Source: Longimicrobium sp. (GTDB lineage: Bacteria > Gemmatimonadota > Gemmatimonadetes > Longimicrobiales > Longimicrobiaceae). From it: 64,000 nucleotides of DNA. The stretch is taken from positions 21,191 through 85,190 of the forward strand of contig DASUYB010000175.1 in NCBI GenBank assembly GCA_036377595.1, in the 5' to 3' direction. Each line of letters starts with the position of its first letter. Position 1 is the stretch's first letter. Below are positions 1 to 64,000 of this stretch, piece by piece. The position numbers and the translations under genes were made by a program. The notes under the pieces are model-generated. The model saw nothing but the letters and a program-made list of their open reading frames with translations, ran no database searches and was not told the DNA's origin.

Positions 1-1478
1 AGGACGGCGCGCGCCCGCACCGGGTCGGCGCCGGGGCCGGCCAGGCGGTACTGCGCGGCGGAGAGCGGCCCGAACGCCACCTTGAAGGCGGCGCGCGGGT
101 CGCGCAGGAACAGCTTCCGCAGCGGCGGCCGGCAGCCGATCTCGTGCGCCGTCGACTCCGAGAAGCGGAAGAGGTCGGCCATGGTCGGCAGCCGCTCGGC
201 GTCGTGCCCGTACTGCCTGCGGTCGAGCTCGGCGTGCAGGCGGATGTCGTCGTGCATCTCGTCCAGCGACGGCAGCGGCTTCCCGCCGGAGATCAGCAGC
301 GCCAGGTAGCGCGCCTGCATCTCCGAGCACGCCGGCACCCCGCCGATCCCCGGGCGCACCAGGCCGATCCAGGAGATGGAGGTGCCCAGCTCGGGGATCA
401 TCATCCGCCGGTAGAGCGAGCGGGCGTTGCACGCGCGGCGCGCCAGCTCGGGCTCGTGCTCCTCGAGGAACGAGAACTGGGGGGTGAAGCCGGTGCAGCA
501 GACGATCAGGTCGCACTCGAACTCCGTCCCGTCGGCGAACACCACGCGGTCGCGGCGCAGCTCGGCCACGCCGGGGCGCCACTCCGCGCCGTGGTAGACC
601 ATCGCCTTCACGAAGGCGGTGCTCTTGGTGCCGAAGCGGGTGAACGGCGTGCCGCCCCTCGCCCGGTTGATCTCCGCCACCTTTCCCAGGACCTTGCGGT
701 CGGCGTCGGCCGGAAGGAGCGCGTCCTCGACCTTCACCTTGAAGCGCACGATCGGCTTGTGCACCACCGAGCGCGGCAGGCCGTGGTAGCAGCGGTTGCT
801 GTCGGTGTCGGCGGGAAGGCCGCGGTAGTAGCGGGGGATGATGTATCCCGGCCCGTTGCGGGTGGAGATGGCGCAGGCGCGGCCGGCCCGCGCCGCCATC
901 AGCGCCATGTCCGAGCCGCTCTCGCCCATCCCCACCACCAGCACGCGCTTGCCGGCGAAGGTGCTCTCGTCGTGCACGTCGCCCGAGTGGACGATGCGCC
1001 CGTCGAAGCCCGCCGGGTCGGCCCACGCGGGGAACTGCGGCTTCACGTTCGAGCCGGTGGCCACGACCACGTGGTCGAACGCGTGCTCCGTCTCCTGCTC
1101 CGGAGAGCCGACCGGCGCCACGCGCATCCGCCACCCGCCGTCAGGCGCGCGGCGGACCGACTTCACCATGGTGGAGAAGTGGAAGTGCGGGGCGAGATCG
1201 TAGCGCTCCGCGAACTCGCGCAGGTACTGGAGATACTCGTCGCACTGCCAGAGGACGGGGCGGTCCAGGTCGCGGTCGCGGATGTACGAGCCGAAGCTGG
1301 TGATCAGGCTGCTGGAGGTCAGCTGCAGCCCCGCGTAGGCGTCGGCGAACACGCCGCCCAGCGTGGGCCGCGCGTCGAAGGCCACCACCTCGTGCCCGGT
1401 CTCCTTCAGCTCCTTGACCGCCACCAGCCCCGCCGGCCCGGCGCCGATCACGCCGATGCGCTTGCGGCCGCTCGTCAT
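1..1478 (-). CDS. Class B flavin-containing monooxygenase (FMO-like); the C-terminus lies beyond the left window edge
   Basis: Absent from the ORF track because it runs off the edge. Manual translation from the ATG at 1478-1476 gives MTSGRKRIGVIGAGPAGL (GxGxxG FAD site), FDGRIVHSGD (FxGxxxH FMO motif) and FAGKRVLVVGMGESGSD (second NADPH GxGxxG, about nt 910-959). The frame stays open down to nt 2. The start lies 8 nt after the upstream stop at 1487. Confidence 0.8.
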   Translation of the reverse strand, partial: MTSGRKRIGVIGAGPAGLVAVKELKETGHEVVAFDARPTLGGVFADAYAGLQLTSSSLITSFGSYIRDRDLDRPVLWQCDEYLQYLREFAERYDLAPHFHFSTMVKSVRRAPDGGWRMRVAPVGSPEQETEHAFDHVVVATGSNVKPQFPAWADPAGFDGRIVHSGDVHDESTFAGKRVLVVGMGESGSDMALMAARAGRACAISTRNGPGYIIPRYYRGLPADTDSNRCYHGLPRSVVHKPIVRFKVKVEDALLPADADRKVLGKVAEINRARGGTPFTRFGTKSTAFVKAMVYHGAEWRPGVAELRRDRVVFADGTEFECDLIVCCTGFTPQFSFLEEHEPELARRACNARSLYRRMMIPELGTSISWIGLVRPGIGGVPACSEMQARYLALLISGGKPLPSLDEMHDDIRLHAELDRRQYGHDAERLPTMADLFRFSESTAHEIGCRPPLRKLFLRDPRAAFKVAFGPLSAAQYRLAGPGADPVRARAV

Positions 1479-1486
1479 CGCGCCGC

Positions 1487-3289
1487 TCACGCGTCGCTCC
1501 GCTGCGCGGCGGCCGCGCGCACCTGCGCCGCGAACTCGGCGGACTTCAGCAGCGGCGACCAGGAGACGAGCTCGTCGGGGCGGCGGTGGGTGCCGCGCTC
1601 GAGGTTGCCGTACATGTCGGAGGGATCGGACTGCAGCAGGAGATGCCCGGCCACGATGCTGTGCGCGGGAAGGGGCGCCCCGGCCGCCGCGGCCTCCTCG
1701 GAGTCGAAGCGATAGATCAGGAAGGGGTCGCCCCCGATGTGCGCGAACATCCCCGAGCGCGCGCCCGGCGGCAGCGTCTCGCGGTAGGCGGAGCGGCGCA
1801 CGTGCACCTGCACCCCGCGCTCGCGCAGCGCGGTCACGAACTCACCCAGCGAGGCGCGGTCCAGCGCGCGGCCCATGGAGACGCGCGCGGCCGCCCTGTC
1901 GAGCGACGCCCGCAGCGCGGGATCCTCGACCAGCTTCGACCAGGCCACCGCGTCGCCGCGGATGCGGCGCGTGTTGGTCCAGTCGGCCCAGAGCGGGGGA
2001 TTGGAGGCCAGCACCACCGGCCCGGCCTGCAGCGCGTGCTGCATCCACAGCAGCTGGTCGGCGGCCACGCTCTCGTCGGTGAAGAGGAAGACGCGGAACG
2101 GCTCGCCGTTCAGCTGCACCTCGCACCCGCAGAACGCCTCCTGCGGCAGCTCCAGCGAGTACATCCGGCGCGTGGGCTCCACCGAATAGCCGTCGCCGCG
2201 CAGCGCGCCGAGCACGGGGGCCAGCGCGCCCACGTCCACCGCCACCGGCTCGGGCGCGCGCACCACCTCGACGCCGGGAACGAAGCAGATCAGCGAGTGC
2301 CACTTGTTGGTCATGGTGGGCGCCGGCCGCAGCCGCCGCCCCGCCAGCGGCCCGGAGACGGCCAGCCCGTCCACGCGGAACTCCGACCCGGTCTCACGGT
2401 CGATGAAGCGGCCGCCGCGAAGCTCCAGCTCCACCGCCGTCTCCGGCTCGTCGTCCAGGAAGGGGTGGAAGGTGCCGGTCATCGCGCTGTCGGCGCCGGC
2501 GGAGAGGGTGACCAGCGGGTTGCCGGCCACGTCCGAGGCGATCAGCCCGCCGGCCCGCGCCAGCTCGCGCAGCGGCAGCGCCGCGTGGCCGTCGGGGGTG
2601 AACAGGCTCACCACCATGTCGTGCTCGGGAAGACGCTCGTCCTCGCGCACCGACATGGTCTTCAGCACCAGCGGCTCGATCCCGGGCTGCGCGAACCAGG
2701 CGTCGGTGCCGTGGCCGTGGCGCGCGTCGGGGTGCGACGCGGGCTCGGGCCAGGTCATCACCACGGTGTCGGGATGGAGCGCCACCCACTCGGCGTACGT
2801 GGCCTGGAAGCTCTCCACCCGCTCCAGCCCGCGGCCGGCCAGCGGGCCGTCGAAGGCCACGCCCATCCCGTGGCTCCACAGGCTCTTCGTCTGCTCGTCG
2901 AAGATCGACAGGGTGCCGCCGAACAGCCCGCCCGTGCCGAAGGTCACCCGGGCGCCGTCCATCTCGGCCAGGAACACCGCGTTCGAGCAGCAGATCTCGC
3001 AGTGCATCACCGCGTGCCACTGGCCGCCGATGGTGTCGTTCACCACGTGCACGTTGTCGAGCATGTACGCGGGGTAGCAGCGCACCTCGCCGCCCACGCG
3101 CACGCCCACGACCCAGTCGTCGGGGCGCATGAAGCCCGCGTCGGCGGCGGGAACGAAGACCGGGTCGGTCAGGACCGGGAAGGTGTCGTGCGCCACGCGG
3201 TAGGCCAGCGCCGGGTCCGCGTCGTCGAGGAACCGGTCGCAGCGGACCGCGGGGATCGTCATCATGTCGTCGGCCACGGGCTCGTCCAT
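1487..3289 (-). CDS. DUF3179-family protein with a ~250-aa C-terminal extension made of two tandem ~115-aa repeats
   Basis: 600-aa ORF with an ATG start. The N-terminal ~340 aa fit the DUF3179 pattern: ...VVGVRVGGEVRCYPAYMLDNVHVVNDTIGGQWHAVMHCEICCSNAVF...TFGTGGLFGGTLSIFDEQTKSLWSH...W..LHPDTVVM. In the C-terminal part, ALRGDGYSV..R.Y.LELP...NGEPFRVFLFTDESVAA is repeated as ALRERGVQV..R.Y.ETLP...GGDPFLIYRFDSEEAAA. Confidence 0.75.
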   Translation of the reverse strand: MDEPVADDMMTIPAVRCDRFLDDADPALAYRVAHDTFPVLTDPVFVPAADAGFMRPDDWVVGVRVGGEVRCYPAYMLDNVHVVNDTIGGQWHAVMHCEICCSNAVFLAEMDGARVTFGTGGLFGGTLSIFDEQTKSLWSHGMGVAFDGPLAGRGLERVESFQATYAEWVALHPDTVVMTWPEPASHPDARHGHGTDAWFAQPGIEPLVLKTMSVREDERLPEHDMVVSLFTPDGHAALPLRELARAGGLIASDVAGNPLVTLSAGADSAMTGTFHPFLDDEPETAVELELRGGRFIDRETGSEFRVDGLAVSGPLAGRRLRPAPTMTNKWHSLICFVPGVEVVRAPEPVAVDVGALAPVLGALRGDGYSVEPTRRMYSLELPQEAFCGCEVQLNGEPFRVFLFTDESVAADQLLWMQHALQAGPVVLASNPPLWADWTNTRRIRGDAVAWSKLVEDPALRASLDRAAARVSMGRALDRASLGEFVTALRERGVQVHVRRSAYRETLPPGARSGMFAHIGGDPFLIYRFDSEEAAAAGAPLPAHSIVAGHLLLQSDPSDMYGNLERGTHRRPDELVSWSPLLKSAEFAAQVRAAAAQRSDA

Positions 3290-3434
3290 CCCTTCCGGAG
3301 GTGAATCACGTCTGCGTGCGATGTCTTCGTGGATCGTCCCGATCCCCGCGCGGGGCGGAGACGAGGATCATCGGAGCGGGGCATCCTCGTCCGCCCGGCC
3401 GTGAAGCAGGGCAGACGAGGGATCGCTCCAGGGC

Positions 3435-5168
3435 TCAGGCGGCCGCCGCGGTCTCCAGCGGCTCCGGCGTCTCGGCCGGTGCGGCGGCCATCTCCTCGAG
3501 CGGCCGGTCGCGGGTCTCGACCCCGCTGAGCGTCAGCATGAGCATGGAGAGGAACACCGGCACCGCGGCGATCAGCGCGATGGCGGCGAACCCGGGCCAG
3601 CGCGCCAGCACCAGCACCACCAGCGGCGGCGCCAGGATCCCCCCGGCCTTGCTGCACCCCGCGGCGAAGCCGCTGCCGGTGCCGCGCAGCCGGGTCGGAT
3701 AGACCTCGGCCGTGTAGGGCGAGAGCATGGAGATGATCCCCCCGCTCCCCACCAGCAGCGCCACCATCAGCGGCATCAGCAGGGCGGTTCCCGCGCCGCG
3801 CGAGCCGGGGTCGACCAGGGCGAAGAGAAGGAGGGTGATGCCGGTGAGCGCCGCGAAGAGCGACATGGTCTTGCGGCTGCTCCAGTAGCCGTACAGCCAG
3901 GCGACCAGGATGGTGGCGGGGACGGCGATCAGGGCCGACCAGAAGAGCATGCGGCTGGCGCCGGCGGCGTCGAGGCCGCGGTCGCGCAGGATGGTGGGGG
4001 TGAAGGTGATGAACCCCCAGTTCACCAGGCTCCAGCCGAAGGCGTAGGAGCCCACCGACAGCGTCCGCAGCCGGTGCTCCGGGCGGAAGAGGGCCAGCAG
4101 GAGCGAGCCGCCCTTCGGCGCGTGGGCCGGCGCGGGGACCGGCGCCGGCTTCTCGGCCGGCTTCGGCGACGCCCCCTCGGCCGGACGGCGGTCCAGCACC
4201 ACGCCGTAGCGCGCCAGCACCGACGCCGCCTCGTCGACCCGGCCGTGCTCCAGCAGGAAGCGCGGCGACTCGGGGATCCAGCGGTTCAGCACCAGCAGCA
4301 GCAGCCCGGTCGGCAGGCCGGCGAACCAGAGGATGCGCCAGCTGAAGTGGGGCTCGAGCAGGGCGGCCAGGCCGGCGGCCAGCAGGTACCCCGCCACGGT
4401 GCCCAGCCCGCCGTGCAGCACCACCAGCCAGCCCCGCTTCTTCGCCGGCATCGACTCGGTCATCAGGGCGTACACGATGGGCAGCATCCCGCCCGCCGAG
4501 GTGCCCATCATGAAGCACATGAACAGGTTCCACTGGAACGACGGCATGAAGCCGCAGATCGAGGTGGCCATGAACAGGAGCGAGGCCAGCAGGATCGACG
4601 CGCGCCGGCCGATGCGGTCGGCCAGCACCCCCCACAGGAGCGAGCCGAGCACCGTGCCGGTGAGCGCCGTCATGGGGAAGTAGGCCACCTGGCCGATGGT
4701 GATCCCGTACTCGGCCTTCATCCCGGGCACCACGAACCCCAGCGTGGCCGGCTTCATCACGTCCACCACCAGGGCGATGCCCAGCACGAACAGGAGCCCC
4801 CAGTGGGCCCCGGTCAGCGGCGCGTCGTCCATGGTGCGGTAGGCCACCGGCGACGAGGTGGCGGCCGCGGGCCGCCGCAGGCCGCCGGCGGGGATCAGCC
4901 CGTACGCGGTGAGCGCCAGCCCGCCCACGATCAGCGCCATGCCGGCCAGCATCAGCCCCGACATGGGCATCCCCGCCATGTGGAAATGCATGTGGCGGGC
5001 GCCGACGAACTCCGGCAGGTGCGCCATCACGCCGGCGGCGACGCAGGCCACGCCCGCCCAGAAGGCGCCGGCGTGGCGGTAGGTGATCCCCGTGCCGTGC
5101 TTCGCCTCGGCGGGAGCGGCAGCCGCGTTCGCCCGGATGTCGGTGGGGACGGGGGAAGCGGCGCGCAT
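3435..5168 (-). CDS. MFS transporter
   Basis: Many hydrophobic helices and an MFS motif-A-like GVLADRIGRR. I place the start at the ATG at 5168-5166 (MRAASPV...) rather than the track's 5288. That ATG overlaps the mbtH stop as ATGA, and the longer N-terminus would overlap mbtH in another frame. Confidence 0.8.
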   Translation of the reverse strand: MRAASPVPTDIRANAAAAPAEAKHGTGITYRHAGAFWAGVACVAAGVMAHLPEFVGARHMHFHMAGMPMSGLMLAGMALIVGGLALTAYGLIPAGGLRRPAAATSSPVAYRTMDDAPLTGAHWGLLFVLGIALVVDVMKPATLGFVVPGMKAEYGITIGQVAYFPMTALTGTVLGSLLWGVLADRIGRRASILLASLLFMATSICGFMPSFQWNLFMCFMMGTSAGGMLPIVYALMTESMPAKKRGWLVVLHGGLGTVAGYLLAAGLAALLEPHFSWRILWFAGLPTGLLLLVLNRWIPESPRFLLEHGRVDEAASVLARYGVVLDRRPAEGASPKPAEKPAPVPAPAHAPKGGSLLLALFRPEHRLRTLSVGSYAFGWSLVNWGFITFTPTILRDRGLDAAGASRMLFWSALIAVPATILVAWLYGYWSSRKTMSLFAALTGITLLLFALVDPGSRGAGTALLMPLMVALLVGSGGIISMLSPYTAEVYPTRLRGTGSGFAAGCSKAGGILAPPLVVLVLARWPGFAAIALIAAVPVFLSMLMLTLSGVETRDRPLEEMAAAPAETPEPLETAAAA

Positions 5169-5389
5169 CACGCCGCCGCGGCGCCGGCGGCGCCCGTCCG
5201 CAGGCTCAGGGGACGCATGTCGGTCCAGACCTCCTTCACGTAGGCCAGGCACTCGTCCTTCGAGCCGGGGGTGCCCACGGCCCGCCACCCCAGGGGGATC
5301 TCGCGGTCCGCCAGCCAGATCGAGTACTGCTCCTCGTGGTTCACGAGGACGATGTACGTGCGGGTATCCTCGAACGTCTCCGTCGACAT
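5168..5389 (-). CDS. mbtH: MbtH-like protein (NRPS adenylation-domain chaperone)
   Basis: 73 aa: [60 protein letters not shown]. This carries the hallmark N-x-E-x-QYS-x-W and W..V...S..ECL.Y....WTDMRP signature. A GGAG lies 9 nt upstream of the ATG. Confidence 0.93.
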
Positions 5390-6148
5390 GCGGGCTTTCT
5401 CCAGCAGGGTGGGAAGCTGAGTCGCGGCCCCGGTGCCCCGACTGCGCCGTGTGAGCGTATTACAAACAGGCGCTTACTGACAGTTTGTCTCGCCGCACCT
5501 CTCCATCCCCGATTTTCCCTGCCGCAGCGCGGGATCGTCGGGCCGTGGAGATGCGCGTCGAGCGAGGTGAAATCCCGTGCACACCGCACGGGGATGCGAA
5601 GCCGGGAGCGCCGGCCCGCGACCGTCCCTGCAGGACGAACGAGGTGCCGCGGCGGCCTGGGCGGCGAGCGCCCGGAGCCGTCGGAGCTTCGCTTCGCGGC
5701 CGCGCACCGTTGCGCCAATTCGGCGCGATGCGACAGCACGCGTGAGTATCTTCTTGTTTACGCGCGATTGGAGCGCATCCGGCCAACGCTACGCCGCGCC
5801 TCCAGGCGCGGGACCCGACTGCGCGGCCGGTGCATCGCGACACCGCCGGGAGAGAGAGGTGGAGGCATCTCGCCATCGCGGCGAGCGTTGCGGAGAAACA
5901 TCAGTTCCCCGCGGCCTGCACCTAGACCCGGCATGCCAAGATATTTCGCGCAACAACGCCATCCTGTCAAGGCGCCGACAGGTAGAAGAATGTCGCCGTA
6001 GGTGACTGCGCCTTCTATAGATACGCTCACTCCAGCACCTTTCCCGGCACGGAGCGGCGCGTGCGCTGGGGAAATCCGTCCAACCCGTCCGAGCGCGGTT
6101 TTCCGCCCCGTTCTGCCGCGGACGTCGCCGGTCGCAAACGCGGCGGCC

Positions 6149-6181
6149 GGCACACGGGCGCGTGCTCCTCGCCCGTGTGCC
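6149..6181 (-). terminator. GC-rich hairpin downstream of the ABC ATPase gene; candidate intrinsic terminator without a clear U-tract
   Basis: Perfect 12-bp inverted repeat GGCACACGGGCG / CGCCCGTGTGCC with a 9-nt loop. It lies about 67 nt past the stop at 6248 on the transcribed strand. No T-run follows it. Confidence 0.3.
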
Positions 6182-6247
6182 ATCCGTGGCCGAATCAGAT
6201 CTGTCTCCGCGTGTGACCGCGACCGGATACGCCGCGGTGGGATCTCG

Positions 6248-6979
<732 letters not shown>

Positions 6980-7027
6980 GAAACCTCGTCTGCAGTCGGG
7001 GGAAACACCGGGAGTAGGTGCTCAGAA

Positions 7028-7195
7028 AGTTCTGAGTTCTGAGTCCTAAGTCCTAAGTCCTAAGTCCTAAGTCCTAAGTCCTAAGTCCTAAGTCCTAAGT
7101 CCTAAGTCCTAAGTCCTAAGTCCTGAGTCCTGAGTCCTAAGTCCTAAGTGACAGATAACTAACCACTTAGGACTTAGGACTCAGGACTTAGGACT
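7028..7195. repeat. Heptamer palindromic element, copy 1: a 17-unit tandem array of AGTCCTA-type heptamers, a 13-nt loop, and a 4-unit inverted arm
   Basis: 7028-7146 holds 2x AGTTCTG, 11x AGTCCTA, 2x AGTCCTG and 2x AGTCCTA, followed by AGTG. The loop ACAGATAACTAAC is at 7151-7163. The right arm CAC(TTAGGAC)n is at 7164-7195. The element fills the gap between the permease stop (7202) and the ATPase start (6979). Confidence 0.95.
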
Positions 7196-7201
7196 ATCTG
7201 T

Positions 7202-9658
7202 TCAGATGCCCTCCTTCAGGGCCACGGTCGGCTCGATCCGGAGCGCGTTGAGCGCGGGGGCGCCGCAGGAGACGACGCCCATCAGCAGCATCGACGCGAG
7301 CACCGACAGCATCAGCATGGGGTCGAAGTGCGACCCCGGGATGCGGGTGAAGAGGAAGATCGAGATCAGCGCCCCGATCCCCGCGCCCAGCCCCAGCTGC
7401 ACCACGGCGCGCGAGAACACCGAGGTCAGCACGTTGCGCGGGCTGGCGCCGAGGGCGCGGTAGATGCCGATCTCGCGCTTGCGCTGGGTGACGGTGAACG
7501 ACATCAGCGCGAAGGTCACCGCCGCGGACAGGGCCACGATGAAGAAGCACACGCCCACCATCAGCAGCGCGAAGGCGCGGTCCATCCGCAGCTCGGTGTC
7601 GCTGCGCTGGTCGAGGCGGCGCGTGTCGTAGACCAGGAAGCTCTTGTCCACCTGCCCCGCGATGGCGCGGAAGCGCTCGGCCGCGTCGGTGGCGCCGCCC
7701 TCCAGGCGGATGGCCATGAACCCGGACTGCATCTCCTCCGGCTTCGCCAGCTGGTAGAGCCCCGCGGCCTTGTCGGGCCGCAGCGGGTTCATCCCCAGGT
7801 CGGGCACCACGCCCACGATCTCCAGCCAGGGCCCGGGCTCCTTGCTTCCCGACGCGGCGAAGCGGATCTGCCGGCCCACCGCGTTGCGGCCGCCGAGGAC
7901 CGCCTGCACGAACGGCTGGTTGACCACGATCACCCCCTGCCCCGAGGCCGCGTCGGTGGCGCGGAAGCCGCGGCCGGCCAGGATCGGCGTCTTGAAGGTC
8001 TCGAAGAACTCCGAGCCGACGGAGGCCACGCGCACGCGCTGCACCTCGCCCGCGGCCGCGTTCCCCTCTCCCTTCACCTCCACCAGCTGGGGGAAGTGGG
8101 TCGAGCCGGGGAGCTGCCGCGCGAAGGTGGCGGCGGCGAAGCCGGGCTCGGCCAGCAGGCGCTGCTGCAGCGCCCGGTGCCGCTCCTCCATCTGGGCGGT
8201 GGACTCCGCGGCCTTCGTCTCGCCGCCTTCCACCCCCACGGGACCCTCGGTGCCGTAGCTGACGGTGAGGTATTCCTGCGGACGGATCCCCGGGTAGGCG
8301 GGGTCGGACCAGTTCAGCCCCAGCGTCCACGACAGGGCGATGGGCATCAGCGCGCCCGAGAGCGCCACCTGGGCCACGATGACGCCCGTCGACATCCGCC
8401 GCGAGCGCAGCCCGGCGCCGCCCGCCGCGCTCCGCCGCAGGCTGGCCTCGATGCTCCCGCGGGTGAACTTGAGGCCGGGGATCACGCCCATGAACACGGC
8501 GCCGACCACCGCCAGCGTCACCACGTAGAGGATCGTGGTCAGGTTGAGCCCCGAGTCGCGCCAGAAGGGGGCGGCGGTGCCCAGGGTGCGCCAGAAGAAG
8601 TCCTCGCCGTTGCGCAGCCCCCAGCTCACCACGGTCAGGGCGATGGCCGCGCCGATGGAGGTCAGCAGCAGCGCCTCGACGAACAGCTGGGTGACGATGC
8701 GGCCGCGGCTGGCGCCCAGCGCGGTGCGCACCGAGAACTCCTTCTCGCGCGTGACGATGCGGGCGAAGACCAGCGCGCCCACGTTGGCGCAGATCACCGC
8801 CAGCAGCATCATGAACACGGCGTTCACGCCCATCCGGGCCGAGCTCTCCACCGGGTCGGGGGTGAACTGCTCGAGGTAGGGCTGGATGCGGGGGCGCAGC
8901 CGCTCGTTGCTCTGCGGGAACTCCGAGGCCAGGCGCGCGCCCAGCACCGTCAGCTCGGCCTGCGCCTTCTCCAGCGTGTAGCCGGGCTTCAGCCGGGCGA
9001 TGGTGCCGATGGCCGGGCCCTGGCGGCGCGGGAAGTCGAGCGCGTTCTCGCGGAAGGGGATCCAGACCTCCTGGTTCACCGGGAGCGCGAACGCCTTCGG
9101 CATCACCCCCACCACCGTGTACTGCTGCGACCCCACCTCCAGCGACTTGCCCACGATGGCGGGGTCGCGGCCGAAGCGGCGCTCCCACATCCGCTCGCCG
9201 ATCACTACCACCGGGGCGGCGCCGGGCAGCTCGTCGCCCGCCACCAGCGGCCGCCCGCGGAGCGCGGGGATGCGCGCCAGGCGGAAGGCCGCCGGGCCGA
9301 TCTCCACCACCTCTTCCGGCTCGGCCAGGCCGCCCGCGGGGCCCACGTTGCGCGTGTAGGTGCTGAACGCCGCCAGGTCCTGCACCCCCCTGAGCCCCTC
9401 GCGCCACGCCGTGAAGTCGTGCAGCGAGCGGGGCTCGGGCGCGTTGGTGGCCATGTCCTGGTCGTGGATCTCCACCACCTGCCCGCCGTCGTTCAGCGGG
9501 AGCGTGGGATAGAGGAGGTCGTTCACGATCTCGAAGTAGACCGCGCCGGCCCCGATGGCGAAAGCGGTGGACAGCACCGCGATCAGCGTCAGGAACGGAT
9601 ACCTCGTCAGCATCCGCAGGCTCAGCTTGAGGTCCAGCCACGACGACGAAAGGTTCAT
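7202..9658 (-). CDS. Duplicated FtsX/MacB-type ABC permease (resembles the duplicated orphan permease, ADOP, architecture)
   Basis: Two FtsX-like membrane modules are present: ...REKEFSVRTALGASRGRIVTQLFVEALLL... and ...QRKREIGIYRALGASPRNVLTSVFSRAVVQLGLG.... Each is preceded by a TM helix and a large extracytoplasmic region. I place the start at the ATG at 9658 (MNLSSSWLDLKLSLRMLTRYPFLT...). The track's 9751 start adds an Arg/Pro-rich N-terminus that looks non-coding. Confidence 0.85.
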   Translation of the reverse strand: MNLSSSWLDLKLSLRMLTRYPFLTLIAVLSTAFAIGAGAVYFEIVNDLLYPTLPLNDGGQVVEIHDQDMATNAPEPRSLHDFTAWREGLRGVQDLAAFSTYTRNVGPAGGLAEPEEVVEIGPAAFRLARIPALRGRPLVAGDELPGAAPVVVIGERMWERRFGRDPAIVGKSLEVGSQQYTVVGVMPKAFALPVNQEVWIPFRENALDFPRRQGPAIGTIARLKPGYTLEKAQAELTVLGARLASEFPQSNERLRPRIQPYLEQFTPDPVESSARMGVNAVFMMLLAVICANVGALVFARIVTREKEFSVRTALGASRGRIVTQLFVEALLLTSIGAAIALTVVSWGLRNGEDFFWRTLGTAAPFWRDSGLNLTTILYVVTLAVVGAVFMGVIPGLKFTRGSIEASLRRSAAGGAGLRSRRMSTGVIVAQVALSGALMPIALSWTLGLNWSDPAYPGIRPQEYLTVSYGTEGPVGVEGGETKAAESTAQMEERHRALQQRLLAEPGFAAATFARQLPGSTHFPQLVEVKGEGNAAAGEVQRVRVASVGSEFFETFKTPILAGRGFRATDAASGQGVIVVNQPFVQAVLGGRNAVGRQIRFAASGSKEPGPWLEIVGVVPDLGMNPLRPDKAAGLYQLAKPEEMQSGFMAIRLEGGATDAAERFRAIAGQVDKSFLVYDTRRLDQRSDTELRMDRAFALLMVGVCFFIVALSAAVTFALMSFTVTQRKREIGIYRALGASPRNVLTSVFSRAVVQLGLGAGIGALISIFLFTRIPGSHFDPMLMLSVLASMLLMGVVSCGAPALNALRIEPTVALKEGI

Positions 9659-9766
9659 CTCGACACGCTCACGACTCAGGGGTTCGCGCGCACGTCCGTG
9701 CGGCGGTATCCAGGGCTTCGATGTGATGCCGGAAGGCGAGGTCCGTGCCACGTTGCGATGCGTTAA

Positions 9767-9789
9767 AAATCGTTGTGTCGCAACGATTT
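9767..9789 (-). terminator. AT-rich 9-bp palindrome with a T-run on the transcribed strand; candidate terminator of the NRPS-B/fkbH unit, or an operator for the ABC genes
   Basis: AAATCGTTG-tgtcg-CAACGATTT. The minus strand reads AAATCGTTGcgacaCAACGATTTTTAACG. It lies about 160 nt after the fkbH stop (9949) and about 110 nt before the permease ATG (9658). The stem is short and weak. Confidence 0.3.
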
Positions 9790-9948
9790 ATCCGCCGACG
9801 CACACCATCTCGCGATGCGATTCTGGGAACATCTGTCCCACGAGCGGACACCCGGCGGCGGCGCGGCCGGCAGGGCGAGGTGCCGGCACGGAAAGGAACG
9901 CCGGCGGCGGAGTGCTACCGGAACGGCAGACGGTTGTGCCCAGCCATG

Positions 9949-11760
9949 TCAGGGTTGGGAACAAATGTACACGAAATCGGGCTGTAAAGGCAAGCCCTGA
10001 AACAACTTCCAGTTCCACGAACCGTCCCCCGCGGGCGCGAATCCGAGGTCCGGATACATCCGCGCGGCCACCGCGTTCTTCTCGCTGGGCACGAAGTGCC
10101 CCACCAGCGTGTGCCCGCCGCGCGCGGCCACGAGGCGCGCGAGCTCGGCCAGGAGGCACGCCTCCACCCGGCGGCCGATCACCCGGCAGCTGAGGAGGAA
10201 GGAGTCGACGTCCCACACGCCGTCGCCGCGCGGGGTGGCCAGCGCCACGCCGACCAGGCCGTTGTCGCCGAAGCGGTCGGCCACGCGCATCCACACCCCG
10301 ATCCCCCCGCTGTCGAGCATCGCGGCCACTTCGGAGGCGGTGTGGCGGCGGGTGGTGAGGTTGAACTGGTTGGTCTTCTGGAGGAGCTGGGCCACGCGGG
10401 GGAGCGTGGCGTCGTCGATCTCCCCCATCGTCACCTGCATCTCCAGCGAGCGCAGGAATTCCTCCACGGAGCCGCTGCCGACCTGCGCCTCGCGCCGCTG
10501 CCGCTCGGCGCGGTAGAGGTCGGCGCGGCGGCCGTCCTCCTCGGTCAGCACGGGGTGGTCGAAGAGCTCGGCGGCCTCCAGCGCCTCGACGTAGCCCGTG
10601 GGCGACGCGGGGACGTCGACCACCGCCACCTGCGGGAGCCGCGAGCGCACCCATTCGCGCTCGACGGGGTTGTCGTCGAAGAACGCGAGCGAGTCGACGC
10701 CGATGTTGAGCTCGCGGGCGATGGCCAGCAGCGAGGTGGCCTTGTCTTCCCAGCTGATCTGCAGCGCGGCGAAGTCGGAGGAGCGCAGGACGCAGTCGGG
10801 ATGGCCGTCGAGCACCTCCAGCGCGTCGGCCGGGTTGTTCTTGCTGGCCACGGCCAGGAGCACGCCGCGCGAGCGGAGCCGCTTGACGTGCCGCTGGAAG
10901 CTGCTGAAGACGTTCCCCGGATAGTCGGCGCCGAGCTTGATCCCCCCCGGCCCGTCCTCGCCCAGCACGCCGCCCCACAGGGTGTTGTCGAGGTCGAGCA
11001 CCAGGCACTTGCGCGGCGGCATGCGCAGGCTGCGGAGCCGCCGCGCCAGCGCCCGGCCGATCTCCTGCTGCGCGGCGGCGCTGAAGGGGATGCGCCCCAG
11101 GTGCGCCAGCCGGGCGTCGCTCCAGCGTGCCAGGCCCACCTCGGCCGCCACGCGCGCCAGGTCGAAGACGAAGCAGCCGGGCACCGCCGCGCAGGCGCGC
11201 GCGATCGCGTCGTTGACGGCCGCGATCGCGGAGGCGATGGAGACGGACTGGCCGCCGTCGGCGACGCCCGCCGGGGCGTAGCGCGGCGGCGCGTGGTTGA
11301 AGACCAGCAGCGCCGCGTCGGTCCGGGCGCGGGCGCCCTCCAGCAGCGCGGTGATGCGCCGCTCCACCGCGGCCACCTCGGCGGCGACGTCGTCCGCGTC
11401 CATCGTCAGCAGCTCGTCGAGCAGCGCCGGCGCCAGGTCCTCGGCGCGCGTGGCGACGACGACCACGTCCGGCCGCCGCGCCAGGGTCGGGCTGCCGGCG
11501 TCGAGCAGCTGCTGCTCGAGCTGGCCGTAGGGCCCGAACTCGACGTCGATGCCCAGGCCGCGCCGGGCGCCCTCGACCGTCAGGTAGGGCGCCAGCACGT
11601 CGGCGGTGAAGGAGGCGACGACGGAGACGCGCAGGGGAACGAGCGCCTCGTCGTGCGCGGCGGACTGGACCGCGCGCGCCGCCTCGAGGTACGCCGCGGG
11701 CGACGCACCGCTTTCCGGTAGGAACTCCAGGGCCAAGCTAGGAACCTCTTTCTTTCGCAA
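9949..11760 (-). CDS. fkbH: FkbH-like protein (HAD-superfamily IIIC phosphatase/acyltransferase that loads a glyceryl unit onto a carrier protein)
   Basis: 603 aa. HAD motif I CLVLDLDNTLWGG, motif II LLAVASKNN, motif III FFDDNP, and the FkbH-typical TNQFNLTTRR plus a GNAT-like C-terminal part. The track start at 11760 is a TTG. An alternative TTG at 11736 is preceded by AAGAAAGAGG, so the exact start is uncertain. Confidence 0.85.
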   Translation of the reverse strand: MRKKEVPSLALEFLPESGASPAAYLEAARAVQSAAHDEALVPLRVSVVASFTADVLAPYLTVEGARRGLGIDVEFGPYGQLEQQLLDAGSPTLARRPDVVVVATRAEDLAPALLDELLTMDADDVAAEVAAVERRITALLEGARARTDAALLVFNHAPPRYAPAGVADGGQSVSIASAIAAVNDAIARACAAVPGCFVFDLARVAAEVGLARWSDARLAHLGRIPFSAAAQQEIGRALARRLRSLRMPPRKCLVLDLDNTLWGGVLGEDGPGGIKLGADYPGNVFSSFQRHVKRLRSRGVLLAVASKNNPADALEVLDGHPDCVLRSSDFAALQISWEDKATSLLAIARELNIGVDSLAFFDDNPVEREWVRSRLPQVAVVDVPASPTGYVEALEAAELFDHPVLTEEDGRRADLYRAERQRREAQVGSGSVEEFLRSLEMQVTMGEIDDATLPRVAQLLQKTNQFNLTTRRHTASEVAAMLDSGGIGVWMRVADRFGDNGLVGVALATPRGDGVWDVDSFLLSCRVIGRRVEACLLAELARLVAARGGHTLVGHFVPSEKNAVAARMYPDLGFAPAGDGSWNWKLFQGLPLQPDFVYICSQP

Positions 11761-11782
11761 GATCGGTAAGATGATGACGGAG

Positions 11783-11851
11783 AGTCCTAAGTCCTGAGTC
11801 CTAAGTCCTAAGTGGTTCGTTTTCTGTCACTTAGGACTTAGGACTTGGGAC

Positions 11852-11859
<8 letters not shown>
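11783..11859. repeat. Heptamer palindromic element, copy 2: 32-nt arms of four heptamers each and a 13-nt loop
   Basis: Left arm AGTCCTAAGTCCTGAGTCCTAAGTCCTAAGTG at 11783-11814. Loop GTTCGTTTTCTGT at 11815-11827. Right arm CACTTAGGACTTAGGACTTGGGACTTAGGACT at 11828-11859. The NRPS-B stop codon TAA (complement of 11852-11854) lies inside the right arm. Confidence 0.95.
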
Positions 11860-38188
<26,329 letters not shown>

Positions 38189-38210
38189 GCCTGGGGTACC
38201 GGGGAAAAAT

Positions 38211-38350
38211 GCCTACAAAGTGCACGCGGACCCGCTGGCTGCGGGTCCGGCGTGATCACGGTCTGCCTGCGCGTGAGTGCGCGGGCGTGGCAGGTAAGTG
38301 ACACGGGGTCAACCGCTTGGATACAAATCAAAGCGGCAAATGTTTCCCGA
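38211..38350 (-). repeat. Tandem-duplicated leader segment, proximal copy A; it ends 22 nt upstream of the NRPS-B ATG
   Basis: 38211-38261 is identical over 51 nt to 38449-38499. 38323-38350 matches 38561-38588 at 26 of 28 positions. The central ~49 nt match at only about 31 of 49. It contains the hairpin at 38223-38254: CACGC-(G)-GGACCCGC loop GCGGGTCC-GCGTG. Confidence 0.9.
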
Positions 38351-38448
38351 AAAGCGCACCGGCGGTCGAGGTGACCGTGGTGGACGGCGGCGTGGTCAGC
38401 CCCCGGCCCCGCGGGGAGAGAGGCACGCCTTGGATCCCGCGGAAGAAC

Positions 38449-38588
38449 GCCTACAAAGTGCACGCGGACCCGCTGGCTGCGGGTCCGGCGTGATCACGGC
38501 CTGCCCGCGCGCGGCTGCGCGGACATGTAGCGTAAGTGCCAATATATCAACATCTTGAAAACAAATCAATGCGGCAAGTGTTTCCCGA
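38449..38588 (-). repeat. Tandem-duplicated leader segment, distal copy B (238-bp period)
   Basis: See copy A. The hairpin is at 38461-38492. The centre of this copy is AT-rich and carries the promoter-like hexamers listed separately. Confidence 0.9.
38541..38569 (-). promoter_or_regulatory. Candidate sigma70-type promoter for NRPS-B: TTGATT, 17-nt spacer, TATATT
   Basis: The minus strand reads cacttgccgcaTTGATTtgttttcaagatgttgaTATATTggcac. The -35 is the complement of 38564-38569 and the -10 is the complement of 38541-38546. It sits in an AT-rich island within otherwise GC-rich DNA. At the equivalent position copy A reads CCCCGT instead of TATATT. Confidence 0.35.
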
Positions 38589-38741
38589 GAGACGGTGACG
38601 TCTCCTGCCGATGTCTCCACGGAGTCATCGGGGTCATCGGAGGGATCCGTGGGAGGCAGTCCCTCCGTCGACTTCGATGACTCCGCGTGATACCGGATTG
38701 AACGAATGGCTGTGCGTTCGATTGGATCTGATGAGAATAGT

Positions 38742-38815
38742 CTCACACGGAGGGAACGGAGGAAACGGAGGGTTTGCTCATCATCCCTCCGTTTCCTCCG
38801 TTCCCTCCGTGTGAG
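38742..38815 (-). terminator. Perfect 31-bp-arm palindrome (12-nt loop) 63 nt downstream of the ACP gene; candidate terminator or RNA-stability hairpin
   Basis: CTCACACGGAGGGAACGGAGGAAACGGAGGG at 38742-38772. Loop tttgctcatcat at 38773-38784. CCCTCCGTTTCCTCCGTTCCCTCCGTGTGAG at 38785-38815, with no mismatches. The arms contain three AACGGAGG-like direct repeats. No clean U-tract follows. Confidence 0.4.
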
Positions 38816-38877
38816 TCATTCTGTTGGGTCAGATCGCCCGATCAATCCGCAGATTCGGTGTGAGGCTGGCGGCGCGG

Positions 38878-39141
38878 TCAGCCCTGCAGCGACACCACGG
38901 CCGCGCGGAGCGTCGCCGGCGTCCTGAAGGTCTCCGGCATCAGCAGGTCGTCGGTGAACGTCACGCCGAACTCGGTCTCCACCTCCAGCAGCAGGTCGAT
39001 GATCCGCATGGAGTCGAGGCCCAGCGTCTTCAGCTCGGTGTCCATCGGCACCTCGAGCGCGGCGGGGTGGCCCAGCACGCGGCGGATGGCCTTGAGCACG
39101 CGGGCGTCGGTGGCGTCGGCGGTCAGCAGAGTGGCATCCAT
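38878..39141 (-). CDS. Free-standing acyl carrier protein
   Basis: 87 aa with LKTLGLDSMRIIDLLLEVETEFGV, a phosphopantetheine-site DS motif in a typical helix II context. The ATG lies 1 nt after the upstream stop. Confidence 0.88.
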   Translation of the reverse strand: MDATLLTADATDARVLKAIRRVLGHPAALEVPMDTELKTLGLDSMRIIDLLLEVETEFGVTFTDDLLMPETFRTPATLRAAVVSLQG

Positions 39142-39142
39142 C

Positions 39143-40339
39143 TCAGGCGCGTCCGTTGAAGTGGGGGAGGAAGTCGCGCATCCGGCGGACGCCCTCCACG
39201 ATGTGCTCCTCGGTGGCCCCGAAGGAGAGGCGCAGGAAGCCCTCGCCGGCCTGGCCGAAGAAGATCCCGGGGAGGGTGACCACGCCGGCGTCGCGCGCCA
39301 GCGCCTCGGCCAGCGCGTTCGAGTCGGAGGTGATCCCCCGCACGTCGAGGAAGACGAAGAGCGAGCCCTCCGACGGCGTGGAGGGAAGCCCCAGCTCCTC
39401 GTCGATCGCCCGGCACAGGAGGAGGCGCTTGGCGGAGAGCTCGTCGCGCGTGTAGGAGAGCCAGCGCGGATCGCGGAACGCCTCGCGCGCCACGATCTGC
39501 GAGACGGAGCTGGCGCACATCACCGTGTAGGTGTGGATCGCGTTCGTCGCCTGGGCCAGCGCGCGCGGCGAGAGCACCCAGCCCAGCCGCATCCCCATCA
39601 GCGAGCAGCACTTGGAGAGGCCGCCCACCACGATGGCCCGGTCGGTCAGCTCGCCCATCGAGGTCGGGCAGCGGCCGTAGAAGAGCTCGCGGTAGATCTC
39701 GTCGGCCACGATCCAGCACCCGCTGGCCTCGGTCACGCGCACCAGCCCCTCCACCTGCTCGCGGGAGAAGGTCCGTCCCGTGGGATTGCACGGGTTGGAG
39801 AGGACCACGGCGCGCGTGCGCGGGCCGATCAGCCCGGCGATGGCGTTAAGGTCCAGGTCGAACCCCTCGTCGGGCGAGCAGGGCGCGGCCACCACCTCGA
39901 TCCCGAGGATCTCGGCGATGCGGCGGAAGCACCAGAAGTTCGGCTCCACCACGATCACCTGGTCGCCCGGGTCGGCCACGGCGCCCAGCGCGGCGAACAG
40001 CCCCTCCATCGCCCCCACGGTGATGACGACCTGGTCGACGGAGGTGACGTGGCCGAACCCGTGGTGGGCGCGCACCGCCTCGCGCAGCTCCGGGTCGCCC
40101 GCGCCGATGGTGTAGCCCAGCGGCTCGCGCAGGTACGCCCCGAACCCCGCCTCCAGCAGCTCCGCGGACGGGCCCTGGCGCGGCTCGCCCACCGACAGGT
40201 CGACCGAGTCTTCCCGGCGGATGGAGAGGAGCCGCCGCAGCGCCGAGGTGCTCAGCCGCGCGGCGCGTGCGGACGGCCCGAGGACGCGCCGCTCCGTCTC
40301 CAGCGGGAGGGAGGGGACGGCGGAGAGGACGGCGCTCAC
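39143..40339 (-). CDS. PLP-dependent aminotransferase, class I/II (AspC-like fold)
   Basis: This is the C-terminal 398 codons of the track ORF 39143..41329. Motifs: SNPCNPTG, the PLP-lysine context GGLSKCCSLMGMRLGW, and LRLSFG near the C-terminus. I call the start at the GTG at 40339-40337, which overlaps the methyltransferase stop as GTGA. The upstream part of the 728-aa ORF overlaps the methyltransferase gene in another frame and is Arg/Pro-rich. Confidence 0.82.
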   Translation of the reverse strand: MSAVLSAVPSLPLETERRVLGPSARAARLSTSALRRLLSIRREDSVDLSVGEPRQGPSAELLEAGFGAYLREPLGYTIGAGDPELREAVRAHHGFGHVTSVDQVVITVGAMEGLFAALGAVADPGDQVIVVEPNFWCFRRIAEILGIEVVAAPCSPDEGFDLDLNAIAGLIGPRTRAVVLSNPCNPTGRTFSREQVEGLVRVTEASGCWIVADEIYRELFYGRCPTSMGELTDRAIVVGGLSKCCSLMGMRLGWVLSPRALAQATNAIHTYTVMCASSVSQIVAREAFRDPRWLSYTRDELSAKRLLLCRAIDEELGLPSTPSEGSLFVFLDVRGITSDSNALAEALARDAGVVTLPGIFFGQAGEGFLRLSFGATEEHIVEGVRRMRDFLPHFNGRA

Positions 40340-41433
40340 GAGTGCGCCGCTCCGTTGCCGTTCCCGTTGCCGAGCTTGCCCAGGTAGAAGCGCAGCCGCG
40401 CGTTGGGCGAGATCAGCTCGTGGCGGATCAGCGTGCAGCCGGCGTCCTCCACGATGCCGCGCCAGTCGTCGGGCCAGCGGGGCGAGCCCTGCAGCGAAAG
40501 CGGGTGGATGAACCAGTAGTTCAGCGCCCCGGTCTGCCCGGCGGGGTCCGCCGCCAGCCCGTCGACGTCGGGCGGCTCGCTCTCGAAGAAGATGAAGTGC
40601 CGCCCCGGGAGCGTCTTGCGCAGCGACGTGAGGGTCTCGACGATGGCCTGGCGCCCGCCGCGACCCATCTCGTGCAGGATGTACATCGCGGTCACCACGT
40701 CCACGCCGTCGGCGATGCTGGCGGGAAGCGGCAGGCCGTCGGGCCCGAGCTCGGCCACGTGCCAGGCGATGCGGTTCTCCAGCCCGAAGTCGCGGGCGTG
40801 CTCGCGGGCCATCTCCACCGCGTCGGCGTCCATGTCCACCCCGATCGCCTGCAGCCCGTCGAACTGGCGCGCCAGCTGGATCAGGAACCCGCCGGTCCCG
40901 CACCCCAGGTCCAGCACCCGCGACGCGCCGATCTCCTGCATCACCGAAAGCACCTTGGGGATCCCGGAGATGCAGTTGATCTCCTCCGTCCCCTTGGCCG
41001 CGTGCTTGGTCGAGCGGTGCAGGTCGGAGAGCTGGATCTCGCCCCGCGCGGCGCGGTTCAGGTTCTGGAGGATGCCGCCGTAGCCGCCCACGTACAGGTC
41101 GATCAGCCCGCGGAAGTAGCTGTTGTGGTACTTCCGACCGCGCTCGGAGAGACCGTAGTGCTCGCCGTCGCGGGTGAGGAAGCCGAGCGCGTTCAGGTAG
41201 ACGATGCAGGTCTCGAAGACGGTGCGGTCCACCGCCAGCTCCGCCACCACCTCGTCCACGGTGAAGCGCGGGTGCGACTTGGCGTACTCGTAGAAGCCGT
41301 TGTCCCACAGGGCCAGCAGCGCCTGGCACAGGAAGTAGTGGGTGACCAGCTCCCGGATCTCGGGCATCAGCGAGCGGTCCGTTCCCAGGAGCGTAGCCGC
41401 CTCGCGGCCCTCGTCCAGAAGGTCGATGGTCAT
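40336..41433 (-). CDS. Class I SAM-dependent methyltransferase with an N-terminal winged-helix/dimerisation-like region
   Basis: 365 aa. SAM motif I RVLDLGCGTGGFL, followed by GVDMD and post-I/II-like segments. The ATG at 41433 overlaps the PPTase stop as ATGA. Confidence 0.85.
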   Translation of the reverse strand: MTIDLLDEGREAATLLGTDRSLMPEIRELVTHYFLCQALLALWDNGFYEYAKSHPRFTVDEVVAELAVDRTVFETCIVYLNALGFLTRDGEHYGLSERGRKYHNSYFRGLIDLYVGGYGGILQNLNRAARGEIQLSDLHRSTKHAAKGTEEINCISGIPKVLSVMQEIGASRVLDLGCGTGGFLIQLARQFDGLQAIGVDMDADAVEMAREHARDFGLENRIAWHVAELGPDGLPLPASIADGVDVVTAMYILHEMGRGGRQAIVETLTSLRKTLPGRHFIFFESEPPDVDGLAADPAGQTGALNYWFIHPLSLQGSPRWPDDWRGIVEDAGCTLIRHELISPNARLRFYLGKLGNGNGNGAAHS

Positions 41434-42206
41434 TCGAATACCTCTTGGTTGTCAGGAAGATGGAAGCCCAGCGGAAGCCGGGGGAGCGGCTCGGCCCGGG
41501 GAACGCGCGTGGCCCACGCCAGCGTCACCAGGTCGCGGTCGACGACCAGGAAGCGCCCCTCCACCGGCATGGCCGCCCACCCGCGCAGGTCGGCCGGGAG
41601 CGAGGCCACGCGCCACCGCCCCACGGCCACGTCGAGCCGGATGCCGACCTCGAGGAAGTCGATGAAGCGGCGCGCGTGGGGATAGAGCGCCTTGTACAGC
41701 GCCTCTTTCGCGGAGAAGATCACCTTGTAGGGATCGATCCCGCCGCCGGACCACGCGGGCGCGGCGCGCAGCTCCTCCACGGTGCAGATCAGCCCGCGCA
41801 GCTCGGGCGAGAGCGGCTCGATCGAGTCCAGGTCGGCCCCCAGCGCGGGGACGTCGTCGGTCCGCGCCGCCACCGCCAGGCAGATCTCGCGGCTGTGGGA
41901 GATGGTGCCCACGTACCCCTTGGCCCACACCGGCTCGCGGTTGGCGCCCACGGGGATGGCGCGGTGGGGCAGCCCCAGCGCCGAGAGCGCGGCCCGGGCG
42001 CACCGCCGCCCGGTGGAGAACTCGCGCACCCGCTGCGGCACCGCCCGCGCCACCGCCTGGCGCTCCACGGGATGGAGCGCGTGGTGGTGGTCGCCGATCT
42101 CGTGGACGTCGAGCGCCGCGCCCGCGGGAAGGATCGCCCGGAGGCGGTGGGCCAGGCGGCTGGCGCGCGCGTGCCGCCCGGTGAGGGTGTTCAGCGATAC
42201 GGGCAC
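41430..42206 (-). CDS. 4'-phosphopantetheinyl transferase (EntD/Sfp-type)
   Basis: 258 aa. REFSTGRRCARAAL, EPVWAKGYVGTISHS, the metal-binding LGADLD, and FSAKEALYKA, in canonical order. GTG start at 42206, 7 nt after the NRPS-A stop. Confidence 0.88.
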   Translation of the reverse strand: MPVSLNTLTGRHARASRLAHRLRAILPAGAALDVHEIGDHHHALHPVERQAVARAVPQRVREFSTGRRCARAALSALGLPHRAIPVGANREPVWAKGYVGTISHSREICLAVAARTDDVPALGADLDSIEPLSPELRGLICTVEELRAAPAWSGGGIDPYKVIFSAKEALYKALYPHARRFIDFLEVGIRLDVAVGRWRVASLPADLRGWAAMPVEGRFLVVDRDLVTLAWATRVPRAEPLPRLPLGFHLPDNQEVFE

Positions 42207-42213
42207 GGTGACC

Positions 42214-45200
42214 TCAGGCGGAGGGGAAGGAGAACGATTCGCCGGCCGCCTCGGCCAGGCGCGCGAGCTCCTCGGGGTCGAACTGGGCCAGCTGCGCGTC
42301 CACCACCCGCTCGGCCAGCGTGGCCAGCACCGGCGCCTCGAAGATCTCCCTCATCCCCAGGTCCACCCCCACCTCGTCGCGGATGCGCGTGGCCACCCGC
42401 ACCACCAGCAGGGAGTGGCCGCCCAGCTCGAAGAAGTCGTCGTTCCGGCCGACGCGGGCCACCCCCAGCACCTCGGCCCAGATCTCCGCCAGCAGCTCCT
42501 CCGTCTCCCCCTCGGGCGCCTCCCAGGCGCGCCGGGCATAGGCGTCCGCGTCGGGCGCGGGCAGGGCGCGGCGGTCCACCTTGCCGCTGGTGGTGAGCGG
42601 GAGCCGCTCCAGCCGCACGTACGCCGCGGGCACCATGTACTCCGGCAGCTGCTCGCCCAGGTGGGTGCGCAGCACCTCGGCCCCGACCTCCGGGCCCACG
42701 TAGTAGGCGACGAGGCGCTGCAGCCCCGGCTCGTCCTCGCGCGCGGCGACGACGGCCTCGCGCACCGCCGGGTGGGCGGCCAGCTTGGCCTCGATCTCGC
42801 CCAGCTCCACGCGGAAGCCGCGGATCTTCACCTGGAAGTCGGCGCGGCCCTGGAACTCGAGCGTGCCGTCGGCGCGCCAGCGGCCGAGGTCGCCCGTGCG
42901 GTAGAGCCGCGCGCCGCCGCCCGCGAACGGGTCGGGGACGAAGCGCTCGGCCGTCAGCGCCGGCCGGTCCAGGTAGCCGCGCGCCACCTGCACCCCGCCG
43001 ATCAGGATCTCGCCCGTGACGCCCACCGGCGCCGGCGCACCCCTCTCGTCGAGCACGTAGATGCGGCAGTTCGGCGTCGGACGACCCAGGCTGGCGCCGA
43101 CCGCCTCGCCCTCGACGGGGCGCCGCCGGGTGACGGCGACGGTCGCCTCGGTCGGCCCGTACATGTGGTCCAGCGTGACGCCCGGCAGCCGCGAGCGCAG
43201 CCGCCCCATCAGCCCCGCCGGCAGCGGCTCGCCGCCGCTGAGGACCTGCCTCAGGCTGGTGCAGCCGGCGACGTCCGGATGCTCGAGGAACTCCAGCAGC
43301 ATCGACGGCGGGAAGGTGGCCGTGGTGACGCCGGCGCGGCGGATCAGCTCCACCAGGTGGGCCGGGTCGCGGTGCCCCTCGGGGCGCACGACGACGAGCC
43401 GCGCGCCCACGGTCAGCGGCCAGAAGAACTCGCGCACGGAGACGTCGAAGCTCGACGACATCCGCTGCAGCATGGCGTCGCCGCCGCCGAGCGCCCACGT
43501 CTCCTGCGCCCAGGCCAGGGCGTTGGCCACGTTGGCGTGCGTGTTCATCACCCCCTTGGGCTTGCCCGTGGAGCCGGAGGTGTAGATCACGTACGCCAGG
43601 TTCGCCGGGCTCCCCATCCGCGCCGGGTTCGTCTCCGGCCCGGCGGGGAGATCTCCATCGACCGCGACGACCGGCATCTCCAGACCCTCGAAGATCGAAG
43701 CCAGACCGTCGCGCTGCCGCGTCTTCGTCAGCACCGCCGCCGGCGCGCTGTCGGCCAGCATGTAGCGCAGGCGATCCGACGGATAGTCGGGGTCCAGCGG
43801 CACGTACGCGCCGCCGGCCTTGAGCACGCCGAAGAGCGCCACCGGCATCTCCGCGCTGCGCTCCATGCACACGGCCACCCGCGCGTCGGGCCCCACGCCC
43901 AGCGCGCGGAGGTGGTGCGCAACCCGGTTCGCCCGCCGGTTCAGCTCGGCGTAGGTGAGCGACTCGTCCTCGAAGACGACGGCGACGGCGTCGGGCGTGC
44001 GCTCAACCTGCCGCTCGAATAGCTCGTGGATGCACAGGCCGCCCTCGTACGCCGAGTCGGTGCGGTTCCACTCCTCCACCACCCGCGCCCGCTCGCCCTC
44101 GTCGGCCAGCGCCAGCGCGGCCACGGGCTGCGCGTCGTCCGCCACCATCTGCTCCAGCACCCGGCGCAGGTAGCCGACGTAGCGCCGCACCGTCTCCTCG
44201 TCGAACAGCGCGGTGGCGTAGAGCAGGACGCCGCGCATCCGCCCCTCCACCTCGGAGAGGGTGAGGGCCAGGTCGTACCGCGCGGTCGCCGCCGCCTCGC
44301 CGCCCACGGGCGACGCGTCCAGCTCCGGCAGCTCCAGCGGGCCGCCGGGGTTGTTCTGGACGGTGAACATCACCTGGAAGAGCGGGTTGTGCGCCAGGCT
44401 GCGCACCGGGTCCACCAGCTCCACCACCCGCTCGAAGGGGATGTCGCCGTTCTGCTGCGCCCCCAGCGTGGTGGCCTTCACCTGCTTGAGGAGATCGGCC
44501 ACGGTGGGCGAACCGCCCACCCCCACGCGCAGCGCCAGCGTGTTCACGAAGAAGCCGATCAGCCCCTCGATCTCGCGCTGCCCGCGGTTGGCCGTGGGTG
44601 TGCCGACTACGACGTCTTCCTGCCCGGCGAGCCGGCTCAGCACCGTGGCCCACCCGGCGAGCAGCGTCATGTACATCGTCGTCCCATGCCGCCGGGAGAG
44701 CGCCTTCAGCCCCGCGGTCAGCGTCTCGTCCAGCTCGATCCCGCGCAGCACCGCGCCGGCGAAGTCCGGCCGCTCGGGGCGCGGGCGGTCGGTCGGCAGG
44801 GTGAGGACGGCGGGGACGCCCTGCAGCGTCTCGGTCCACCACCGGGCCTGCGCCTCGAGCGTGGCGTCGTCGAGGGCGCGCCGCTGCCAGACGGCGTAGT
44901 CGGCGTACTGGATGGGAAGCGGCGGAAGGGGATCGGGCCTGCCCGCGCGGTAGGCGGCGTACAGCTCGCCCAGCTCGCGGTGGAACACCCCCGACGACCA
45001 GCCGTCGAAGACGATGTGGTGCAGGGTGACCAGCAGCACGTGCTCGTCGGCCGCCAGGCGGACCAGGCGGGCGCGGAAGAGCGGACCGTGCTCCAGGTCC
45101 AGCGGCGCGGTGGACTCCGCCGCCATCGCCAGCTGCAGCGCCCCGTCCACGTCCTCCACGCCCTGCAGGTCGTCGAGCTCCAGCGCGAAGGCGTGCTCCT

Positions 45201-48200
45201 CGACCGAGGCGATGCGCTGGCGGGGAACGCCGTCCACCTGCACGAAGCGGGTGCGCAGCGCCTCGTGCCGCGCCACGATCCGGGCCAGCGCCCGCTCCAG
45301 CGCGACCTCGTCCAGCTCGCCGCGGAGACGGGTCGCGTGGAAGATGCGGTACGCCCAGGCGTCGGCGCCCAGCGAATCCAGGAACCACATCCGCTGCTGC
45401 GCGTAGCTCAGCGGCGGATGCACACCGTGCACGCGCGGGGTGATCGCCGGCAGCGCGCTGCGGCGCGAGGACTCGGCGCCGCGCGCGAAGTCGGCCAGCA
45501 CAGGGCGCTCGAACAGGTCCAGCAGCGACACCTCGGTGCCCAGCGCCTCACGGACGCGGGAGATGACCTGCACCGCCAGCAGCGAGTGGCCGCCCAGCTC
45601 GAAGAAGCCGTCGTTGCGCCCCACGCGCTCCACGCCCAGCAGCTCCGCCCAGATGGCGGCCACCGCGGCCTCGGCCTCGCTCACCGGCGCCTCGTAGGCG
45701 CGGCGGGCGTAGGCGTCCTCGGCCGGCGCGGGAAGCGCGCGGCGGTCCAGCTTGCCGGTGGGGGTCAGTGGCAGGCTCTCCAGCCGCACGTAGGCGGCGG
45801 GCACCATGTGCTCGGGGAGCCGCTCGCCCAGGTGCGCCCGCAGCGCCTCGGCCCCGGCGTCGGCGCCCAGGTAGTACGCCACCAGGCGCTGGTCGCCCGG
45901 CGCATCCTCGCGCGCCGCCACCACGGCCTCGCGCACGGAGGGGTGCTCGGCCAGGCGCGCCTCGATCTCGCCCAGCTCCACCCGGAAGCCGCGCACCTTC
46001 ACCTGGAAGTCGTTGCGGCCCAGGAACTCCAGCATCCCGTCGGGCCGCCAGCGCGCCAGGTCGCCCGTGCGGTACAGGCGCGCGCCGGGCTCGCGCCCGA
46101 ACGGATCGGGGACGAAGCGCTCGGCCGTCAGCGCGGCCCGGCCCAGGTATCCACGCGCCACGCTGGCGCCGCCGATGTACAGCTCGCCGGCCACGCCGAC
46201 GGGCACGGGCTGGCCGGAGCGGTCGAGGAGATACGTGCGGCTGTTGGCCATCGGGCGGCCGATCGGCACCCGCGCGTCCGTCATCCCCCCACAGTCCAGC
46301 GCGGCGACGGCCGTGGCGGCCTCGGACGGGCCGTAGAGGTTGTGGATGGTGGCGCCGGAGAGCCGCTCGCGCGACCGCGCCAGCAGCGAGCCGGGGAGCA
46401 CGTCGCCGCCGCACAGCACGCGGCGCACCCTGGCCAGGCTCGCCACCTCGGGACGGTCGACCAGCAGCTGCAGGAGCGCGGGGACGGCATTCAGCGCGGT
46501 GACGCCCTCGCGCCGCATCAGCCGCACGAGCGCCTCGGGGTCGGGGCGCGCGCCCTCGGCCAGCACGATCCGCGCGCCCACCGTCAGCGGCCACACCAGC
46601 TCGCGGATCGAGCCGTCGAAGCTGAGCGTGGTGTGGCTCAGCATCGTCTCGTCCTGACCCAGCCGCCACGCGGCCTGCGCCCACGACACGCGCTGCACCA
46701 CGTTGCCGTGCGTGTTCATCACCCCCTTGGGGCGCCCGGTGGAGCCCGAGGTGTAGATCACGTACGCCAGATTCTCCGGCCCCACTCCCGCCCGCGCCGG
46801 GTTCGACTCCGGCCCGTCCGCCGCCTCGCCAATGGAGAGGACGGGGACGTCCAGCCCGGCAACGAGATCCGCCATCGTCCCGCGCTGGGCGGCGTCGGCC
46901 AGCACGCACGCCGGCGCGCTGTCCTCGAGCATGTAGCGCAGCCGGTCCTCGGGATACGCCGGGTCCAGCGGCACGTACGCCCCGCCGGCCTTCAGCACGC
47001 CGAGCATCGCCACCACCATCTCGGGGCTGCGCTCCAGGCAGACGGCCACGCGGACGTCCGGGCCCACGCCCCGCGCCGCGAGGTGGTGCGCCACCCGGTT
47101 CGCCCGGCGGTTCAGCTCGGCGTACGTCACCTCGTCGTCGTGGAACACCAGCGCCACCGCGTCGGGCGTGCGCTCCGCCTGGCGCTCGACCAGCTCGTGG
47201 ATGGTCGCCTCGCGCGGATACTCCATCTCCGTGGCGTTCCACTCGTCCACCACGAACGAGCGCTCGGCGCCGGAAAGGAGCGCCAGCTCGTCCACGCGCA
47301 GGGTGTCGTCGGCGGCCATCTGCTGCAGCGCGCGGCGCAGGTAGCCCGCGTAGCGCCGCACCGTGCCCTCGTCGAACAGCGCGGTGGCGTACTCCAGCTC
47401 GCCCTCGATGCGGCCGCTCTCCTCCTCGAGCGAGAGGGAGAGGTCGAACTTGGCCATCACCGCCGACGTGCCGGGGAGCTGCTGCATCTCCAGCCCCGGG
47501 AACTCCAGCGCGCCGCCGGGATTGTTCTGCAGTGAGAGCATCACCTGGAAGAGCGGGGCGTGCGCCACGCTGCGCGCGGGATCGACCACCTCCACCACGC
47601 GCTCGAAGGGGATGTCCTGGTTGGCCTGCGCGCCCAGCGAGCGCGCCTTCACCCGCCCCAGCAGCTCCGCCACCGTCGGCGAGCCCGAGACGTCCACGCG
47701 CAGGGCGAGGGTGTTGACGAAGAAGCCGATCAGCCCCTCGATCTCGCGCCGCCCACGGTTGGCCGAGGGCGAGCCGACGACGACGTCCGCCTGGCCGGAG
47801 AGACGGCTGAGGACGGCCGCCCACCCGGCCAGCAGCGTCATGTACAGCGTCGTCCCGTGGCGCCGGGAGAGCGCCTTCAGCGCCGCGGTCAGCGTCTCGT
47901 CCAGCTCCACGCGGACGGACGCGCCGGTGTGGTCCATCCGCGCCGGGCGAGGACGGTCCGCCGGCAGCTCCAGCAGCGCCGGCGCGCCGGCCAGCGCCTG
48001 GCGCCAGTACGACGCCTGCGCCTCGATCACCTCGCCCTCGATCCAGCGGCGCTGCCAGACGGCGTAGTCCGCGTACTGGATCGGCAGCGGCGGAAGGGGA
48101 TTCTCCCCGCCCGCGCGGAAGGCGGCGTAGAGCGCGCCAAGCTCGCGGCTGAACACCCCCGACGACCATCCGTCGGAGACGATGTGGTGCATGGTGATGA

Positions 48201-51200
48201 GGAGGACGTGGTCGTCCGCCGCCATGCGGATGAGCCGGCCGCGGATCAGCGGCCCGTGCTCCAGGTCGAACGGCGCCTCGGCCTCGTCCTCCATCAGTCC
48301 CGCCAGCGTCTCCTCCGCCGCGGGATCAGCCGTCAGGTCGTGCTCGATGAGAGCGAAACGCGTCTCGGATGCGATGCGCTGCACCGGCGCGCCGTCCACC
48401 TGCGCGAACGACGTGCGCAGCACCTCGTGCCGCGCGACCAGCGCATCGAGCGCGCGCACCAGCGCGTCGCGGTCCAGCTCGCCACGCAGGCGGCGGCGGC
48501 GCGGCACGTGGTAGGTGCTCCCCAGGTTGCCCAGCTGCTCCAGGAACCAGAGCCGCTGCTGCGCGAAGGAGAGGGGCAGATCGGATTCCCGCTCGGCGAC
48601 CTCGATCGCGGGAAGCTCGGCGTGCGCCGCGGCGTCGACCGCGCGCGCGAAGTCGGAAAGGACGGGGCGCTCGAAGACGTCGCGCAGCGCCACCTCGGCA
48701 CCCAGCGCCTCGCGCACGCGACTGGTCACCTGCACCGCGAGCAGCGAGTGGCCGCCCAGGTCGAAGAAGCTGTCGTGCCGCCCCACGCGCTCGGTGCCCA
48801 GCACCTCGCACCAGATCCCCGCCAGCACCTCCTCGGTCGTCCCCACCGGCGGCTCGTAGGCGCGGCGCGCGTAGGCGTCCTCGGCCGGCGCGGGAAGCGC
48901 GCGGCGGTCCACCTTGCCGCTGGAGCCGAGCGGGATGTGGTCCAGCCACACGTAGGCGGCGGGGACCATGTGCTCCGGCAGCCGCGCGGCCAGGTGCGCC
49001 CGCAGCGCGGCGACGTCGACGTCCTCGGCGCCGACGCAGTAGGCGACCAGGCGCTGGTCGCCCGGGCCATCCCTGCGGGCGATGACGACGGCCTCGCACA
49101 CCGACGGGTGCTCGAGGAGGCGCGACTGGATCTCGCCCAGCTCCACGCGGAAGCCGCGGATCTTCACCTGGAAGTCGGCGCGCCCCAGGAAGTCGAGCGC
49201 GCCGTCGGCGCGCCAGCGGCCCAGGTCGCCCGTGCGGTACAGGCGCGCGCCCGGCTCGCGGCCGAACGGATCGGGGACGAAGCGCTCGGCGGTCAGCTCG
49301 GGCCGGTTCAGGTAGCCGCGCGCCACCTGCACGCCGCCGATGTAGACCTCGCCCGGCACGCCGGCGGGGACGGGGTCGCCGCGCCGGTCGAGCACGTAGA
49401 CGCGGTTGTTGTCCAGCGGCCGGCCGATGGGGACGATCGCCCCGGAGTTCCCCGCCTCGTAGAGGATCGAGGTGGAGACGATCGACGCCTCGGTGGCGCC
49501 GTACATGTTGCGCAGGCTCACGCCCAGGCGGCCGCGGAACTCCTCGGCCAGCTCGGCGGGAAGCGCGTCGCCGGCGCAGTTCACGTTGCGCAGCGAGGCC
49601 AGCTCGCCGAAGCGGGGATGCCGCAGGAGGGCGCGCAGCAGCTCGGGCACCACCCCCAGCGAGGTGATCCCGTGGCGCGCCACCAGGTCGATCAGCTCCG
49701 ACGGGTCCATCGCCTCGCGCTCGCGCGGCAGCACCAGGCGGGCGCCGGCCAGCAGCGGAACGAAGAAGGCGGGAACCGACGCGTCGAAGGCCACCGGCCA
49801 GCGCTGCAGGATCCGGTCGTCGGGCGACGTCACCCAGACCTTCCGCATCCAGCCGAAGAAGTTCACCACGCCCCGGTGCGGGACGAGCACGCCCTTCGGA
49901 TGCCCCGTCGAGCCGGAGGTATAGATGACGTACGCCAGGTGGTCGGGGGTCAGCCCCGCCGGCTGCGGATCCCAGTCCGGTCCGTTCGCCTCCGCGCCGC
50001 CGCCGAGGGCGACGACGGGAATCTCCATCTCCGCGAAGAGCGACTCGGCCGCCACCCGCTGCCCGGCGTGCGTCACCACCGCCGCGGGCGCGCTGTCGGC
50101 CAGCATGAAGCGCAGCCGGTCCTCGGGATACGCCGGGTCCAGCGGCACGTACGCACCGCCGGCCTTCAGCACGCCGAGCAGCGCCACCACTGTCTCCAGG
50201 CTGCGCTCCATGCAGATGGCCACGCGGCCGTCCGGCCCCACGCCGCGCGCGGCGAGATCGTGCGCCAGGCGGTTCGCCCGGCGATTCAGCTCGCCGTAGG
50301 TGATCGTCTCGCCCTCGAACTCCACGGCGACGACGTCCGGCGTGCGCTCCGCCTGCCGCTCGAAGAGCTGATGGATGCACGCGTCGGACGCGTACTCGGC
50401 TTCCGTGGCGTTCCACTCCTCCACCACCTCCCGCCGCTCGGCGTCGGAGAGGAGCGTCAGCTCGTCCACGCGCAGGCGGTCGTCGGCTACCATCTGCCGC
50501 AGCACGCGGCGCAGGTAGCCCAGGTAGCGCACCACCGTGGCCTCGTCGAACAGCGCGGTGGCGTACTGCAGCTCGCCCGCGATGCGGCTGGCGCCCTCCT
50601 CCAGCGACAGCGCCAGGTCGAACTTGGCGGTGGCGCCGGAGACGGACGGCAGCGGCGCCGGCTCCAGCCCCGGCAGCTCCGTCGTGCCCAGGTCGTTGGT
50701 CTGCCAGACGAACATCACCTGGAAGAGCGGCGTGTGCGCCAGGCTGCGCACCGGGTCGACCAGCTCCACCACGCGCTCGAAGGGGATGTCCTGGTTCTGC
50801 TGCGCCTCGAGCGTGGCCGCCTTCACCTGCCGCAGCAGCTCGGCCACGGTGGGCGTGTCGGAGAGGTCGACGCGCAGCGCCAGCGTGTTGACGAAGAAGC
50901 CGATCAGCCCCTCCACCTCGCGCCGCCCGCGGTCGGCCGACGGCGAGCCGACGACGACGTCGCCCTGGCCCGAGAGACGGCCGAGCGTGGCCGCCCACCC
51001 GGCCAGCAGCGTCATGAACAGCGTGGTGCCGTGGCGCAGCGACAGCGCCTTCAGCCCCGCCGTCAGCTCCTCGTCCAGCTCCACCCACACCGAGGCGCCC
51101 GCGTGGTCCATCCGCGCGGGACGCGGCCGATCCGTGGGGAGCTCGAGGAGCGCCGGCGCGCCGGCCAGCTTCCGCTGCCAGTACGCCGCCTGGGTCTCCA

Positions 51201-54200
51201 GCACCTCGCCCTCGATCCAGCGCCGCTGCCACGCGGCGTAGTCGGCGTACTGGATGGGGAGGGGGGAGAGGGGATTCGGCTCGCCCGCGCGGAAGGCGGC
51301 GTAGAGCGCGCCCAGCTCGCGGCCGAAGACGTCCGACGACCAGCCGTCGAAGATGATGTGGTGCACGGTGACCAGCAGGACGTGGTCGTCCGGCGCCATG
51401 CGGATCAGCCGGCCGCGCACCAGCGGGCCCTGCTCCAGGTCGAAGCGCGCCGTGGCCTCCTCCGCCAGCACCCGTACCAGCGCGTCCTCGGCGCCGGCGT
51501 CGCGGGTCAGGTCGATCTCCACCAGCGGGAAGCGGCTCTCCGCCGCCGGCGCGATGCGCTGCACCGGCGCGCCGTCCACCCGCGGGAAGGTGGTCCGCAG
51601 CGTCTCGTGCCGGGCGACCAGTGCGTCCAGCGCGCGCACCAGCGCGTCGCGGTCCAGCGCGCCGCGCAGACGGCGGCGCCAGCGCATCTGGTACGCGCTC
51701 CCCAGCCCGCCGAACTGCTCCAGGAACCAGAGCCGCTGCTGCCCGAACGACAGCGGCAGGTCGGCCCCGCGCTCGACCGCCTCGATGCGGGCGAGCTCGG
51801 TGTGGACCGCGTCTCCGAGCGCGCGGGTGAAGTCGGCCAGCACGGGGCGCTCGAAGAGGGCGCGCAGAGGAATCTCCGCCTGCAGCGCCTCGCGCACGCG
51901 GGTGATGGCCTGCACCGCCAGCAGCGAGTGCCCGCCCAGCTCGAAGAAGTGGTCGTTGCGGCCGACGCGGTCGACGCCGAGCACCTCGGCCCAGATCTCC
52001 GCCAGCGCCTCCTCCGTCTCCCCCATCGGGGCGACGAACTCGCGCGTGGACCAGGCGTCGCTCTCCGGCGCGGGCAGCGCCTTGCGGTCCGCCTTCCCGC
52101 TGGGGGTCATCGGCAGCGCCTCCAGCCGCACGAAGGCGGCGGGGACCATGTACTCCGGCAGGCGCGCGGCCAGGTGCTCGCGCAGCGCGGCGGCATCCAC
52201 CTCGCCCTCGCCCGCCCAGTACGCCACGAGACGCTTCTCGCCCGGCGCGTCCTCGCGCGCGACGACCACGGTCTCGCGCACGTCGGGGTGGTCGGCCAGC
52301 TTCGCCTCGATCTCGCCCAGCTCGATGCGGAAGCCGCGGATCTTCACCTGGAAGTCGGTGCGGCCCAGGAACTCCAGCGTCCCGTCTGCCCGCCAGCGCG
52401 CCAGGTCGCCCGTGCGGTACAGCCGCGCGCCGGGCTCGCCCGAGAACGGGTCGGCGACGAACTTCTCCGCCGTCAGCTCGGGGCGGTTCAGGTAGCCACG
52501 CGCCACCTGGCCGCCGCCCACGTGGATCTCGCCCGCCACGCCCACGGGCGCGGGGCGGCCCTGCTCGTCGAGCACGTACACGCGCGCATGCAGCACCGGC
52601 CGGCCGATCGAGCGCCAGCTCTGCGGGTCGCGCGTGACCTCCTGGAGCGTCGCGTTGACCGTGGCCTCGGTGGGGCCGTAGAGGTTGCGCAGCTCGGGGA
52701 GATAGCCGCCGCGGCGGAACCAGGCCGCCAGCATCGCGGGCTCCACGGCCTCGCCGCCGGTCTCCACCAGGCGCACGCAGGGGGGGATGGCCACGCCCTC
52801 CTCGCCCACCAGCAGCTGCCAGAAGCGCACGGGGAGGTCGGTCACCGTCACCCCGTGGCGCTCGCAGCGGGCCCAGAAGGTCTCGGCGCTCTCCAGCCAG
52901 GCGTCGCTGCGCAGCACCGACGCGGCGCCGGACAGGATCGCCCCGAAGATCTGCTCCACCGACGCGTCGAAGGTCACCGGCGCGAACTGCAGCACGCGGT
53001 CGCCGGGGCCGATCCCCAGTCCCGCCTGCAGCCCCTCCACCTGCATGCACAGCGAGCGGTGCTCGACCATCACCCCCTTGGGCGTGCCGGTGGAGCCCGA
53101 GGTGTAGATCACGTACGCCACGTGCCGCGGCGTCAGCCCCGCGCGGGCGGGATTGACGTCAGGCTCGCCGGCAAACGCCTCCGGCGCGGAGAGGTCGACC
53201 AGCGGCACGCCGAAGCCGGCCAGCGCGTCCGCGAGGTGCGACTGCGTCAGCACCAGCGCGGGGGCGGCGTCCTGCAGCACGGCGGCGATGCGCTCGGCGG
53301 GATGGCTGGGGTCCAGCGGCACGTACGCGCCGCCGGCCTTCAGCACGCCCAGCAGCGCCACCATCATCTCCGCCCCGCGCTCCACGCACAGGGCGACGCG
53401 GACGTCCGGCCCCACGCCGCGCGCGGCCAGGTGGTGCGCCAGGCGGTTGGCGCGCCGGTTCAGCTCGCCGTACGTCAGCTCCACCTCGCCGGCGACGACG
53501 GCGATCGCCTCGGGGGCGCGCGCGGCGTGCTCCTCGAACAGGTCGGGGGCGCAGCGCTCGCGCGCGGGCGCCATCTCCCTGCGGTTCCACGCGTCGACGA
53601 CGAGCCGACGCTCGCTCTCCGGCAGCACGTCGACCGCGGCGACGGCCGTCTCCGGCGCCGTCTCCAGCGCGTCGACCAGCCGCTCCAGCGCGGCGTGCAT
53701 CAGCTCGGAGATCCGCGCCGGATCGATCGAGACGTCGACCTGCGGCGTCAGCGTGAAGCCCTCGCCCCAGTCGTCCACCGACAGCGTGAGCGGATAGTTG
53801 GTCCGCTCCTCGCCGCGCAGCATGCGGATCCCGTCCCACGCCTGCCGGCTCTCCGCCTCGTCCACGCGGATGCCGCCCGAGCCGCCGTCGCCGTAGCCGT
53901 GGCGGTAGTTGAGCAGGGTGGTGAAGAGCGGGGTGGGCGCCTGCACGCCGCTGCAGCGCTGCGCCAGCGCCAGCGACGCGTGCTCGTGCCGCAGCAGCCG
54001 CGCGAGGGTGCGATGCGTGTCGCGGACGGCGTCCTCCACGCCCTGCCCGTCGACGCGCACGCGGACGGGAAGGGTGTTGATGAACACACCGAGCACGCGG
54101 TCGGCGCCCTCGCCGCCTTGCATGCGGCCGAAGAGGAGGGTGCCGAACACCACGTCCGGCTGCCCCGACGCGCGCGACAGCACCTGCGCCCAGGCGACGT

Positions 54201-57200
54201 GGAAGAGGCTGGCCGCGCTCACCCCCAGCGCGCGCGCCCGGGCGCGCAGCCGGAGCGCGAGGTCGGAGTCCAGGTGACGCTCGGCCTCGTGCGTCTCCGA
54301 CCCGTCGCTCAGCACGTCCATCAGGCCGAACGGCGCGGTGGGCTCGGCCACGTCGGCCAGCATCTCGCGGAAGAAGCGCTCGTGCTCGGCCGGCGTCAGC
54401 CCGGCGCGCGCCTGCGCCACGAAGTTGCGGAACGGCAGCGGCGCGGGAAGCTCGCCCGCGCGCCCCAGCAGGTGCGCCTGCACCTCGGCCTGCAGCACCT
54501 CGAGCGTGGTGTGGTCGCTGACCAGGTGGTGCATGCGCAGCAACAGCAGCCACCCGCCCTCGCCGTCCTGGGCGATGTAGGCGTGCAGCATGGGCGCGCG
54601 GCGCACGTCGATCCGGCTCTGCCGCAGGCTGCTCGCCCACAGCCGGCCGGCCGCGTCGCCCTCCGCCCCGTCGAGCTGAATCTCGTCGACGGGGAGATCG
54701 GCCGAGCGCCAGACGACCTGCACCGGCTCGCGCAGCCCCTCCCACACCACGCCGGTGCGGAAGATGTCGTGGCGGGCGATGATGGCCCGCAGCGCGCCCA
54801 GGTACGCGTCGAGCCGCTCGCGGCCGGCGAAGCCGAGGAGGCTCACCAGCAGGTAGGGATCGTCGTCGCCGTGGCTCAGCAGGTGGTGGAAGAGGATGCC
54901 TTCCTGCAGCGGGGCCAGCGGGTAGATGTCCTGCACGTTGGCGGCGCCGCCCTCCACGCCCGCGACGATGCGGTCGATCTCCCCCTGGCTCAGCTCCACC
55001 AGCGGCAGCATCTCCGGGCGGATGCGATCGCACCCGGCGGGGATGGCGTTGGCGGGGACGACCACCTCGGCGGATTCGCCGCTGACCAGCGCGGCCAGCT
55101 CGGCCAGCGTGGGCGCGGTGAACAGCGCGGGGATGTCGGCGTGCAGCCCGTGCGGCCGCATCCGCGCGATCAGCGTCACCACCAGCAGCGAGTGGCCGCC
55201 CAGCTCGAAGAAGTTGTCGTGCCGGCCCACGCGCTCCACGCCCAGCACCTCGGCCCAGATCTCCGCCAGCGTCTCCTCGGTCTCACCCACCGGCGGCTCG
55301 TAGGCGCGCCGCGCGTACGCGTCCGCGCCGGGGGCGGGAAGCGCGCGGCGGTCGACCTTGCCGTTCTGCGTGAGCGGAAGCGCCTCCAGCCGCACGTAGG
55401 CGGCGGGGACCATGTGCTCCGGCAGCCCGGCCAGGTGCGCGCGCAACTCGTCGATCCCGATCTCCGGGCCCGCGTAGTACGCCACCAGGCGCTTATCGCC
55501 CGGCGAGTCCTCGCGCGCCACGACGACGGCCTCGCGCACGTCGGGATGGTCGGCGAGGCGCGCCTCGATCTCGCCCAGCTCGATGCGGAAGCCGCGGATC
55601 TTCACCTGGAAGTCGTTGCGGCCCAGGTACTCCAGCATCCCGTCCGCCCGCCAGCGCGCCAGGTCGCCGGTGCGGTACAGCCGCGCGCCCACCTTGCCGG
55701 AGAACGCGTCGGGGACGAAGCGCTCCGCCGTCAGCTCGGGACGGTTCAGGTAGCCGCGCGCCAGCTGCACGCCGCCGATGTGGATCTCGCCCGTGACGCC
55801 CACCGGCACCGGCTCACCCGAGGCGTCCAGCACGTAGATGCGCGAGTTGGCGATCGGACGACCGATCGGCACCGATGCCGCACGATCGCGCTCCGCGTCG
55901 AAGCGGTGGATCATGCAGCCGACGGTCGCCTCGGTCGGCCCGTACTCGTTGTAGATCTCCGCACCGCCCAGCGCGCGCTGCGCGGCTTCGGCCACGGCCG
56001 TCTTCAGGTCCTCGCCGCCGAGGATCAGCGCGCCCAGGCGGCGCGTCTCCTCATCCCCCTGCTGCAGCAGCGCGAGGTGCGCCGGCGTCAGCTTAGCGAC
56101 GTCGACCCGGTCCTCCCCGATCACCCGCAGGACGGGGAGATCGGAAGCCTCTCCCTCGCGGTACACCACGATCGTCCCGCCCGTGATGAGGGGGACGTAG
56201 ATCGAGGTGACGGTGAGGTCGAACGCGATCGACGAGTAGAGCGGGAAGGTGCTCGCCTGGCCGCCAGCGTAGGTGTTCGCCGCCCAGGTGGCGTAGTGCG
56301 TGAGACCGCGATGGGGGACGACGACGCCCTTGGGACGGCCGGTGGAGCCAGAGGTGTAGATGACGTACGCCGCGTGCTCGGGAGTGACCGCGCGCGCCGG
56401 GTTCGTCTCCGCCTGATCGGCCCACGCCTCCGCATCGGCATCGACGCGAACCAGCGGCAGGGTGGCGTCCGCGAAGCGCTCCGGCAGCGAGCCGTGCGTC
56501 AGCAGCAGCGCGGGCGCGCTGTCGGCGAGCATGTACTGCAGGCGCTCGTCGGGGTAGCCGGGATCCATCGGCACGTACGCGCCTCCGGCCTTGATGACGG
56601 CGAGCAGCGCCACCACCATCTCCAGGCTGCGCTCCATGCATACGGCCACCGGCACGTCCGGCCCGACGCCCATCCCCGCGAGGTGGTGCGCGAGGCGGTT
56701 CGCGCGGGCGTTCAGCTCCGCGTAGGTCAGCGACTCGCCCTCGAACTCCGCGGCGACGGCGTGCGGCGTGCGCTCCACCTGCCGCTCGAACAGCTCGTGC
56801 ACGCAGCGGTGGCCCGGGAACGGCGAGTCCGTCGCGTTCCACTCCTCCACCACCTGCCGCCGCTCGCCGTCCGAGAGCAGCGCCAGCTCGTCCACGCGCA
56901 GCGTGTCGTCCGCCACCATCTGCTCGAGGACGCGGCGGAAGTAGCCCACGTGCCGCAGCACCGTCGCCTCGTCGAACAGCGCGGTGGCGTACTCCAGCCG
57001 GCCGGAGATGCGGTCGTTCCCCTCTTCGAGCGAGAGGTCCAGGTCGAACTTCGCCGTCGTCCCCGAAACCGCGGGGAGCGCCGCGGCCTCAACGCCGGGA
57101 AGCTCCAGCGGCGCGCCGTCGTTGTTGTGCCAGGTGAACATCACCTGGAAGAGCGGCGTGTGCGCCAGGTTGCGCACGGGATCGGCGATCTCGACGACCC

Positions 57201-58830
57201 GCTCGAAGGGGATGTCCTGGTTCCGCTGCGCGCCCAGCGTGCCGACCTTGGCCTGCGCCAGCAGCTGCGCCACCGTGGGCCGCGCGGAGAGGTCGAAGCG
57301 CAGCGCCAGCGTGTTGACGAAGAAGCCGATCAGCCCCTCGATCTCGCGCCGCCCGCGGTTGGCCGTCGGCGCGCCGATGACCACGTCGCGCTGGCCCGAG
57401 AGCCGGCTCAGCACCGTCGCCCATCCCGCCAGCAGCGTCATGAAGAGCGTGGTGCCGTGACGGCGGCCCAGCGAGCGCAGCCCCTCCGTCAGCGCCGCGT
57501 CGAACTCCAGCGACACCGAGCCGCCTCGATGGTCCATCCGCAACGGACGCGGGCGGTCGGTGGGGAGCTCGAGCAGCGCGGGCGCGCCGGCCAGCGCCTC
57601 GCGCCAGTACGACGCCTGCGCCTCGAGCACATCGCCCTCGACGAAGCCACGCTGCCAGACGGCGTAGTCCGCGTACTGGACGGGGAGCGGGAGAAGGGGA
57701 TCGGGCTGCCCCGCGCGGAACGCGGCGTACAGCGCGCCCAGCTCGCGGCTGAACACGCCCAGCGACCACCCGTCCGAGACGATGTGGTGCATGGTGACGA
57801 GGAGGACGTGGTCGTCCTCGGCCATGCGCACCAGCCGGCCGCGGAGCAGCGGGCCGTGCTCCAGGTCGAACGGCGCGACGGCCTCCTCGGCCGTCAGCCG
57901 CGCCAGCGTCTCCTCCGCGGCCGCGTCGCCACGGAGATCGTGCTCGGCCAGCGCGAAGCCGCCTTCCAGCGCCGGCGCGATACGCTGCACCGGCGCGCCG
58001 TCCTCGAGCGCGAACGTGGTCCGCAGCGCCTCGTGGCGCGCGACCAGCGTGTCGAGCGCGCGAAGCAGGGCGTCGCGGTCCAGCGCGCCGCGCAGGCGGA
58101 AGCCGCGCGGGATGTGGTAGGTGCCGCCCAGGTTGCCGAGCTGTTCCAGGAACCACAGCCGCTGCTGCGCGAAGGAGAGCGGCAGGTCGCCGTCCCGCTC
58201 CACCGTCTCGATCTCCGAGAACGCGGAGGGCGGCGTCCGCTCCACCATCGCGGCGAAGTCGGCCAGGACGGGGCAGAGGAAGAGGACCTGCGGCGGAAGG
58301 TCGCGCCCCAGCGCGTCGCGCACGCGCGAAAGCACGCGCACGGCCAGCAGCGACTGACCGCCGTTCTCGAAGAAGTTGTCGTGCCGGCCGACGCGCTCCA
58401 TCCCCAGCACCTCGGCCCAGATCCCCGCCAGCACCTGCTCCGTCTCGCCGACGGGAGGCTCGTAGCCGCGGGTGACCCAGGCGTCGTCGCCGGGCTCGGG
58501 GAGCGCGCCGAGGTCCACGGAGCCGTCTTCCGCGCGCGGGAAGGCGTCCAGGCGCATGTAGCCGCCCGGCACCATGTACTCGGGCAGGTGCCCCAGCATG
58601 TGCGCGCGGAGGCTCTCCCCTGCCACTTCGACGCCGGGCTCGGCCAGGTAGTAGGCGATCAGGCCCTTCTCGCGGGCCGCTAGCCTGCGGTTGTCCACCA
58701 CCGCGTCACGGACCGCGGGATGCTGGACGAGCGCGGCCCGGATCCGCTCGAGGTCGACCTGGCGGCCTCGGACGTTCCGCACCCATTCCAGCGCCCGGGC
58801 AAGGCCCGCGGTCTCTTGTTCGCTCTTCAT
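42214..58830 (-). CDS. Non-ribosomal peptide synthetase 'NRPS-A', 5538 aa: (degenerate A-subdomain)-T / C-A-T / (E/C)-A-T / C-A-T / C-A-T / C-A-T plus a short C-terminal docking tail
   Basis: One uninterrupted ORF with an ATG start. Five A3 cores lie at ~56328, 53075, 49893, 46724 and 43555. There are six carrier motifs. There are four LCL-like C domains (HHI[VI][SF]DGWS) and one [15 protein letters not shown]-type domain. There is no TE. The protein ends ...[28 protein letters not shown]. Confidence 0.97.
42217..45465 (-). other. NRPS-A module 5: divergent C, then A-T and a docking tail
   Basis: The C domain starts [17 protein letters not shown] at ~45377-45420 and carries [10 protein letters not shown]3 core (SGSTGKPKG) at ~43555-43598. 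T Ser at 42412-42414. Hand code DVRTLGMVAK (Arg at position 239; unassigned). Confidence 0.78.
45466..48630 (-). other. NRPS-A module 4: C-A-T
   Basis: C motif at ~48545-48585. A3 core at ~46724-46768. T Ser at 45583-45585. Hand code DGRNLGLTAK (Arg at position 239; unassigned). Confidence 0.78.
48631..51810 (-). other. NRPS-A module 3: C-A-T
   Basis: C motif ([12 protein letters not shown]) at ~51725-51762. A3 core (SGSTGHPKG) at ~49893-49937. T Ser at 48745-48747 (FFDLGGHSL). Hand code DAPGNAMIVK (unassigned). A5 reads NMYGATE rather than GPTE. Confidence 0.78.
51811..55065 (-). other. NRPS-A module 2: E/C-like condensation domain, then A-T
   Basis: [25 protein letters not shown] at ~54855-54927. 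The N-terminal HH motif is offset by one residue from HH[IL]xxxxGD. The second motif is [10 protein letters not shown]3 core at ~53075-53120. T Ser at 51925-51927. Hand code DAEDEGLVNK (unassigned). Confidence 0.72.
55066..58200 (-). other. NRPS-A module 1: C-A-T, predicted Asn
   Basis: C motif at ~58147-58190. A3 core at ~56328-56370. T Ser at 55189-55191. Hand code DLTKIGEVGK against the canonical Asn code DLTKLGEVGK. Confidence 0.8.
58201..58830 (-). other. NRPS-A N-terminal loading region: relic of an A-domain C-terminal subdomain (aa 1-112) plus carrier domain T0 (aa ~125-198)
   Basis: The region aligns to the A8-A10 part of the other A domains but is degenerate. [12 protein letters not shown] replaces [24 protein letters not shown] replaces PNGKIDRRALP, so the invariant A10 Lys is Ser (codon 58519-58521). 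T0 reads [10 protein letters not shown], with its Ser at 58351-58353. Confidence 0.8.
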
Positions 58831-58881
58831 GCACCCACCGTTGATTGCCGGCCCGCCAGCCCTTCGGCTCGCGCGCGGATC

Positions 58882-58910
58882 GGGCGGACGCCGCGGCGTC
58901 CGCCCCTTTT
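58882..58910 (+). terminator. Plus-strand-oriented terminator-like hairpin (GC stem followed by CTTTT) in the 5' leader of NRPS-A
   Basis: GGGCGGACGC-cg-GCGTCCGCCC at 58882-58905, followed by CTTTT at 58906-58910. No plus-strand gene reads into it. On the minus strand it is preceded by AAAA and lacks a U-tract. Confidence 0.2.
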
Positions 58911-58994
58911 AGTCCTAAGTCCTGGGTCCTAAGTCCTAAGTGCTTCGTCCTTGGTCACTTAGGACTTAGGACTTGGGACTTAGGACTTTGGACT
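58911..58994. repeat. Heptamer palindromic element, copy 3: 32-nt arms, a 13-nt loop, and one extra degenerate unit
   Basis: Left arm AGTCCTAAGTCCTGGGTCCTAAGTCCTAAGTG at 58911-58942. Loop CTTCGTCCTTGGT at 58943-58955. Right arm CACTTAGGACTTAGGACTTGGGACTTAGGACT at 58956-58987. TTGGACT at 58988-58994. It lies between the PKS stop (59044) and the NRPS-A ATG (58830). Confidence 0.95.
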
Positions 58995-59043
58995 CGTCGT
59001 TGTTCGTCCAGCGGCGGGAGACGAATCCCCCGCCGATCCCCCG

Positions 59044-62000
59044 TTACTCCCCGACCAGCACCTGGTGAACCGCCTCGACGTGCGGGAAGCGCATGGCCTC
59101 GGAGTGCGCGCATGCCACCGGCAGCACCTCGACGTCGGTGTTCAGCGCGCGCTTCCACCCGTACGAGTCGGCGTGCGGCTCGCCCAGGCCCCACTCGCCC
59201 AGCCGGTTCATGATCGAGAACGGCCCCAGGCCGCACCGGACCAGCTTCACCTTCGTCCCGTTCAGGGAGCGGGGCGCCGCGTAGCCGGCGAGGTTCGAGC
59301 GGTTGCTGTAGTCGTCCACCGTCTTGTCGACGGAGGCGGGCTCCAGCGACGCGCCGCGGATGCGGTCGTCGAGGTAGCGGTCCACCACCGCCAGCGCCTG
59401 CTCCATGTCCGCCTCGGCGCCCTCGAACTCGTCGAGCACGCGCGCGGGGACGGCCCCGTCGGGGGCCAGCGCCTCGAGCACGGCGGTCTTGATGAAGAGC
59501 CGCTTGAGCTCGTCCTCGTTCTGCGCCTCGGCCAGGCTCACGTAGGCGAAGGAGTCGACCAGCACCAGCAGGCTCACCTCGTGTCCCGCCTGGATCAACT
59601 GGTTCGCGACCTCGACCGCCACCGAGCCGCCGAAGGAGAAGCCCACCAGGCGGTAGGGCCCGCGCGGCTCCGTCTGCACGATCACCTTCGCGTACTCGGC
59701 GGCCTGGCGGACGAAGTCGTGCCGCACGTCGTCCGCCGCCCGGTCGCCCGGGCTGCCGGAGAGGACGTACACGCTGTATCCACGTCCCTCGATCGACGCG
59801 AGGTCGGTGAAGTCGTAGACGCTGTCGGCGATGCCGGGGACGCAGAACACCGGCGGCCCGGCCTTCTCGCCCACGGCCACCGCGACGGCCGTCGAAGGCG
59901 CCGGCTGCGCGTCGTCGCCCCCGCGCGCGGCCACGATCTGCTCGGCGAGGAAGACGGCGAGCCGCGCCACCGTCGGGTGCGCGAAGAAGCTCCCCGCGCG
60001 GATGGGGATTCCCACGCCGCGCTGCACGTTGTTGCGCAGCTCCGTCATCATCAGCGAGTCGATCCCCGCGTCGACGAAGTTGGTCTCGCGCTTGACGTTG
60101 GCGGTGGGCACGCCCAGCACCTTGGCCACCTCGACCTGCAGGAACTCCTCGACCACCCCGGGAAGCTCGTCCGCCGCCGAGCGCGCGATGCGCCCGGGCC
60201 ACTCGTCCGCGCCGCCCGCGGCGGCGCCGGGAGCCTCCTCCAGCAGCTCGAAGAGCGGGTCGGCCGCCGCCTTCGCGCGCCGCGAGCGGAGCTTGGCGAC
60301 GACGGCCTCGGTGCGGCCCTCCACCAGCAGCCGCTCCAGCGCCTGCTGGCCCTCTTCCTTGCCGACGAGACGGTGCTTGCCGGTGAGCCCGAGCGAGGCC
60401 GCCATCCCCTCGCCCTCCCACGCGCCCCAGTTGATGGAGAGCGCCGGGAGCCCCGCGCCCGCGCGGTGGCGGGCCAGGCCGTCCATGAAGGCGTTGGCCG
60501 CGGCGTAGTTCCCCTGCCCCGCGCCGTCGATCACCGCCGAGGTCGACGAGAAGCAGGCGAACCAGCCGATCCCGCGGTCCTTCGTCAGCTCGTGCAGCAC
60601 CAGCGTGCCGTCGACCTTGGCGCGGAACACGGTCTCGAAGCGCTCGCGGTCGAGGTGGCGGAGGATGCCGTCGCTCAGCACGCCCGCGCAGTGGAAGACG
60701 CCGGCGACCGGCTCGGCGCGCTCGAGCACCGCGGCCATGTCGTCCATCGACGCCACGTCCGCGTTCTCGACCATCACCTCCACGCCCGCCTCGCGCAGTT
60801 TCTCCACCCGCTCCAGCGCGCTCCCCGCCGGCATGCGGCGCGACAGCAGCACCAGCCGCCTGGCGCCGCGCGCGGCCAGCAGCTCGGCCACGTGCAGCCC
60901 CAGCGCGCCCAGCCCGCCGGTGACCACGCAGGCCGCGTCCGCCGGCACCGACAGCGTGCCGTCGCCCGCGCCCGCGCCGTCGAGGGAGACGATCACCTTG
61001 CCGACGCTGCGCCCCGAGGCCAGCCAGCGGAAGGCGTCGACCGCCTCCTTCAGCGCGAACTCCTTGGCCGGCAGCGGGCGGAAGTCGCCGCGCTCGAAGC
61101 CGTCCAGCACGTGCCCCATCAGGCGGCGGTACTGGTGGTCGCCGCCGGCCTCGCCCTCGCCGATCTCCAGCGCGGTGTAGGCCACGTCGGGGCGGTAGGT
61201 CCGCGCCTCCTCGTCGCTCCAGATCCCCAGCTTGCCGATCTCCACGAAGCGGCCGCCCTCGGCCATCACGTCGAAGCCGGCCTGGATGAAGTCGCCGGTG
61301 AGGGAGTTCAGCACGATGTCGACGCCCGCGCCGCCCGTGGCCTCGCGGATCGCGTCCACGAAGCGGGGGTCGCGCGAGTCGACGATGTGCTCGATCCCCT
61401 GCGACCGCAGGAAGCCCCACTTGGGCATGCTGGCCGAGGCGAACACCTCGGCGCCCACGGCCTGGGCGATCTGCACCGCGGCCTGCCCCACGCCGCCCGC
61501 GGCCGCGTGGATCAGCACCCGGTCGCCCGCCTTGATCCGCGCCACGTCGTGCAGCGCGTACCAGGCGGTCATGAACACCGTCGGCAGCGCCGCCGCGTCG
61601 CCCCACCCCAGGATCGCGGGCTTCTTCACCACCTCGTGCTCGCGCAGGACGTGGTGGCTGGCCAGGCAGCCGCGCGAGTAGGCGATCACCTCGTCGCCCG
61701 CGGCCACGCTCGTGACCGCGCTTCCCACGCGGGTGACGACGCCCGCGCCCTCGAAGCCGAAGCGCAGGTCCTGCGGCTCGCAGACGGGGATCTTCCCGAG
61801 GACGAAGAGGCACTCCTTGAAGTTCAGCGGGGCCGCCTTGATCTCCACCTCCACCTCGTCCGGGGCCAGCACCGGGATCACCGCGCCCGGCGCCGGGGCC
61901 AGGTAGAGGTTGTCGAAGGTGCCGAACGCGCGGGTCTGCAGCTGGTAGCGGCCGTCGGGACGCTCGAGCCCGGCGTTCGCGCTCGCGAGGCGATCGAGCC

Positions 62001-64000
62001 GCATCACGAAGCGGCGCCCGCCGCGGAAGGCCACGCGCTCCTCGGCCGACGACGCGGCGATCTCGGCGGCCAGCGCCGCGGCGTCCACGCCGCCGAAGTC
62101 GAAGTCCACCGTGGTGCAGCGGAAGTCGGGGTGCTCGCCGCGGATGGTCGTCGCCAGCCCCCACAGCGCCGCCTGCGGCACCGCCGCGAAGGGCACGCGC
62201 TCGCCCTCCACCGCGTGGCACCCGGCGGTCGCGATCCACAGCCGCGGCGCCGTGTCGAGCGTCTCGCTCAGCGCGTTGACCACGCCCAGCGCCTGCTCGG
62301 CCAGGTCCAGCGCGCTCCCGCCGTCCAGCGCGCCCAGCAGCACCACGTTGCGGTGCTGCCCGGCGGAGGCCTGCGCCCACTCCTCCACCAGCGCGGGGAG
62401 GTCCGCCGCGAGCGCCTCGCCCGCCGGCAGTTCCACCACCGAGGCCGTGCTGCCCGGCGCGTCGAGCGCCGTCTTCAGCGCCGCCGCGGCCTTGCGGCTG
62501 GCGCCGGCGCCGGACAGCACCAGCGTCGACGCCGCGCCGTCCTGGCCAGCGGGCGCGTCCTGGCGGATCCAGCGGAACTCGTAGTGGGGATCCTCGTCGG
62601 CGGCGTCGGCCGACTCGGGCATCTCCACCGCCGCCTGGTGGTATTCGTCGATCCGGCCGACGACGCGGCCGTCGTCACCCAGGAGGGTGATGGTGGCGAA
62701 GAGGTGCGTCTCGTCCTCGGCCTCGATGGTCGTGTGCACCCAGCAGGTGCGGGGGACGCGCTCGAACACGCGCACGCCGCGCAGCTTCACGGGGAGCGTG
62801 GGGCCCAGCCCCGAGTACTCGTCGAGCAGGGTGCCGGCGACCTGGAAGGTCGAGTCGGCCAGGACGGGGTGGAACACGTAGCTCGCGGCCGGATCGCCCA
62901 GCGCCACGGGAAGCTCGATCCGCCCCAGCGCCTCGCGCTCGCCGCGCCACATCCCGGTGAGCGCGCGGAAGTTCGGGCCGTAGTTGACGAACTCCATCCC
63001 GGCGTACATCGCGTCCAGGTCGACGCGCGCCGACATCCGGTCCTTCACCGCCATCGGGTCCAGCGCCTCGCCGGGCGCGCCCTCCGCGGCGGCCAGGCGG
63101 CCGCGCGAATGCACCGTCCAGCTGCGCTCCGCCTGCACCTGCGTCTCGGGGCGGCTGATGATCTGGAAGCGCGGCTGCTCGCCGGGGCAGGCGGTGGCCA
63201 CGGCCTGCAGCGCCCGCCCGTCGTCGCCCGCGAACATCAGCGGCTTCTCGAAGCGGATCTCCTCGACCGAAGCCACGCCGCCGGGGCTCGACGCCGCGCC
63301 CATCGCCAGCGCCATCTCCAGGTAGCCCGCGCCGGGGAAGATCGGCGTGCCGCCCAGCCGGTGGTCGGCCAGGTAGACGGGCTCGGAGGGCGAGACCCAG
63401 TTCTCGTACGACTGCACGTCGTCGGTCACCGCCCAGCGCGCGCCGAGCAGGGGATGGAAGACCTCCTCCGGGCGGCTGCCGCGCTTCCCCTTCCGCCGCT
63501 CGTCCGGCACGTACCGGCTGCGCTGGAAGGGATACTTGGGCAGCGCCACGCGGACGGGGTGCTCCTCGCCGTACATCTCGTCCCAATCGACCTTCACGCC
63601 CTCCGCCCACAGCCCGCCCAGCGCGGCCAGCAGGTGCTCGCGGTCGGGATGCGCGCTCTTGGCCTTGCGCATCGACGGGATCACCCGCAGCGCCGAGTCG
63701 GCCGCGCGGATGATCGAGGAGAGCGCCGTCCCCGGCCCCACCTCGACCGCCACCATGCTGGCGTCCTCGGCCAGCCGCTCGACGGCGTCGTGGAAGCGCA
63801 CCGCGGCGCGGATCTGCGAGACCCAGTACTCCGGGTCCGTGGCCTGCGCGGCGGTGATCGGCCCGCCGGTGACGTTGGAGAAGAAGGGGATGCGGGGCGC
63901 GCGCGGGGTGACGCCCTCGAACGCCGCGCGGTAGCGGGCCAGCGCCGGCTCCATCAGCGGCGAGTGGAACGCGCGCGAGGTGCGCAGCCGGGTGACGTGG
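59044..64000 (-). CDS. Type I polyketide synthase module, 5'-truncated by the window edge: ...AT-DH-(psiKR)-ER-KR-ACP-TE
   Basis: The frame is open from 64000. The residues just upstream of the track's first Met read ...TRLRTSRAFHSPLMEP, the AT-domain AFHS motif, so the KS and most of the AT lie outside the window. Downstream motifs are listed in the domain features below. Confidence 0.93.
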   Translation of the reverse strand, partial: HVTRLRTSRAFHSPLMEPALARYRAAFEGVTPRAPRIPFFSNVTGGPITAAQATDPEYWVSQIRAAVRFHDAVERLAEDASMVAVEVGPGTALSSIIRAADSALRVIPSMRKAKSAHPDREHLLAALGGLWAEGVKVDWDEMYGEEHPVRVALPKYPFQRSRYVPDERRKGKRGSRPEEVFHPLLGARWAVTDDVQSYENWVSPSEPVYLADHRLGGTPIFPGAGYLEMALAMGAASSPGGVASVEEIRFEKPLMFAGDDGRALQAVATACPGEQPRFQIISRPETQVQAERSWTVHSRGRLAAAEGAPGEALDPMAVKDRMSARVDLDAMYAGMEFVNYGPNFRALTGMWRGEREALGRIELPVALGDPAASYVFHPVLADSTFQVAGTLLDEYSGLGPTLPVKLRGVRVFERVPRTCWVHTTIEAEDETHLFATITLLGDDGRVVGRIDEYHQAAVEMPESADAADEDPHYEFRWIRQDAPAGQDGAASTLVLSGAGASRKAAAALKTALDAPGSTASVVELPAGEALAADLPALVEEWAQASAGQHRNVVLLGALDGGSALDLAEQALGVVNALSETLDTAPRLWIATAGCHAVEGERVPFAAVPQAALWGLATTIRGEHPDFRCTTVDFDFGGVDAAALAAEIAASSAEERVAFRGGRRFVMRLDRLASANAGLERPDGRYQLQTRAFGTFDNLYLAPAPGAVIPVLAPDEVEVEIKAAPLNFKECLFVLGKIPVCEPQDLRFGFEGAGVVTRVGSAVTSVAAGDEVIAYSRGCLASHHVLREHEVVKKPAILGWGDAAALPTVFMTAWYALHDVARIKAGDRVLIHAAAGGVGQAAVQIAQAVGAEVFASASMPKWGFLRSQGIEHIVDSRDPRFVDAIREATGGAGVDIVLNSLTGDFIQAGFDVMAEGGRFVEIGKLGIWSDEEARTYRPDVAYTALEIGEGEAGGDHQYRRLMGHVLDGFERGDFRPLPAKEFALKEAVDAFRWLASGRSVGKVIVSLDGAGAGDGTLSVPADAACVVTGGLGALGLHVAELLAARGARRLVLLSRRMPAGSALERVEKLREAGVEVMVENADVASMDDMAAVLERAEPVAGVFHCAGVLSDGILRHLDRERFETVFRAKVDGTLVLHELTKDRGIGWFACFSSTSAVIDGAGQGNYAAANAFMDGLARHRAGAGLPALSINWGAWEGEGMAASLGLTGKHRLVGKEEGQQALERLLVEGRTEAVVAKLRSRRAKAAADPLFELLEEAPGAAAGGADEWPGRIARSAADELPGVVEEFLQVEVAKVLGVPTANVKRETNFVDAGIDSLMMTELRNNVQRGVGIPIRAGSFFAHPTVARLAVFLAEQIVAARGGDDAQPAPSTAVAVAVGEKAGPPVFCVPGIADSVYDFTDLASIEGRGYSVYVLSGSPGDRAADDVRHDFVRQAAEYAKVIVQTEPRGPYRLVGFSFGGSVAVEVANQLIQAGHEVSLLVLVDSFAYVSLAEAQNEDELKRLFIKTAVLEALAPDGAVPARVLDEFEGAEADMEQALAVVDRYLDDRIRGASLEPASVDKTVDDYSNRSNLAGYAAPRSLNGTKVKLVRCGLGPFSIMNRLGEWGLGEPHADSYGWKRALNTDVEVLPVACAHSEAMRFPHVEAVHQVLVGE
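59047..59870 (-). other. PKS C-terminal thioesterase (TE) domain
   Basis: PPVFCVPGIADS..., the nucleophile elbow LVGFSFGGSVAVEVA (GxSxG at ~59625-59650), and a C-terminal ...VACAHSEAM providing a candidate catalytic His. Confidence 0.8.
59930..60170 (-). other. PKS acyl carrier protein (ACP) domain
   Basis: NFVDAGIDSLMMTELRNNV, with the Ser codon at 60055-60057. Confidence 0.88.
60400..60960 (-). other. PKS ketoreductase (KR) catalytic subdomain
   Basis: Rossmann motif VVTGGLGALGLHVAELL at ~60901-60935, then ...SSTSAVIDGAGQGNYAAANAFMD (catalytic Tyr context), ending INWGAWEGEGMA. Confidence 0.85.
60985..61950 (-). other. PKS enoylreductase (ER) domain
   Basis: MDR-fold. The NADPH motif VLIHAAAGGVGQAAVQIAQ is at ~61480-61520. 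The domain ends ...GRSVGKVIVSL. Confidence 0.85.
62590..63465 (-). other. PKS dehydratase (DH) domain
   Basis: HPLLGARW... at the N-terminus, the active-site motif LADHRLGGTPIFPGAGYLEM (HxxxGxxxxP), and a later VFHPVLADSTFQ (DxxxQ-like) motif. Confidence 0.8.
63580..64000 (-). other. PKS acyltransferase domain, C-terminal part
   Basis: RAFHSPLMEP...IPFFSNVTGG...YWVSQIRAAVRF...VEVGPG. An xAFHS motif is usually associated with malonyl-CoA specificity; the upstream residue here is Arg, so specificity remains tentative. Confidence 0.8.

Follow-up and report, generated by a model that had tools for sequence, protein, structure and literature searches.

REP, BIME and REPIN elements of Enterobacteria and Pseudomonas are dispersed extragenic palindromes that lie immediately downstream of stop codons in either orientation and often occur as hairpin-forming doublets. 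REP elements are mobilised by RAYT transposases (IS200/IS605-like, of the Y1 type), vary between relatives and can stabilise the upstream mRNA. Tandem heptamers are a further kind of repeat found in bacteria. Their over-representation in bacterial genomes has been known since 2007, and neither origin nor function has been explained, although the excess of heptamer simple sequence repeats (SSRs) in many bacteria is attributed to slippage (Mrazek 2007, as cited in later work). Heptamer repeats are described for cyanobacteria, as the STRR of Calothrix and Nostoc and the GGGGA(C/T)T unit of Nostoc, and for Beggiatoaceae, with the unit TAACTGA (PMC4679880).

In Xanthomonas, each genome carries approximately 185 arrays of the unit GGGAATC, with four units as the mode and 70-75 convergent pairs capable of forming a stem-loop (Rehm et al. 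2015, PMC4692102). These arrays are 89-93% intergenic and lie mostly between co-oriented ORFs, with a mean distance of 28 nt to the upstream ORF and of 160 nt to the following one; their length and sequence differ between sister species, no function was found for them, and the G-rich unit forms G-quadruplexes in vitro (PMC4692102). In Geobacter metallireducens, paired sites on opposite strands consist of four octamers (class 1), three TCTCCGTS[Y] units (class 2) or five MTYCTGA units (class 3) (Aklujkar et al. 2009, PMC2700814). Class 3, listed as 'predicted global regulator binding sites' Gmet_I301-I308, is located in intergenic gaps such as proB/proA, and the authors guessed that the paired sites are bound by IHF or HU (PMC2700814).

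Here we describe three palindromes with arms of tandem AGTCCTA heptamers in a 64-kb stretch of DNA (the window) from a Longimicrobiaceae genome, in gaps of an NRPS/PKS cluster of the antibiotic type. They show the traits of the paired tandem-heptamer class, namely 3-5 head-to-tail units, convergent arrays on opposite strands, a position in gaps close behind stop codons and variability between relatives. The AGTCCTA element is thus a new sequence family within a known, functionally unexplained class. The author of an earlier note on this DNA did not recognise the repeat family; this holds for the sequence, which is absent from Rfam and from the literature searched, where the doubled heptamer is not mentioned, but not for the architecture, which is known from G. 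metallireducens and Xanthomonas.

Results

The window has a GC content of 73%, and its large genes are all on the minus strand. In descending coordinates, these encode a PKS with a KR-ACP-TE end according to Pfam (stop at 59044), NRPS-A (5538 aa, 42214..58830, start at 58830), a PPTase, a methyltransferase and an aminotransferase (aminotransferase stop at 39143), NRPS-B (8778 aa, 11852..38188, start at 38188), an FkbH-like protein (9949..11760), a MacB-type permease (7202..9751) and an ABC ATPase (6248..6979). When the N-terminus of NRPS-A was used in a protein search, the best homologues with a name were from Longimicrobiaceae, which points to that family as the probable source.

The three palindromes occupy gaps between these co-directional genes: copy 1 (7028-7195) lies between permease and ATPase, copy 2 (11783-11859) between NRPS-B and fkbH, and copy 3 (58911-58994) between PKS and NRPS-A. 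The distance from stop codon to element is 0, 6 or 49 nt, and that from element to next start is about 47, 48 or 80 nt, in the three copies. The NRPS-B ORF ends with ...AAG TCC TAA, the stop codon (11852-11854) being located in the outermost unit of copy 2, the right arm of which supplies the last two sense codons as well as the stop. Inspection of the arms revealed stop codons in all three frames. The earlier note had claimed the palindromes at these positions, their siting between co-directional genes, the stop codon that NRPS-B takes from the element and the stops in every frame, and all of these were confirmed.

The general architecture is about four AGTCCTA units followed by AGTG, a 13-nt loop, and CAC followed by about four TTAGGAC units; features of the elements are given here without a strand. 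In copy 2, the left arm (11783..11814) consists of AGTCCTA, AGTCCTG, two AGTCCTA and AGTG, the loop (11815..11827) is GTTCGTTTTCTGT, and the right arm (11828..11859) consists of CAC, two TTAGGAC, TTGGGAC, TTAGGAC and a final T; the arms are 94% complementary with 13 nt between them. Copy 3 has a left arm (58911..58942) of AGTCCTA, AGTCCTG, GGTCCTA, AGTCCTA and AGTG, a loop (58943..58955) of CTTCGTCCTTGGT, and a right arm (58956..58994) of CAC, two TTAGGAC, TTGGGAC and TTAGGAC that pairs up to 58987 and is extended to 58994 by a fifth, degenerate unit TTTGGAC and a T, with 91% complementarity. In copy 1, one arm is expanded (7028..7149) to 17 heptamer units, scored by TRF as period 7 with 17.6 copies (score 204), in the order two AGTTCTG, eleven AGTCCTA, two AGTCCTG, two AGTCCTA and then AGTG. 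It is followed by the loop (7151..7163), ACAGATAACTAAC, and a short arm of four units (7164..7195; CAC, two TTAGGAC, TCAGGAC, TTAGGAC and a T; 32 nt, 97% complementary). Just past this short arm, the sequence ATCTGT (7196-7201) is complementary to ACAGAT of the copy 1 loop, and the permease stop codon (7202-7204) follows directly.

Taken over the three copies, the paired arms are 32 nt long, 91-97% complementary and separated by 13 nt, and TRF gave a period of 7 with 4.4-5.4 copies per arm except for the one arm with 17.6. The arm units include the variants CCTG, CCCA and GGTCC. The arms of four AGTCCTA units claimed in the earlier note are therefore found in copies 2 and 3, the latter with its extra degenerate unit, but not in copy 1, which has 17 + 4 units, and the arms are not uniform. 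When the 64-kb window was searched with a two-unit probe allowing at most one mismatch, 28 matches were found against 0.01 expected, and none of 100 shuffles reached 28, indicating that the elements are far above chance. The exact heptamer AGTCCTA does not occur in the 64 kb outside the three elements.

The mismatches in the stems are each a single transition, which gives G.T on one strand and A.C on its complement. A strand bias of these wobble pairs, with G.T on the plus strand and A.C on the mRNA strand, was considered and dropped, because any single transition gives G.T or A.C on one strand or the other; there are approximately four independent events (two-sided p about 0.12), and the wobble in a further element, L004 (described below), is on the sense strand. 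Predicted RNA folding of the elements gave -51 to -61 kcal/mol on either strand, with z-scores of -8.6 to -10.1, so that the predicted hairpins are very stable. Folded as DNA, copy 2 has a predicted energy of -31 to -33 kcal/mol.

A fourth palindrome of the same operon is built of nonamers. It is located at 38742..38815, in the gap that separates the aminotransferase gene (stop at 39143) from NRPS-B (start at 38188), again co-directional genes, and consists of three tandem nonamers (ACGGAGGGA or ACGGAGGAA; unit ACGGAGGRA) around a 12-nt loop, with a 31-bp complement that is 100% matched. Its predicted RNA fold is -68 kcal/mol with a z-score of -13. This three-nonamer palindrome resembles the Geobacter class 2 paired sites, three TCTCCGTS[Y] units each. 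Among the other contigs fetched (approximately 0.72 Mb), we found no CTCCGT nonamer palindrome.

We compared the heptamer elements with the systems described above. Like Geobacter class 3, in which each site has about five units, they are opposite-strand pairs of tandem heptamers between genes, and the window variants GTCCTGA and GTTCTGA match MTYCTGA at six of seven positions; at the metagenome locus L019, both unit types occur within a single inverted pair, which is made of CTCCTGA, ATTCTGA and GTCCTGA units. However, the dominant window unit is GTCCTAA, its arms abut a 13-nt loop with a fixed AAGTG/CACTT centre whereas the Geobacter sites start about 70-115 nt apart, and Geobacter belongs to another phylum than the host of the window (73% GC). 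The likeness to the Xanthomonas SSRs extends to the 7-nt unit, the four units, the inverted pairs, the location close behind stops and the variability between sister species, the difference being that the window unit has no G3 tract. With the cyanobacterial and Beggiatoaceae repeats, the elements have in common that they are intergenic tandem heptamers, scattered across phyla and with no function assigned, and GGGGACT of Nostoc differs from the rotation TAGGACT of the window unit at two positions. Most of those repeats, however, are direct arrays (inverted pairs are few in Nostoc, and Beggiatoa has a single one), and many of them precede start codons and do not follow stops.

The resemblance to REP elements is one of position and behavior, since the window elements are palindromes just behind stop codons, in both orientations and variable between relatives. 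REP arms are imperfect palindromes of approximately 20-40 nt with a conserved GTAG-type head, whereas the window arms are tandem microsatellite units with neither internal dyad symmetry nor a GTAG head. In addition, none of the 13 ORFs scanned in the 64-kb window had a Pfam match to a transposase family, and neither a transposase nor another candidate mobiliser was found within the window. As for MITEs, the elements are short and non-coding with terminal inverted repeats and presence/absence polymorphism, and two further loci, L123 and L128, hold 37-94 nt inside heptamer arms, but the 'terminal repeats' of the window elements are unstable microsatellites, and they have no known parent insertion sequence whose ends match. 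The MITE assignment was rejected because the flanks of the three copies (GGAG/TCAG, TTTT/CGTC, AGAA/ATCT) contain no direct repeat; the three copies show neither a target-site duplication nor an insertion target in common. Of the roles suggested in the earlier note, the REP/MITE-like one fits best. By analogy, the window elements most plausibly work like REP-type elements.

Comparison of the copies points to a common origin. Read as its reverse complement, the copy 2 loop shares 11 of its 13 positions with the loop of copy 1, but in the forward sense only 1 of 13; copy 1 is therefore inverted relative to copies 2 and 3. The loops of copies 2 and 3, which have the same orientation, agree at 8 of 13 positions. 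When the arms are oriented by the loop, all three copies have the same 5' arm of AGTCCTA, AGTCCTG, two AGTCCTA and AGTG, except that the third unit of copy 3 is GGTCCTA. The G in the second 5'-arm unit, the AAGTG/CACTT centre and the loop length of 13 nt are common to the three copies, and TTGGGAC is the third 3'-arm unit in copies 2 and 3. In copy 1, a C in the facing arm compensates for the second-unit G. The same variant G, the same centre, the same loop length and homologous loops would not result from slippage acting independently at each site. The three copies are thus paralogues, produced by copying of whole hairpins, one of which is now flipped relative to the genes. Both the inversion of copy 1 and the status of a true repeat family, as stated in the earlier note, are borne out by the loops and by the common arm-variant pattern.

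A search with the FkbH protein identified a homologue of 94% identity on contig L132 of a sister genome, and a near-identical contig, L134, is from a farmland-soil metagenome. Nucleotide identity between the window and L132 is 92-96% over the genes and the other spacers, and collinearity is broken at three spots, two of them being sites of heptamer elements and the third an element-free indel of approximately 113 nt in the fkbH-to-permease spacer. The NRPS-to-fkbH junction of L132 has no heptamer element in its 414-nt spacer, which carries a different inverted repeat. The NRPS C-terminus is ...EEIGRIG* in L132 and ...EEIGRIGEELKS* in the window, so that the L132 protein stops five residues earlier.

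At the permease-to-ATPase junction, the heptamer palindrome is found in both species, with 5 + 4 units around a 33-nt spacer in L132 and L134. A flank of the form GAGTMGGTGCT(CA)GAAAGTTCTG, identical at 21 of 22 positions, is on opposite sides of the element in the two genomes: in L132 it adjoins the permease stop, and in the window it is next to the start of the ATPase gene. Either the cassette was flipped or re-inserted, or a larger ancestral palindrome may have decayed on opposite sides in the two lineages; lopsided decay of this kind can also produce a mirrored flank, in which case there would be turnover without re-insertion. That a heptamer palindrome is kept at this junction despite complete remodelling could reflect selection for a hairpin there and not mere tolerance. 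Unit number is unstable as well, with 4 versus 17 in the two arms of copy 1 and 5 + 4 in the sister species. Genomes only approximately 4-8% diverged thus differ in the presence of one copy and in the orientation and make-up of another. Whichever route was taken, the genome can dispense with the elements, and they are sites at which structural change is concentrated. For the copy 3 junction, a search with the PKS C-terminus (KR-ACP-TE by Pfam) gave no orthologue of the junction in the sister species, and the NRPS-A N-terminus gave no close orthologue.

To survey the distribution, GTDB-representative genomes were scanned with the centre pattern AGTCCTAAGTG-N10-16-CACTTAGGACT, which returned 11 stretches. 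Ten of these are unrelated simple hairpins, such as low-GC terminators and an Acidimicrobiales REP-like family. The remaining one, L004, is from a Longimicrobium MAG of 71% GC and has the centre AGTCCTAAGTG-N12-CACTTAGGACT with a 12-nt loop, heptamer arms and three compensated arm variants. It lies 9 nt past the stop of an unrelated small gene, and the gene downstream is read as a putative MscS-type channel. Since the element lies behind an unrelated gene, the family is not specific to biosynthetic clusters. The known copies of the AGTCCTA element are therefore three in 64 kb and one at an unrelated locus of a Longimicrobium MAG, and in approximately 1 Mb of fetched sequence the sub-family with both the AAGTG/CACTT centre and heptamer arms was found only in the window and in L004.

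Arrays of the more general form AGTCCYR x3 are present in at least 120 metagenome stretches and in 26 viral-contig stretches, and include (GAGTCCC)n, (GAGTCCT)n, (AAGTCCC)n and (AAGTCCT)n. They often adjoin other heptamer arrays, e.g. AGTGCTG or CGGGATT, on contigs of 34-74% GC. Among the matches listed, an inverted partner array is found within 150 nt at 31 of 120 metagenome loci, and the mode of the unit count is four both for arrays without a GGG tract (26 of 59) and for those with GGG (41 of 97). In L123 and L128, AGTCCTA-type arms enclose longer spacers (37 and 94 nt), and short blocks of these loci recur in other copies (TGAACTGCAC in L132; ATCTGTTC and YTTCGTC in the window), which hints at longer, MITE-like relatives. 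No heptamer array was found in L161-L163, three 20-kb contig stretches with related NRPS genes (63%, 74% and 74% GC), and a plasmid BLAST with copy 2 gave no match.

Several other assignments were examined for the elements. Intrinsic terminators were rejected, because there is no U-tract after any copy on the mRNA (minus) strand, a terminator scan called none, and the unit has only 43% GC; the attenuator role suggested in the earlier note is likewise not supported. A G-quadruplex was also rejected: the unit has no G3 tract and cannot form one, the runs being only GG or CC, and the single TTGGGAC variant per arm is insufficient. Since the four-unit mode is found in non-GGG units too, the G-quadruplex explanation is weakened for the whole class. 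The function of a translational insulator, likewise raised earlier, was rejected as a general role, for it fails to generalise because the related unit types GAGTCCC and GGGAATC carry no stop in any frame. No Rfam family matched at the gathering threshold, and at E <= 1 only microRNA-precursor-like hairpins were returned, with 30-43 bits against cut-offs of 60-100.

Discussion

We lean, by somewhat more than an even chance, towards the view that the element is a REP-like dispersed palindrome restricted to one lineage (probably Longimicrobiaceae), with four-unit heptamer microsatellite arms, which is copied, slips and is maintained by fold-back, its genome-wide copy number and dispersal being extrapolated from 64 kb. 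In such a process, a master hairpin would be copied into new intergenic gaps, candidate routes being recombination of one heptamer array with another or a transposase that acts in trans and is specific for hairpins. Replication slippage would then alter the number of units, and template switching within the hairpin (fold-back copying) would maintain the complementarity of the arms. Copies may persist only where they are harmless, past a stop and away from the ribosome-binding site of the next gene, with selection removing those that disturb a coding sequence or the start region of the next gene. By analogy we infer that the elements behave as REP-type selfish or near-neutral palindromes. In the polycistronic mRNA of the cluster, each copy is predicted to fold as a stem of approximately 32 bp, which could be a barrier to 3' exonucleases or a substrate of RNase III and could halt read-through ribosomes. 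These RNA effects are probably by-products and not the reason for the existence of the element.

The elements could instead be protein-binding arrays acting as DNA, in which the 3-5 iterated units of each arm are sites of a nucleoid-associated or global regulator that binds as a symmetric oligomer, and the hairpin is incidental. This is the interpretation given for the Geobacter class 1-3 paired sites (IHF/HU type), and the modal number of four across unrelated unit sequences resembles the size of a footprint. Many metagenome pairs combine AGTCCTG with AGTGCTG, which gives one C.C or G.G mismatch per unit and hence a bad hairpin but a tolerable degenerate site, and the co-occurrence of the heptamer and the CTCCGT nonamer in both Geobacter and the window is in favor of it as well. 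We nevertheless consider this explanation unlikely. None of the members of the class has a known binding protein, what was proposed for Geobacter being a guess, and a spacing of 7 bp sets successive sites on different faces of the helix. Furthermore, variants in one arm have compensating changes in the other (one pair in copy 1, three pairs in L004), which independent sites do not need, and the element is missing from an orthologous junction of the sister species.

A similarly low probability is assigned to selected cis-regulatory RNA elements of the biosynthetic operon, i.e., processing or stability sites, attenuators or translational insulators that tune relative expression. E. coli REP hairpins stabilise the upstream mRNA and provide a precedent, and the cluster has a very stable predicted hairpin in each of four co-directional gaps, stops in all frames on both strands, and an NRPS-B stop codon that comes from the element; the permease-to-ATPase palindrome is, in addition, kept in both species. 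The copy between NRPS and fkbH, however, is missing in the sister cluster, the genes of which are otherwise 92-96% identical, and neither orientation nor loop nor unit number is conserved. Together with the mirrored and rebuilt permease-to-ATPase element, this weakens the dedicated regulatory role in the cluster for which the earlier note had allowed. Neither a U-tract nor a terminator-like signal is present, stop codons are absent from related unit types, the AGTCCTA family also occurs at the unrelated, housekeeping-type locus of L004, and the three 20-kb stretches with related NRPS genes hold none.

Independent origin on the spot, in which a fold-back template switch makes each local slippage microsatellite palindromic and nothing is copied from site to site, is very unlikely and already disfavoured on the sequences, for although slippage is the cause named for the bacterial heptamer SSR excess (Mrazek 2007, as cited in later work), copy 1 shows a gross one-sided expansion and about three quarters of the metagenome arrays among the matches listed have no inverted partner, all three copies have the G in the second 5'-arm unit and a common centre and loop length with loops homologous at 11 of 13 positions, and L004, from another genome, has the same centre.

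Two unit types, the heptamer NTYCTRA and the nonamer YCTCCGTNN, are found as paired opposite-strand arrays of 3-5 units in two phyla, in Geobacter (Desulfobacterota) and in this Longimicrobiaceae genome (Gemmatimonadota). It is conceivable, though we think it improbable, that both unit types and the AGTSCYR arrays of soil metagenomes and viral contigs are cis sites of one widespread trans-acting system that spreads the sites and sets their size. The trans factor could be a transposase or recombinase specific for hairpins or single strands, or a nucleic-acid-binding protein with a 7-nt register. If true, such a system would amount to a new type of partnership akin to that of REP and RAYT, and it would account for the heptamer excess that has long been noted in bacteria; the two unit types common to distant phyla are the one lead that could point to a system of this kind.

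Apart from this, the AGTCCTA family has the architecture known from Xanthomonas and Geobacter (arms of four units, paired in inverted orientation and close behind a stop codon) with a unit incapable of forming a G-quadruplex, and therefore the four-unit rule needs another explanation. The common loops and arm variants suggest spread as whole hairpins and not local origin, and the sister genome documents the loss or gain and the mirroring of copies at a divergence of approximately 4-8%. Such hairpins can supply or shift the stop codons of very large synthetase genes and are likely obstacles to the cloning and heterologous expression of clusters. They also break assemblies: among the matches listed, the array lies less than 100 nt from a contig end at 26 of 120 metagenome loci.

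A nonamer palindrome and a promoter-like match before NRPS-B

The spacer between the aminotransferase stop on one side and the start of NRPS-B on the other contains a perfect 31-bp palindrome at 38742-38815, which is built of a nonamer, ACGGAGGGA or ACGGAGGAA, in three tandem units around a 12-nt loop and has a predicted folding energy of -68 kcal/mol. It closely resembles the 'class 2' sites of Geobacter metallireducens, paired sites on opposite strands with three tandem TCTCCGTS[Y] units. An imperfect second hairpin is located 60 nt from the palindrome, at 38620-38685, and its match to Actino-pnp was sub-threshold. A 13-codon ORF (AUGAUGAGC...UGA) with its start in the loop was also noted inside the nonamer hairpin, which may be coincidental.

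When 5000-13000, 38000-39300 and 58600-59300 were scanned for promoters, a single sigma-70-like match was obtained, at 38541-38569 on the minus strand (TTGATT-17-TATATT, TG upstream), downstream of the nonamer palindrome and approximately 350 nt before the start of NRPS-B. Because of this match, the long lower-GC spacer before NRPS-B may carry an internal promoter. Immediately adjoining the third heptamer palindrome is a GC-rich 10-bp hairpin (58882-58910; GGGCGGACGC-CGCG-GCGTCCGCCC) followed by CTTTT on the plus strand, and from its appearance it looks like a terminator of antisense (plus-strand) transcription.

In the nonamer palindrome and in the heptamer palindrome at 11783-11859, one arm is Shine-Dalgarno-like (GGAGG and UAGGA, respectively) and the opposite arm anti-Shine-Dalgarno-like (CCUCC and UCCUA). 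This likeness, found in both palindrome types, may be a coincidence.

Heptamer arrays and unrelated repeats in other sequences

Among the metagenome and viral matches listed (L012-L160), four was the commonest unit count of AGTCCYR-type arrays, with or without a GGG tract (41/97 for units with GGG versus 26/59 for units without). AGTCCTG and AGTGCTG units were often combined in inverted pairs in these matches, a pairing in which each unit has a single mismatch, C.C or G.G.

Two types of look-alike were rejected as unrelated to the bacterial heptamer family. The REP-like palindrome GTTTTTGTGAGTCCTAAGTGCTG-N6-CAGCACTTAGGACTCACAAAAAC, whose five copies (L002, L003, L006, L009 and L011) all lie in gaps between genes of a single Acidimicrobiales MAG, CAZHMP01, has the AGTCCTAAGTG core in common by coincidence. 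L098 and L121 are eukaryotic sequences caught by the pattern, low-GC contigs where plant-type telomere repeats (CCCTAAA) grade into AAGTCCT/TTAGGAC units.

In the sister-species contig L132, the NRPS-to-fkbH spacer is occupied by an inverted repeat (L132 4395-4640; GTCATCCTGAGGG ... CCCTCAGGATGAC) unlike the heptamer palindromes, with an additional GTCATCCTGAG copy upstream. This has the look of a further small repeat, dispersed or MITE-like.

The PKS gene at the right edge of the window

The homologue search with the C-terminal 500 aa of the PKS (59047-60546) gave no match at E<=1e-50, probably an artefact of pre-selecting candidate proteins by shared words; Pfam found KR, ACP and thioesterase domains in this region. 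The start of the PKS ORF (59044..63954) falls within an acyltransferase domain: residues 5-101 match positions 199-300 of the 319 in the Pfam model. Since the ORF begins in the middle of this domain, the gene contains an interruption or a frameshift close to the right end of the window (63954-64000).

What the first reader, a model, noticed from the sequence alone, without database searches (positions are those of the whole stretch)
38878..42206. A PPTase / methyltransferase / aminotransferase / ACP cassette is wedged between the two NRPS genes, with its likely FkbH partner 27 kb away
Four small genes are translationally coupled. The stop/start junctions are ATGA at 41430-41433, GTGA at 40336-40339, a 1-nt gap at 39142, and a 7-nt gap after NRPS-A. 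FkbH-like enzymes (here at 9949-11760) are known to load a glyceryl unit from a glycolytic intermediate onto a dedicated ACP. The only free-standing ACP in the window is in this cassette. The usual follow-up dehydrogenases of the methoxymalonyl-ACP pathway (FkbK/FkbI-type) are not present in the window. A PLP aminotransferase and a SAM methyltransferase are present instead. This suggests, by inference only, an ACP-tethered C3 unit that is aminated and/or methylated rather than a canonical methoxymalonyl extender. That unit could be delivered to the orphan T0.
Basis: inference. Interest (0 to 1): 0.6.

Follow-up and report, generated by a model that had tools for sequence, protein, structure and literature searches.

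The report
Accessory gene cassette inside a peptide-synthetase cluster
Four small coupled genes between two giant peptide-synthetase genes are real, but they most likely do three ordinary jobs (switch on carrier proteins, make a beta-methylated amino acid, and carry a glycerate unit) and not one new carrier-bound pathway.

Summary
PPTase (41430-42206), methyltransferase (40336-41433), aminotransferase (39143-40339) and ACP (38878-39141) lie on the minus strand with the stated ATGA and GTGA overlaps and the 1-nt and 7-nt gaps.

**Methyltransferase.** By sequence and by fold it belongs with the alpha-keto-acid beta-C-methyltransferases MrsA, MppJ and SgvM. Both metal-binding histidine positions are kept. 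The members I read about (SgvM, ApyS) act on an alpha-keto acid with a free carboxylate.

**Aminotransferase.** It is an ordinary AspC-like class I enzyme.

**Best reading of the pair.** The two enzymes supply a free beta-methyl amino acid to one adenylation domain. This is a known kind of NRPS accessory pair.

**FkbH and the ACP.** The FkbH-to-ACP link is supported.
- All 14 long FkbH relatives examined have a small ACP gene within 3.5 kb.
- This ACP is the only discrete carrier on the 117-kb contig.
- It lies one gene from fkbH.
- No FkbI- or FkbK-type dehydrogenase is on the contig.
- The orphan T0 domain remains a rival acceptor.

No close relative of the whole cassette was found outside near-identical soil strains.

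The parts
41430..42206 (-). Sfp/PptT-type 4'-phosphopantetheinyl transferase, 258 aa, GTG start 7 nt after the NRPS-A stop
   Evidence: Pfam 4PPT_N 79.8 bits and ACPS 30.5 bits, both above cut-off. NCBIfam PptT model 85.9 bits, below its exception cut-off. Junction read.
40336..41433 (-). SAM-dependent methyltransferase of the alpha-keto-acid beta-C-methyltransferase kind, 365 aa
   Evidence: NCBIfam best hit is TIGR04543 2-ketoarginine MT, E 7.4e-32, 110.7 bits (cut-off 425), followed by ApyS at 98.3 bits. PDB sequence hits: MrsA 6.1e-15, MppJ 5.4e-10, 8ftr/8ftv. AF2 model has pLDDT 90.4. Foldseek ranks 1-24 are all MppJ, MrsA or SgvM. H254 and H310 are invariant in 17 sequences and pair with MrsA H244 and H302. 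LDLGCGTGG starts at residue 174.
39143..40339 (-). AspC-like class I/II PLP aminotransferase, 398 aa, GTG start overlapping the methyltransferase stop
   Evidence: Pfam Aminotran_1_2, 178.8 bits. PDB 5yhv at 8.8e-54, then aspartate aminotransferases at about 1e-45. The SK motif lysine (K243), NPCNPTG, ADEIY and the LRLSF arginine are present and aligned to 5yhv. Nearest database relatives: 77% identity (partial), then 47%, 47%, then about 35% identity with proteins named aspartate aminotransferase.
38878..39141 (-). Discrete acyl carrier protein, 87 aa, serine in GLDSM
   Evidence: Pfam PP-binding 38.8 bits. Scores 32.6 bits on an HMM of FkbH-adjacent ACPs, 35.3 bits on an HMM of ACPs next to stand-alone adenylating enzymes, and 1.5 bits on this cluster's NRPS T-domain HMM. 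It is the only such ORF on contig C175.
9949..11760 (-). Long-type FkbH-like enzyme (N-terminal domain, HAD phosphatase, Cys-bearing C-terminal domain), 603 aa
   Evidence: TIGR01686 302.3 bits, cut-off 146.65. PDB 3slr at 1.1e-46 over residues 38-404. D256, D258, T260 and C525 (SCR motif) are conserved in 18 of 18 sequences, with T260 replaced by V in one.
58237..58830 (-). N-terminus of NRPS-A: AMP-binding_C remnant plus carrier domain T0 (GGQS). Rival acceptor for FkbH.
   Evidence: Pfam AMP-binding_C 26 bits, PP-binding 48.5 bits, then Condensation. T0 scores 110.1 bits on the NRPS T HMM and -0.3 bits on the FkbH-ACP HMM.
52083..53136 (-). Adenylation domain of NRPS-A module 2. Candidate user of a cationic (possibly beta-methylated) amino acid. 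Inference only.
   Evidence: The ten-residue code extracted by motif anchoring is DAEDEGLVNK, with three acidic pocket residues. Reading the code rests on recalled Stachelhaus positions.
38742..38815 (.). Perfect palindrome just downstream of the ACP stop, inside a 476-bp segment that close relatives lack
   Evidence: Sequence read. The joint 38404 to 38881 is seen in one contig each of X2, X3 and X4.

Best explanation
The cassette is the tail of the NRPS-A operon and holds three separate accessory functions.

1. **PPTase.** It converts the cluster's carrier domains to their holo form. There are 14 NRPS T domains, the PKS ACP, the A-ACP protein and the discrete ACP.

2. **Methyltransferase plus aminotransferase.** Together they make a free beta-methyl amino acid.
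   - The AspC-like aminotransferase deaminates a proteinogenic amino acid to its alpha-keto acid.
   - The metal-dependent methyltransferase binds that keto acid through its keto and carboxylate oxygens and transfers a methyl group from SAM to C3 of the enolate.
   - The aminotransferase re-aminates the product.
   - One of the 13 adenylation domains then activates the beta-methyl amino acid. Which amino acid is not settled. The acidic pocket of NRPS-A module 2 and the family link to 2-ketoarginine methyltransferase make beta-methylarginine a lead only.

3. **Discrete ACP.** It is the dedicated carrier of the long-type FkbH encoded one gene away. FkbH would take a glycolytic C3 phosphoester, dephosphorylate it, hold glycerate on Cys525 and pass it to holo-ACP. 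The pathway stops at glyceryl-ACP, with no oxidation to hydroxy- or methoxymalonyl. The glyceryl unit enters the peptide as a glycerate cap, as in vioprolide-type lines.

**Shown:** gene order, family and fold assignments, conserved motifs, ACP pairing in FkbH relatives, and absence of the dehydrogenases from the contig.

**Inferred:** every catalytic step, the substrate identity, and the entry point of glycerate.
For: **Methyltransferase**
- NCBIfam top hits are 2-ketoarginine MT (110.7 bits) and ApyS (98.3 bits).
- The PDB sequence search puts MrsA, MppJ and 8ftr/8ftv first. O-methyltransferases appear only from about 7e-07.
- In the Foldseek search, ranks 1-24 are MppJ, MrsA and SgvM, with TMq 0.73-0.78 for MppJ/MrsA and 0.63-0.68 for SgvM. 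The entry titles name them alpha-keto-acid C-methyltransferases.
- H254 and H310 are invariant and align with MrsA H244 and H302. SgvM binds Zn through H244 and H296, with the keto acid on the metal (PMC10502145, passages).
- ApyS methylates a C-terminal alpha-keto acid (PMC11117315, passages).

**Aminotransferase**
- It is AspC-like and keeps the PLP lysine motif and the C-terminal arginine.

**Pairing and precedent**
- The two genes overlap by 4 nt.
- A second methyltransferase-aminotransferase pair, 29% and 33.5% identical, lies adjacent in a Longimicrobium MAG (L011).
- An NRPS cluster with a ketoarginine MT plus an aminotransferase for beta-methylarginine has been proposed (PMC13505331, passages).

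**FkbH and ACP**
- TIGR01686 scores above its cut-off. The DxDxT motif and SCR cysteine are conserved in 18 of 18 sequences.
- All 12 fetched long-type FkbH loci (11 by tblastn, L110 by reading the frame), plus L134 and L135, carry a small ACP gene within 3.5 kb. In 10 of the 12 it lies within about 130 nt on the same strand.
- The window ACP scores 32.6 bits on their HMM. T0 scores -0.3 bits.
- It is the only discrete carrier on C175.
- There are no ACAD or 3HCDH genes on C175.
- FkbH with a stand-alone ACP is the norm in tetronate and methoxymalonyl pathways (PMC7489565, passages).
- Glycerate-capped NRPS products made through FkbH are known (PMC8949500 and PMC10099666, passages).
Against: **Methyltransferase**
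- Identity to MrsA, MppJ and SgvM is only 16-22%. The score is far below the ketoarginine-MT equivalog cut-off (110.7 against 425). Substrate and even regiochemistry are therefore unproven.
- The ten closest orthologues (37-46% identity, L001-L010) have no aminotransferase, ACP, PPTase, FkbH or NRPS within 10 kb. The pairing is not a conserved unit for this subfamily.
- The methyltransferase was found in only 1 of 301 genomes sampled from the phylum, the window's own.

**Aminotransferase**
- Its 272-bit hit to the GntC model is not specific. A second AspC-like gene upstream of the cluster scores 242 bits on the same model.

**ACP and FkbH**
- The ACP scores as well on ACPs that sit next to stand-alone adenylating enzymes (35.3 bits) as on FkbH-adjacent ACPs (32.6 bits).
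- It has GLDS where the FkbH-adjacent ACPs have WDS or WTS.
- In this genome a short FkbH on contig C65 follows an NRPS-type T domain in cis. FkbH enzymes can therefore load T domains, and T0 has no other visible loader.
- A 3HCDH-ACP-ACAD set with no loader in sight lies on another contig, C208.

**Limits**
- There is no product, no expression data from raw reads, and no distant relative of the cassette.
Confidence: 0.6

Rival explanations
1. FkbH loads glycerate on the cassette ACP. The aminotransferase and/or the methyltransferase then modify the ACP-tethered C3 unit into an aminated or methylated extender or starter, which is delivered to T0.
For: All four genes are translationally coupled. 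The ACP is the likely FkbH partner. The canonical dehydrogenases and the FkbG-type O-methyltransferase are absent from the contig. In corramycin a glycerate unit is proposed to be C-methylated, though by a radical-SAM enzyme (PMC10099666).
Against: Glyceryl-S-ACP has no ketone or aldehyde for a transaminase, and no oxidase partner was found. The methyltransferase's structural and sequence relatives that I read about use alpha-keto acids with a free carboxylate, which is blocked in a thioester. The aminotransferase is AspC-like and keeps the conserved C-terminal arginine that I recall as the alpha-carboxylate binder. No acyltransferase that could move a unit from the ACP to T0 was seen.
Confidence: 0.06
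2. FkbH loads the orphan T0 directly. It stands in for the lost adenylation core, as cis FkbH-T modules do in vioprolide and corramycin. The discrete ACP then serves another purpose, for example as carrier for a trans-acting adenylating enzyme or as a shuttle between the PKS-TE and the NRPS. The methyltransferase and aminotransferase still make a free beta-methyl amino acid.
For: T0 is an intact NRPS-type carrier with no cognate adenylation core. [quoted passage not shown] The same genome's short FkbH on C65 follows an NRPS-type T domain. The window ACP scores slightly higher on ACPs paired with adenylating enzymes (35.3 against 32.6 bits).
Against: Long-type FkbH relatives carry their own small ACP gene nearby in 14 of 14 loci examined. 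No carrier-less adenylating enzyme is present on C175 to use the ACP. The 681-aa A protein has its own ACP.
Confidence: 0.2
3. The methyltransferase and aminotransferase are not a beta-methyl amino acid pair. The methyltransferase methylates something else: the alpha-keto-acid-like starter taken by the unusual A-ACP/PKS, or the finished peptide. The aminotransferase independently supplies or recycles an amino acid.
For: The closest methyltransferase orthologues (37-46% identity) are not next to aminotransferases in 10 of 10 loci. The family's fold neighbours after rank 24 include O-methyltransferases and other C-methyltransferases. The starter A domain is atypical, with HDP in place of the FD motif.
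Against: The 4-nt overlap of the two genes. The methyltransferase-aminotransferase adjacency recurs in L011. One orthologue sits next to a Glu/Leu/Phe/Val dehydrogenase, another enzyme that interconverts keto and amino acids (L003). Both metal histidines are kept.
Confidence: 0.12

Closest known systems
Beta-methyl amino acid supply pairs in peptide clusters: ketoarginine methyltransferase plus bifunctional aminotransferase (MrsA in Pseudomonas syringae; ArgN/ArgM in arginomycin; lvdA/lvdG in a lavendomycin-like NRPS cluster). Also MppJ (beta-methylphenylalanine) and SgvM.
   Same: A two-domain, metal-dependent SAM methyltransferase of the same fold, encoded next to a class I aminotransferase inside an NRPS cluster. 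Both metal histidine positions are kept.
   Different: Only 16-22% identical to the solved members. The score is far below the NCBIfam ketoarginine-MT cut-off. The substrate is unknown. The closest orthologues elsewhere are not in NRPS clusters. The ArgM/ArgN details are recalled and seen only as a citation in PMC13505331; the paper itself is not held.
FkbH-like glyceryl-S-ACP synthase with a stand-alone ACP (tetronate glycerate operon, e.g. Mad7/Mad8; methoxymalonyl set Mad11-15 or fkbGHIJK)
   Same: Long FkbH with the HAD motif and conserved cysteine, plus a discrete small ACP in the same cluster (PMC7489565).
   Different: There is no FabH-like tetronate enzyme. No FkbI or FkbK dehydrogenases are on the contig. 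No FkbG-type O-methyltransferase is in the cassette. The ACP is not adjacent to fkbH but one 26-kb gene away. The context is an NRPS, not a PKS.
Glycerate-primed NRPS lines with a cis FkbH domain (vioprolide, corramycin, cystomanamide: FAAL-ACP-C-FkbH-T)
   Same: An acyl or PKS loading section upstream, an FkbH function, and a carrier at the head of the NRPS that lacks a working A domain (PMC8949500 and PMC10099666).
   Different: Here FkbH is a free-standing 603-aa protein at the far end of the cluster. The upstream section is an amino-acid-type A-ACP plus a fully reducing PKS module ending in a TE. No C domain precedes T0.
Sfp/PptT-type PPTases embedded in NRPS/PKS clusters
   Same: 4PPT_N plus ACPS domains, encoded directly after a synthetase gene.
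   Different: Nothing notable. A second cluster-linked PPTase exists on contig C208.

Membership tests
Alpha-keto-acid beta-C-methyltransferases (MppJ/MrsA/SgvM/ApyS kind) | Two-domain fold: N-terminal helical dimerisation domain plus C-terminal Rossmann domain | tested here: met
   AF2 model has pLDDT 90.4. Foldseek ranks 1-24 are MppJ, MrsA and SgvM, aligned over about 340-355 columns with TMq 0.63-0.78.
Alpha-keto-acid beta-C-methyltransferases (MppJ/MrsA/SgvM/ApyS kind) | Two histidine metal ligands at the base of the Rossmann domain (SgvM H244 and H296) | tested here: met
   H254 and H310 are invariant in 17 sequences and pair with MrsA H244 and H302 in the phmmer alignment. The SgvM ligands come from PMC10502145. 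Equating the MrsA and SgvM positions is inferred, not aligned here.
Alpha-keto-acid beta-C-methyltransferases (MppJ/MrsA/SgvM/ApyS kind) | C3-methylation of an alpha-keto acid with a free carboxylate | not testable with these tools
   This needs an enzyme assay.
2-ketoarginine methyltransferase (TIGR04543 equivalog) | Score above the curated equivalog cut-off | tested here: not met
   110.7 bits against a cut-off of 425. It is related to MrsA but not an orthologue.
Class I/II (AspC-like) PLP aminotransferases acting on free amino acids | Pfam PF00155 above cut-off, the PLP-lysine motif and the conserved C-terminal arginine | tested here: met
   178.8 bits against 19.7. GLSKCCS with K243, and LRLSF with R370, are aligned to 5yhv. 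The role of the arginine as alpha-carboxylate binder is recalled.
GntC/VioD-type PLP cyclodehydratases | Score above the equivalog cut-offs | tested here: not met
   GntC model 272.3 bits against 415. VioD 166 bits against 390.9. The solved GntC structure 8fft scores only 79.2 bits. An unrelated AspC-like neighbour scores 242.3 bits on the same model.
FkbH-like glyceryl-carrier synthases | FkbH domain above cut-off, HAD DxDxT motif and conserved cysteine | tested here: met
   TIGR01686 302.3 bits against 146.65. D256, D258 and C525 are conserved in 18 of 18 sequences, T260 in 17 of 18. The catalytic role of the cysteine is recalled.
FkbH-like glyceryl-carrier synthases | A dedicated discrete ACP partner | tested here: inconclusive
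   All 14 related loci have a small ACP gene within 3.5 kb. Here the only discrete ACP lies one gene away. It scores 32.6 bits on their HMM, but 35.3 bits on the HMM of ACPs paired with adenylating enzymes.
Methoxymalonyl-ACP cassette (fkbGHIJK) | FkbK (3-hydroxyacyl-CoA dehydrogenase-like), FkbI (acyl-CoA dehydrogenase-like) and an FkbG-type O-methyltransferase alongside FkbH and the ACP | tested here: not met
   None of 7 3HCDH_N hits and none of 10 Acyl-CoA_dh_1 hits are on contig C175. The cassette methyltransferase shows no Methyltransf_3 hit at E <= 0.01. PF01596 was not searched genome-wide.
Sfp-type PPTase | 4PPT_N and ACPS domains above cut-off | tested here: met
   79.8 bits against 27, and 30.5 bits against 25.

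The most novel reading that the evidence does not exclude
A free-standing long FkbH and a discrete ACP prime a 13-module NRPS in trans with glycerate. The fossil A-remnant/T0 marks where a cis loader was lost. The same operon supplies a beta-methyl amino acid made by a deeply divergent keto-acid C-methyltransferase whose substrate differs from every characterised member. That would be a glycerate-capped, beta-methylated peptide of a kind not yet described from this little-mined soil lineage.
Probability: 0.3. Interest if true: 0.5.

Novelty: new member of a known kind. Interest (0 to 1): 0.3.

Why it matters
The re-reading replaces a speculative carrier-bound pathway with two testable and more ordinary predictions about the product. 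It should contain one beta-methyl amino acid and a glycerate-derived unit.

The methyltransferase is only 16-22% identical to the few solved alpha-keto-acid C-methyltransferases, which are used as alkylation biocatalysts. Its substrate range could therefore be useful.

The case also shows that long FkbH proteins in this phylum nearly always travel with a small WDS/WTS-type ACP. That is a handy rule for annotating such clusters.

Tried and rejected
**Context of the methyltransferase and aminotransferase homologues on long contigs** (P0008, P0018, P0009; later P0046 and P0164).

**Genome scan with the methyltransferase alignment**. It gave 10 true orthologue loci, none with the cassette. Their neighbours are heterogeneous: GST, acyltransferase, SDR, B12-radical SAM and a Glu/Leu/Phe/Val dehydrogenase.

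**Metagenome scan with the aminotransferase**. The best hit was 28% identical, so no relatives of the cassette were found.

**Phylum search with the methyltransferase**. It was found in 1 of 301 genomes, the window's own.

**First ACP motif scan around FkbH relatives**. It found nothing because the pattern excluded the WDS type. tblastn with the L134 and L135 ACPs replaced it.

**Protein Atlas look-up of the methyltransferase**. It returned only generic methyltransferase clusters.

**GntC and VioD as a hint to arginine chemistry.** Rejected as non-specific.

**C145 ACP as an alternative FkbH partner.** Rejected: it reads like the housekeeping fatty-acid ACP, judged from its sequence and from my unsearched reading of the neighbouring ORFs.

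**Stachelhaus codes**. Reading the codes rests on recalled positions and recalled reference codes, so only the Asn-like, Ser-like and acidic-pocket calls are offered, as leads.

**Intrinsic terminator scan of 38100-42400.** None was found. One promoter-like site was found at 38569-38541.

**Read layout**. All four runs are contigs, so depth and uncovered parts say nothing. The RNA-library contigs (X5), roughly 89-97% alike to PPTase, methyltransferase and aminotransferase, are only a weak hint of expression of a relative.

**Literature.**
- The searches for ArgM/ArgN/MrsB and for MrsA structure papers found no primary paper.
- PMC4135772 is not held.
- Supplements were not requested. The C-methyltransferase family tree in the supplement of PMC10502145 could bear on placing this enzyme.
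- I made no search for a published description of this cluster, and I make no claim that it is unpublished.

**Unpublished genome.** The tally of 11 of 301 genomes includes the unpublished genome G182. I fetched nothing from it, and no other claim rests on it.

Full report
**Anatomy**

The window has about 73% G+C. All relevant genes lie on the minus strand.
- NRPS-A stop TGA at 42216-42214, a 7-nt gap, then the PPTase start GTG at 42206.
- ATGA at 41433-41430 between the PPTase and the methyltransferase.
- GTGA at 40339-40336 between the methyltransferase and the aminotransferase.
- Aminotransferase stop TGA at 39145-39143, one base, then the ACP start ATG at 39141.

Pfam assigns the four products to 4PPT_N plus ACPS, class I SAM methyltransferase, Aminotran_1_2 and PP-binding.

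**The cluster as a whole**

I laid the whole genome (7.2 Mb, 208 contigs; the window is C175:21191-85190) to see the rest of the cluster. In order along the minus strand it holds:
- a UpxY-like NusG-family antiterminator (NF033644, 135.8 bits);
- a 681-aa adenylation-ACP protein of the amino-acid type (TIGR01733, 322.3 bits against a cut-off of 317.4);
- a PKS with KS-AT-DH-ER-KR-ACP-TE;
- NRPS-A;
- the cassette;
- a gap of about 690 nt;
- NRPS-B;
- FkbH;
- MacB/FtsX permease and ABC ATPase genes;
- MFS, DUF3179 and flavin mono-oxygenase-like genes.

Motif parsing shows that NRPS-A is a carrier T0 followed by five complete C-A-T modules. NRPS-B is eight C-A-T modules plus a TE. No module lacks an A or a T domain. 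The only carriers without a visible loader are T0 and the discrete ACP.

**Methyltransferase**

- Its best NCBIfam hits are the 2-ketoarginine methyltransferase model TIGR04543 (E 7.4e-32, 110.7 bits, nearly full-length) and the RiPP methyltransferase ApyS (98.3 bits). Both are far below the equivalog cut-offs.
- Against PDB sequences the order is MrsA (6.1e-15, residues 22-342), MppJ (5.4e-10) and 8ftv/8ftr. O-methyltransferases appear only from about 7e-07.
- An AlphaFold model built from 17 homologues has a mean pLDDT of 90.4.
- Foldseek against the PDB puts MppJ, MrsA and SgvM in ranks 1-24 (TMq 0.63-0.78). Other methyltransferases follow at TMq 0.49-0.64. The entry titles identify 8ftr, 8fts and 8ftv as SgvM.
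- SgvM holds zinc through H244 and H296, and the alpha-keto acid binds directly to the metal (PMC10502145, passages).
- In this protein H254 and H310 are invariant across the 17-sequence alignment. They pair with H244 and H302 of MrsA in the printed alignment.
- ApyS, the one family member that works on a peptide, also methylates a C-terminal alpha-keto acid, so the carboxylate is free there too (PMC11117315, passages).

The chemistry of the members I read about therefore requires an alpha-keto acid with a free carboxylate. A thioester-tethered C3 unit does not offer one.

**Aminotransferase**

- It is an ordinary AspC-like class I enzyme. Pfam PF00155 gives 178.8 bits.
- Its best PDB hit is 5yhv (8.8e-54), followed by aspartate aminotransferases at about 1e-45 to 1e-44.
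- The PLP-lysine motif (K243) and the C-terminal LRLSF arginine are kept.
- In the 5.8-billion-protein search its relatives are one 77% partial, two at 47%, and then a long tail at about 35% identity that sources name aspartate aminotransferase.
- The 272-bit hit to the GntC model is not informative. A second AspC-like gene upstream of the cluster scores 242 bits on the same model. The solved GntC structure scores only 79 bits against this protein.

That is the result.

**Is the methyltransferase-aminotransferase pair a unit?**

- The two genes overlap by four bases.
- A second pair, 29% and 33.5% identical, lies adjacent in a Longimicrobium MAG (L011). That contig ends 75 nt after the aminotransferase stop, so a following ACP could not be checked.
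- Against this, the ten closest methyltransferase orthologues (37-46% identity, L001-L010) have none of the cassette genes, FkbH or an NRPS within 10 kb.
- One of those ten sits beside a Glu/Leu/Phe/Val dehydrogenase, another enzyme that interconverts keto and amino acids.
- The methyltransferase was found in only the window's own genome among 301 sampled from the phylum.
- A published proposal describes an NRPS cluster that encodes a ketoarginine methyltransferase and a bifunctional aminotransferase to supply beta-methylarginine (PMC13505331, passages).
- I recall, without having seen the papers here, that MppJ and GlmT rely on housekeeping transaminases. That would explain orthologues without a neighbouring aminotransferase.

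**Which amino acid?**

I extracted ten-residue specificity codes by anchoring on core motifs. The positions and reference codes are recalled.
- NRPS-A module 1 is Asn-like (DLTKIGEVGK).
- NRPS-B module 7 is Ser-like (DVWHVSLVDK).
- NRPS-A module 2 (DAEDEGLVNK) has three acidic pocket residues, which suggests a cationic side chain.

Together with the family link to ketoarginine methyltransferase, this makes beta-methylarginine a lead and nothing more.

**FkbH and the ACP**

FkbH scores 302.3 bits on TIGR01686. It aligns to the N-terminal and HAD domains of 3slr.

In an alignment of 18 sequences, D256 and D258 of the DxDxT motif and C525 in an SCR motif are invariant, and T260 is V in one. The 18 are the window's FkbH, 12 long-type homologues, 3 short-type homologues, and L134 and L135.

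FkbH homologues occur in 51 of 301 sampled genomes of the phylum.

I fetched 12 long-type loci (L105-L116) and 3 short-type loci (L117-L119). My first ACP motif scan found nothing because the pattern excluded the WDS type.

A phylum-wide search with the window ACP gave weak hits in 10 other genomes (that tally includes the unpublished genome G182). I fetched ten of the 11 other places and did not fetch G182. Their contexts were:
- two lie directly downstream of long FkbH genes (L134, L135);
- four lie directly downstream of stand-alone adenylating enzymes (L132, L137, L140, L141);
- one lies about 1 kb from a weak AMP-binding match (L138);
- three had no match to my queries nearby.

With the L134 and L135 ACPs as queries, 11 of the 12 long-type loci showed a small ACP gene. 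The twelfth, L110, has an 87-aa WTSL-type ORF directly after FkbH. In 10 of the 12 loci the ACP lies within about 130 nt on the same strand. In one it lies 3.3 kb away. In one it is divergent, about 500 nt away.

HMMs built from these sets scored the carriers as follows:

| Carrier | FkbH-adjacent ACP HMM | Adenylase-adjacent ACP HMM | NRPS T HMM |
|---|---|---|---|
| Window ACP | 32.6 bits | 35.3 bits | 1.5 bits |
| T0 | -0.3 bits | 4.1 bits | 110.1 bits |

Members of each ACP set score at most 22.4 bits on the other set's HMM.

Genome-wide, the two ACP HMMs hit only three ORFs:
- what reads like the housekeeping fatty-acid ACP, on C145;
- an ACP on C208, flanked by 3HCDH and ACAD genes;
- the cassette ACP.

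On C175 no other discrete carrier exists. The cassette ACP belongs to the class of small carriers that serve stand-alone loaders, and FkbH is the only carrier-less loader in the cluster.

No Acyl-CoA_dh_1 hit (0 of 10) and no 3HCDH_N hit (0 of 7) lies on C175. The pathway therefore stops at a glyceryl-carrier, as in tetronate pathways (PMC7489565, passages) and in the glycerate-capped peptides vioprolide, corramycin and cystomanamide (PMC8949500 and PMC10099666, passages).

**Why T0 remains a rival**

- In those peptide lines the FkbH domain sits in cis, in place of an A domain, directly before a T domain.
- Here T0 follows a decayed A remnant.
- On contig C65 of this same genome a short FkbH follows an NRPS-type T domain.

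I cannot tell by computation whether FkbH loads the ACP, T0 or both.

Glyceryl-S-ACP has no carbonyl other than the thioester, so a transaminase has nothing to act on without prior oxidation. No such oxidase is on the contig. The methyltransferase family wants a free alpha-keto acid. The model is not excluded, but nothing found here favours it.

**Relatives in other samples**

The cassette DNA is held complete in one soil metagenome run, the probable source, and in part in others. Laying contigs of three DNA runs and one RNA-library run on 37800-42700 gave these results:
- Close relatives, with most laid pieces 90-99% alike, keep the order PPTase-MT-AT-ACP.
- One contig in each of X2, X3 and X4 joins 38404 to 38881. 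These relatives therefore lack the 476 bp that hold the palindrome and one copy of the duplicated leader. In them the ACP stop lies about 215 nt from the NRPS-B start.
- Two relatives (X2, X3) carry a 12-nt insertion at 40351, in the Gly-Asn tail of the methyltransferase.
- Contigs from a soil metatranscriptome library match the PPTase, methyltransferase and aminotransferase. Because these are contigs from an RNA library, this does not show transcription.

**Verdict**

The cassette is a new member of known kinds: a cluster PPTase, a beta-methyl amino acid supply pair, and an FkbH carrier. Its interest is modest. It rests on a very divergent keto-acid C-methyltransferase and on a trans FkbH/ACP arrangement in an NRPS.

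Noticed in passing
window 38405-38880: One contig in each of three other metagenome runs (X2, X3, X4) joins 38404 directly to 38881. Close relatives therefore lack the 476 bp that carry the perfect palindrome, one copy of the duplicated leader and the only promoter-like site (38569-38541). In them the ACP and NRPS-B are about 215 nt apart.
   Followed up: partly
window 40340-40360: The methyltransferase ends in a Gly-Asn repeat tail. One contig each in X2 and X3 carries a 12-nt in-frame insertion at 40351 that lengthens it.
   Followed up: no
G000 contig C208:23440-29767 (L148): A separate NRPS cluster carries MFS, 3-hydroxyacyl-CoA dehydrogenase, a small ACP, acyl-CoA dehydrogenase, a type II thioesterase and a PPTase. 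This is an FkbK/FkbJ/FkbI-like set with no FkbH and no stand-alone adenylase among the six ORFs scanned next to the ACP. What loads its ACP is unknown.
   Followed up: partly
G000 contig C65:29773-30696 (L119) and G106:C13 (L117): A second, short FkbH (only the HAD and Cys domains) lies about 740 nt downstream of the NRPS-type T domain that ends a PKS/NRPS gene, and NRPS modules follow it. The same arrangement is kept in a same-genus genome.
   Followed up: partly
L105-L116, L134, L135 (FkbH loci of other genomes in the phylum): Long FkbH genes paired with a small WDS/WTS-type ACP are common in the phylum. FkbH is found in 51 of 301 sampled genomes. In 11 of the 12 loci L105-L116 no NRPS match of 60 bits or more lies within the fetched ~20 kb (L108 has one AMP-binding match). 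Their product is unknown.
   Followed up: partly
L082:2316-4361 (contig C175:87316-89361) and window 59044-64000: The cluster starts with a 681-aa amino-acid-type A-ACP whose A4 region reads HDP in place of the usual FD. A single fully reducing PKS module that ends in a TE follows it. A UpxY-like antiterminator gene precedes both.
   Followed up: partly
L003:10994-12133: In a Bdellovibrionales MAG the methyltransferase orthologue (41% identity) lies tail to tail with a Glu/Leu/Phe/Val dehydrogenase gene. This fits a keto-acid substrate for this methyltransferase subfamily.
   Followed up: no
window, NRPS-B modules 3, 5 and 8: Three A domains share a 7-residue deletion after motif A4, an FTSGSTG A3 motif and near-identical unusual codes (DVASNGLTYK twice, DVAGNGLTFK once). 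I could not assign a substrate.
   Followed up: no

What the first reader, a model, noticed from the sequence alone, without database searches (positions are those of the whole stretch)
58237..58830. NRPS-A begins with a fossil A-domain C-terminal subdomain (A10 lysine lost) and an orphan carrier domain
The first ~112 aa align with the A8-A10 region of the cluster's other A domains, but the N-terminal ~400-aa A core is absent and the key motifs have decayed. [12 protein letters not shown] stands where [13 protein letters not shown] is expected. [10 protein letters not shown] stands where NGKIDRRALP is expected, so the invariant lysine is now Ser at 58519-58521. The following carrier keeps its serine in an unusual GGQSL context (58351-58353) and feeds directly into C1. 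This T domain cannot be self-loaded. It must be primed in trans, and the candidates encoded nearby are the PKS-TE, the FkbH-like loader, or transfer from the free-standing ACP. It also looks like the scar of a module truncation at the 5' end of the gene.
Basis: partly seen in the sequence, partly recalled or inferred. Interest (0 to 1): 0.7.

Follow-up and report, generated by a model that had tools for sequence, protein, structure and literature searches.

The report
Dead adenylation remnant plus orphan carrier
A giant peptide-synthetase gene begins with a decayed leftover of an amino-acid-activating domain followed by an intact carrier domain that some other enzyme must load; this is real, but it is a fairly ordinary quirk of such assembly lines.

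Summary
NRPS-A (42214-58830, minus strand, 5538 aa) starts with 19 unrelated residues. Next comes a remnant of an adenylation C-terminal subdomain (aa 20-112), then an intact carrier domain T0 (Ser160) and an ordinary elongation-type condensation domain C1. There is no A core. The gene cannot be extended upstream, because the 213-bp spacer has stops in all three frames.

The remnant is 44% identical to the cluster's 13 intact copies, which are 74% identical to each other. It keeps only 26 of 49 near-invariant positions and has lost the A10 lysine (Ser104). T0 keeps 29 of 31. So the remnant is catalytically dead and under relaxed constraint, while T0 still looks selected.

T0 must be loaded in trans. 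The loader was not identified. My ranking:
- An intact A domain of the same line, with A1 the prime candidate, about 0.35.
- Glyceryl from FkbH and the free ACP, about 0.2.
- PKS acyl chain via the thioesterase, about 0.15.
- A loader outside the window, about 0.15.
- T0 unused, about 0.1.

Homologues of the FkbH-like enzyme sit next to free ACPs, which argues against FkbH loading T0 directly. Truncated or inactive A domains complemented in trans are already documented. This is a new member of a known kind, of modest interest. No orthologue of the N-terminus was found.

The parts
42214..58830 (-). NRPS-A gene (5538 aa): [Asub*]-T0-C1-A1-T1-C'-A2-T2-C-A3-T3-C-A4-T4-C-A5-T5
   Evidence: ORF list; GC3 0.96; domain map by phmmer with in-cluster seeds
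58774..58830 (-). aa 1-19 ([19 protein letters not shown]): new N-terminus with no detectable homology to A domains; predicted helix at aa 4-15
   Evidence: No significant DNA or protein similarity to the A7-A8 region of the 13 paralogues against shuffles. AF2 secondary structure, pLDDT 66-70
58495..58773 (-). Asub*: degenerate adenylation C-terminal subdomain (aa 20-112, A8-A10 region)
   Evidence: blastp E 1e-23..1e-30 to 13 intact copies; Pfam AMP-binding_C 28.2 bits vs 46-52 for intact copies; 44% vs 74% identity and 26/49 conserved columns kept; dN 0.49 vs 0.18
58519..58521 (-). Ser104 codon at the position of the A10 catalytic lysine
   Evidence: Alignment. In a sample of related NRPSs, K occupies this position in 701 of 723 regex matches to an A10-like pattern
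58456..58494 (-). A-T linker (aa 113-125). The LPxP motif (L110-P111-E112-P113) spans the end of Asub* and the first linker residue and is retained
   Evidence: Alignment: P111 and P113 are invariant; 3/3 conserved linker columns kept
58231..58455 (-). T0: carrier (PCP) domain, aa 126-200
   Evidence: Pfam PP-binding 48.6 bits; 29/31 near-invariant columns kept, changed only at L156N and H159Q; four-helix model with pLDDT >90
58351..58353 (-). Ser160 codon, the phosphopantetheine attachment site in GGQSL
   Evidence: Alignment; Q at this position in 4/854 T domains of the sample
56881..58200 (-). C1: ordinary elongation-type condensation domain (aa 211-650), HHIVSDG intact
   Evidence: 72-78% identical to eight of the nine other C domains of the same type in the cluster and 62% to the ninth (A_C4462); ~25% to the three C' domains; dN and dS like the other C domains
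55321..56850 (-). A1: first intact adenylation domain, the nearest candidate cis/trans loader of T0
   Evidence: Domain map. The loading role is inferred only
58831..59043 (.). Spacer between the PKS stop and the NRPS-A start. Contains a palindromic AGTCCTA heptamer array (58911-58994) and a perfect GC palindrome (58882-58905). Stops in all frames
59047..59853 (-). Thioesterase domain ending the upstream fully reducing PKS (..AT-DH-ER-KR-ACP-TE). GFSFGG serine and C-terminal His present
   Evidence: Pfam; sequence; weak matches to NocB, fengycin, EntF and Pks13 TEs
38878..39141 (-). Free-standing 87-aa ACP, the second carrier without a cis loader
   Evidence: Pfam PP-binding; 32% identical to the ACP encoded next to an FkbH homologue
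9949..11760 (-). Discrete FkbH-family enzyme (603 aa)
   Evidence: TIGR01686 302 bits, cut-off 147; 94% identical orthologue at the same position in L067
41430..42206 (-). Sfp-type phosphopantetheinyl transferase immediately downstream of NRPS-A
   Evidence: Pfam 4PPT_N + ACPS

Best explanation
**Tier 1. My confidence figure refers to this tier.**
The 5' end of NRPS-A encodes a non-catalytic remnant of an adenylation domain. Only the C-terminal subdomain survives, and its catalytic motifs have decayed. The remnant is fused through a preserved LPxP linker to a carrier domain (T0) that is still under selection, and T0 donates to an ordinary elongation-type condensation domain (C1). The arrangement is what remains of a former A-T-C module junction of the same paralogue family as the 13 intact modules. 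The A core was lost and a new 19-residue N-terminus with a start codon was acquired. The remnant probably still folds and is translated only because it lies between the start codon and T0. At most it acts as a structural cap for T0. Since T0 has no A domain of its own, another enzyme must load it. In effect this is an A-less initiation module.

**Tier 2. Inferred, not shown: which enzyme loads T0.**
- Most likely an intact A domain of the same assembly line aminoacylates T0. A1, 460 residues downstream in the same polypeptide, is the prime candidate (about 0.35). T0 keeps the canonical PCP surface of its sisters, and C1 is an unmodified elongation C domain that expects an aminoacyl or peptidyl donor.
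- Glyceryl from FkbH and the free ACP: about 0.2.
- PKS-made acyl chain passed on by the thioesterase: about 0.15.
- A loader encoded outside the window: about 0.15.
- T0 idle: about 0.1.
For: **Shown.**
- aa 20-130 are homologous to the A8-A10 region plus linker of all 13 intact A domains. The Pfam AMP-binding_C hit is above threshold but about 20 bits weaker than for intact copies.
- There is no A core, and the 213-bp spacer with stops in all frames leaves no room for one.
- A10 Lys is replaced by Ser, and A8 is degenerate.
- The remnant keeps 26 of 49 near-invariant columns and T0 keeps 29 of 31 (Fisher p = 1.3e-4).
- dN to the paralogues is 0.49 for the remnant, 0.32 for T0 and 0.18 for C1. 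The corresponding values among intact copies are 0.18, 0.22 and 0.17.
- C1 is 62-78% identical to the other nine C domains of its type (72-78% for eight of them) and has an intact HHxxxDG.
- The AF2 model (pLDDT 89) gives an Asub plus PCP didomain that matches LgrA, DhbF, SrfA-C and PheA structures.
- Codon-position GC of aa 20-104 (0.82/0.45/0.92) is gene-like.
- A PPTase gene lies directly downstream.
- The window holds no stand-alone A domain or FAAL.

**From the literature.**
- FbsE carries a truncated A domain, and its carriers are predicted to be loaded in trans by the FbsF A domain (PMC11291136).
- Trans-complementation of missing or inactive A domains is described for syringomycin, albicidin, cystobactamid, ramoplanin and enduracidin (PMC8949500).
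Against: - No loader was identified, and nothing here tests loading.
- Translation from ATG 58830 is inferred. In-frame alternative starts exist, for example GTG at codon 105. If one is used, most of the remnant would be 5' leader.
- No orthologue of the N-terminus was found, so conservation of the remnant across species could not be tested.
- The remnant's omega (0.72) is raised but not 1, so a residual structural or docking role is not excluded.
- The AF2 model rests on an alignment dominated by intact subdomains, so it is biased towards the canonical fold.
- The only two changes at conserved T0 positions (L156N, H159Q) flank the attachment serine. This could reflect adaptation to a loader that is not an A domain.
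Confidence: 0.7

Rival explanations
1. T0 is a glycerate-loading site. The discrete FkbH-family enzyme takes the place of the lost A domain and puts a glyceryl unit on T0, either directly or after first loading the free ACP. C1 then joins that unit to amino acid 1. The PKS fatty acid might be esterified onto the glycerate, as in the vioprolide and cystomanamide logic.
For: - A bona fide FkbH domain is present (TIGR01686, 302 bits).
- It is conserved at the same cluster position in a 92-96% identical relative.
- T0 and the free ACP are the only carriers without a cis loader.
- The two changes at conserved T0 positions flank the serine.
Against: - In two homologous loci the FkbH-like gene is followed immediately by a free 81-82 aa ACP.
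- One of those ACPs (from L068) resembles the window's free ACP (32% identity) and not T0; the other (from L069) gave no meaningful hit to either.
- The FkbH gene lies 47 kb from T0.
- C1 is neither a starter nor an ester-forming type. It is 72-78% identical to most of the elongation C domains.
- No shuttle enzyme is visible.
- FkbH and the ACP could instead prime the PKS, whose 5' end lies outside the window.
Confidence: 0.2
2. T0 receives the fatty acyl chain made by the upstream fully reducing PKS. The terminal thioesterase would act as a transferase, or the released acid would be re-activated by a ligase encoded outside the window. NRPS-A would then be a lipo-initiation module.
For: - The PKS (..AT-DH-ER-KR-ACP-TE) ends 213 bp upstream on the same strand.
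- The TE has its catalytic Ser and His.
- A T-C start suits an acyl-primed line.
Against: - The TE looks like a generic releasing thioesterase with only weak matches.
- I know of no precedent for a TE transferring to a carrier thiol (from my own knowledge).
- The PKS has no C-terminal docking tail.
- C1 is not a starter-type C domain.
- The window contains no FAAL.
- The adjacency passes through a repeat element that occurs several times in the genome.
Confidence: 0.15
3. The whole Asub*-T0 (and perhaps C1) stretch is vestigial. A1-T1 is the real initiation module, and T0 only looks intact.
For: - The remnant shows that this end of the gene has suffered loss.
- Gene conversion among the very similar C domains could keep C1 looking functional without selection.
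Against: - T0 keeps 29 of 31 conserved positions although its dN (0.32) and dS (0.50) to the paralogues are high. This indicates purifying selection on T0 itself and not recent conversion.
- The serine is intact.
Confidence: 0.1
4. The remnant has been repurposed as a docking or adaptor pseudo-domain that recruits the trans-acting loader (an A domain, FkbH/ACP or the TE) to T0.
For: - No frameshift or stop. The structural A9 motif (LPEYMVP) and the LPxP linker are kept while catalytic residues are lost.
- A confident Asub-like model.
- Omega 0.72, below 1.
- A predicted N-terminal helix.
Against: - The reading frame must be kept anyway for T0 to be translated.
- 23 of 49 conserved positions are changed.
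- GC3 is the lowest of the 14 copies.
- There is no orthologue to show conservation.
- The model is biased by its alignment.
Confidence: 0.12
5. Artefact. An assembly error or frameshift has cut a normal A domain, or the A core is supplied by a separate protein (a split A domain).
For: - Repetitive NRPS modules and the repeated heptamer element invite misassembly.
- Database gene models that begin inside A domains are common, about 10 of 150 in the sample.
Against: - Those database cases keep perfect motifs. Here the motifs are decayed and the sequence is unique, 44% identical to any paralogue, so it is not a collapsed repeat.
- Sequence upstream of aa 19 has no A-domain similarity in any frame.
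- Without the A10 Lys and an intact A8, the subdomain could not support adenylation even with a trans A core (established ANL enzymology, from my own knowledge).
Confidence: 0.03

Closest known systems
Fimsbactin synthetase FbsE (Acinetobacter): truncated A domain, with carriers predicted to be loaded in trans by the FbsF A domain (PMC11291136)
   Same: An NRPS protein keeps a truncated, non-functional A-domain piece next to a carrier that depends on another A domain.
   Different: - In FbsE the loader is identified and the truncated domain is internal.
- Here the remnant is only the C-terminal subdomain, it sits at the extreme N-terminus of the first NRPS, and the loader is unknown.
A-less or inactive-A modules complemented in trans: syringomycin SyrE module 9 with SyrB1/SyrC; albicidin and cystobactamid; ramoplanin and enduracidin (PMC8949500)
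   Same: A carrier in the main line lacks a working cis A domain and is served by a separate enzyme. The syringomycin system uses a shuttle between carriers, which is analogous to a possible transfer from the free ACP to T0.
   Different: - Those systems encode a stand-alone A-T (or A) partner in the cluster. None is visible in this window.
- Those modules are elongation or termination modules, not the initiation position.
FkbH-containing NRPS modules of vioprolide and cystomanamide (PMC8949500)
   Same: An FkbH-family enzyme is present in an NRPS/PKS cluster, a carrier lacks an A domain, and a fatty-acid-producing PKS part lies nearby.
   Different: - There FkbH is a domain fused in the module in place of A, and in vioprolide an ester-bond-forming C domain follows.
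- Here FkbH is a discrete protein 47 kb away, its homologues pair with free ACPs, and C1 is an ordinary elongation C domain.
One A domain serving several carriers, e.g. yersiniabactin HMWP2 (my own knowledge, not checked here)
   Same: This is the mechanism proposed as most likely: a neighbouring A domain aminoacylates an extra carrier.
   Different: It has been shown biochemically for that system. Here it is only inferred.

Membership tests
Functional NRPS adenylation domain (ANL superfamily) | N-terminal A core of about 400 aa with motifs A1-A7 | tested here: not met
   The protein starts 19 aa before the A8-equivalent position. phmmer with an A-core seed finds nothing before aa 661. The spacer has stops in all frames.
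Functional NRPS adenylation domain (ANL superfamily) | A8 hinge motif [20 protein letters not shown] | tested here: not met
   The GRxD hinge is absent and the rest reads [13 protein letters not shown].
Functional NRPS adenylation domain (ANL superfamily) | A10 catalytic lysine (NGKxDR) | tested here: not met
   The motif reads DGSVDL, with Ser104 at the Lys position. K occupies this position in 701 of 723 regex matches to an A10-like pattern in the sampled NRPSs.
Functional NRPS adenylation domain (ANL superfamily) | C-terminal subdomain fold or profile (AMP-binding_C) | tested here: met
   Pfam 28.2 bits, above the 24.5 cut-off. The AF2 model superposes on the PheA, CytC1 and THR1 subdomains at 1.2-1.8 A over about 95-100 columns. 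The model is biased by its alignment.
Peptidyl/acyl carrier domain (PP-binding) | Profile match above threshold and a conserved serine in GGxS | tested here: met
   PF00550 48.6 bits; Ser160 in GGQSL; 29/31 conserved columns kept.
Peptidyl/acyl carrier domain (PP-binding) | Phosphopantetheinylated and carrying a substrate | not testable with these tools
   There is only context: an Sfp-type PPTase gene at 41430-42206.
A-less or truncated-A NRPS module complemented in trans | A carrier in the assembly line without a functional cis A domain | tested here: met
A-less or truncated-A NRPS module complemented in trans | An identifiable trans-acting loader (a stand-alone A or A-T, or a neighbouring A domain shown to load it) | tested here: inconclusive
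   The 64-kb window has no stand-alone A domain or FAAL. It has 13 in-line A domains and one FkbH. The sequence upstream of the PKS is not available.
FkbH-loaded NRPS module (vioprolide/cystomanamide type) | FkbH domain fused in the module in place of the A domain | tested here: not met
   FkbH is a separate 603-aa protein at 9949-11760. The position before T0 is occupied by an A-subdomain remnant.
FkbH-loaded NRPS module (vioprolide/cystomanamide type) | The FkbH enzyme partners with the NRPS T domain | tested here: inconclusive
   In homologous loci the partner appears to be an adjacent free ACP. One of those ACPs aligns with the window's free ACP and not with T0. There is no biochemical test.
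Lipo-initiation (starter C domain) module | An N-terminal starter-type C domain distinct from elongation C domains | tested here: not met
   C1 is preceded by T0. It is 72-78% identical to eight of the nine other elongation C domains of its type and 62% to the ninth.

The most novel reading that the evidence does not exclude
The remnant is not junk. It would be an A-subdomain pseudo-domain retained as an adaptor that presents T0 to a loader that is not an A domain: the discrete FkbH/ACP pair or the PKS thioesterase. That would be a new kind of initiation module. It may have arisen when short-period palindromic repeat elements caused deletion of the A core. Such elements sit in this genome's intergenic spacers, and in relatives they sit in-frame in the loop just before the A-domain hinge.
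Probability: 0.1. Interest if true: 0.6.

Novelty: new member of a known kind. Interest (0 to 1): 0.3.

Why it matters
- **Product prediction.** This otherwise uncharacterised 13-module Longimicrobium-type cluster should carry one more building block or an N-cap beyond the 13 amino acids. Automated annotation would miss this, or would wrongly call an A domain here.
- **Module decay.** The locus captures an intermediate stage of module decay. The catalytic half is gone, the mobile subdomain is drifting, and the carrier is preserved. This is useful for understanding how assembly lines shrink and re-wire, and where natural cut points lie (the core/subdomain hinge).
- **Engineering.** It offers an Asub-T-C start that tolerates loss of the A core.
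- **Limits.** None of this overturns current understanding. Trans-loaded carriers beside dead A domains are well documented.

Tried and rejected
1. **Orthologue searches for the N-terminus all failed.**
   - Protein word-index search with aa 1-215: best hit 56% identity, all generic A-T fragments.
   - Scan of GTDB genomes with aa 1-330: 54 loci, mostly Longimicrobium, every match starting at aa 19 or later. The frame upstream of the match is long and open, or runs to the contig edge, with A7-A8 motifs visible wherever the sequence reaches them.
   - Scan of JGI metagenomes: at most 47% identity.
   - Exhaustive HMMER search with aa 1-130. The ranking was dominated by multi-module NRPSs with summed scores, so it was uninformative for orthology.
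2. **PKS ACP-TE as an anchor for orthologous clusters.** Only two distant hits.
3. **A close relative exists but does not reach the region.** L067 (GCA_034680565.1) is 92-96% identical in nucleotides. Its 22-kb contig covers only the tail of NRPS-B through the FMO gene, so the NRPS-A start could not be compared.
4. **Residual homology ('scar') upstream of aa 19.** None above shuffles.
5. **The aminotransferase as an alpha-oxoamine synthase.** I considered this as a possible chain-release or loader enzyme and rejected it. It is a class I aminotransferase closest to GntC and VioD. Together with a 2-ketoarginine-methyltransferase-like enzyme it looks like a beta-methyl amino acid cassette.
6. **GGQSL as a marker of unusual loading.** Rejected.
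7. **Promoter and terminator scan of the spacer.** Nothing usable on the coding strand.
8. **Database proteins that begin inside A domains** (P0153, P0180, P0227, P0259). They keep perfect motifs and are probably gene-call or contig artefacts, so they are not analogues.
Full report
**1. What is at the locus**

The finding lies at the 5' end of a 5538-aa ORF on the minus strand, 42214..58830, starting at ATG 58830. The window is 73% G+C. Real genes show a strong codon-position signature, with GC3 about 0.96, and this ORF has it.

Upstream of the ATG the frame stays open for only 26 codons and holds no start codon. All three frames of the 213-bp spacer contain stops. The spacer separates the gene from a PKS that runs off the window. 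The visible part of that PKS is AT-DH-ER-KR-ACP-TE. There is therefore no room for an A core upstream.

**2. Check of the observation**

Pfam places three domains:

| Domain | Residues | Score |
|---|---|---|
| AMP-binding_C | aa 32-101 | 28.2 bits (cut-off 24.5) |
| PP-binding | aa 133-196 | 48.6 bits |
| Condensation | from aa 214 | — |

Three intact copies from the same cluster score 46-52 bits for AMP-binding_C and 55-61 bits for PP-binding.

blastp of aa 1-130 against the two NRPS proteins of the window matches the A8-A10 region plus linker of all 13 intact A domains. The match is at 40-50% identity, with E 1e-23 to 1e-30, and always begins at query residue 20.

- [13 protein letters not shown] has become [13 protein letters not shown].
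- [12 protein letters not shown] has become [12 protein letters not shown], with Ser104 at 58519-58521.
- GGHSL has become GGQSL, with Ser160 at 58351-58353.

**3. Decay of the remnant compared with T0 and C1**

| Measure | Remnant (aa 20-112) | T0 | C1 |
|---|---|---|---|
| Mean identity to the intact copies | 44% | 59% | 62-78% |
| Mean identity among the intact copies | 74% (minimum 64%) | 63% | — |
| Columns conserved in at least 12 of 13 intact copies that are kept | 26 of 49 | 29 of 31 | — |
| dN to paralogues / dN among intact copies | 0.49 / 0.18 | 0.32 / 0.22 | 0.18 / 0.17 |

- The two T0 changes are L156N and H159Q.
- The contrast in conserved columns is significant (Fisher p = 1.3e-4).
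- Omega for the remnant is 0.72, against 0.50 among intact copies.
- C1 has an intact HHIVSDG. It is 72-78% identical to eight of the nine other C domains of its type, 62% to the ninth (A_C4462), and about 25% to the three divergent C' domains.

There is thus a gradient along the protein: a drifting subdomain, a constrained carrier, and a normal condensation domain.

GC3 of the first 112 codons is 0.90, in the lowest 0.85% of windows across the two NRPS genes. It still falls within the range seen at other gene starts. The codon-position pattern of aa 20-104 remains gene-like.

The structural A9 motif (LPEYMVP) and the LPxP A-T linker motif are retained. An AF2 model (pLDDT 89) gives an Asub plus PCP didomain. 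It matches LgrA, DhbF and SrfA-C, and it matches the PheA subdomain at 1.5 A. The caveat is that the input alignment consists mostly of intact subdomains.

**4. Boundary and origin**

Homology to A domains starts at about aa 19-20, a few residues after the core/subdomain hinge (GRxD). Neither aa 1-19 nor the 78 nt upstream resemble the A7-A8 region of any paralogue beyond shuffled controls. The T0-C1 linker ([21 protein letters not shown]) is the same as the linkers at internal T-C junctions. The N-terminus is therefore what remains of an A-T-C junction of the same module family, with a new 19-residue head.

It is not a collapsed repeat or a simple gene-calling artefact. Database NRPS models that begin inside an A domain keep perfect motifs, whereas this one is decayed and unique in sequence.

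The AGTCCTA heptamer palindrome in the spacer (58911-58994) is a general intergenic element of this genome. It also occurs at 7035-7195 and 11783-11859.

**5. Cluster context**

| Element | Architecture or identity |
|---|---|
| NRPS-A | [Asub*]-T0-C1-A1-T1-C'-A2-T2-C-A3-T3-C-A4-T4-C-A5-T5 |
| NRPS-B | C-A-T-C'-A-T-C-A-T-C'-A-T-(C-A-T)x4-TE |
| Between the two NRPS genes | Sfp-type PPTase; methyltransferase; class I aminotransferase; free 87-aa ACP |
| Downstream of NRPS-B | Discrete FkbH-family enzyme (TIGR01686, 302 bits); MacB/ABC exporters; MbtH-like gene; MFS; DUF3179; FMO |

- NRPS-A carries a C-terminal tail and NRPS-B an N-terminal tail that look like docking sequences, so A feeds B.
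- The methyltransferase is closest to the 2-ketoarginine MT, and the aminotransferase is closest to GntC and VioD. Both score below their family cut-offs. Together they look like a beta-methyl amino acid cassette.
- No stand-alone A domain or FAAL is visible.
- The carriers without a cis loader are T0 and the free ACP.
- The closest relatives are Longimicrobium and Longimicrobiaceae MAGs.

**6. Who loads T0**

This could not be tested.

*For an intact A domain, with A1 nearest:*
- T0 retains the canonical PCP features of its sisters.
- C1 is an unmodified elongation C domain.
- The mechanism is documented for FbsE (PMC11291136) and other systems (PMC8949500).

*For FkbH:*
- FkbH can replace A domains in NRPS modules (PMC8949500).
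- The enzyme is conserved in the 92-96% identical relative L067.

*Against direct FkbH loading:*
- In two homologous loci the FkbH-like gene is followed at once by a free ACP.
- One of those ACPs resembles the window's free ACP (32% identity) and shows no hit to T0.

*For the PKS route:*
- Only adjacency and a catalytically competent TE support it.
- The TE looks like a generic releasing enzyme, and C1 is not a starter C domain.

*An idle T0* is disfavoured by the conservation pattern.

My ranking is:
- An A domain, about 0.35.
- FkbH and the ACP, about 0.2.
- The PKS acyl chain, about 0.15.
- A loader outside the window, about 0.15.
- T0 idle, about 0.1.

**7. Comparison with known systems, and verdict**

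The region fails three defining features of a functional A domain: the core, A8 and the A10 Lys. It meets only the subdomain-profile criterion. It meets the sequence criteria for a carrier domain.

It fits the known category of carriers that sit beside missing, truncated or inactive A domains and are served in trans. The differences are that only the subdomain survives, that it sits at the very start of the first NRPS, and that no dedicated partner is visible.

No orthologue of the N-terminus exists in the collections searched. Whether the remnant is conserved, which would indicate an adaptor, or decaying, which would indicate a fossil, stays open.

The finding is real and correctly described. 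Its mechanistic part is unproven. It is of modest interest and is a new member of a known kind.

Noticed in passing
window 7035-7195, 11783-11859, 58911-58994: Palindromic arrays of the heptamer AGTCCTA/TAGGACT form long hairpins at three intergenic sites. There are 31 matches against 0 expected. One array overlaps the NRPS-B stop codon. The element was found otherwise only in the orthologous contig L067. It looks like a lineage-specific REP-like or MITE-like element.
   Followed up: partly
L003:9890-9970, L018:5247-5332; also L005, L016, L033: In several Longimicrobium MAGs, A domains carry an in-frame insertion just before the A8 hinge. It replaces the usual YRTGDxxRWxxDG loop. In L018 the insertion consists of 8-nt tandem repeats forming a 37-nt-arm palindrome. 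The same kind of short-period palindromic element therefore sits inside NRPS coding sequence, close to the position where NRPS-A's homology to A domains begins.
   Followed up: partly
window 5171-5389 (-): An MbtH-like gene (73 aa, 97% identical to the one in L067) is hidden inside the mechanically listed MFS ORF 3435..5288. The true MFS start is probably near 5174.
   Followed up: partly
window 39143-41433 (-): A methyltransferase (closest to the 2-ketoarginine MT) and a class I aminotransferase (closest to GntC and VioD), both below family cut-offs, look like a beta-methyl amino acid supply cassette. They are flanked by a PPTase and a free ACP. An identical 3.6-kb contig exists in Logan run SRR25158381.
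   Followed up: partly
window 53560-55068, and NRPS-B aa 1080-1560 and 3212-3700: Three divergent C' domains carry an N-terminal extension ([31 protein letters not shown]). They are only about 25% identical to the other ten C domains and match the SolG-type NRPS model strongly. The T domains in front of them form their own subtype ([15 protein letters not shown]). The cluster has no E domains, so the main C type may be dual E/C.
   Followed up: no
window 38189-38877 and 5390-6247: Two stretches of roughly 690 and 860 bp have lower, flat GC and no coding periodicity or Pfam hits. The first lies between the free ACP and NRPS-B and may be a promoter or regulatory region that splits the cluster into two operons.
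   Followed up: no
L067 (GCA_034680565.1, contig JAXOUH010037477.1): A 92-96% identical orthologous contig covers the tail of NRPS-B, FkbH, MacB, ABC, MbtH, MFS, DUF3179 and FMO in the same order. The 3' half of the cluster, including FkbH, is therefore conserved in a second strain.
   Followed up: partly
L068:10001-12141, L069:1550-3605: 600-aa FkbH-like (HAD-IIIC) proteins that are 53-57% identical to the window's enzyme are widespread; more than 7000 hits have E below 1e-30. In both loci inspected they sit in polysaccharide-type loci, each followed immediately by an 81-82 aa ACP (GWDSL/NWDSL motif). A MaoC-dehydratase/SDR protein lies directly after the ACP in L069 and one gene further on, on the opposite strand, in L068.
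   Followed up: partly

Follow-up and report, generated by a model that had tools for sequence, protein, structure and literature searches.

Gene Content of the Locus

The window, by which we mean the whole 64-kb stretch of DNA that was analyzed, carries the genes of a PKS, of two NRPSs and of several accessory proteins, which are arranged as follows.

9949–11760, minus strand: stand-alone glyceryl-carrier-protein synthase of the FkbH family (TIGR01686 at 302 bits, cutoff 147)
11852–38188, minus strand: NRPS-B, eight C-A-T modules and a TE (terminal TE at about 11909–12640)
38878–39141, minus strand: free-standing acyl carrier protein of 87 aa
39143–40339, minus strand: GntC/VioD-like PLP enzyme
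40336–41433, minus strand: 2-ketoarginine-methyltransferase-like methyltransferase
41430–42206, minus strand: Sfp-type PPTase, 7 nt past the NRPS-A stop
42214–58830, minus strand: NRPS-A, an A-domain remnant and a carrier (T0) followed by five C-A-T modules
58831–59043: spacer of 213 nt between the PKS and NRPS-A genes, with an (AGTCCTA)n palindrome at 58911–58994 and a GC hairpin at 58882–58905
59044–64000, minus strand: 3' 70% of the PKS gene, its frame open to the window end (full product, P0005)

An earlier note on this DNA had read the PKS as AT-DH-ER-KR-ACP-TE, had counted 13 NRPS modules and a second TE downstream on the same strand, and had seen no FAAL or acyl-CoA ligase in the window. 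These readings were all borne out, and with them the anomaly of a release domain that is encoded before the 13 NRPS modules. Pfam, run on the translated minus-strand frame 59047–63999, assigned Acyl_transf_1, PS-DH/PKS_DH_N, ADH_N/ADH_zinc_N (the ER), KR, PP-binding and Thioesterase (PF00975), the Acyl_transf_1 match being partial because the AT is cut by the window end; the two NRPSs contribute five and eight C-A-T modules and the terminal TE; and within the 64-kb window no AMP-binding enzyme was found besides the NRPS A domains. All 13 A domains keep Asp235, indicating that none of them is built for a plain fatty acid, and at the level of C domains the NRPSs are near the teixobactin synthetases.

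Among the accessory genes, the methyltransferase and the PLP enzyme probably make a modified arginine and have no lipid role; as candidate lipid handlers (a methyltransferase and an aminotransferase) they were rejected, since they resemble a 2-ketoarginine methyltransferase and a GntC/VioD-like enzyme. The FkbH protein and the free-standing ACP could form a candidate A-domain-free route of carrier loading. This loading route was not considered in the earlier note. An FkbH enzyme is thus present, as in vioprolide-type lipoinitiation; it is encoded by a separate gene, 46 kb away, and the vioprolide-type FAAL-ACP and ester-forming C domain upstream of a cis FkbH-T are absent. An Rfam search of the NRPS-B leader gave hairpin matches at sub-threshold scores only.

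A Fully Reducing PKS with its Own Thioesterase

The part of the PKS encoded in the window comprises the following domains.

63652–63984, minus strand: AT, C-terminal part, with the xAFH malonyl-type motif RAFHS
62623–63456, minus strand: DH, HxxxGxxxxP, His at 63361–63363
60988–61863, minus strand: ER, NADPH motif HAAAGGVGQ
60415–60933, minus strand: KR, catalytic Tyr at 60505–60507
59956–60141, minus strand: ACP, GIDSL, Ser at 60055–60057
59047–59853, minus strand: type I TE (Pfam Thioesterase PF00975), frame residues 1383–1651
59635–59637, 59554–59556 and 59104–59106, minus strand: codons of the TE triad, Ser (GFSFGG), Asp (LVLVDS) and His (ACAHS), respectively

The PKS is a self-contained, single-module, fully reducing synthase whose domains are ordered as in animal fatty acid synthase. 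Its full product, P0005 (2360 aa), is 100% identical to all 1651 PKS residues encoded in the window and reads KS-AT-DH-ER-KR-ACP-TE on a single FAS-like polypeptide, with every catalytic motif intact; the KS, for which the earlier note had proposed to look beyond the window, lies right at the N-terminus. This KS shares a mean identity of 45.6% (maximum, 59%) with KSs that follow NRPS A domains and of 39% with KSs that follow a PKS ACP or KR. Its affinity to NRPS-fed KSs, together with the A-T genes found upstream in the relatives described below, argues against self-priming of the PKS.

A GFSFGG-type TE closing the PKS gene had been placed at 59047–59870 in the earlier note, and the domain was recovered at 59047–59853. 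It matched PF00975 at 61.7–65.5 bits against a gathering cutoff of 26.4 (E 1.6e-16 in the Pfam run, and 1e-17 when the TE was run alone), the alignment covering only the N-terminal half of the profile in the window TE and positions 2–212 of 222 in the relatives. The catalytic Ser and His, whose loss would have meant a dead enzyme according to the earlier note, are kept on the family alignment, as is the Asp (S2164, D2191 and H2341 in P0005 numbering, unchanged throughout the family alignments), and the NocB TE has its own His at the aligned position. Judged by its sequence, this is a true type I thioesterase with its catalytic residues in place. The TE is fused behind the carrier (ACP end at residue 1348, TE start at 1383) and does not have the free-standing form of ~250 aa that marks type II (editing) TEs. 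Stand-alone relatives of the TE exist (P0078 and P0155). The elbow is GFSFGG, with Ser in all family members, and not the GxCxG elbow of the SyrC/CmaE type; these carrier-to-carrier shuttles use Cys.

An AF2 model of the TE (pLDDT 78) displayed an alpha/beta fold with a helical lid, which is large (residues about 120–205), and its top Foldseek matches were megasynthase TEs throughout, with the human FAS TE, the Pks13 TE and NRPS terminal TEs as neighbors at equal rank. The Pks13 TE is an acyltransferase that moves its product to trehalose; as it ranks beside the hydrolase TE of FAS, both sequence and fold fit hydrolysis and transfer alike. The first two explanations of the earlier note, a free acid or transacylation to T0, are equally compatible with the sequence. 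A plasmid tblastn search with the TE returned generic NRPS/PKS TEs only (24–32% identity), and word-index homologue searches with it gave almost no matches.

The PKS-TE Family and Its Genomic Context

The full-length PKS-TE family comprised four members among the best 150 matches from 1.84 billion representatives, a full-length TE match being defined as one matched stretch over query residues ~14–283; within the same matches, the three other PKSs share 38–42% identity across the whole length. By these counts the family appears to be very rare. A further candidate member, P0092, was rejected because it is an NRPS. Scanning genomes with the family alignment yielded generic reducing PKSs, with distant terminal TEs of modular lines in only three; a genome-contig scan with ACP-TE gave no matches, a word-index search with the KS N-terminus gave homologues at ≤50% identity only, and a metagenome scan with P0005 led to other PKS families. 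Within the family, the TE triad is kept at 26–29% TE identity in taxa with very different GC, and its retention across such deep divergence argues for an essential catalytic role of the TE.

The synteny is based on two unrelated loci only, L082 and L083. In both, an A-T didomain gene, the PKS-TE gene, a gap of 182–295 nt and the NRPS gene follow one another on the same strand, and the A-T gene overlaps the PKS-TE gene or lies 15 nt off, indicative of tight or translational coupling. The possibility that this A-T gene encodes a FAAL was rejected, as NCBIfam pointed to NRPS amino-acid-type A domains and Lys2. The NRPSs of both loci have no T0 and open at a starter-type C domain, the first C domain having its best match in the 7C1H/7C1K entries and the next in CDA-C1, which we take to be starter C domains.

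A FAS-ordered PKS with its own TE ahead of an NRPS is thus a conserved, though rare, solution, and the PKS-TE is probably a conserved cassette that accompanies NRPS genes as the acyl-supply arm of a lipopeptide pathway. Because an A-T gene lies upstream in both relatives and the KS groups with NRPS-fed KSs, an acyl-activating gene, which the earlier note had envisaged just outside the window as a FAAL or acyl ligase, is by analogy probably present in a modified form, as a predicted upstream A-T.

The Start of NRPS-A

The N-terminal part of NRPS-A differs from that of the relatives and contains three features of interest.

58501–58830, minus strand: decayed A-domain remnant (A7 to A10, AMP-binding_C), the N-terminus of NRPS-A
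58243–58434, minus strand: T0 carrier, GGQSL, Ser160 at 58351–58353
56881–58191, minus strand: C1, elongation-type condensation domain, HHIVSDG

T0 had been described in the earlier note as an orphan and as a possible acceptor of the chain. It is indeed an A-less carrier; it does not look like a purpose-built loading carrier, and its sequence relationships identify it instead as the leftover of a truncated elongation-type module. In the A remnant, which lies ahead of T0 and was missed in the earlier note, the A10 Lys has given way to Ser104, the A7/A8 motifs are no longer present and identity is down to 24–45%. T0 itself keeps 18 of the 20 paralog-invariant positions, Ser included. Such conservation of T0 beside a decayed A domain suggests that T0 is loaded in trans, with the TE as one candidate. 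Of the nine further class-I C domains in the line, eight share 72–78% identity with C1, and A_C5 shares 62%; C1 matched Txo2/Txo1 at 473–483 bits, as compared with 59 bits for CDA-C1, and the 7C1H entries fell short of 1e-10. C1 is therefore an ordinary elongation C domain and not of the starter type, and thus the acyl-CoA route inferred for the relatives is not obviously applicable here.

Do the PKS and the NRPSs Belong Together?

The earlier note had allowed for the PKS being part of a neighboring, unrelated pathway. This explanation, under which we also place a junction created as a metagenome assembly artifact at the repeat, is improbable. It draws on the 213-nt spacer, where a strong hairpin occurs together with a repeat that is very abundant and where 58941–58958 is bridged by no single Logan unitig, and on the 5' truncation of NRPS-A exactly at the spacer; in the source run, the Logan unitigs reach as far as 63973. 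However, the palindromic repeat recurs at two more intergenic sites within the cluster, so that it marks no boundary, and the reads of four metagenome runs cover the two flanks of the spacer to the same depth; the repeat was rejected as a cluster edge or misassembly on these two grounds. No sigma-70-like promoter was found in the 213-nt spacer. The PKS and NRPS genes are also alike in composition (GC 0.739, GC3 0.96–0.98) and codon usage (r 0.97), and the A remnant shows ancient decay and has non-coding sequence ahead of it, whereas a chimeric join would cut mid-domain. The adjacency and strand of PKS-TE and NRPS are repeated in L082 and L083, the two relatives with context, which makes an unrelated neighboring pathway unlikely.

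Role of the Thioesterase

We tentatively favor the explanation that the TE releases a saturated acid by hydrolysis and that this acid is re-activated elsewhere, which we regard as a substantial possibility. With the same reserve, we see the PKS-TE as an acyl-supply sub-line of a lipopeptide pathway rather than as the first module of a colinear hybrid. The starter would be delivered to the KS, probably via an A-T didomain protein whose gene would lie immediately upstream, as it does in the relatives, and would undergo malonyl extension and full reduction on the PKS's own ACP. The saturated chain would then be off-loaded by the TE, most likely by hydrolysis to the free acid, and the acid would enter the peptide line via a separate activation, which a housekeeping acyl-CoA ligase or else the upstream A-T would carry out. 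The entry point would be the starter-type C domain in the relatives, and would here have been remodeled to an A-less T0 and an ordinary C domain. In this model, we infer the hydrolysis, the priming route and the re-activation, whereas the domain content, the intact catalytic residues, the conservation of the family, the synteny, the contrast between T0 and its decayed A remnant and the types of the C domains were observed directly. A free-acid re-activating enzyme was not found in the 64 kb, which speaks against release and re-activation.

That the TE instead transfers the acyl chain, either to an acceptor on a carrier or to the peptide, is somewhat unlikely, all forms taken together. It is doubtful that the TE acts as an acyltransferase whose acyl-O-Ser is resolved by a carrier-bound acceptor, either the phosphopantetheine thiol of T0, as the earlier note had suggested, or a glyceryl hydroxyl that FkbH would place on T0 or on the free-standing ACP, with the (acyl-)glyceryl- or acyl-S-T0 as the donor for C1; the TE would here replace the ester-forming C domain of vioprolide/corramycin-type starts (FAAL-ACP-C-FkbH-T). 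T0, well conserved behind its decayed A remnant, has no working A domain, and neither an ester-forming nor a starter C domain precedes it. In addition, FkbH (302 bits) and a free-standing ACP are encoded in the cluster, FkbH replaces A domains and an acyl-glycerate ester occurs in vioprolide and corramycin (PMC8949500, PMC10099666), intermolecular esterification by a TE is documented for FrsA (PMC7794379), and the Pks13 TE is among the closest folds. Yet the relatives have the same TE and no T0, their NRPSs opening with a starter-type C domain, and therefore the conserved function of the TE must operate without T0 too. Moreover, the free-standing ACP is already a natural partner for FkbH, the TE has Ser where the SyrC/CmaE shuttles have Cys, and the evidence is purely circumstantial. 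More doubtful still is the specific proposal that the TE, by intermolecular acyl transfer, does the work of a condensation domain at the PKS-NRPS interface and provides an O-acyl-glyceryl starter for an elongation C domain.

A very unlikely arrangement is that of two FrsA-like lines, in which the TE would move the finished acyl chain to a side chain, at a hydroxyl or amino group, of the peptide from the 13-module line, late in the pathway or after release. There are two TEs, one per line, and a small TE-bearing line is encoded upstream of the main NRPS genes, as is reportedly also the case in the frs cluster. Every member of the family has an intact TE triad, irrespective of how its NRPS begins, and the FrsA TE performs intermolecular transesterification (PMC7794379). 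However, the starter-type C domain in the relatives already implies N-terminal acylation, the window holds no feature specific to side-chain acylation, and T0 would be left unexplained. It is no more probable that the TE serves for editing or stands idle, with the acyl chain passing directly from the PKS ACP to C1 and T0 bypassed or purely structural, or else with T0 loaded with an amino acid by a neighboring A domain and the peptide not lipidated by the PKS. This would agree with the close identity of C1, an ordinary elongation C domain, to its class-I paralogs (72–78% to eight of nine) and with the paralogy of T0 to internal T domains, which makes its loading by A1, in trans or in cis, conceivable; furthermore, TEs on early proteins of an assembly line exist, such as that of MbtB. 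Nevertheless, the triad is kept at deep divergence, a TE in cis would compete with the downstream C domain for acyl-ACP, and there is no docking element behind the TE.

In many peptide antibiotics the activity is determined by the lipid tail, and the making of the lipid and its hand-over to the peptide line are a main engineering handle. If the TE hydrolyzes, the PKS-TE cassette would be a portable module for a dedicated acid; if it transfers, it would represent a new PKS-NRPS coupling chemistry, and transfer to T0 would mean that a truncated loading module was recruited as an acceptor. The decayed A remnant beside a conserved T0 is a clear snapshot of an assembly-line start being rebuilt in evolution.

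Comparison with Known Systems

A few keyword searches of the literature found no characterized case of a PKS-TE-before-NRPS architecture, and we know of no characterized member of the PKS-TE family. Lipoinitiation by a starter C domain with separate activation of the lipid is represented by surfactin, rhizomide, daptomycin (DptE/DptF) and CDA (PDB 7C1H, 4JN3). The relatives resemble these systems in that the NRPS encoded right behind their PKS-TE gene opens with a C domain of the starter type, whereas C1 of the window is of another type and no FAAL/ACS is visible in the window. To our knowledge, none of the described starter-C systems has a dedicated TE-terminated PKS as its lipid source.

The vioprolide, corramycin and cystomanamide systems share with this locus an FkbH protein, an A-less carrier at the NRPS start and a dedicated lipid-supplying unit. 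There, a FAAL supplies the lipid, which is linked to glycerate by an ester-forming C domain, and FkbH acts in cis; this locus has a PKS-TE instead, T0 has no C domain in front of it, FkbH is encoded on its own at the opposite end of the cluster, and the ACP is a separate protein. FkbH stands in for A domains, and the glycerate of vioprolide and corramycin is esterified with a fatty acyl group (PMC8949500, PMC10099666). Similarly, the FR900359 cluster has two assembly lines and two TEs, and the TE of the small line, that of FrsA, serves the main line by carrying out intermolecular transesterification and does not end the pathway (PMC7794379). FrsA differs in being a C-A-T-TE NRPS module that makes an acylated amino acid, whereas the small line here is a reducing PKS and the transfer is putative.

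With respect to the TE itself, Pks13 of mycolic acid synthesis is also a lipid-building PKS that ends in a TE (fold TM about 0.58, with a weak NCBIfam match), but it is organized as ACP-KS-AT-ACP-TE, is non-reducing and shares about 20% identity. The closest likeness in domain order is to animal FAS/MAS-like synthases, with which the PKS shares KS-AT-DH-ER-KR-ACP-TE, a malonyl-type AT and intact reductive motifs; in structure, the TE of human FAS is one of the best matches, at a TE sequence identity of only about 19–20%. FAS, however, is self-priming and stands alone, whereas the KS described here groups with A-T-fed KSs and its gene lies inside an NRPS cluster.

Gene organization of the locus

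The GC content of the window is 72–75%, 91% of its 31-mers are present in one soil-metagenome run, and other soil and rhizosphere metagenomes contain relatives at ~95% identity. The minus strand carries all of the large genes:

59044 to 64000, minus: PKS gene (PKS-TE), cut by the window end
PKS/NRPS-A spacer, 213 nt: (AGTCCTA)n palindrome and GC hairpin
42214–58830, minus: NRPS-A, 5538 aa
38878–42206, minus: PPTase, methyltransferase, PLP enzyme and free 87-aa ACP
11852–38188, minus: NRPS-B, 8778 aa
9949–11760, minus: FkbH-family gene
beyond the FkbH gene, lower coordinates: MacB/FtsX permease, ABC ATPase, MFS transporter, DUF3179 protein and flavin monooxygenase

NRPS-A consists of the carrier T0 and five C-A-T modules, and NRPS-B of eight C-A-T modules and a terminal thioesterase (TE); separate E domains were found in neither. 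A second class of C domains (n = 3, one following T1 of NRPS-A and two following T1 and T3 of NRPS-B, e.g., 33599–34951) is 24–30% identical to the other ten, carries an HHLxxDH core with an N-terminal motif of 18 residues, and has PvdL and McyB as top PDB matches. These are probably dual epimerisation/condensation domains, which would account for the missing E domains. The main class (C1, the first C domain of NRPS-A, at 56881–58191, and its paralogs) matches the teixobactin synthetases Txo2/Txo1 with E-values of 1e-141 to 1e-144, and the NRPS may be a distant teixobactin-family relative from an uncultured soil bacterium.

Translationally coupled genes for a 2-ketoarginine-methyltransferase-like protein and a GntC/VioD-like PLP enzyme (39143–41433) lie between NRPS-A and NRPS-B and probably supply a modified (methylated or cyclised) arginine building block. 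A 175-nt direct repeat of 82% identity (38176–38350 and 38414–38588) straddles the NRPS-B start codon. The 690-nt NRPS-B leader in which the repeat lies is otherwise gene-free, has a lower GC content and contains long hairpins at 38735–38822; no Rfam family scored above the gathering threshold in it.

A complete synthase with its own thioesterase

The earlier note placed a TE at the end of the first gene, the PKS, and the Pfam order of AT (partial), DH, ER, KR, ACP and Thioesterase, with the TE at nt 59047–59853, bears this out. Searching 1.84 billion representatives all-against-all with HMMER recovered the complete protein, P0005 (2360 aa), identical to the window over all 1651 encoded residues. 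Its KS begins at residue 8, giving the architecture KS-AT-DH-ER-KR-ACP-TE. All key residues are present: KS Cys175/His309/His349, AT Ser622 with an xAFH malonyl-type motif, DH His922, the ER NADPH motif, KR Tyr1874, ACP Ser2024 and the TE triad Ser2164/Asp2191/His2341.

In PDB sequence comparison, the top matches of the TE were the NRPS/PKS terminal TEs NocB, fengycin, EntF, PksA, Pks13 and FAS, with good alignment only over the nucleophile-elbow half. An AlphaFold model (pLDDT 78) has an alpha/beta core with a four-helix lid, and Foldseek placed an NRPS TE and the human FAS, NocB and Pks13 TEs within one order of magnitude (TM ~0.55–0.60). By this likeness in sequence and predicted fold, the domain is classed as a type I megasynthase TE; on both measures, hydrolases and acyltransferases fit it equally well. 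A type II TE was ruled out because the domain is fused to the PKS, and a SyrC/CmaE-type carrier shuttle because such shuttles use a Cys nucleophile, which this TE lacks.

Word-based searches with the TE gave almost no matches. Among the 150 best matches of the exhaustive search, only a handful were of full length (a single matched stretch over query residues ~14–283): three PKSs of 2306–2421 aa (P0048, P0067 and P0124), the shorter proteins P0078 (308 aa) and P0137 (754 aa), a fragment spanning the C-terminal half at 64% identity (P0006), and the TE at the C-terminus of an NRPS (P0055). End to end, the three PKSs are 38–42% identical to P0005, with the same domain order and an invariant TE triad. 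In blastp, their TEs were nearest (92–104 bits); terminal TEs of ordinary modular PKS/NRPS, like the second member of a tandem TE pair, scored 65–79 bits, and the NRPS-B TE of the window 45 bits. In P0067 (locus L082, 6986–13906), the AT has lost its active-site serine (GHSxG to GEGIG) and falls below the Pfam cutoff; this protein would depend on a trans-AT, or may carry out no extension.

Genomic context of relatives

Two relatives were read in genomic context, L082 and the low-GC locus L083. A 644-aa A-T didomain gene (8074–10005) overlaps the PKS start in L083, and a 655-aa A-T gene (5003–6967) ends 15 nt before the PKS in L082. In both, PKS-TE is followed, after a 182–295 nt gap, by a large same-strand NRPS gene opening C-A-T. 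The A domains of the A-T genes are of the NRPS amino-acid type (TIGR01733, 294–306 bits; Lys2-like HDPIxRD motif), which rules out a FAAL. This HDPIxRD lies at A4, and the approximate specificity codes start D-P-R-H, a hint that the starter is acidic or unusual in some other way and not a plain fatty acid. In the NRPSs of both loci, the first C domain has 7C1H/7C1K as top PDB match, followed by ObiF1 and CDA-C1. The 7C1H/7C1K entries represent the starter C domain of rhizomide synthesis, so these first C domains resemble lipoinitiation domains. For P0048, one gene overlaps its start and another lies 90 nt past its stop.

Among 334 KS domains from all fetched loci, the window KS is on average 45.6% (maximum 59%) identical to KSs that follow an NRPS A domain, versus 39% for those that follow a PKS ACP or KR, which agrees with priming from an A-T unit in a comparison biased by the locus collection. 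Upstream of the L082 cassette, an NRPS end (3–4763) carries tandem TEs (C-A-T-TE-TE), the second of which matches the PKS TE of the window full length at 27–28% identity.

The start of NRPS-A

NRPS-A begins with an A-domain remnant, from about motif A7, followed by T0 and C1. Alignment identified the remnant as a paralog of the 13 A-T units of both NRPSs, with conservation increasing toward T0.

Identity of the NRPS-A N-terminus to its paralogs, and of the paralogs to each other
Region; remnant vs paralogs; paralogs vs each other
A7–A8; 24%; 83%
Rest of small subdomain; 45%; 71%
Linker; 55%; 64%
T0; 57%; 63%

In the remnant, the A10 lysine is replaced by Ser104 and the A7/A8 motifs are gone. 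This decay and the paralog pattern mark the truncation as old; 43 kb of NRPS reading frame has stayed intact since. Of the 20 invariant positions T0 retains 18, Ser160 among them, and it appears to have been maintained, which implies loading in trans or at least a need for this carrier. Because Asp235 is present in all 13 A domains, entry of a plain fatty acid through one of them is not expected. C1 shares 72–78% identity with all but one of the nine other class-I C domains of the line, the exception being A_C5 (62%), and scores 473–483 bits against Txo2/Txo1 versus 59 bits against CDA-C1; its sequence is that of an ordinary elongation C domain rather than a starter C.

Probable linkage of PKS-TE to the cluster and proposed chemistry of its thioesterase

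That the PKS might be an unrelated neighbouring pathway, as the earlier note had considered, looks unlikely. Besides the synteny at two loci, PKS and NRPS genes share GC (0.739), GC3 (0.96–0.98) and codon usage (r = 0.97). The spacer palindrome recurs within the cluster: AGTCCTA arrays occupy three intergenic sites (7035–7195, 11783–11859 and 58911–58994; 31 matches, 0 expected), the other two lying between both ABC-transporter genes and between FkbH and NRPS-B. It is a genome-wide REP-like intergenic element rather than a cluster boundary, and its abundance in the source metagenome (depth ~520 versus ~15 in the flanks) explains why no unitig bridges the spacer palindrome. In each of four independent runs, depth is the same on the two sides of the spacer; a search of the spacer gave no sigma-70-like promoter, and its sole terminator-like site faces the opposite strand. 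Judged from these features and the synteny, an unrelated neighbour or a chimeric join is improbable. At window position 58839, within a putative ribosome-binding stretch 9 nt ahead of the NRPS-A start codon, relatives in three other metagenomes have an extra G.

For PKS-TE, iteration, starter identity and TE chemistry are inferred. The simplest fit to all four family members would be a self-contained acyl-supply line whose TE sets the completed saturated chain free; once activated, the freed acid would reach the starter C domain of the relatives. Hydrolysis is tentatively the most likely chemistry. For this domain order it is the default, conservation of the TE does not depend on how the NRPS begins, and a cis TE would work against a line in which the chain passed straight from the ACP to a C domain. 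This reading is weakest in the window itself, where, in agreement with the earlier note, neither a FAAL nor an acyl-CoA ligase turned up, no re-activating enzyme or starter C is visible, and T0 appears to be maintained. These features keep transfer models alive, and the TE might pass its acyl group to T0 or to an FkbH-derived glyceryl unit, the cluster encoding, as candidate loaders, a stand-alone FkbH (TIGR01686, 302 bits) and the free ACP; we consider this unlikely. Still less probable would be late transesterification onto the peptide, for which the FrsA TE is a precedent (PMC7794379). We give equally little weight to a TE that edits or stays idle while a neighbouring A domain serves T0.

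Comparison with known systems

No characterised KS-AT-DH-ER-KR-ACP-TE synthase ahead of an NRPS was found in the literature, whose coverage was incomplete, so that absence is not proven. Vioprolide/corramycin-type lines start FAAL-ACP-C-FkbH-T, with a special C domain esterifying the fatty acyl group to glycerate (PMC8949500, PMC10099666). The window resembles them in having FkbH and an A-less carrier but lacks both a FAAL and a C domain before T0, and has PKS-TE instead. The PKS-TE/NRPS start departs from vioprolide-type initiation (no FAAL, no ester-forming C) and from starter-C initiation, and its TE does not show the traits that define type II TEs or Cys-dependent carrier shuttles. The synthase is FAS-like in domain order and probably in its working. 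Its place in the cluster resembles that of the small TE-terminated FrsA line, or of a lipopeptide lipid-supply arm.
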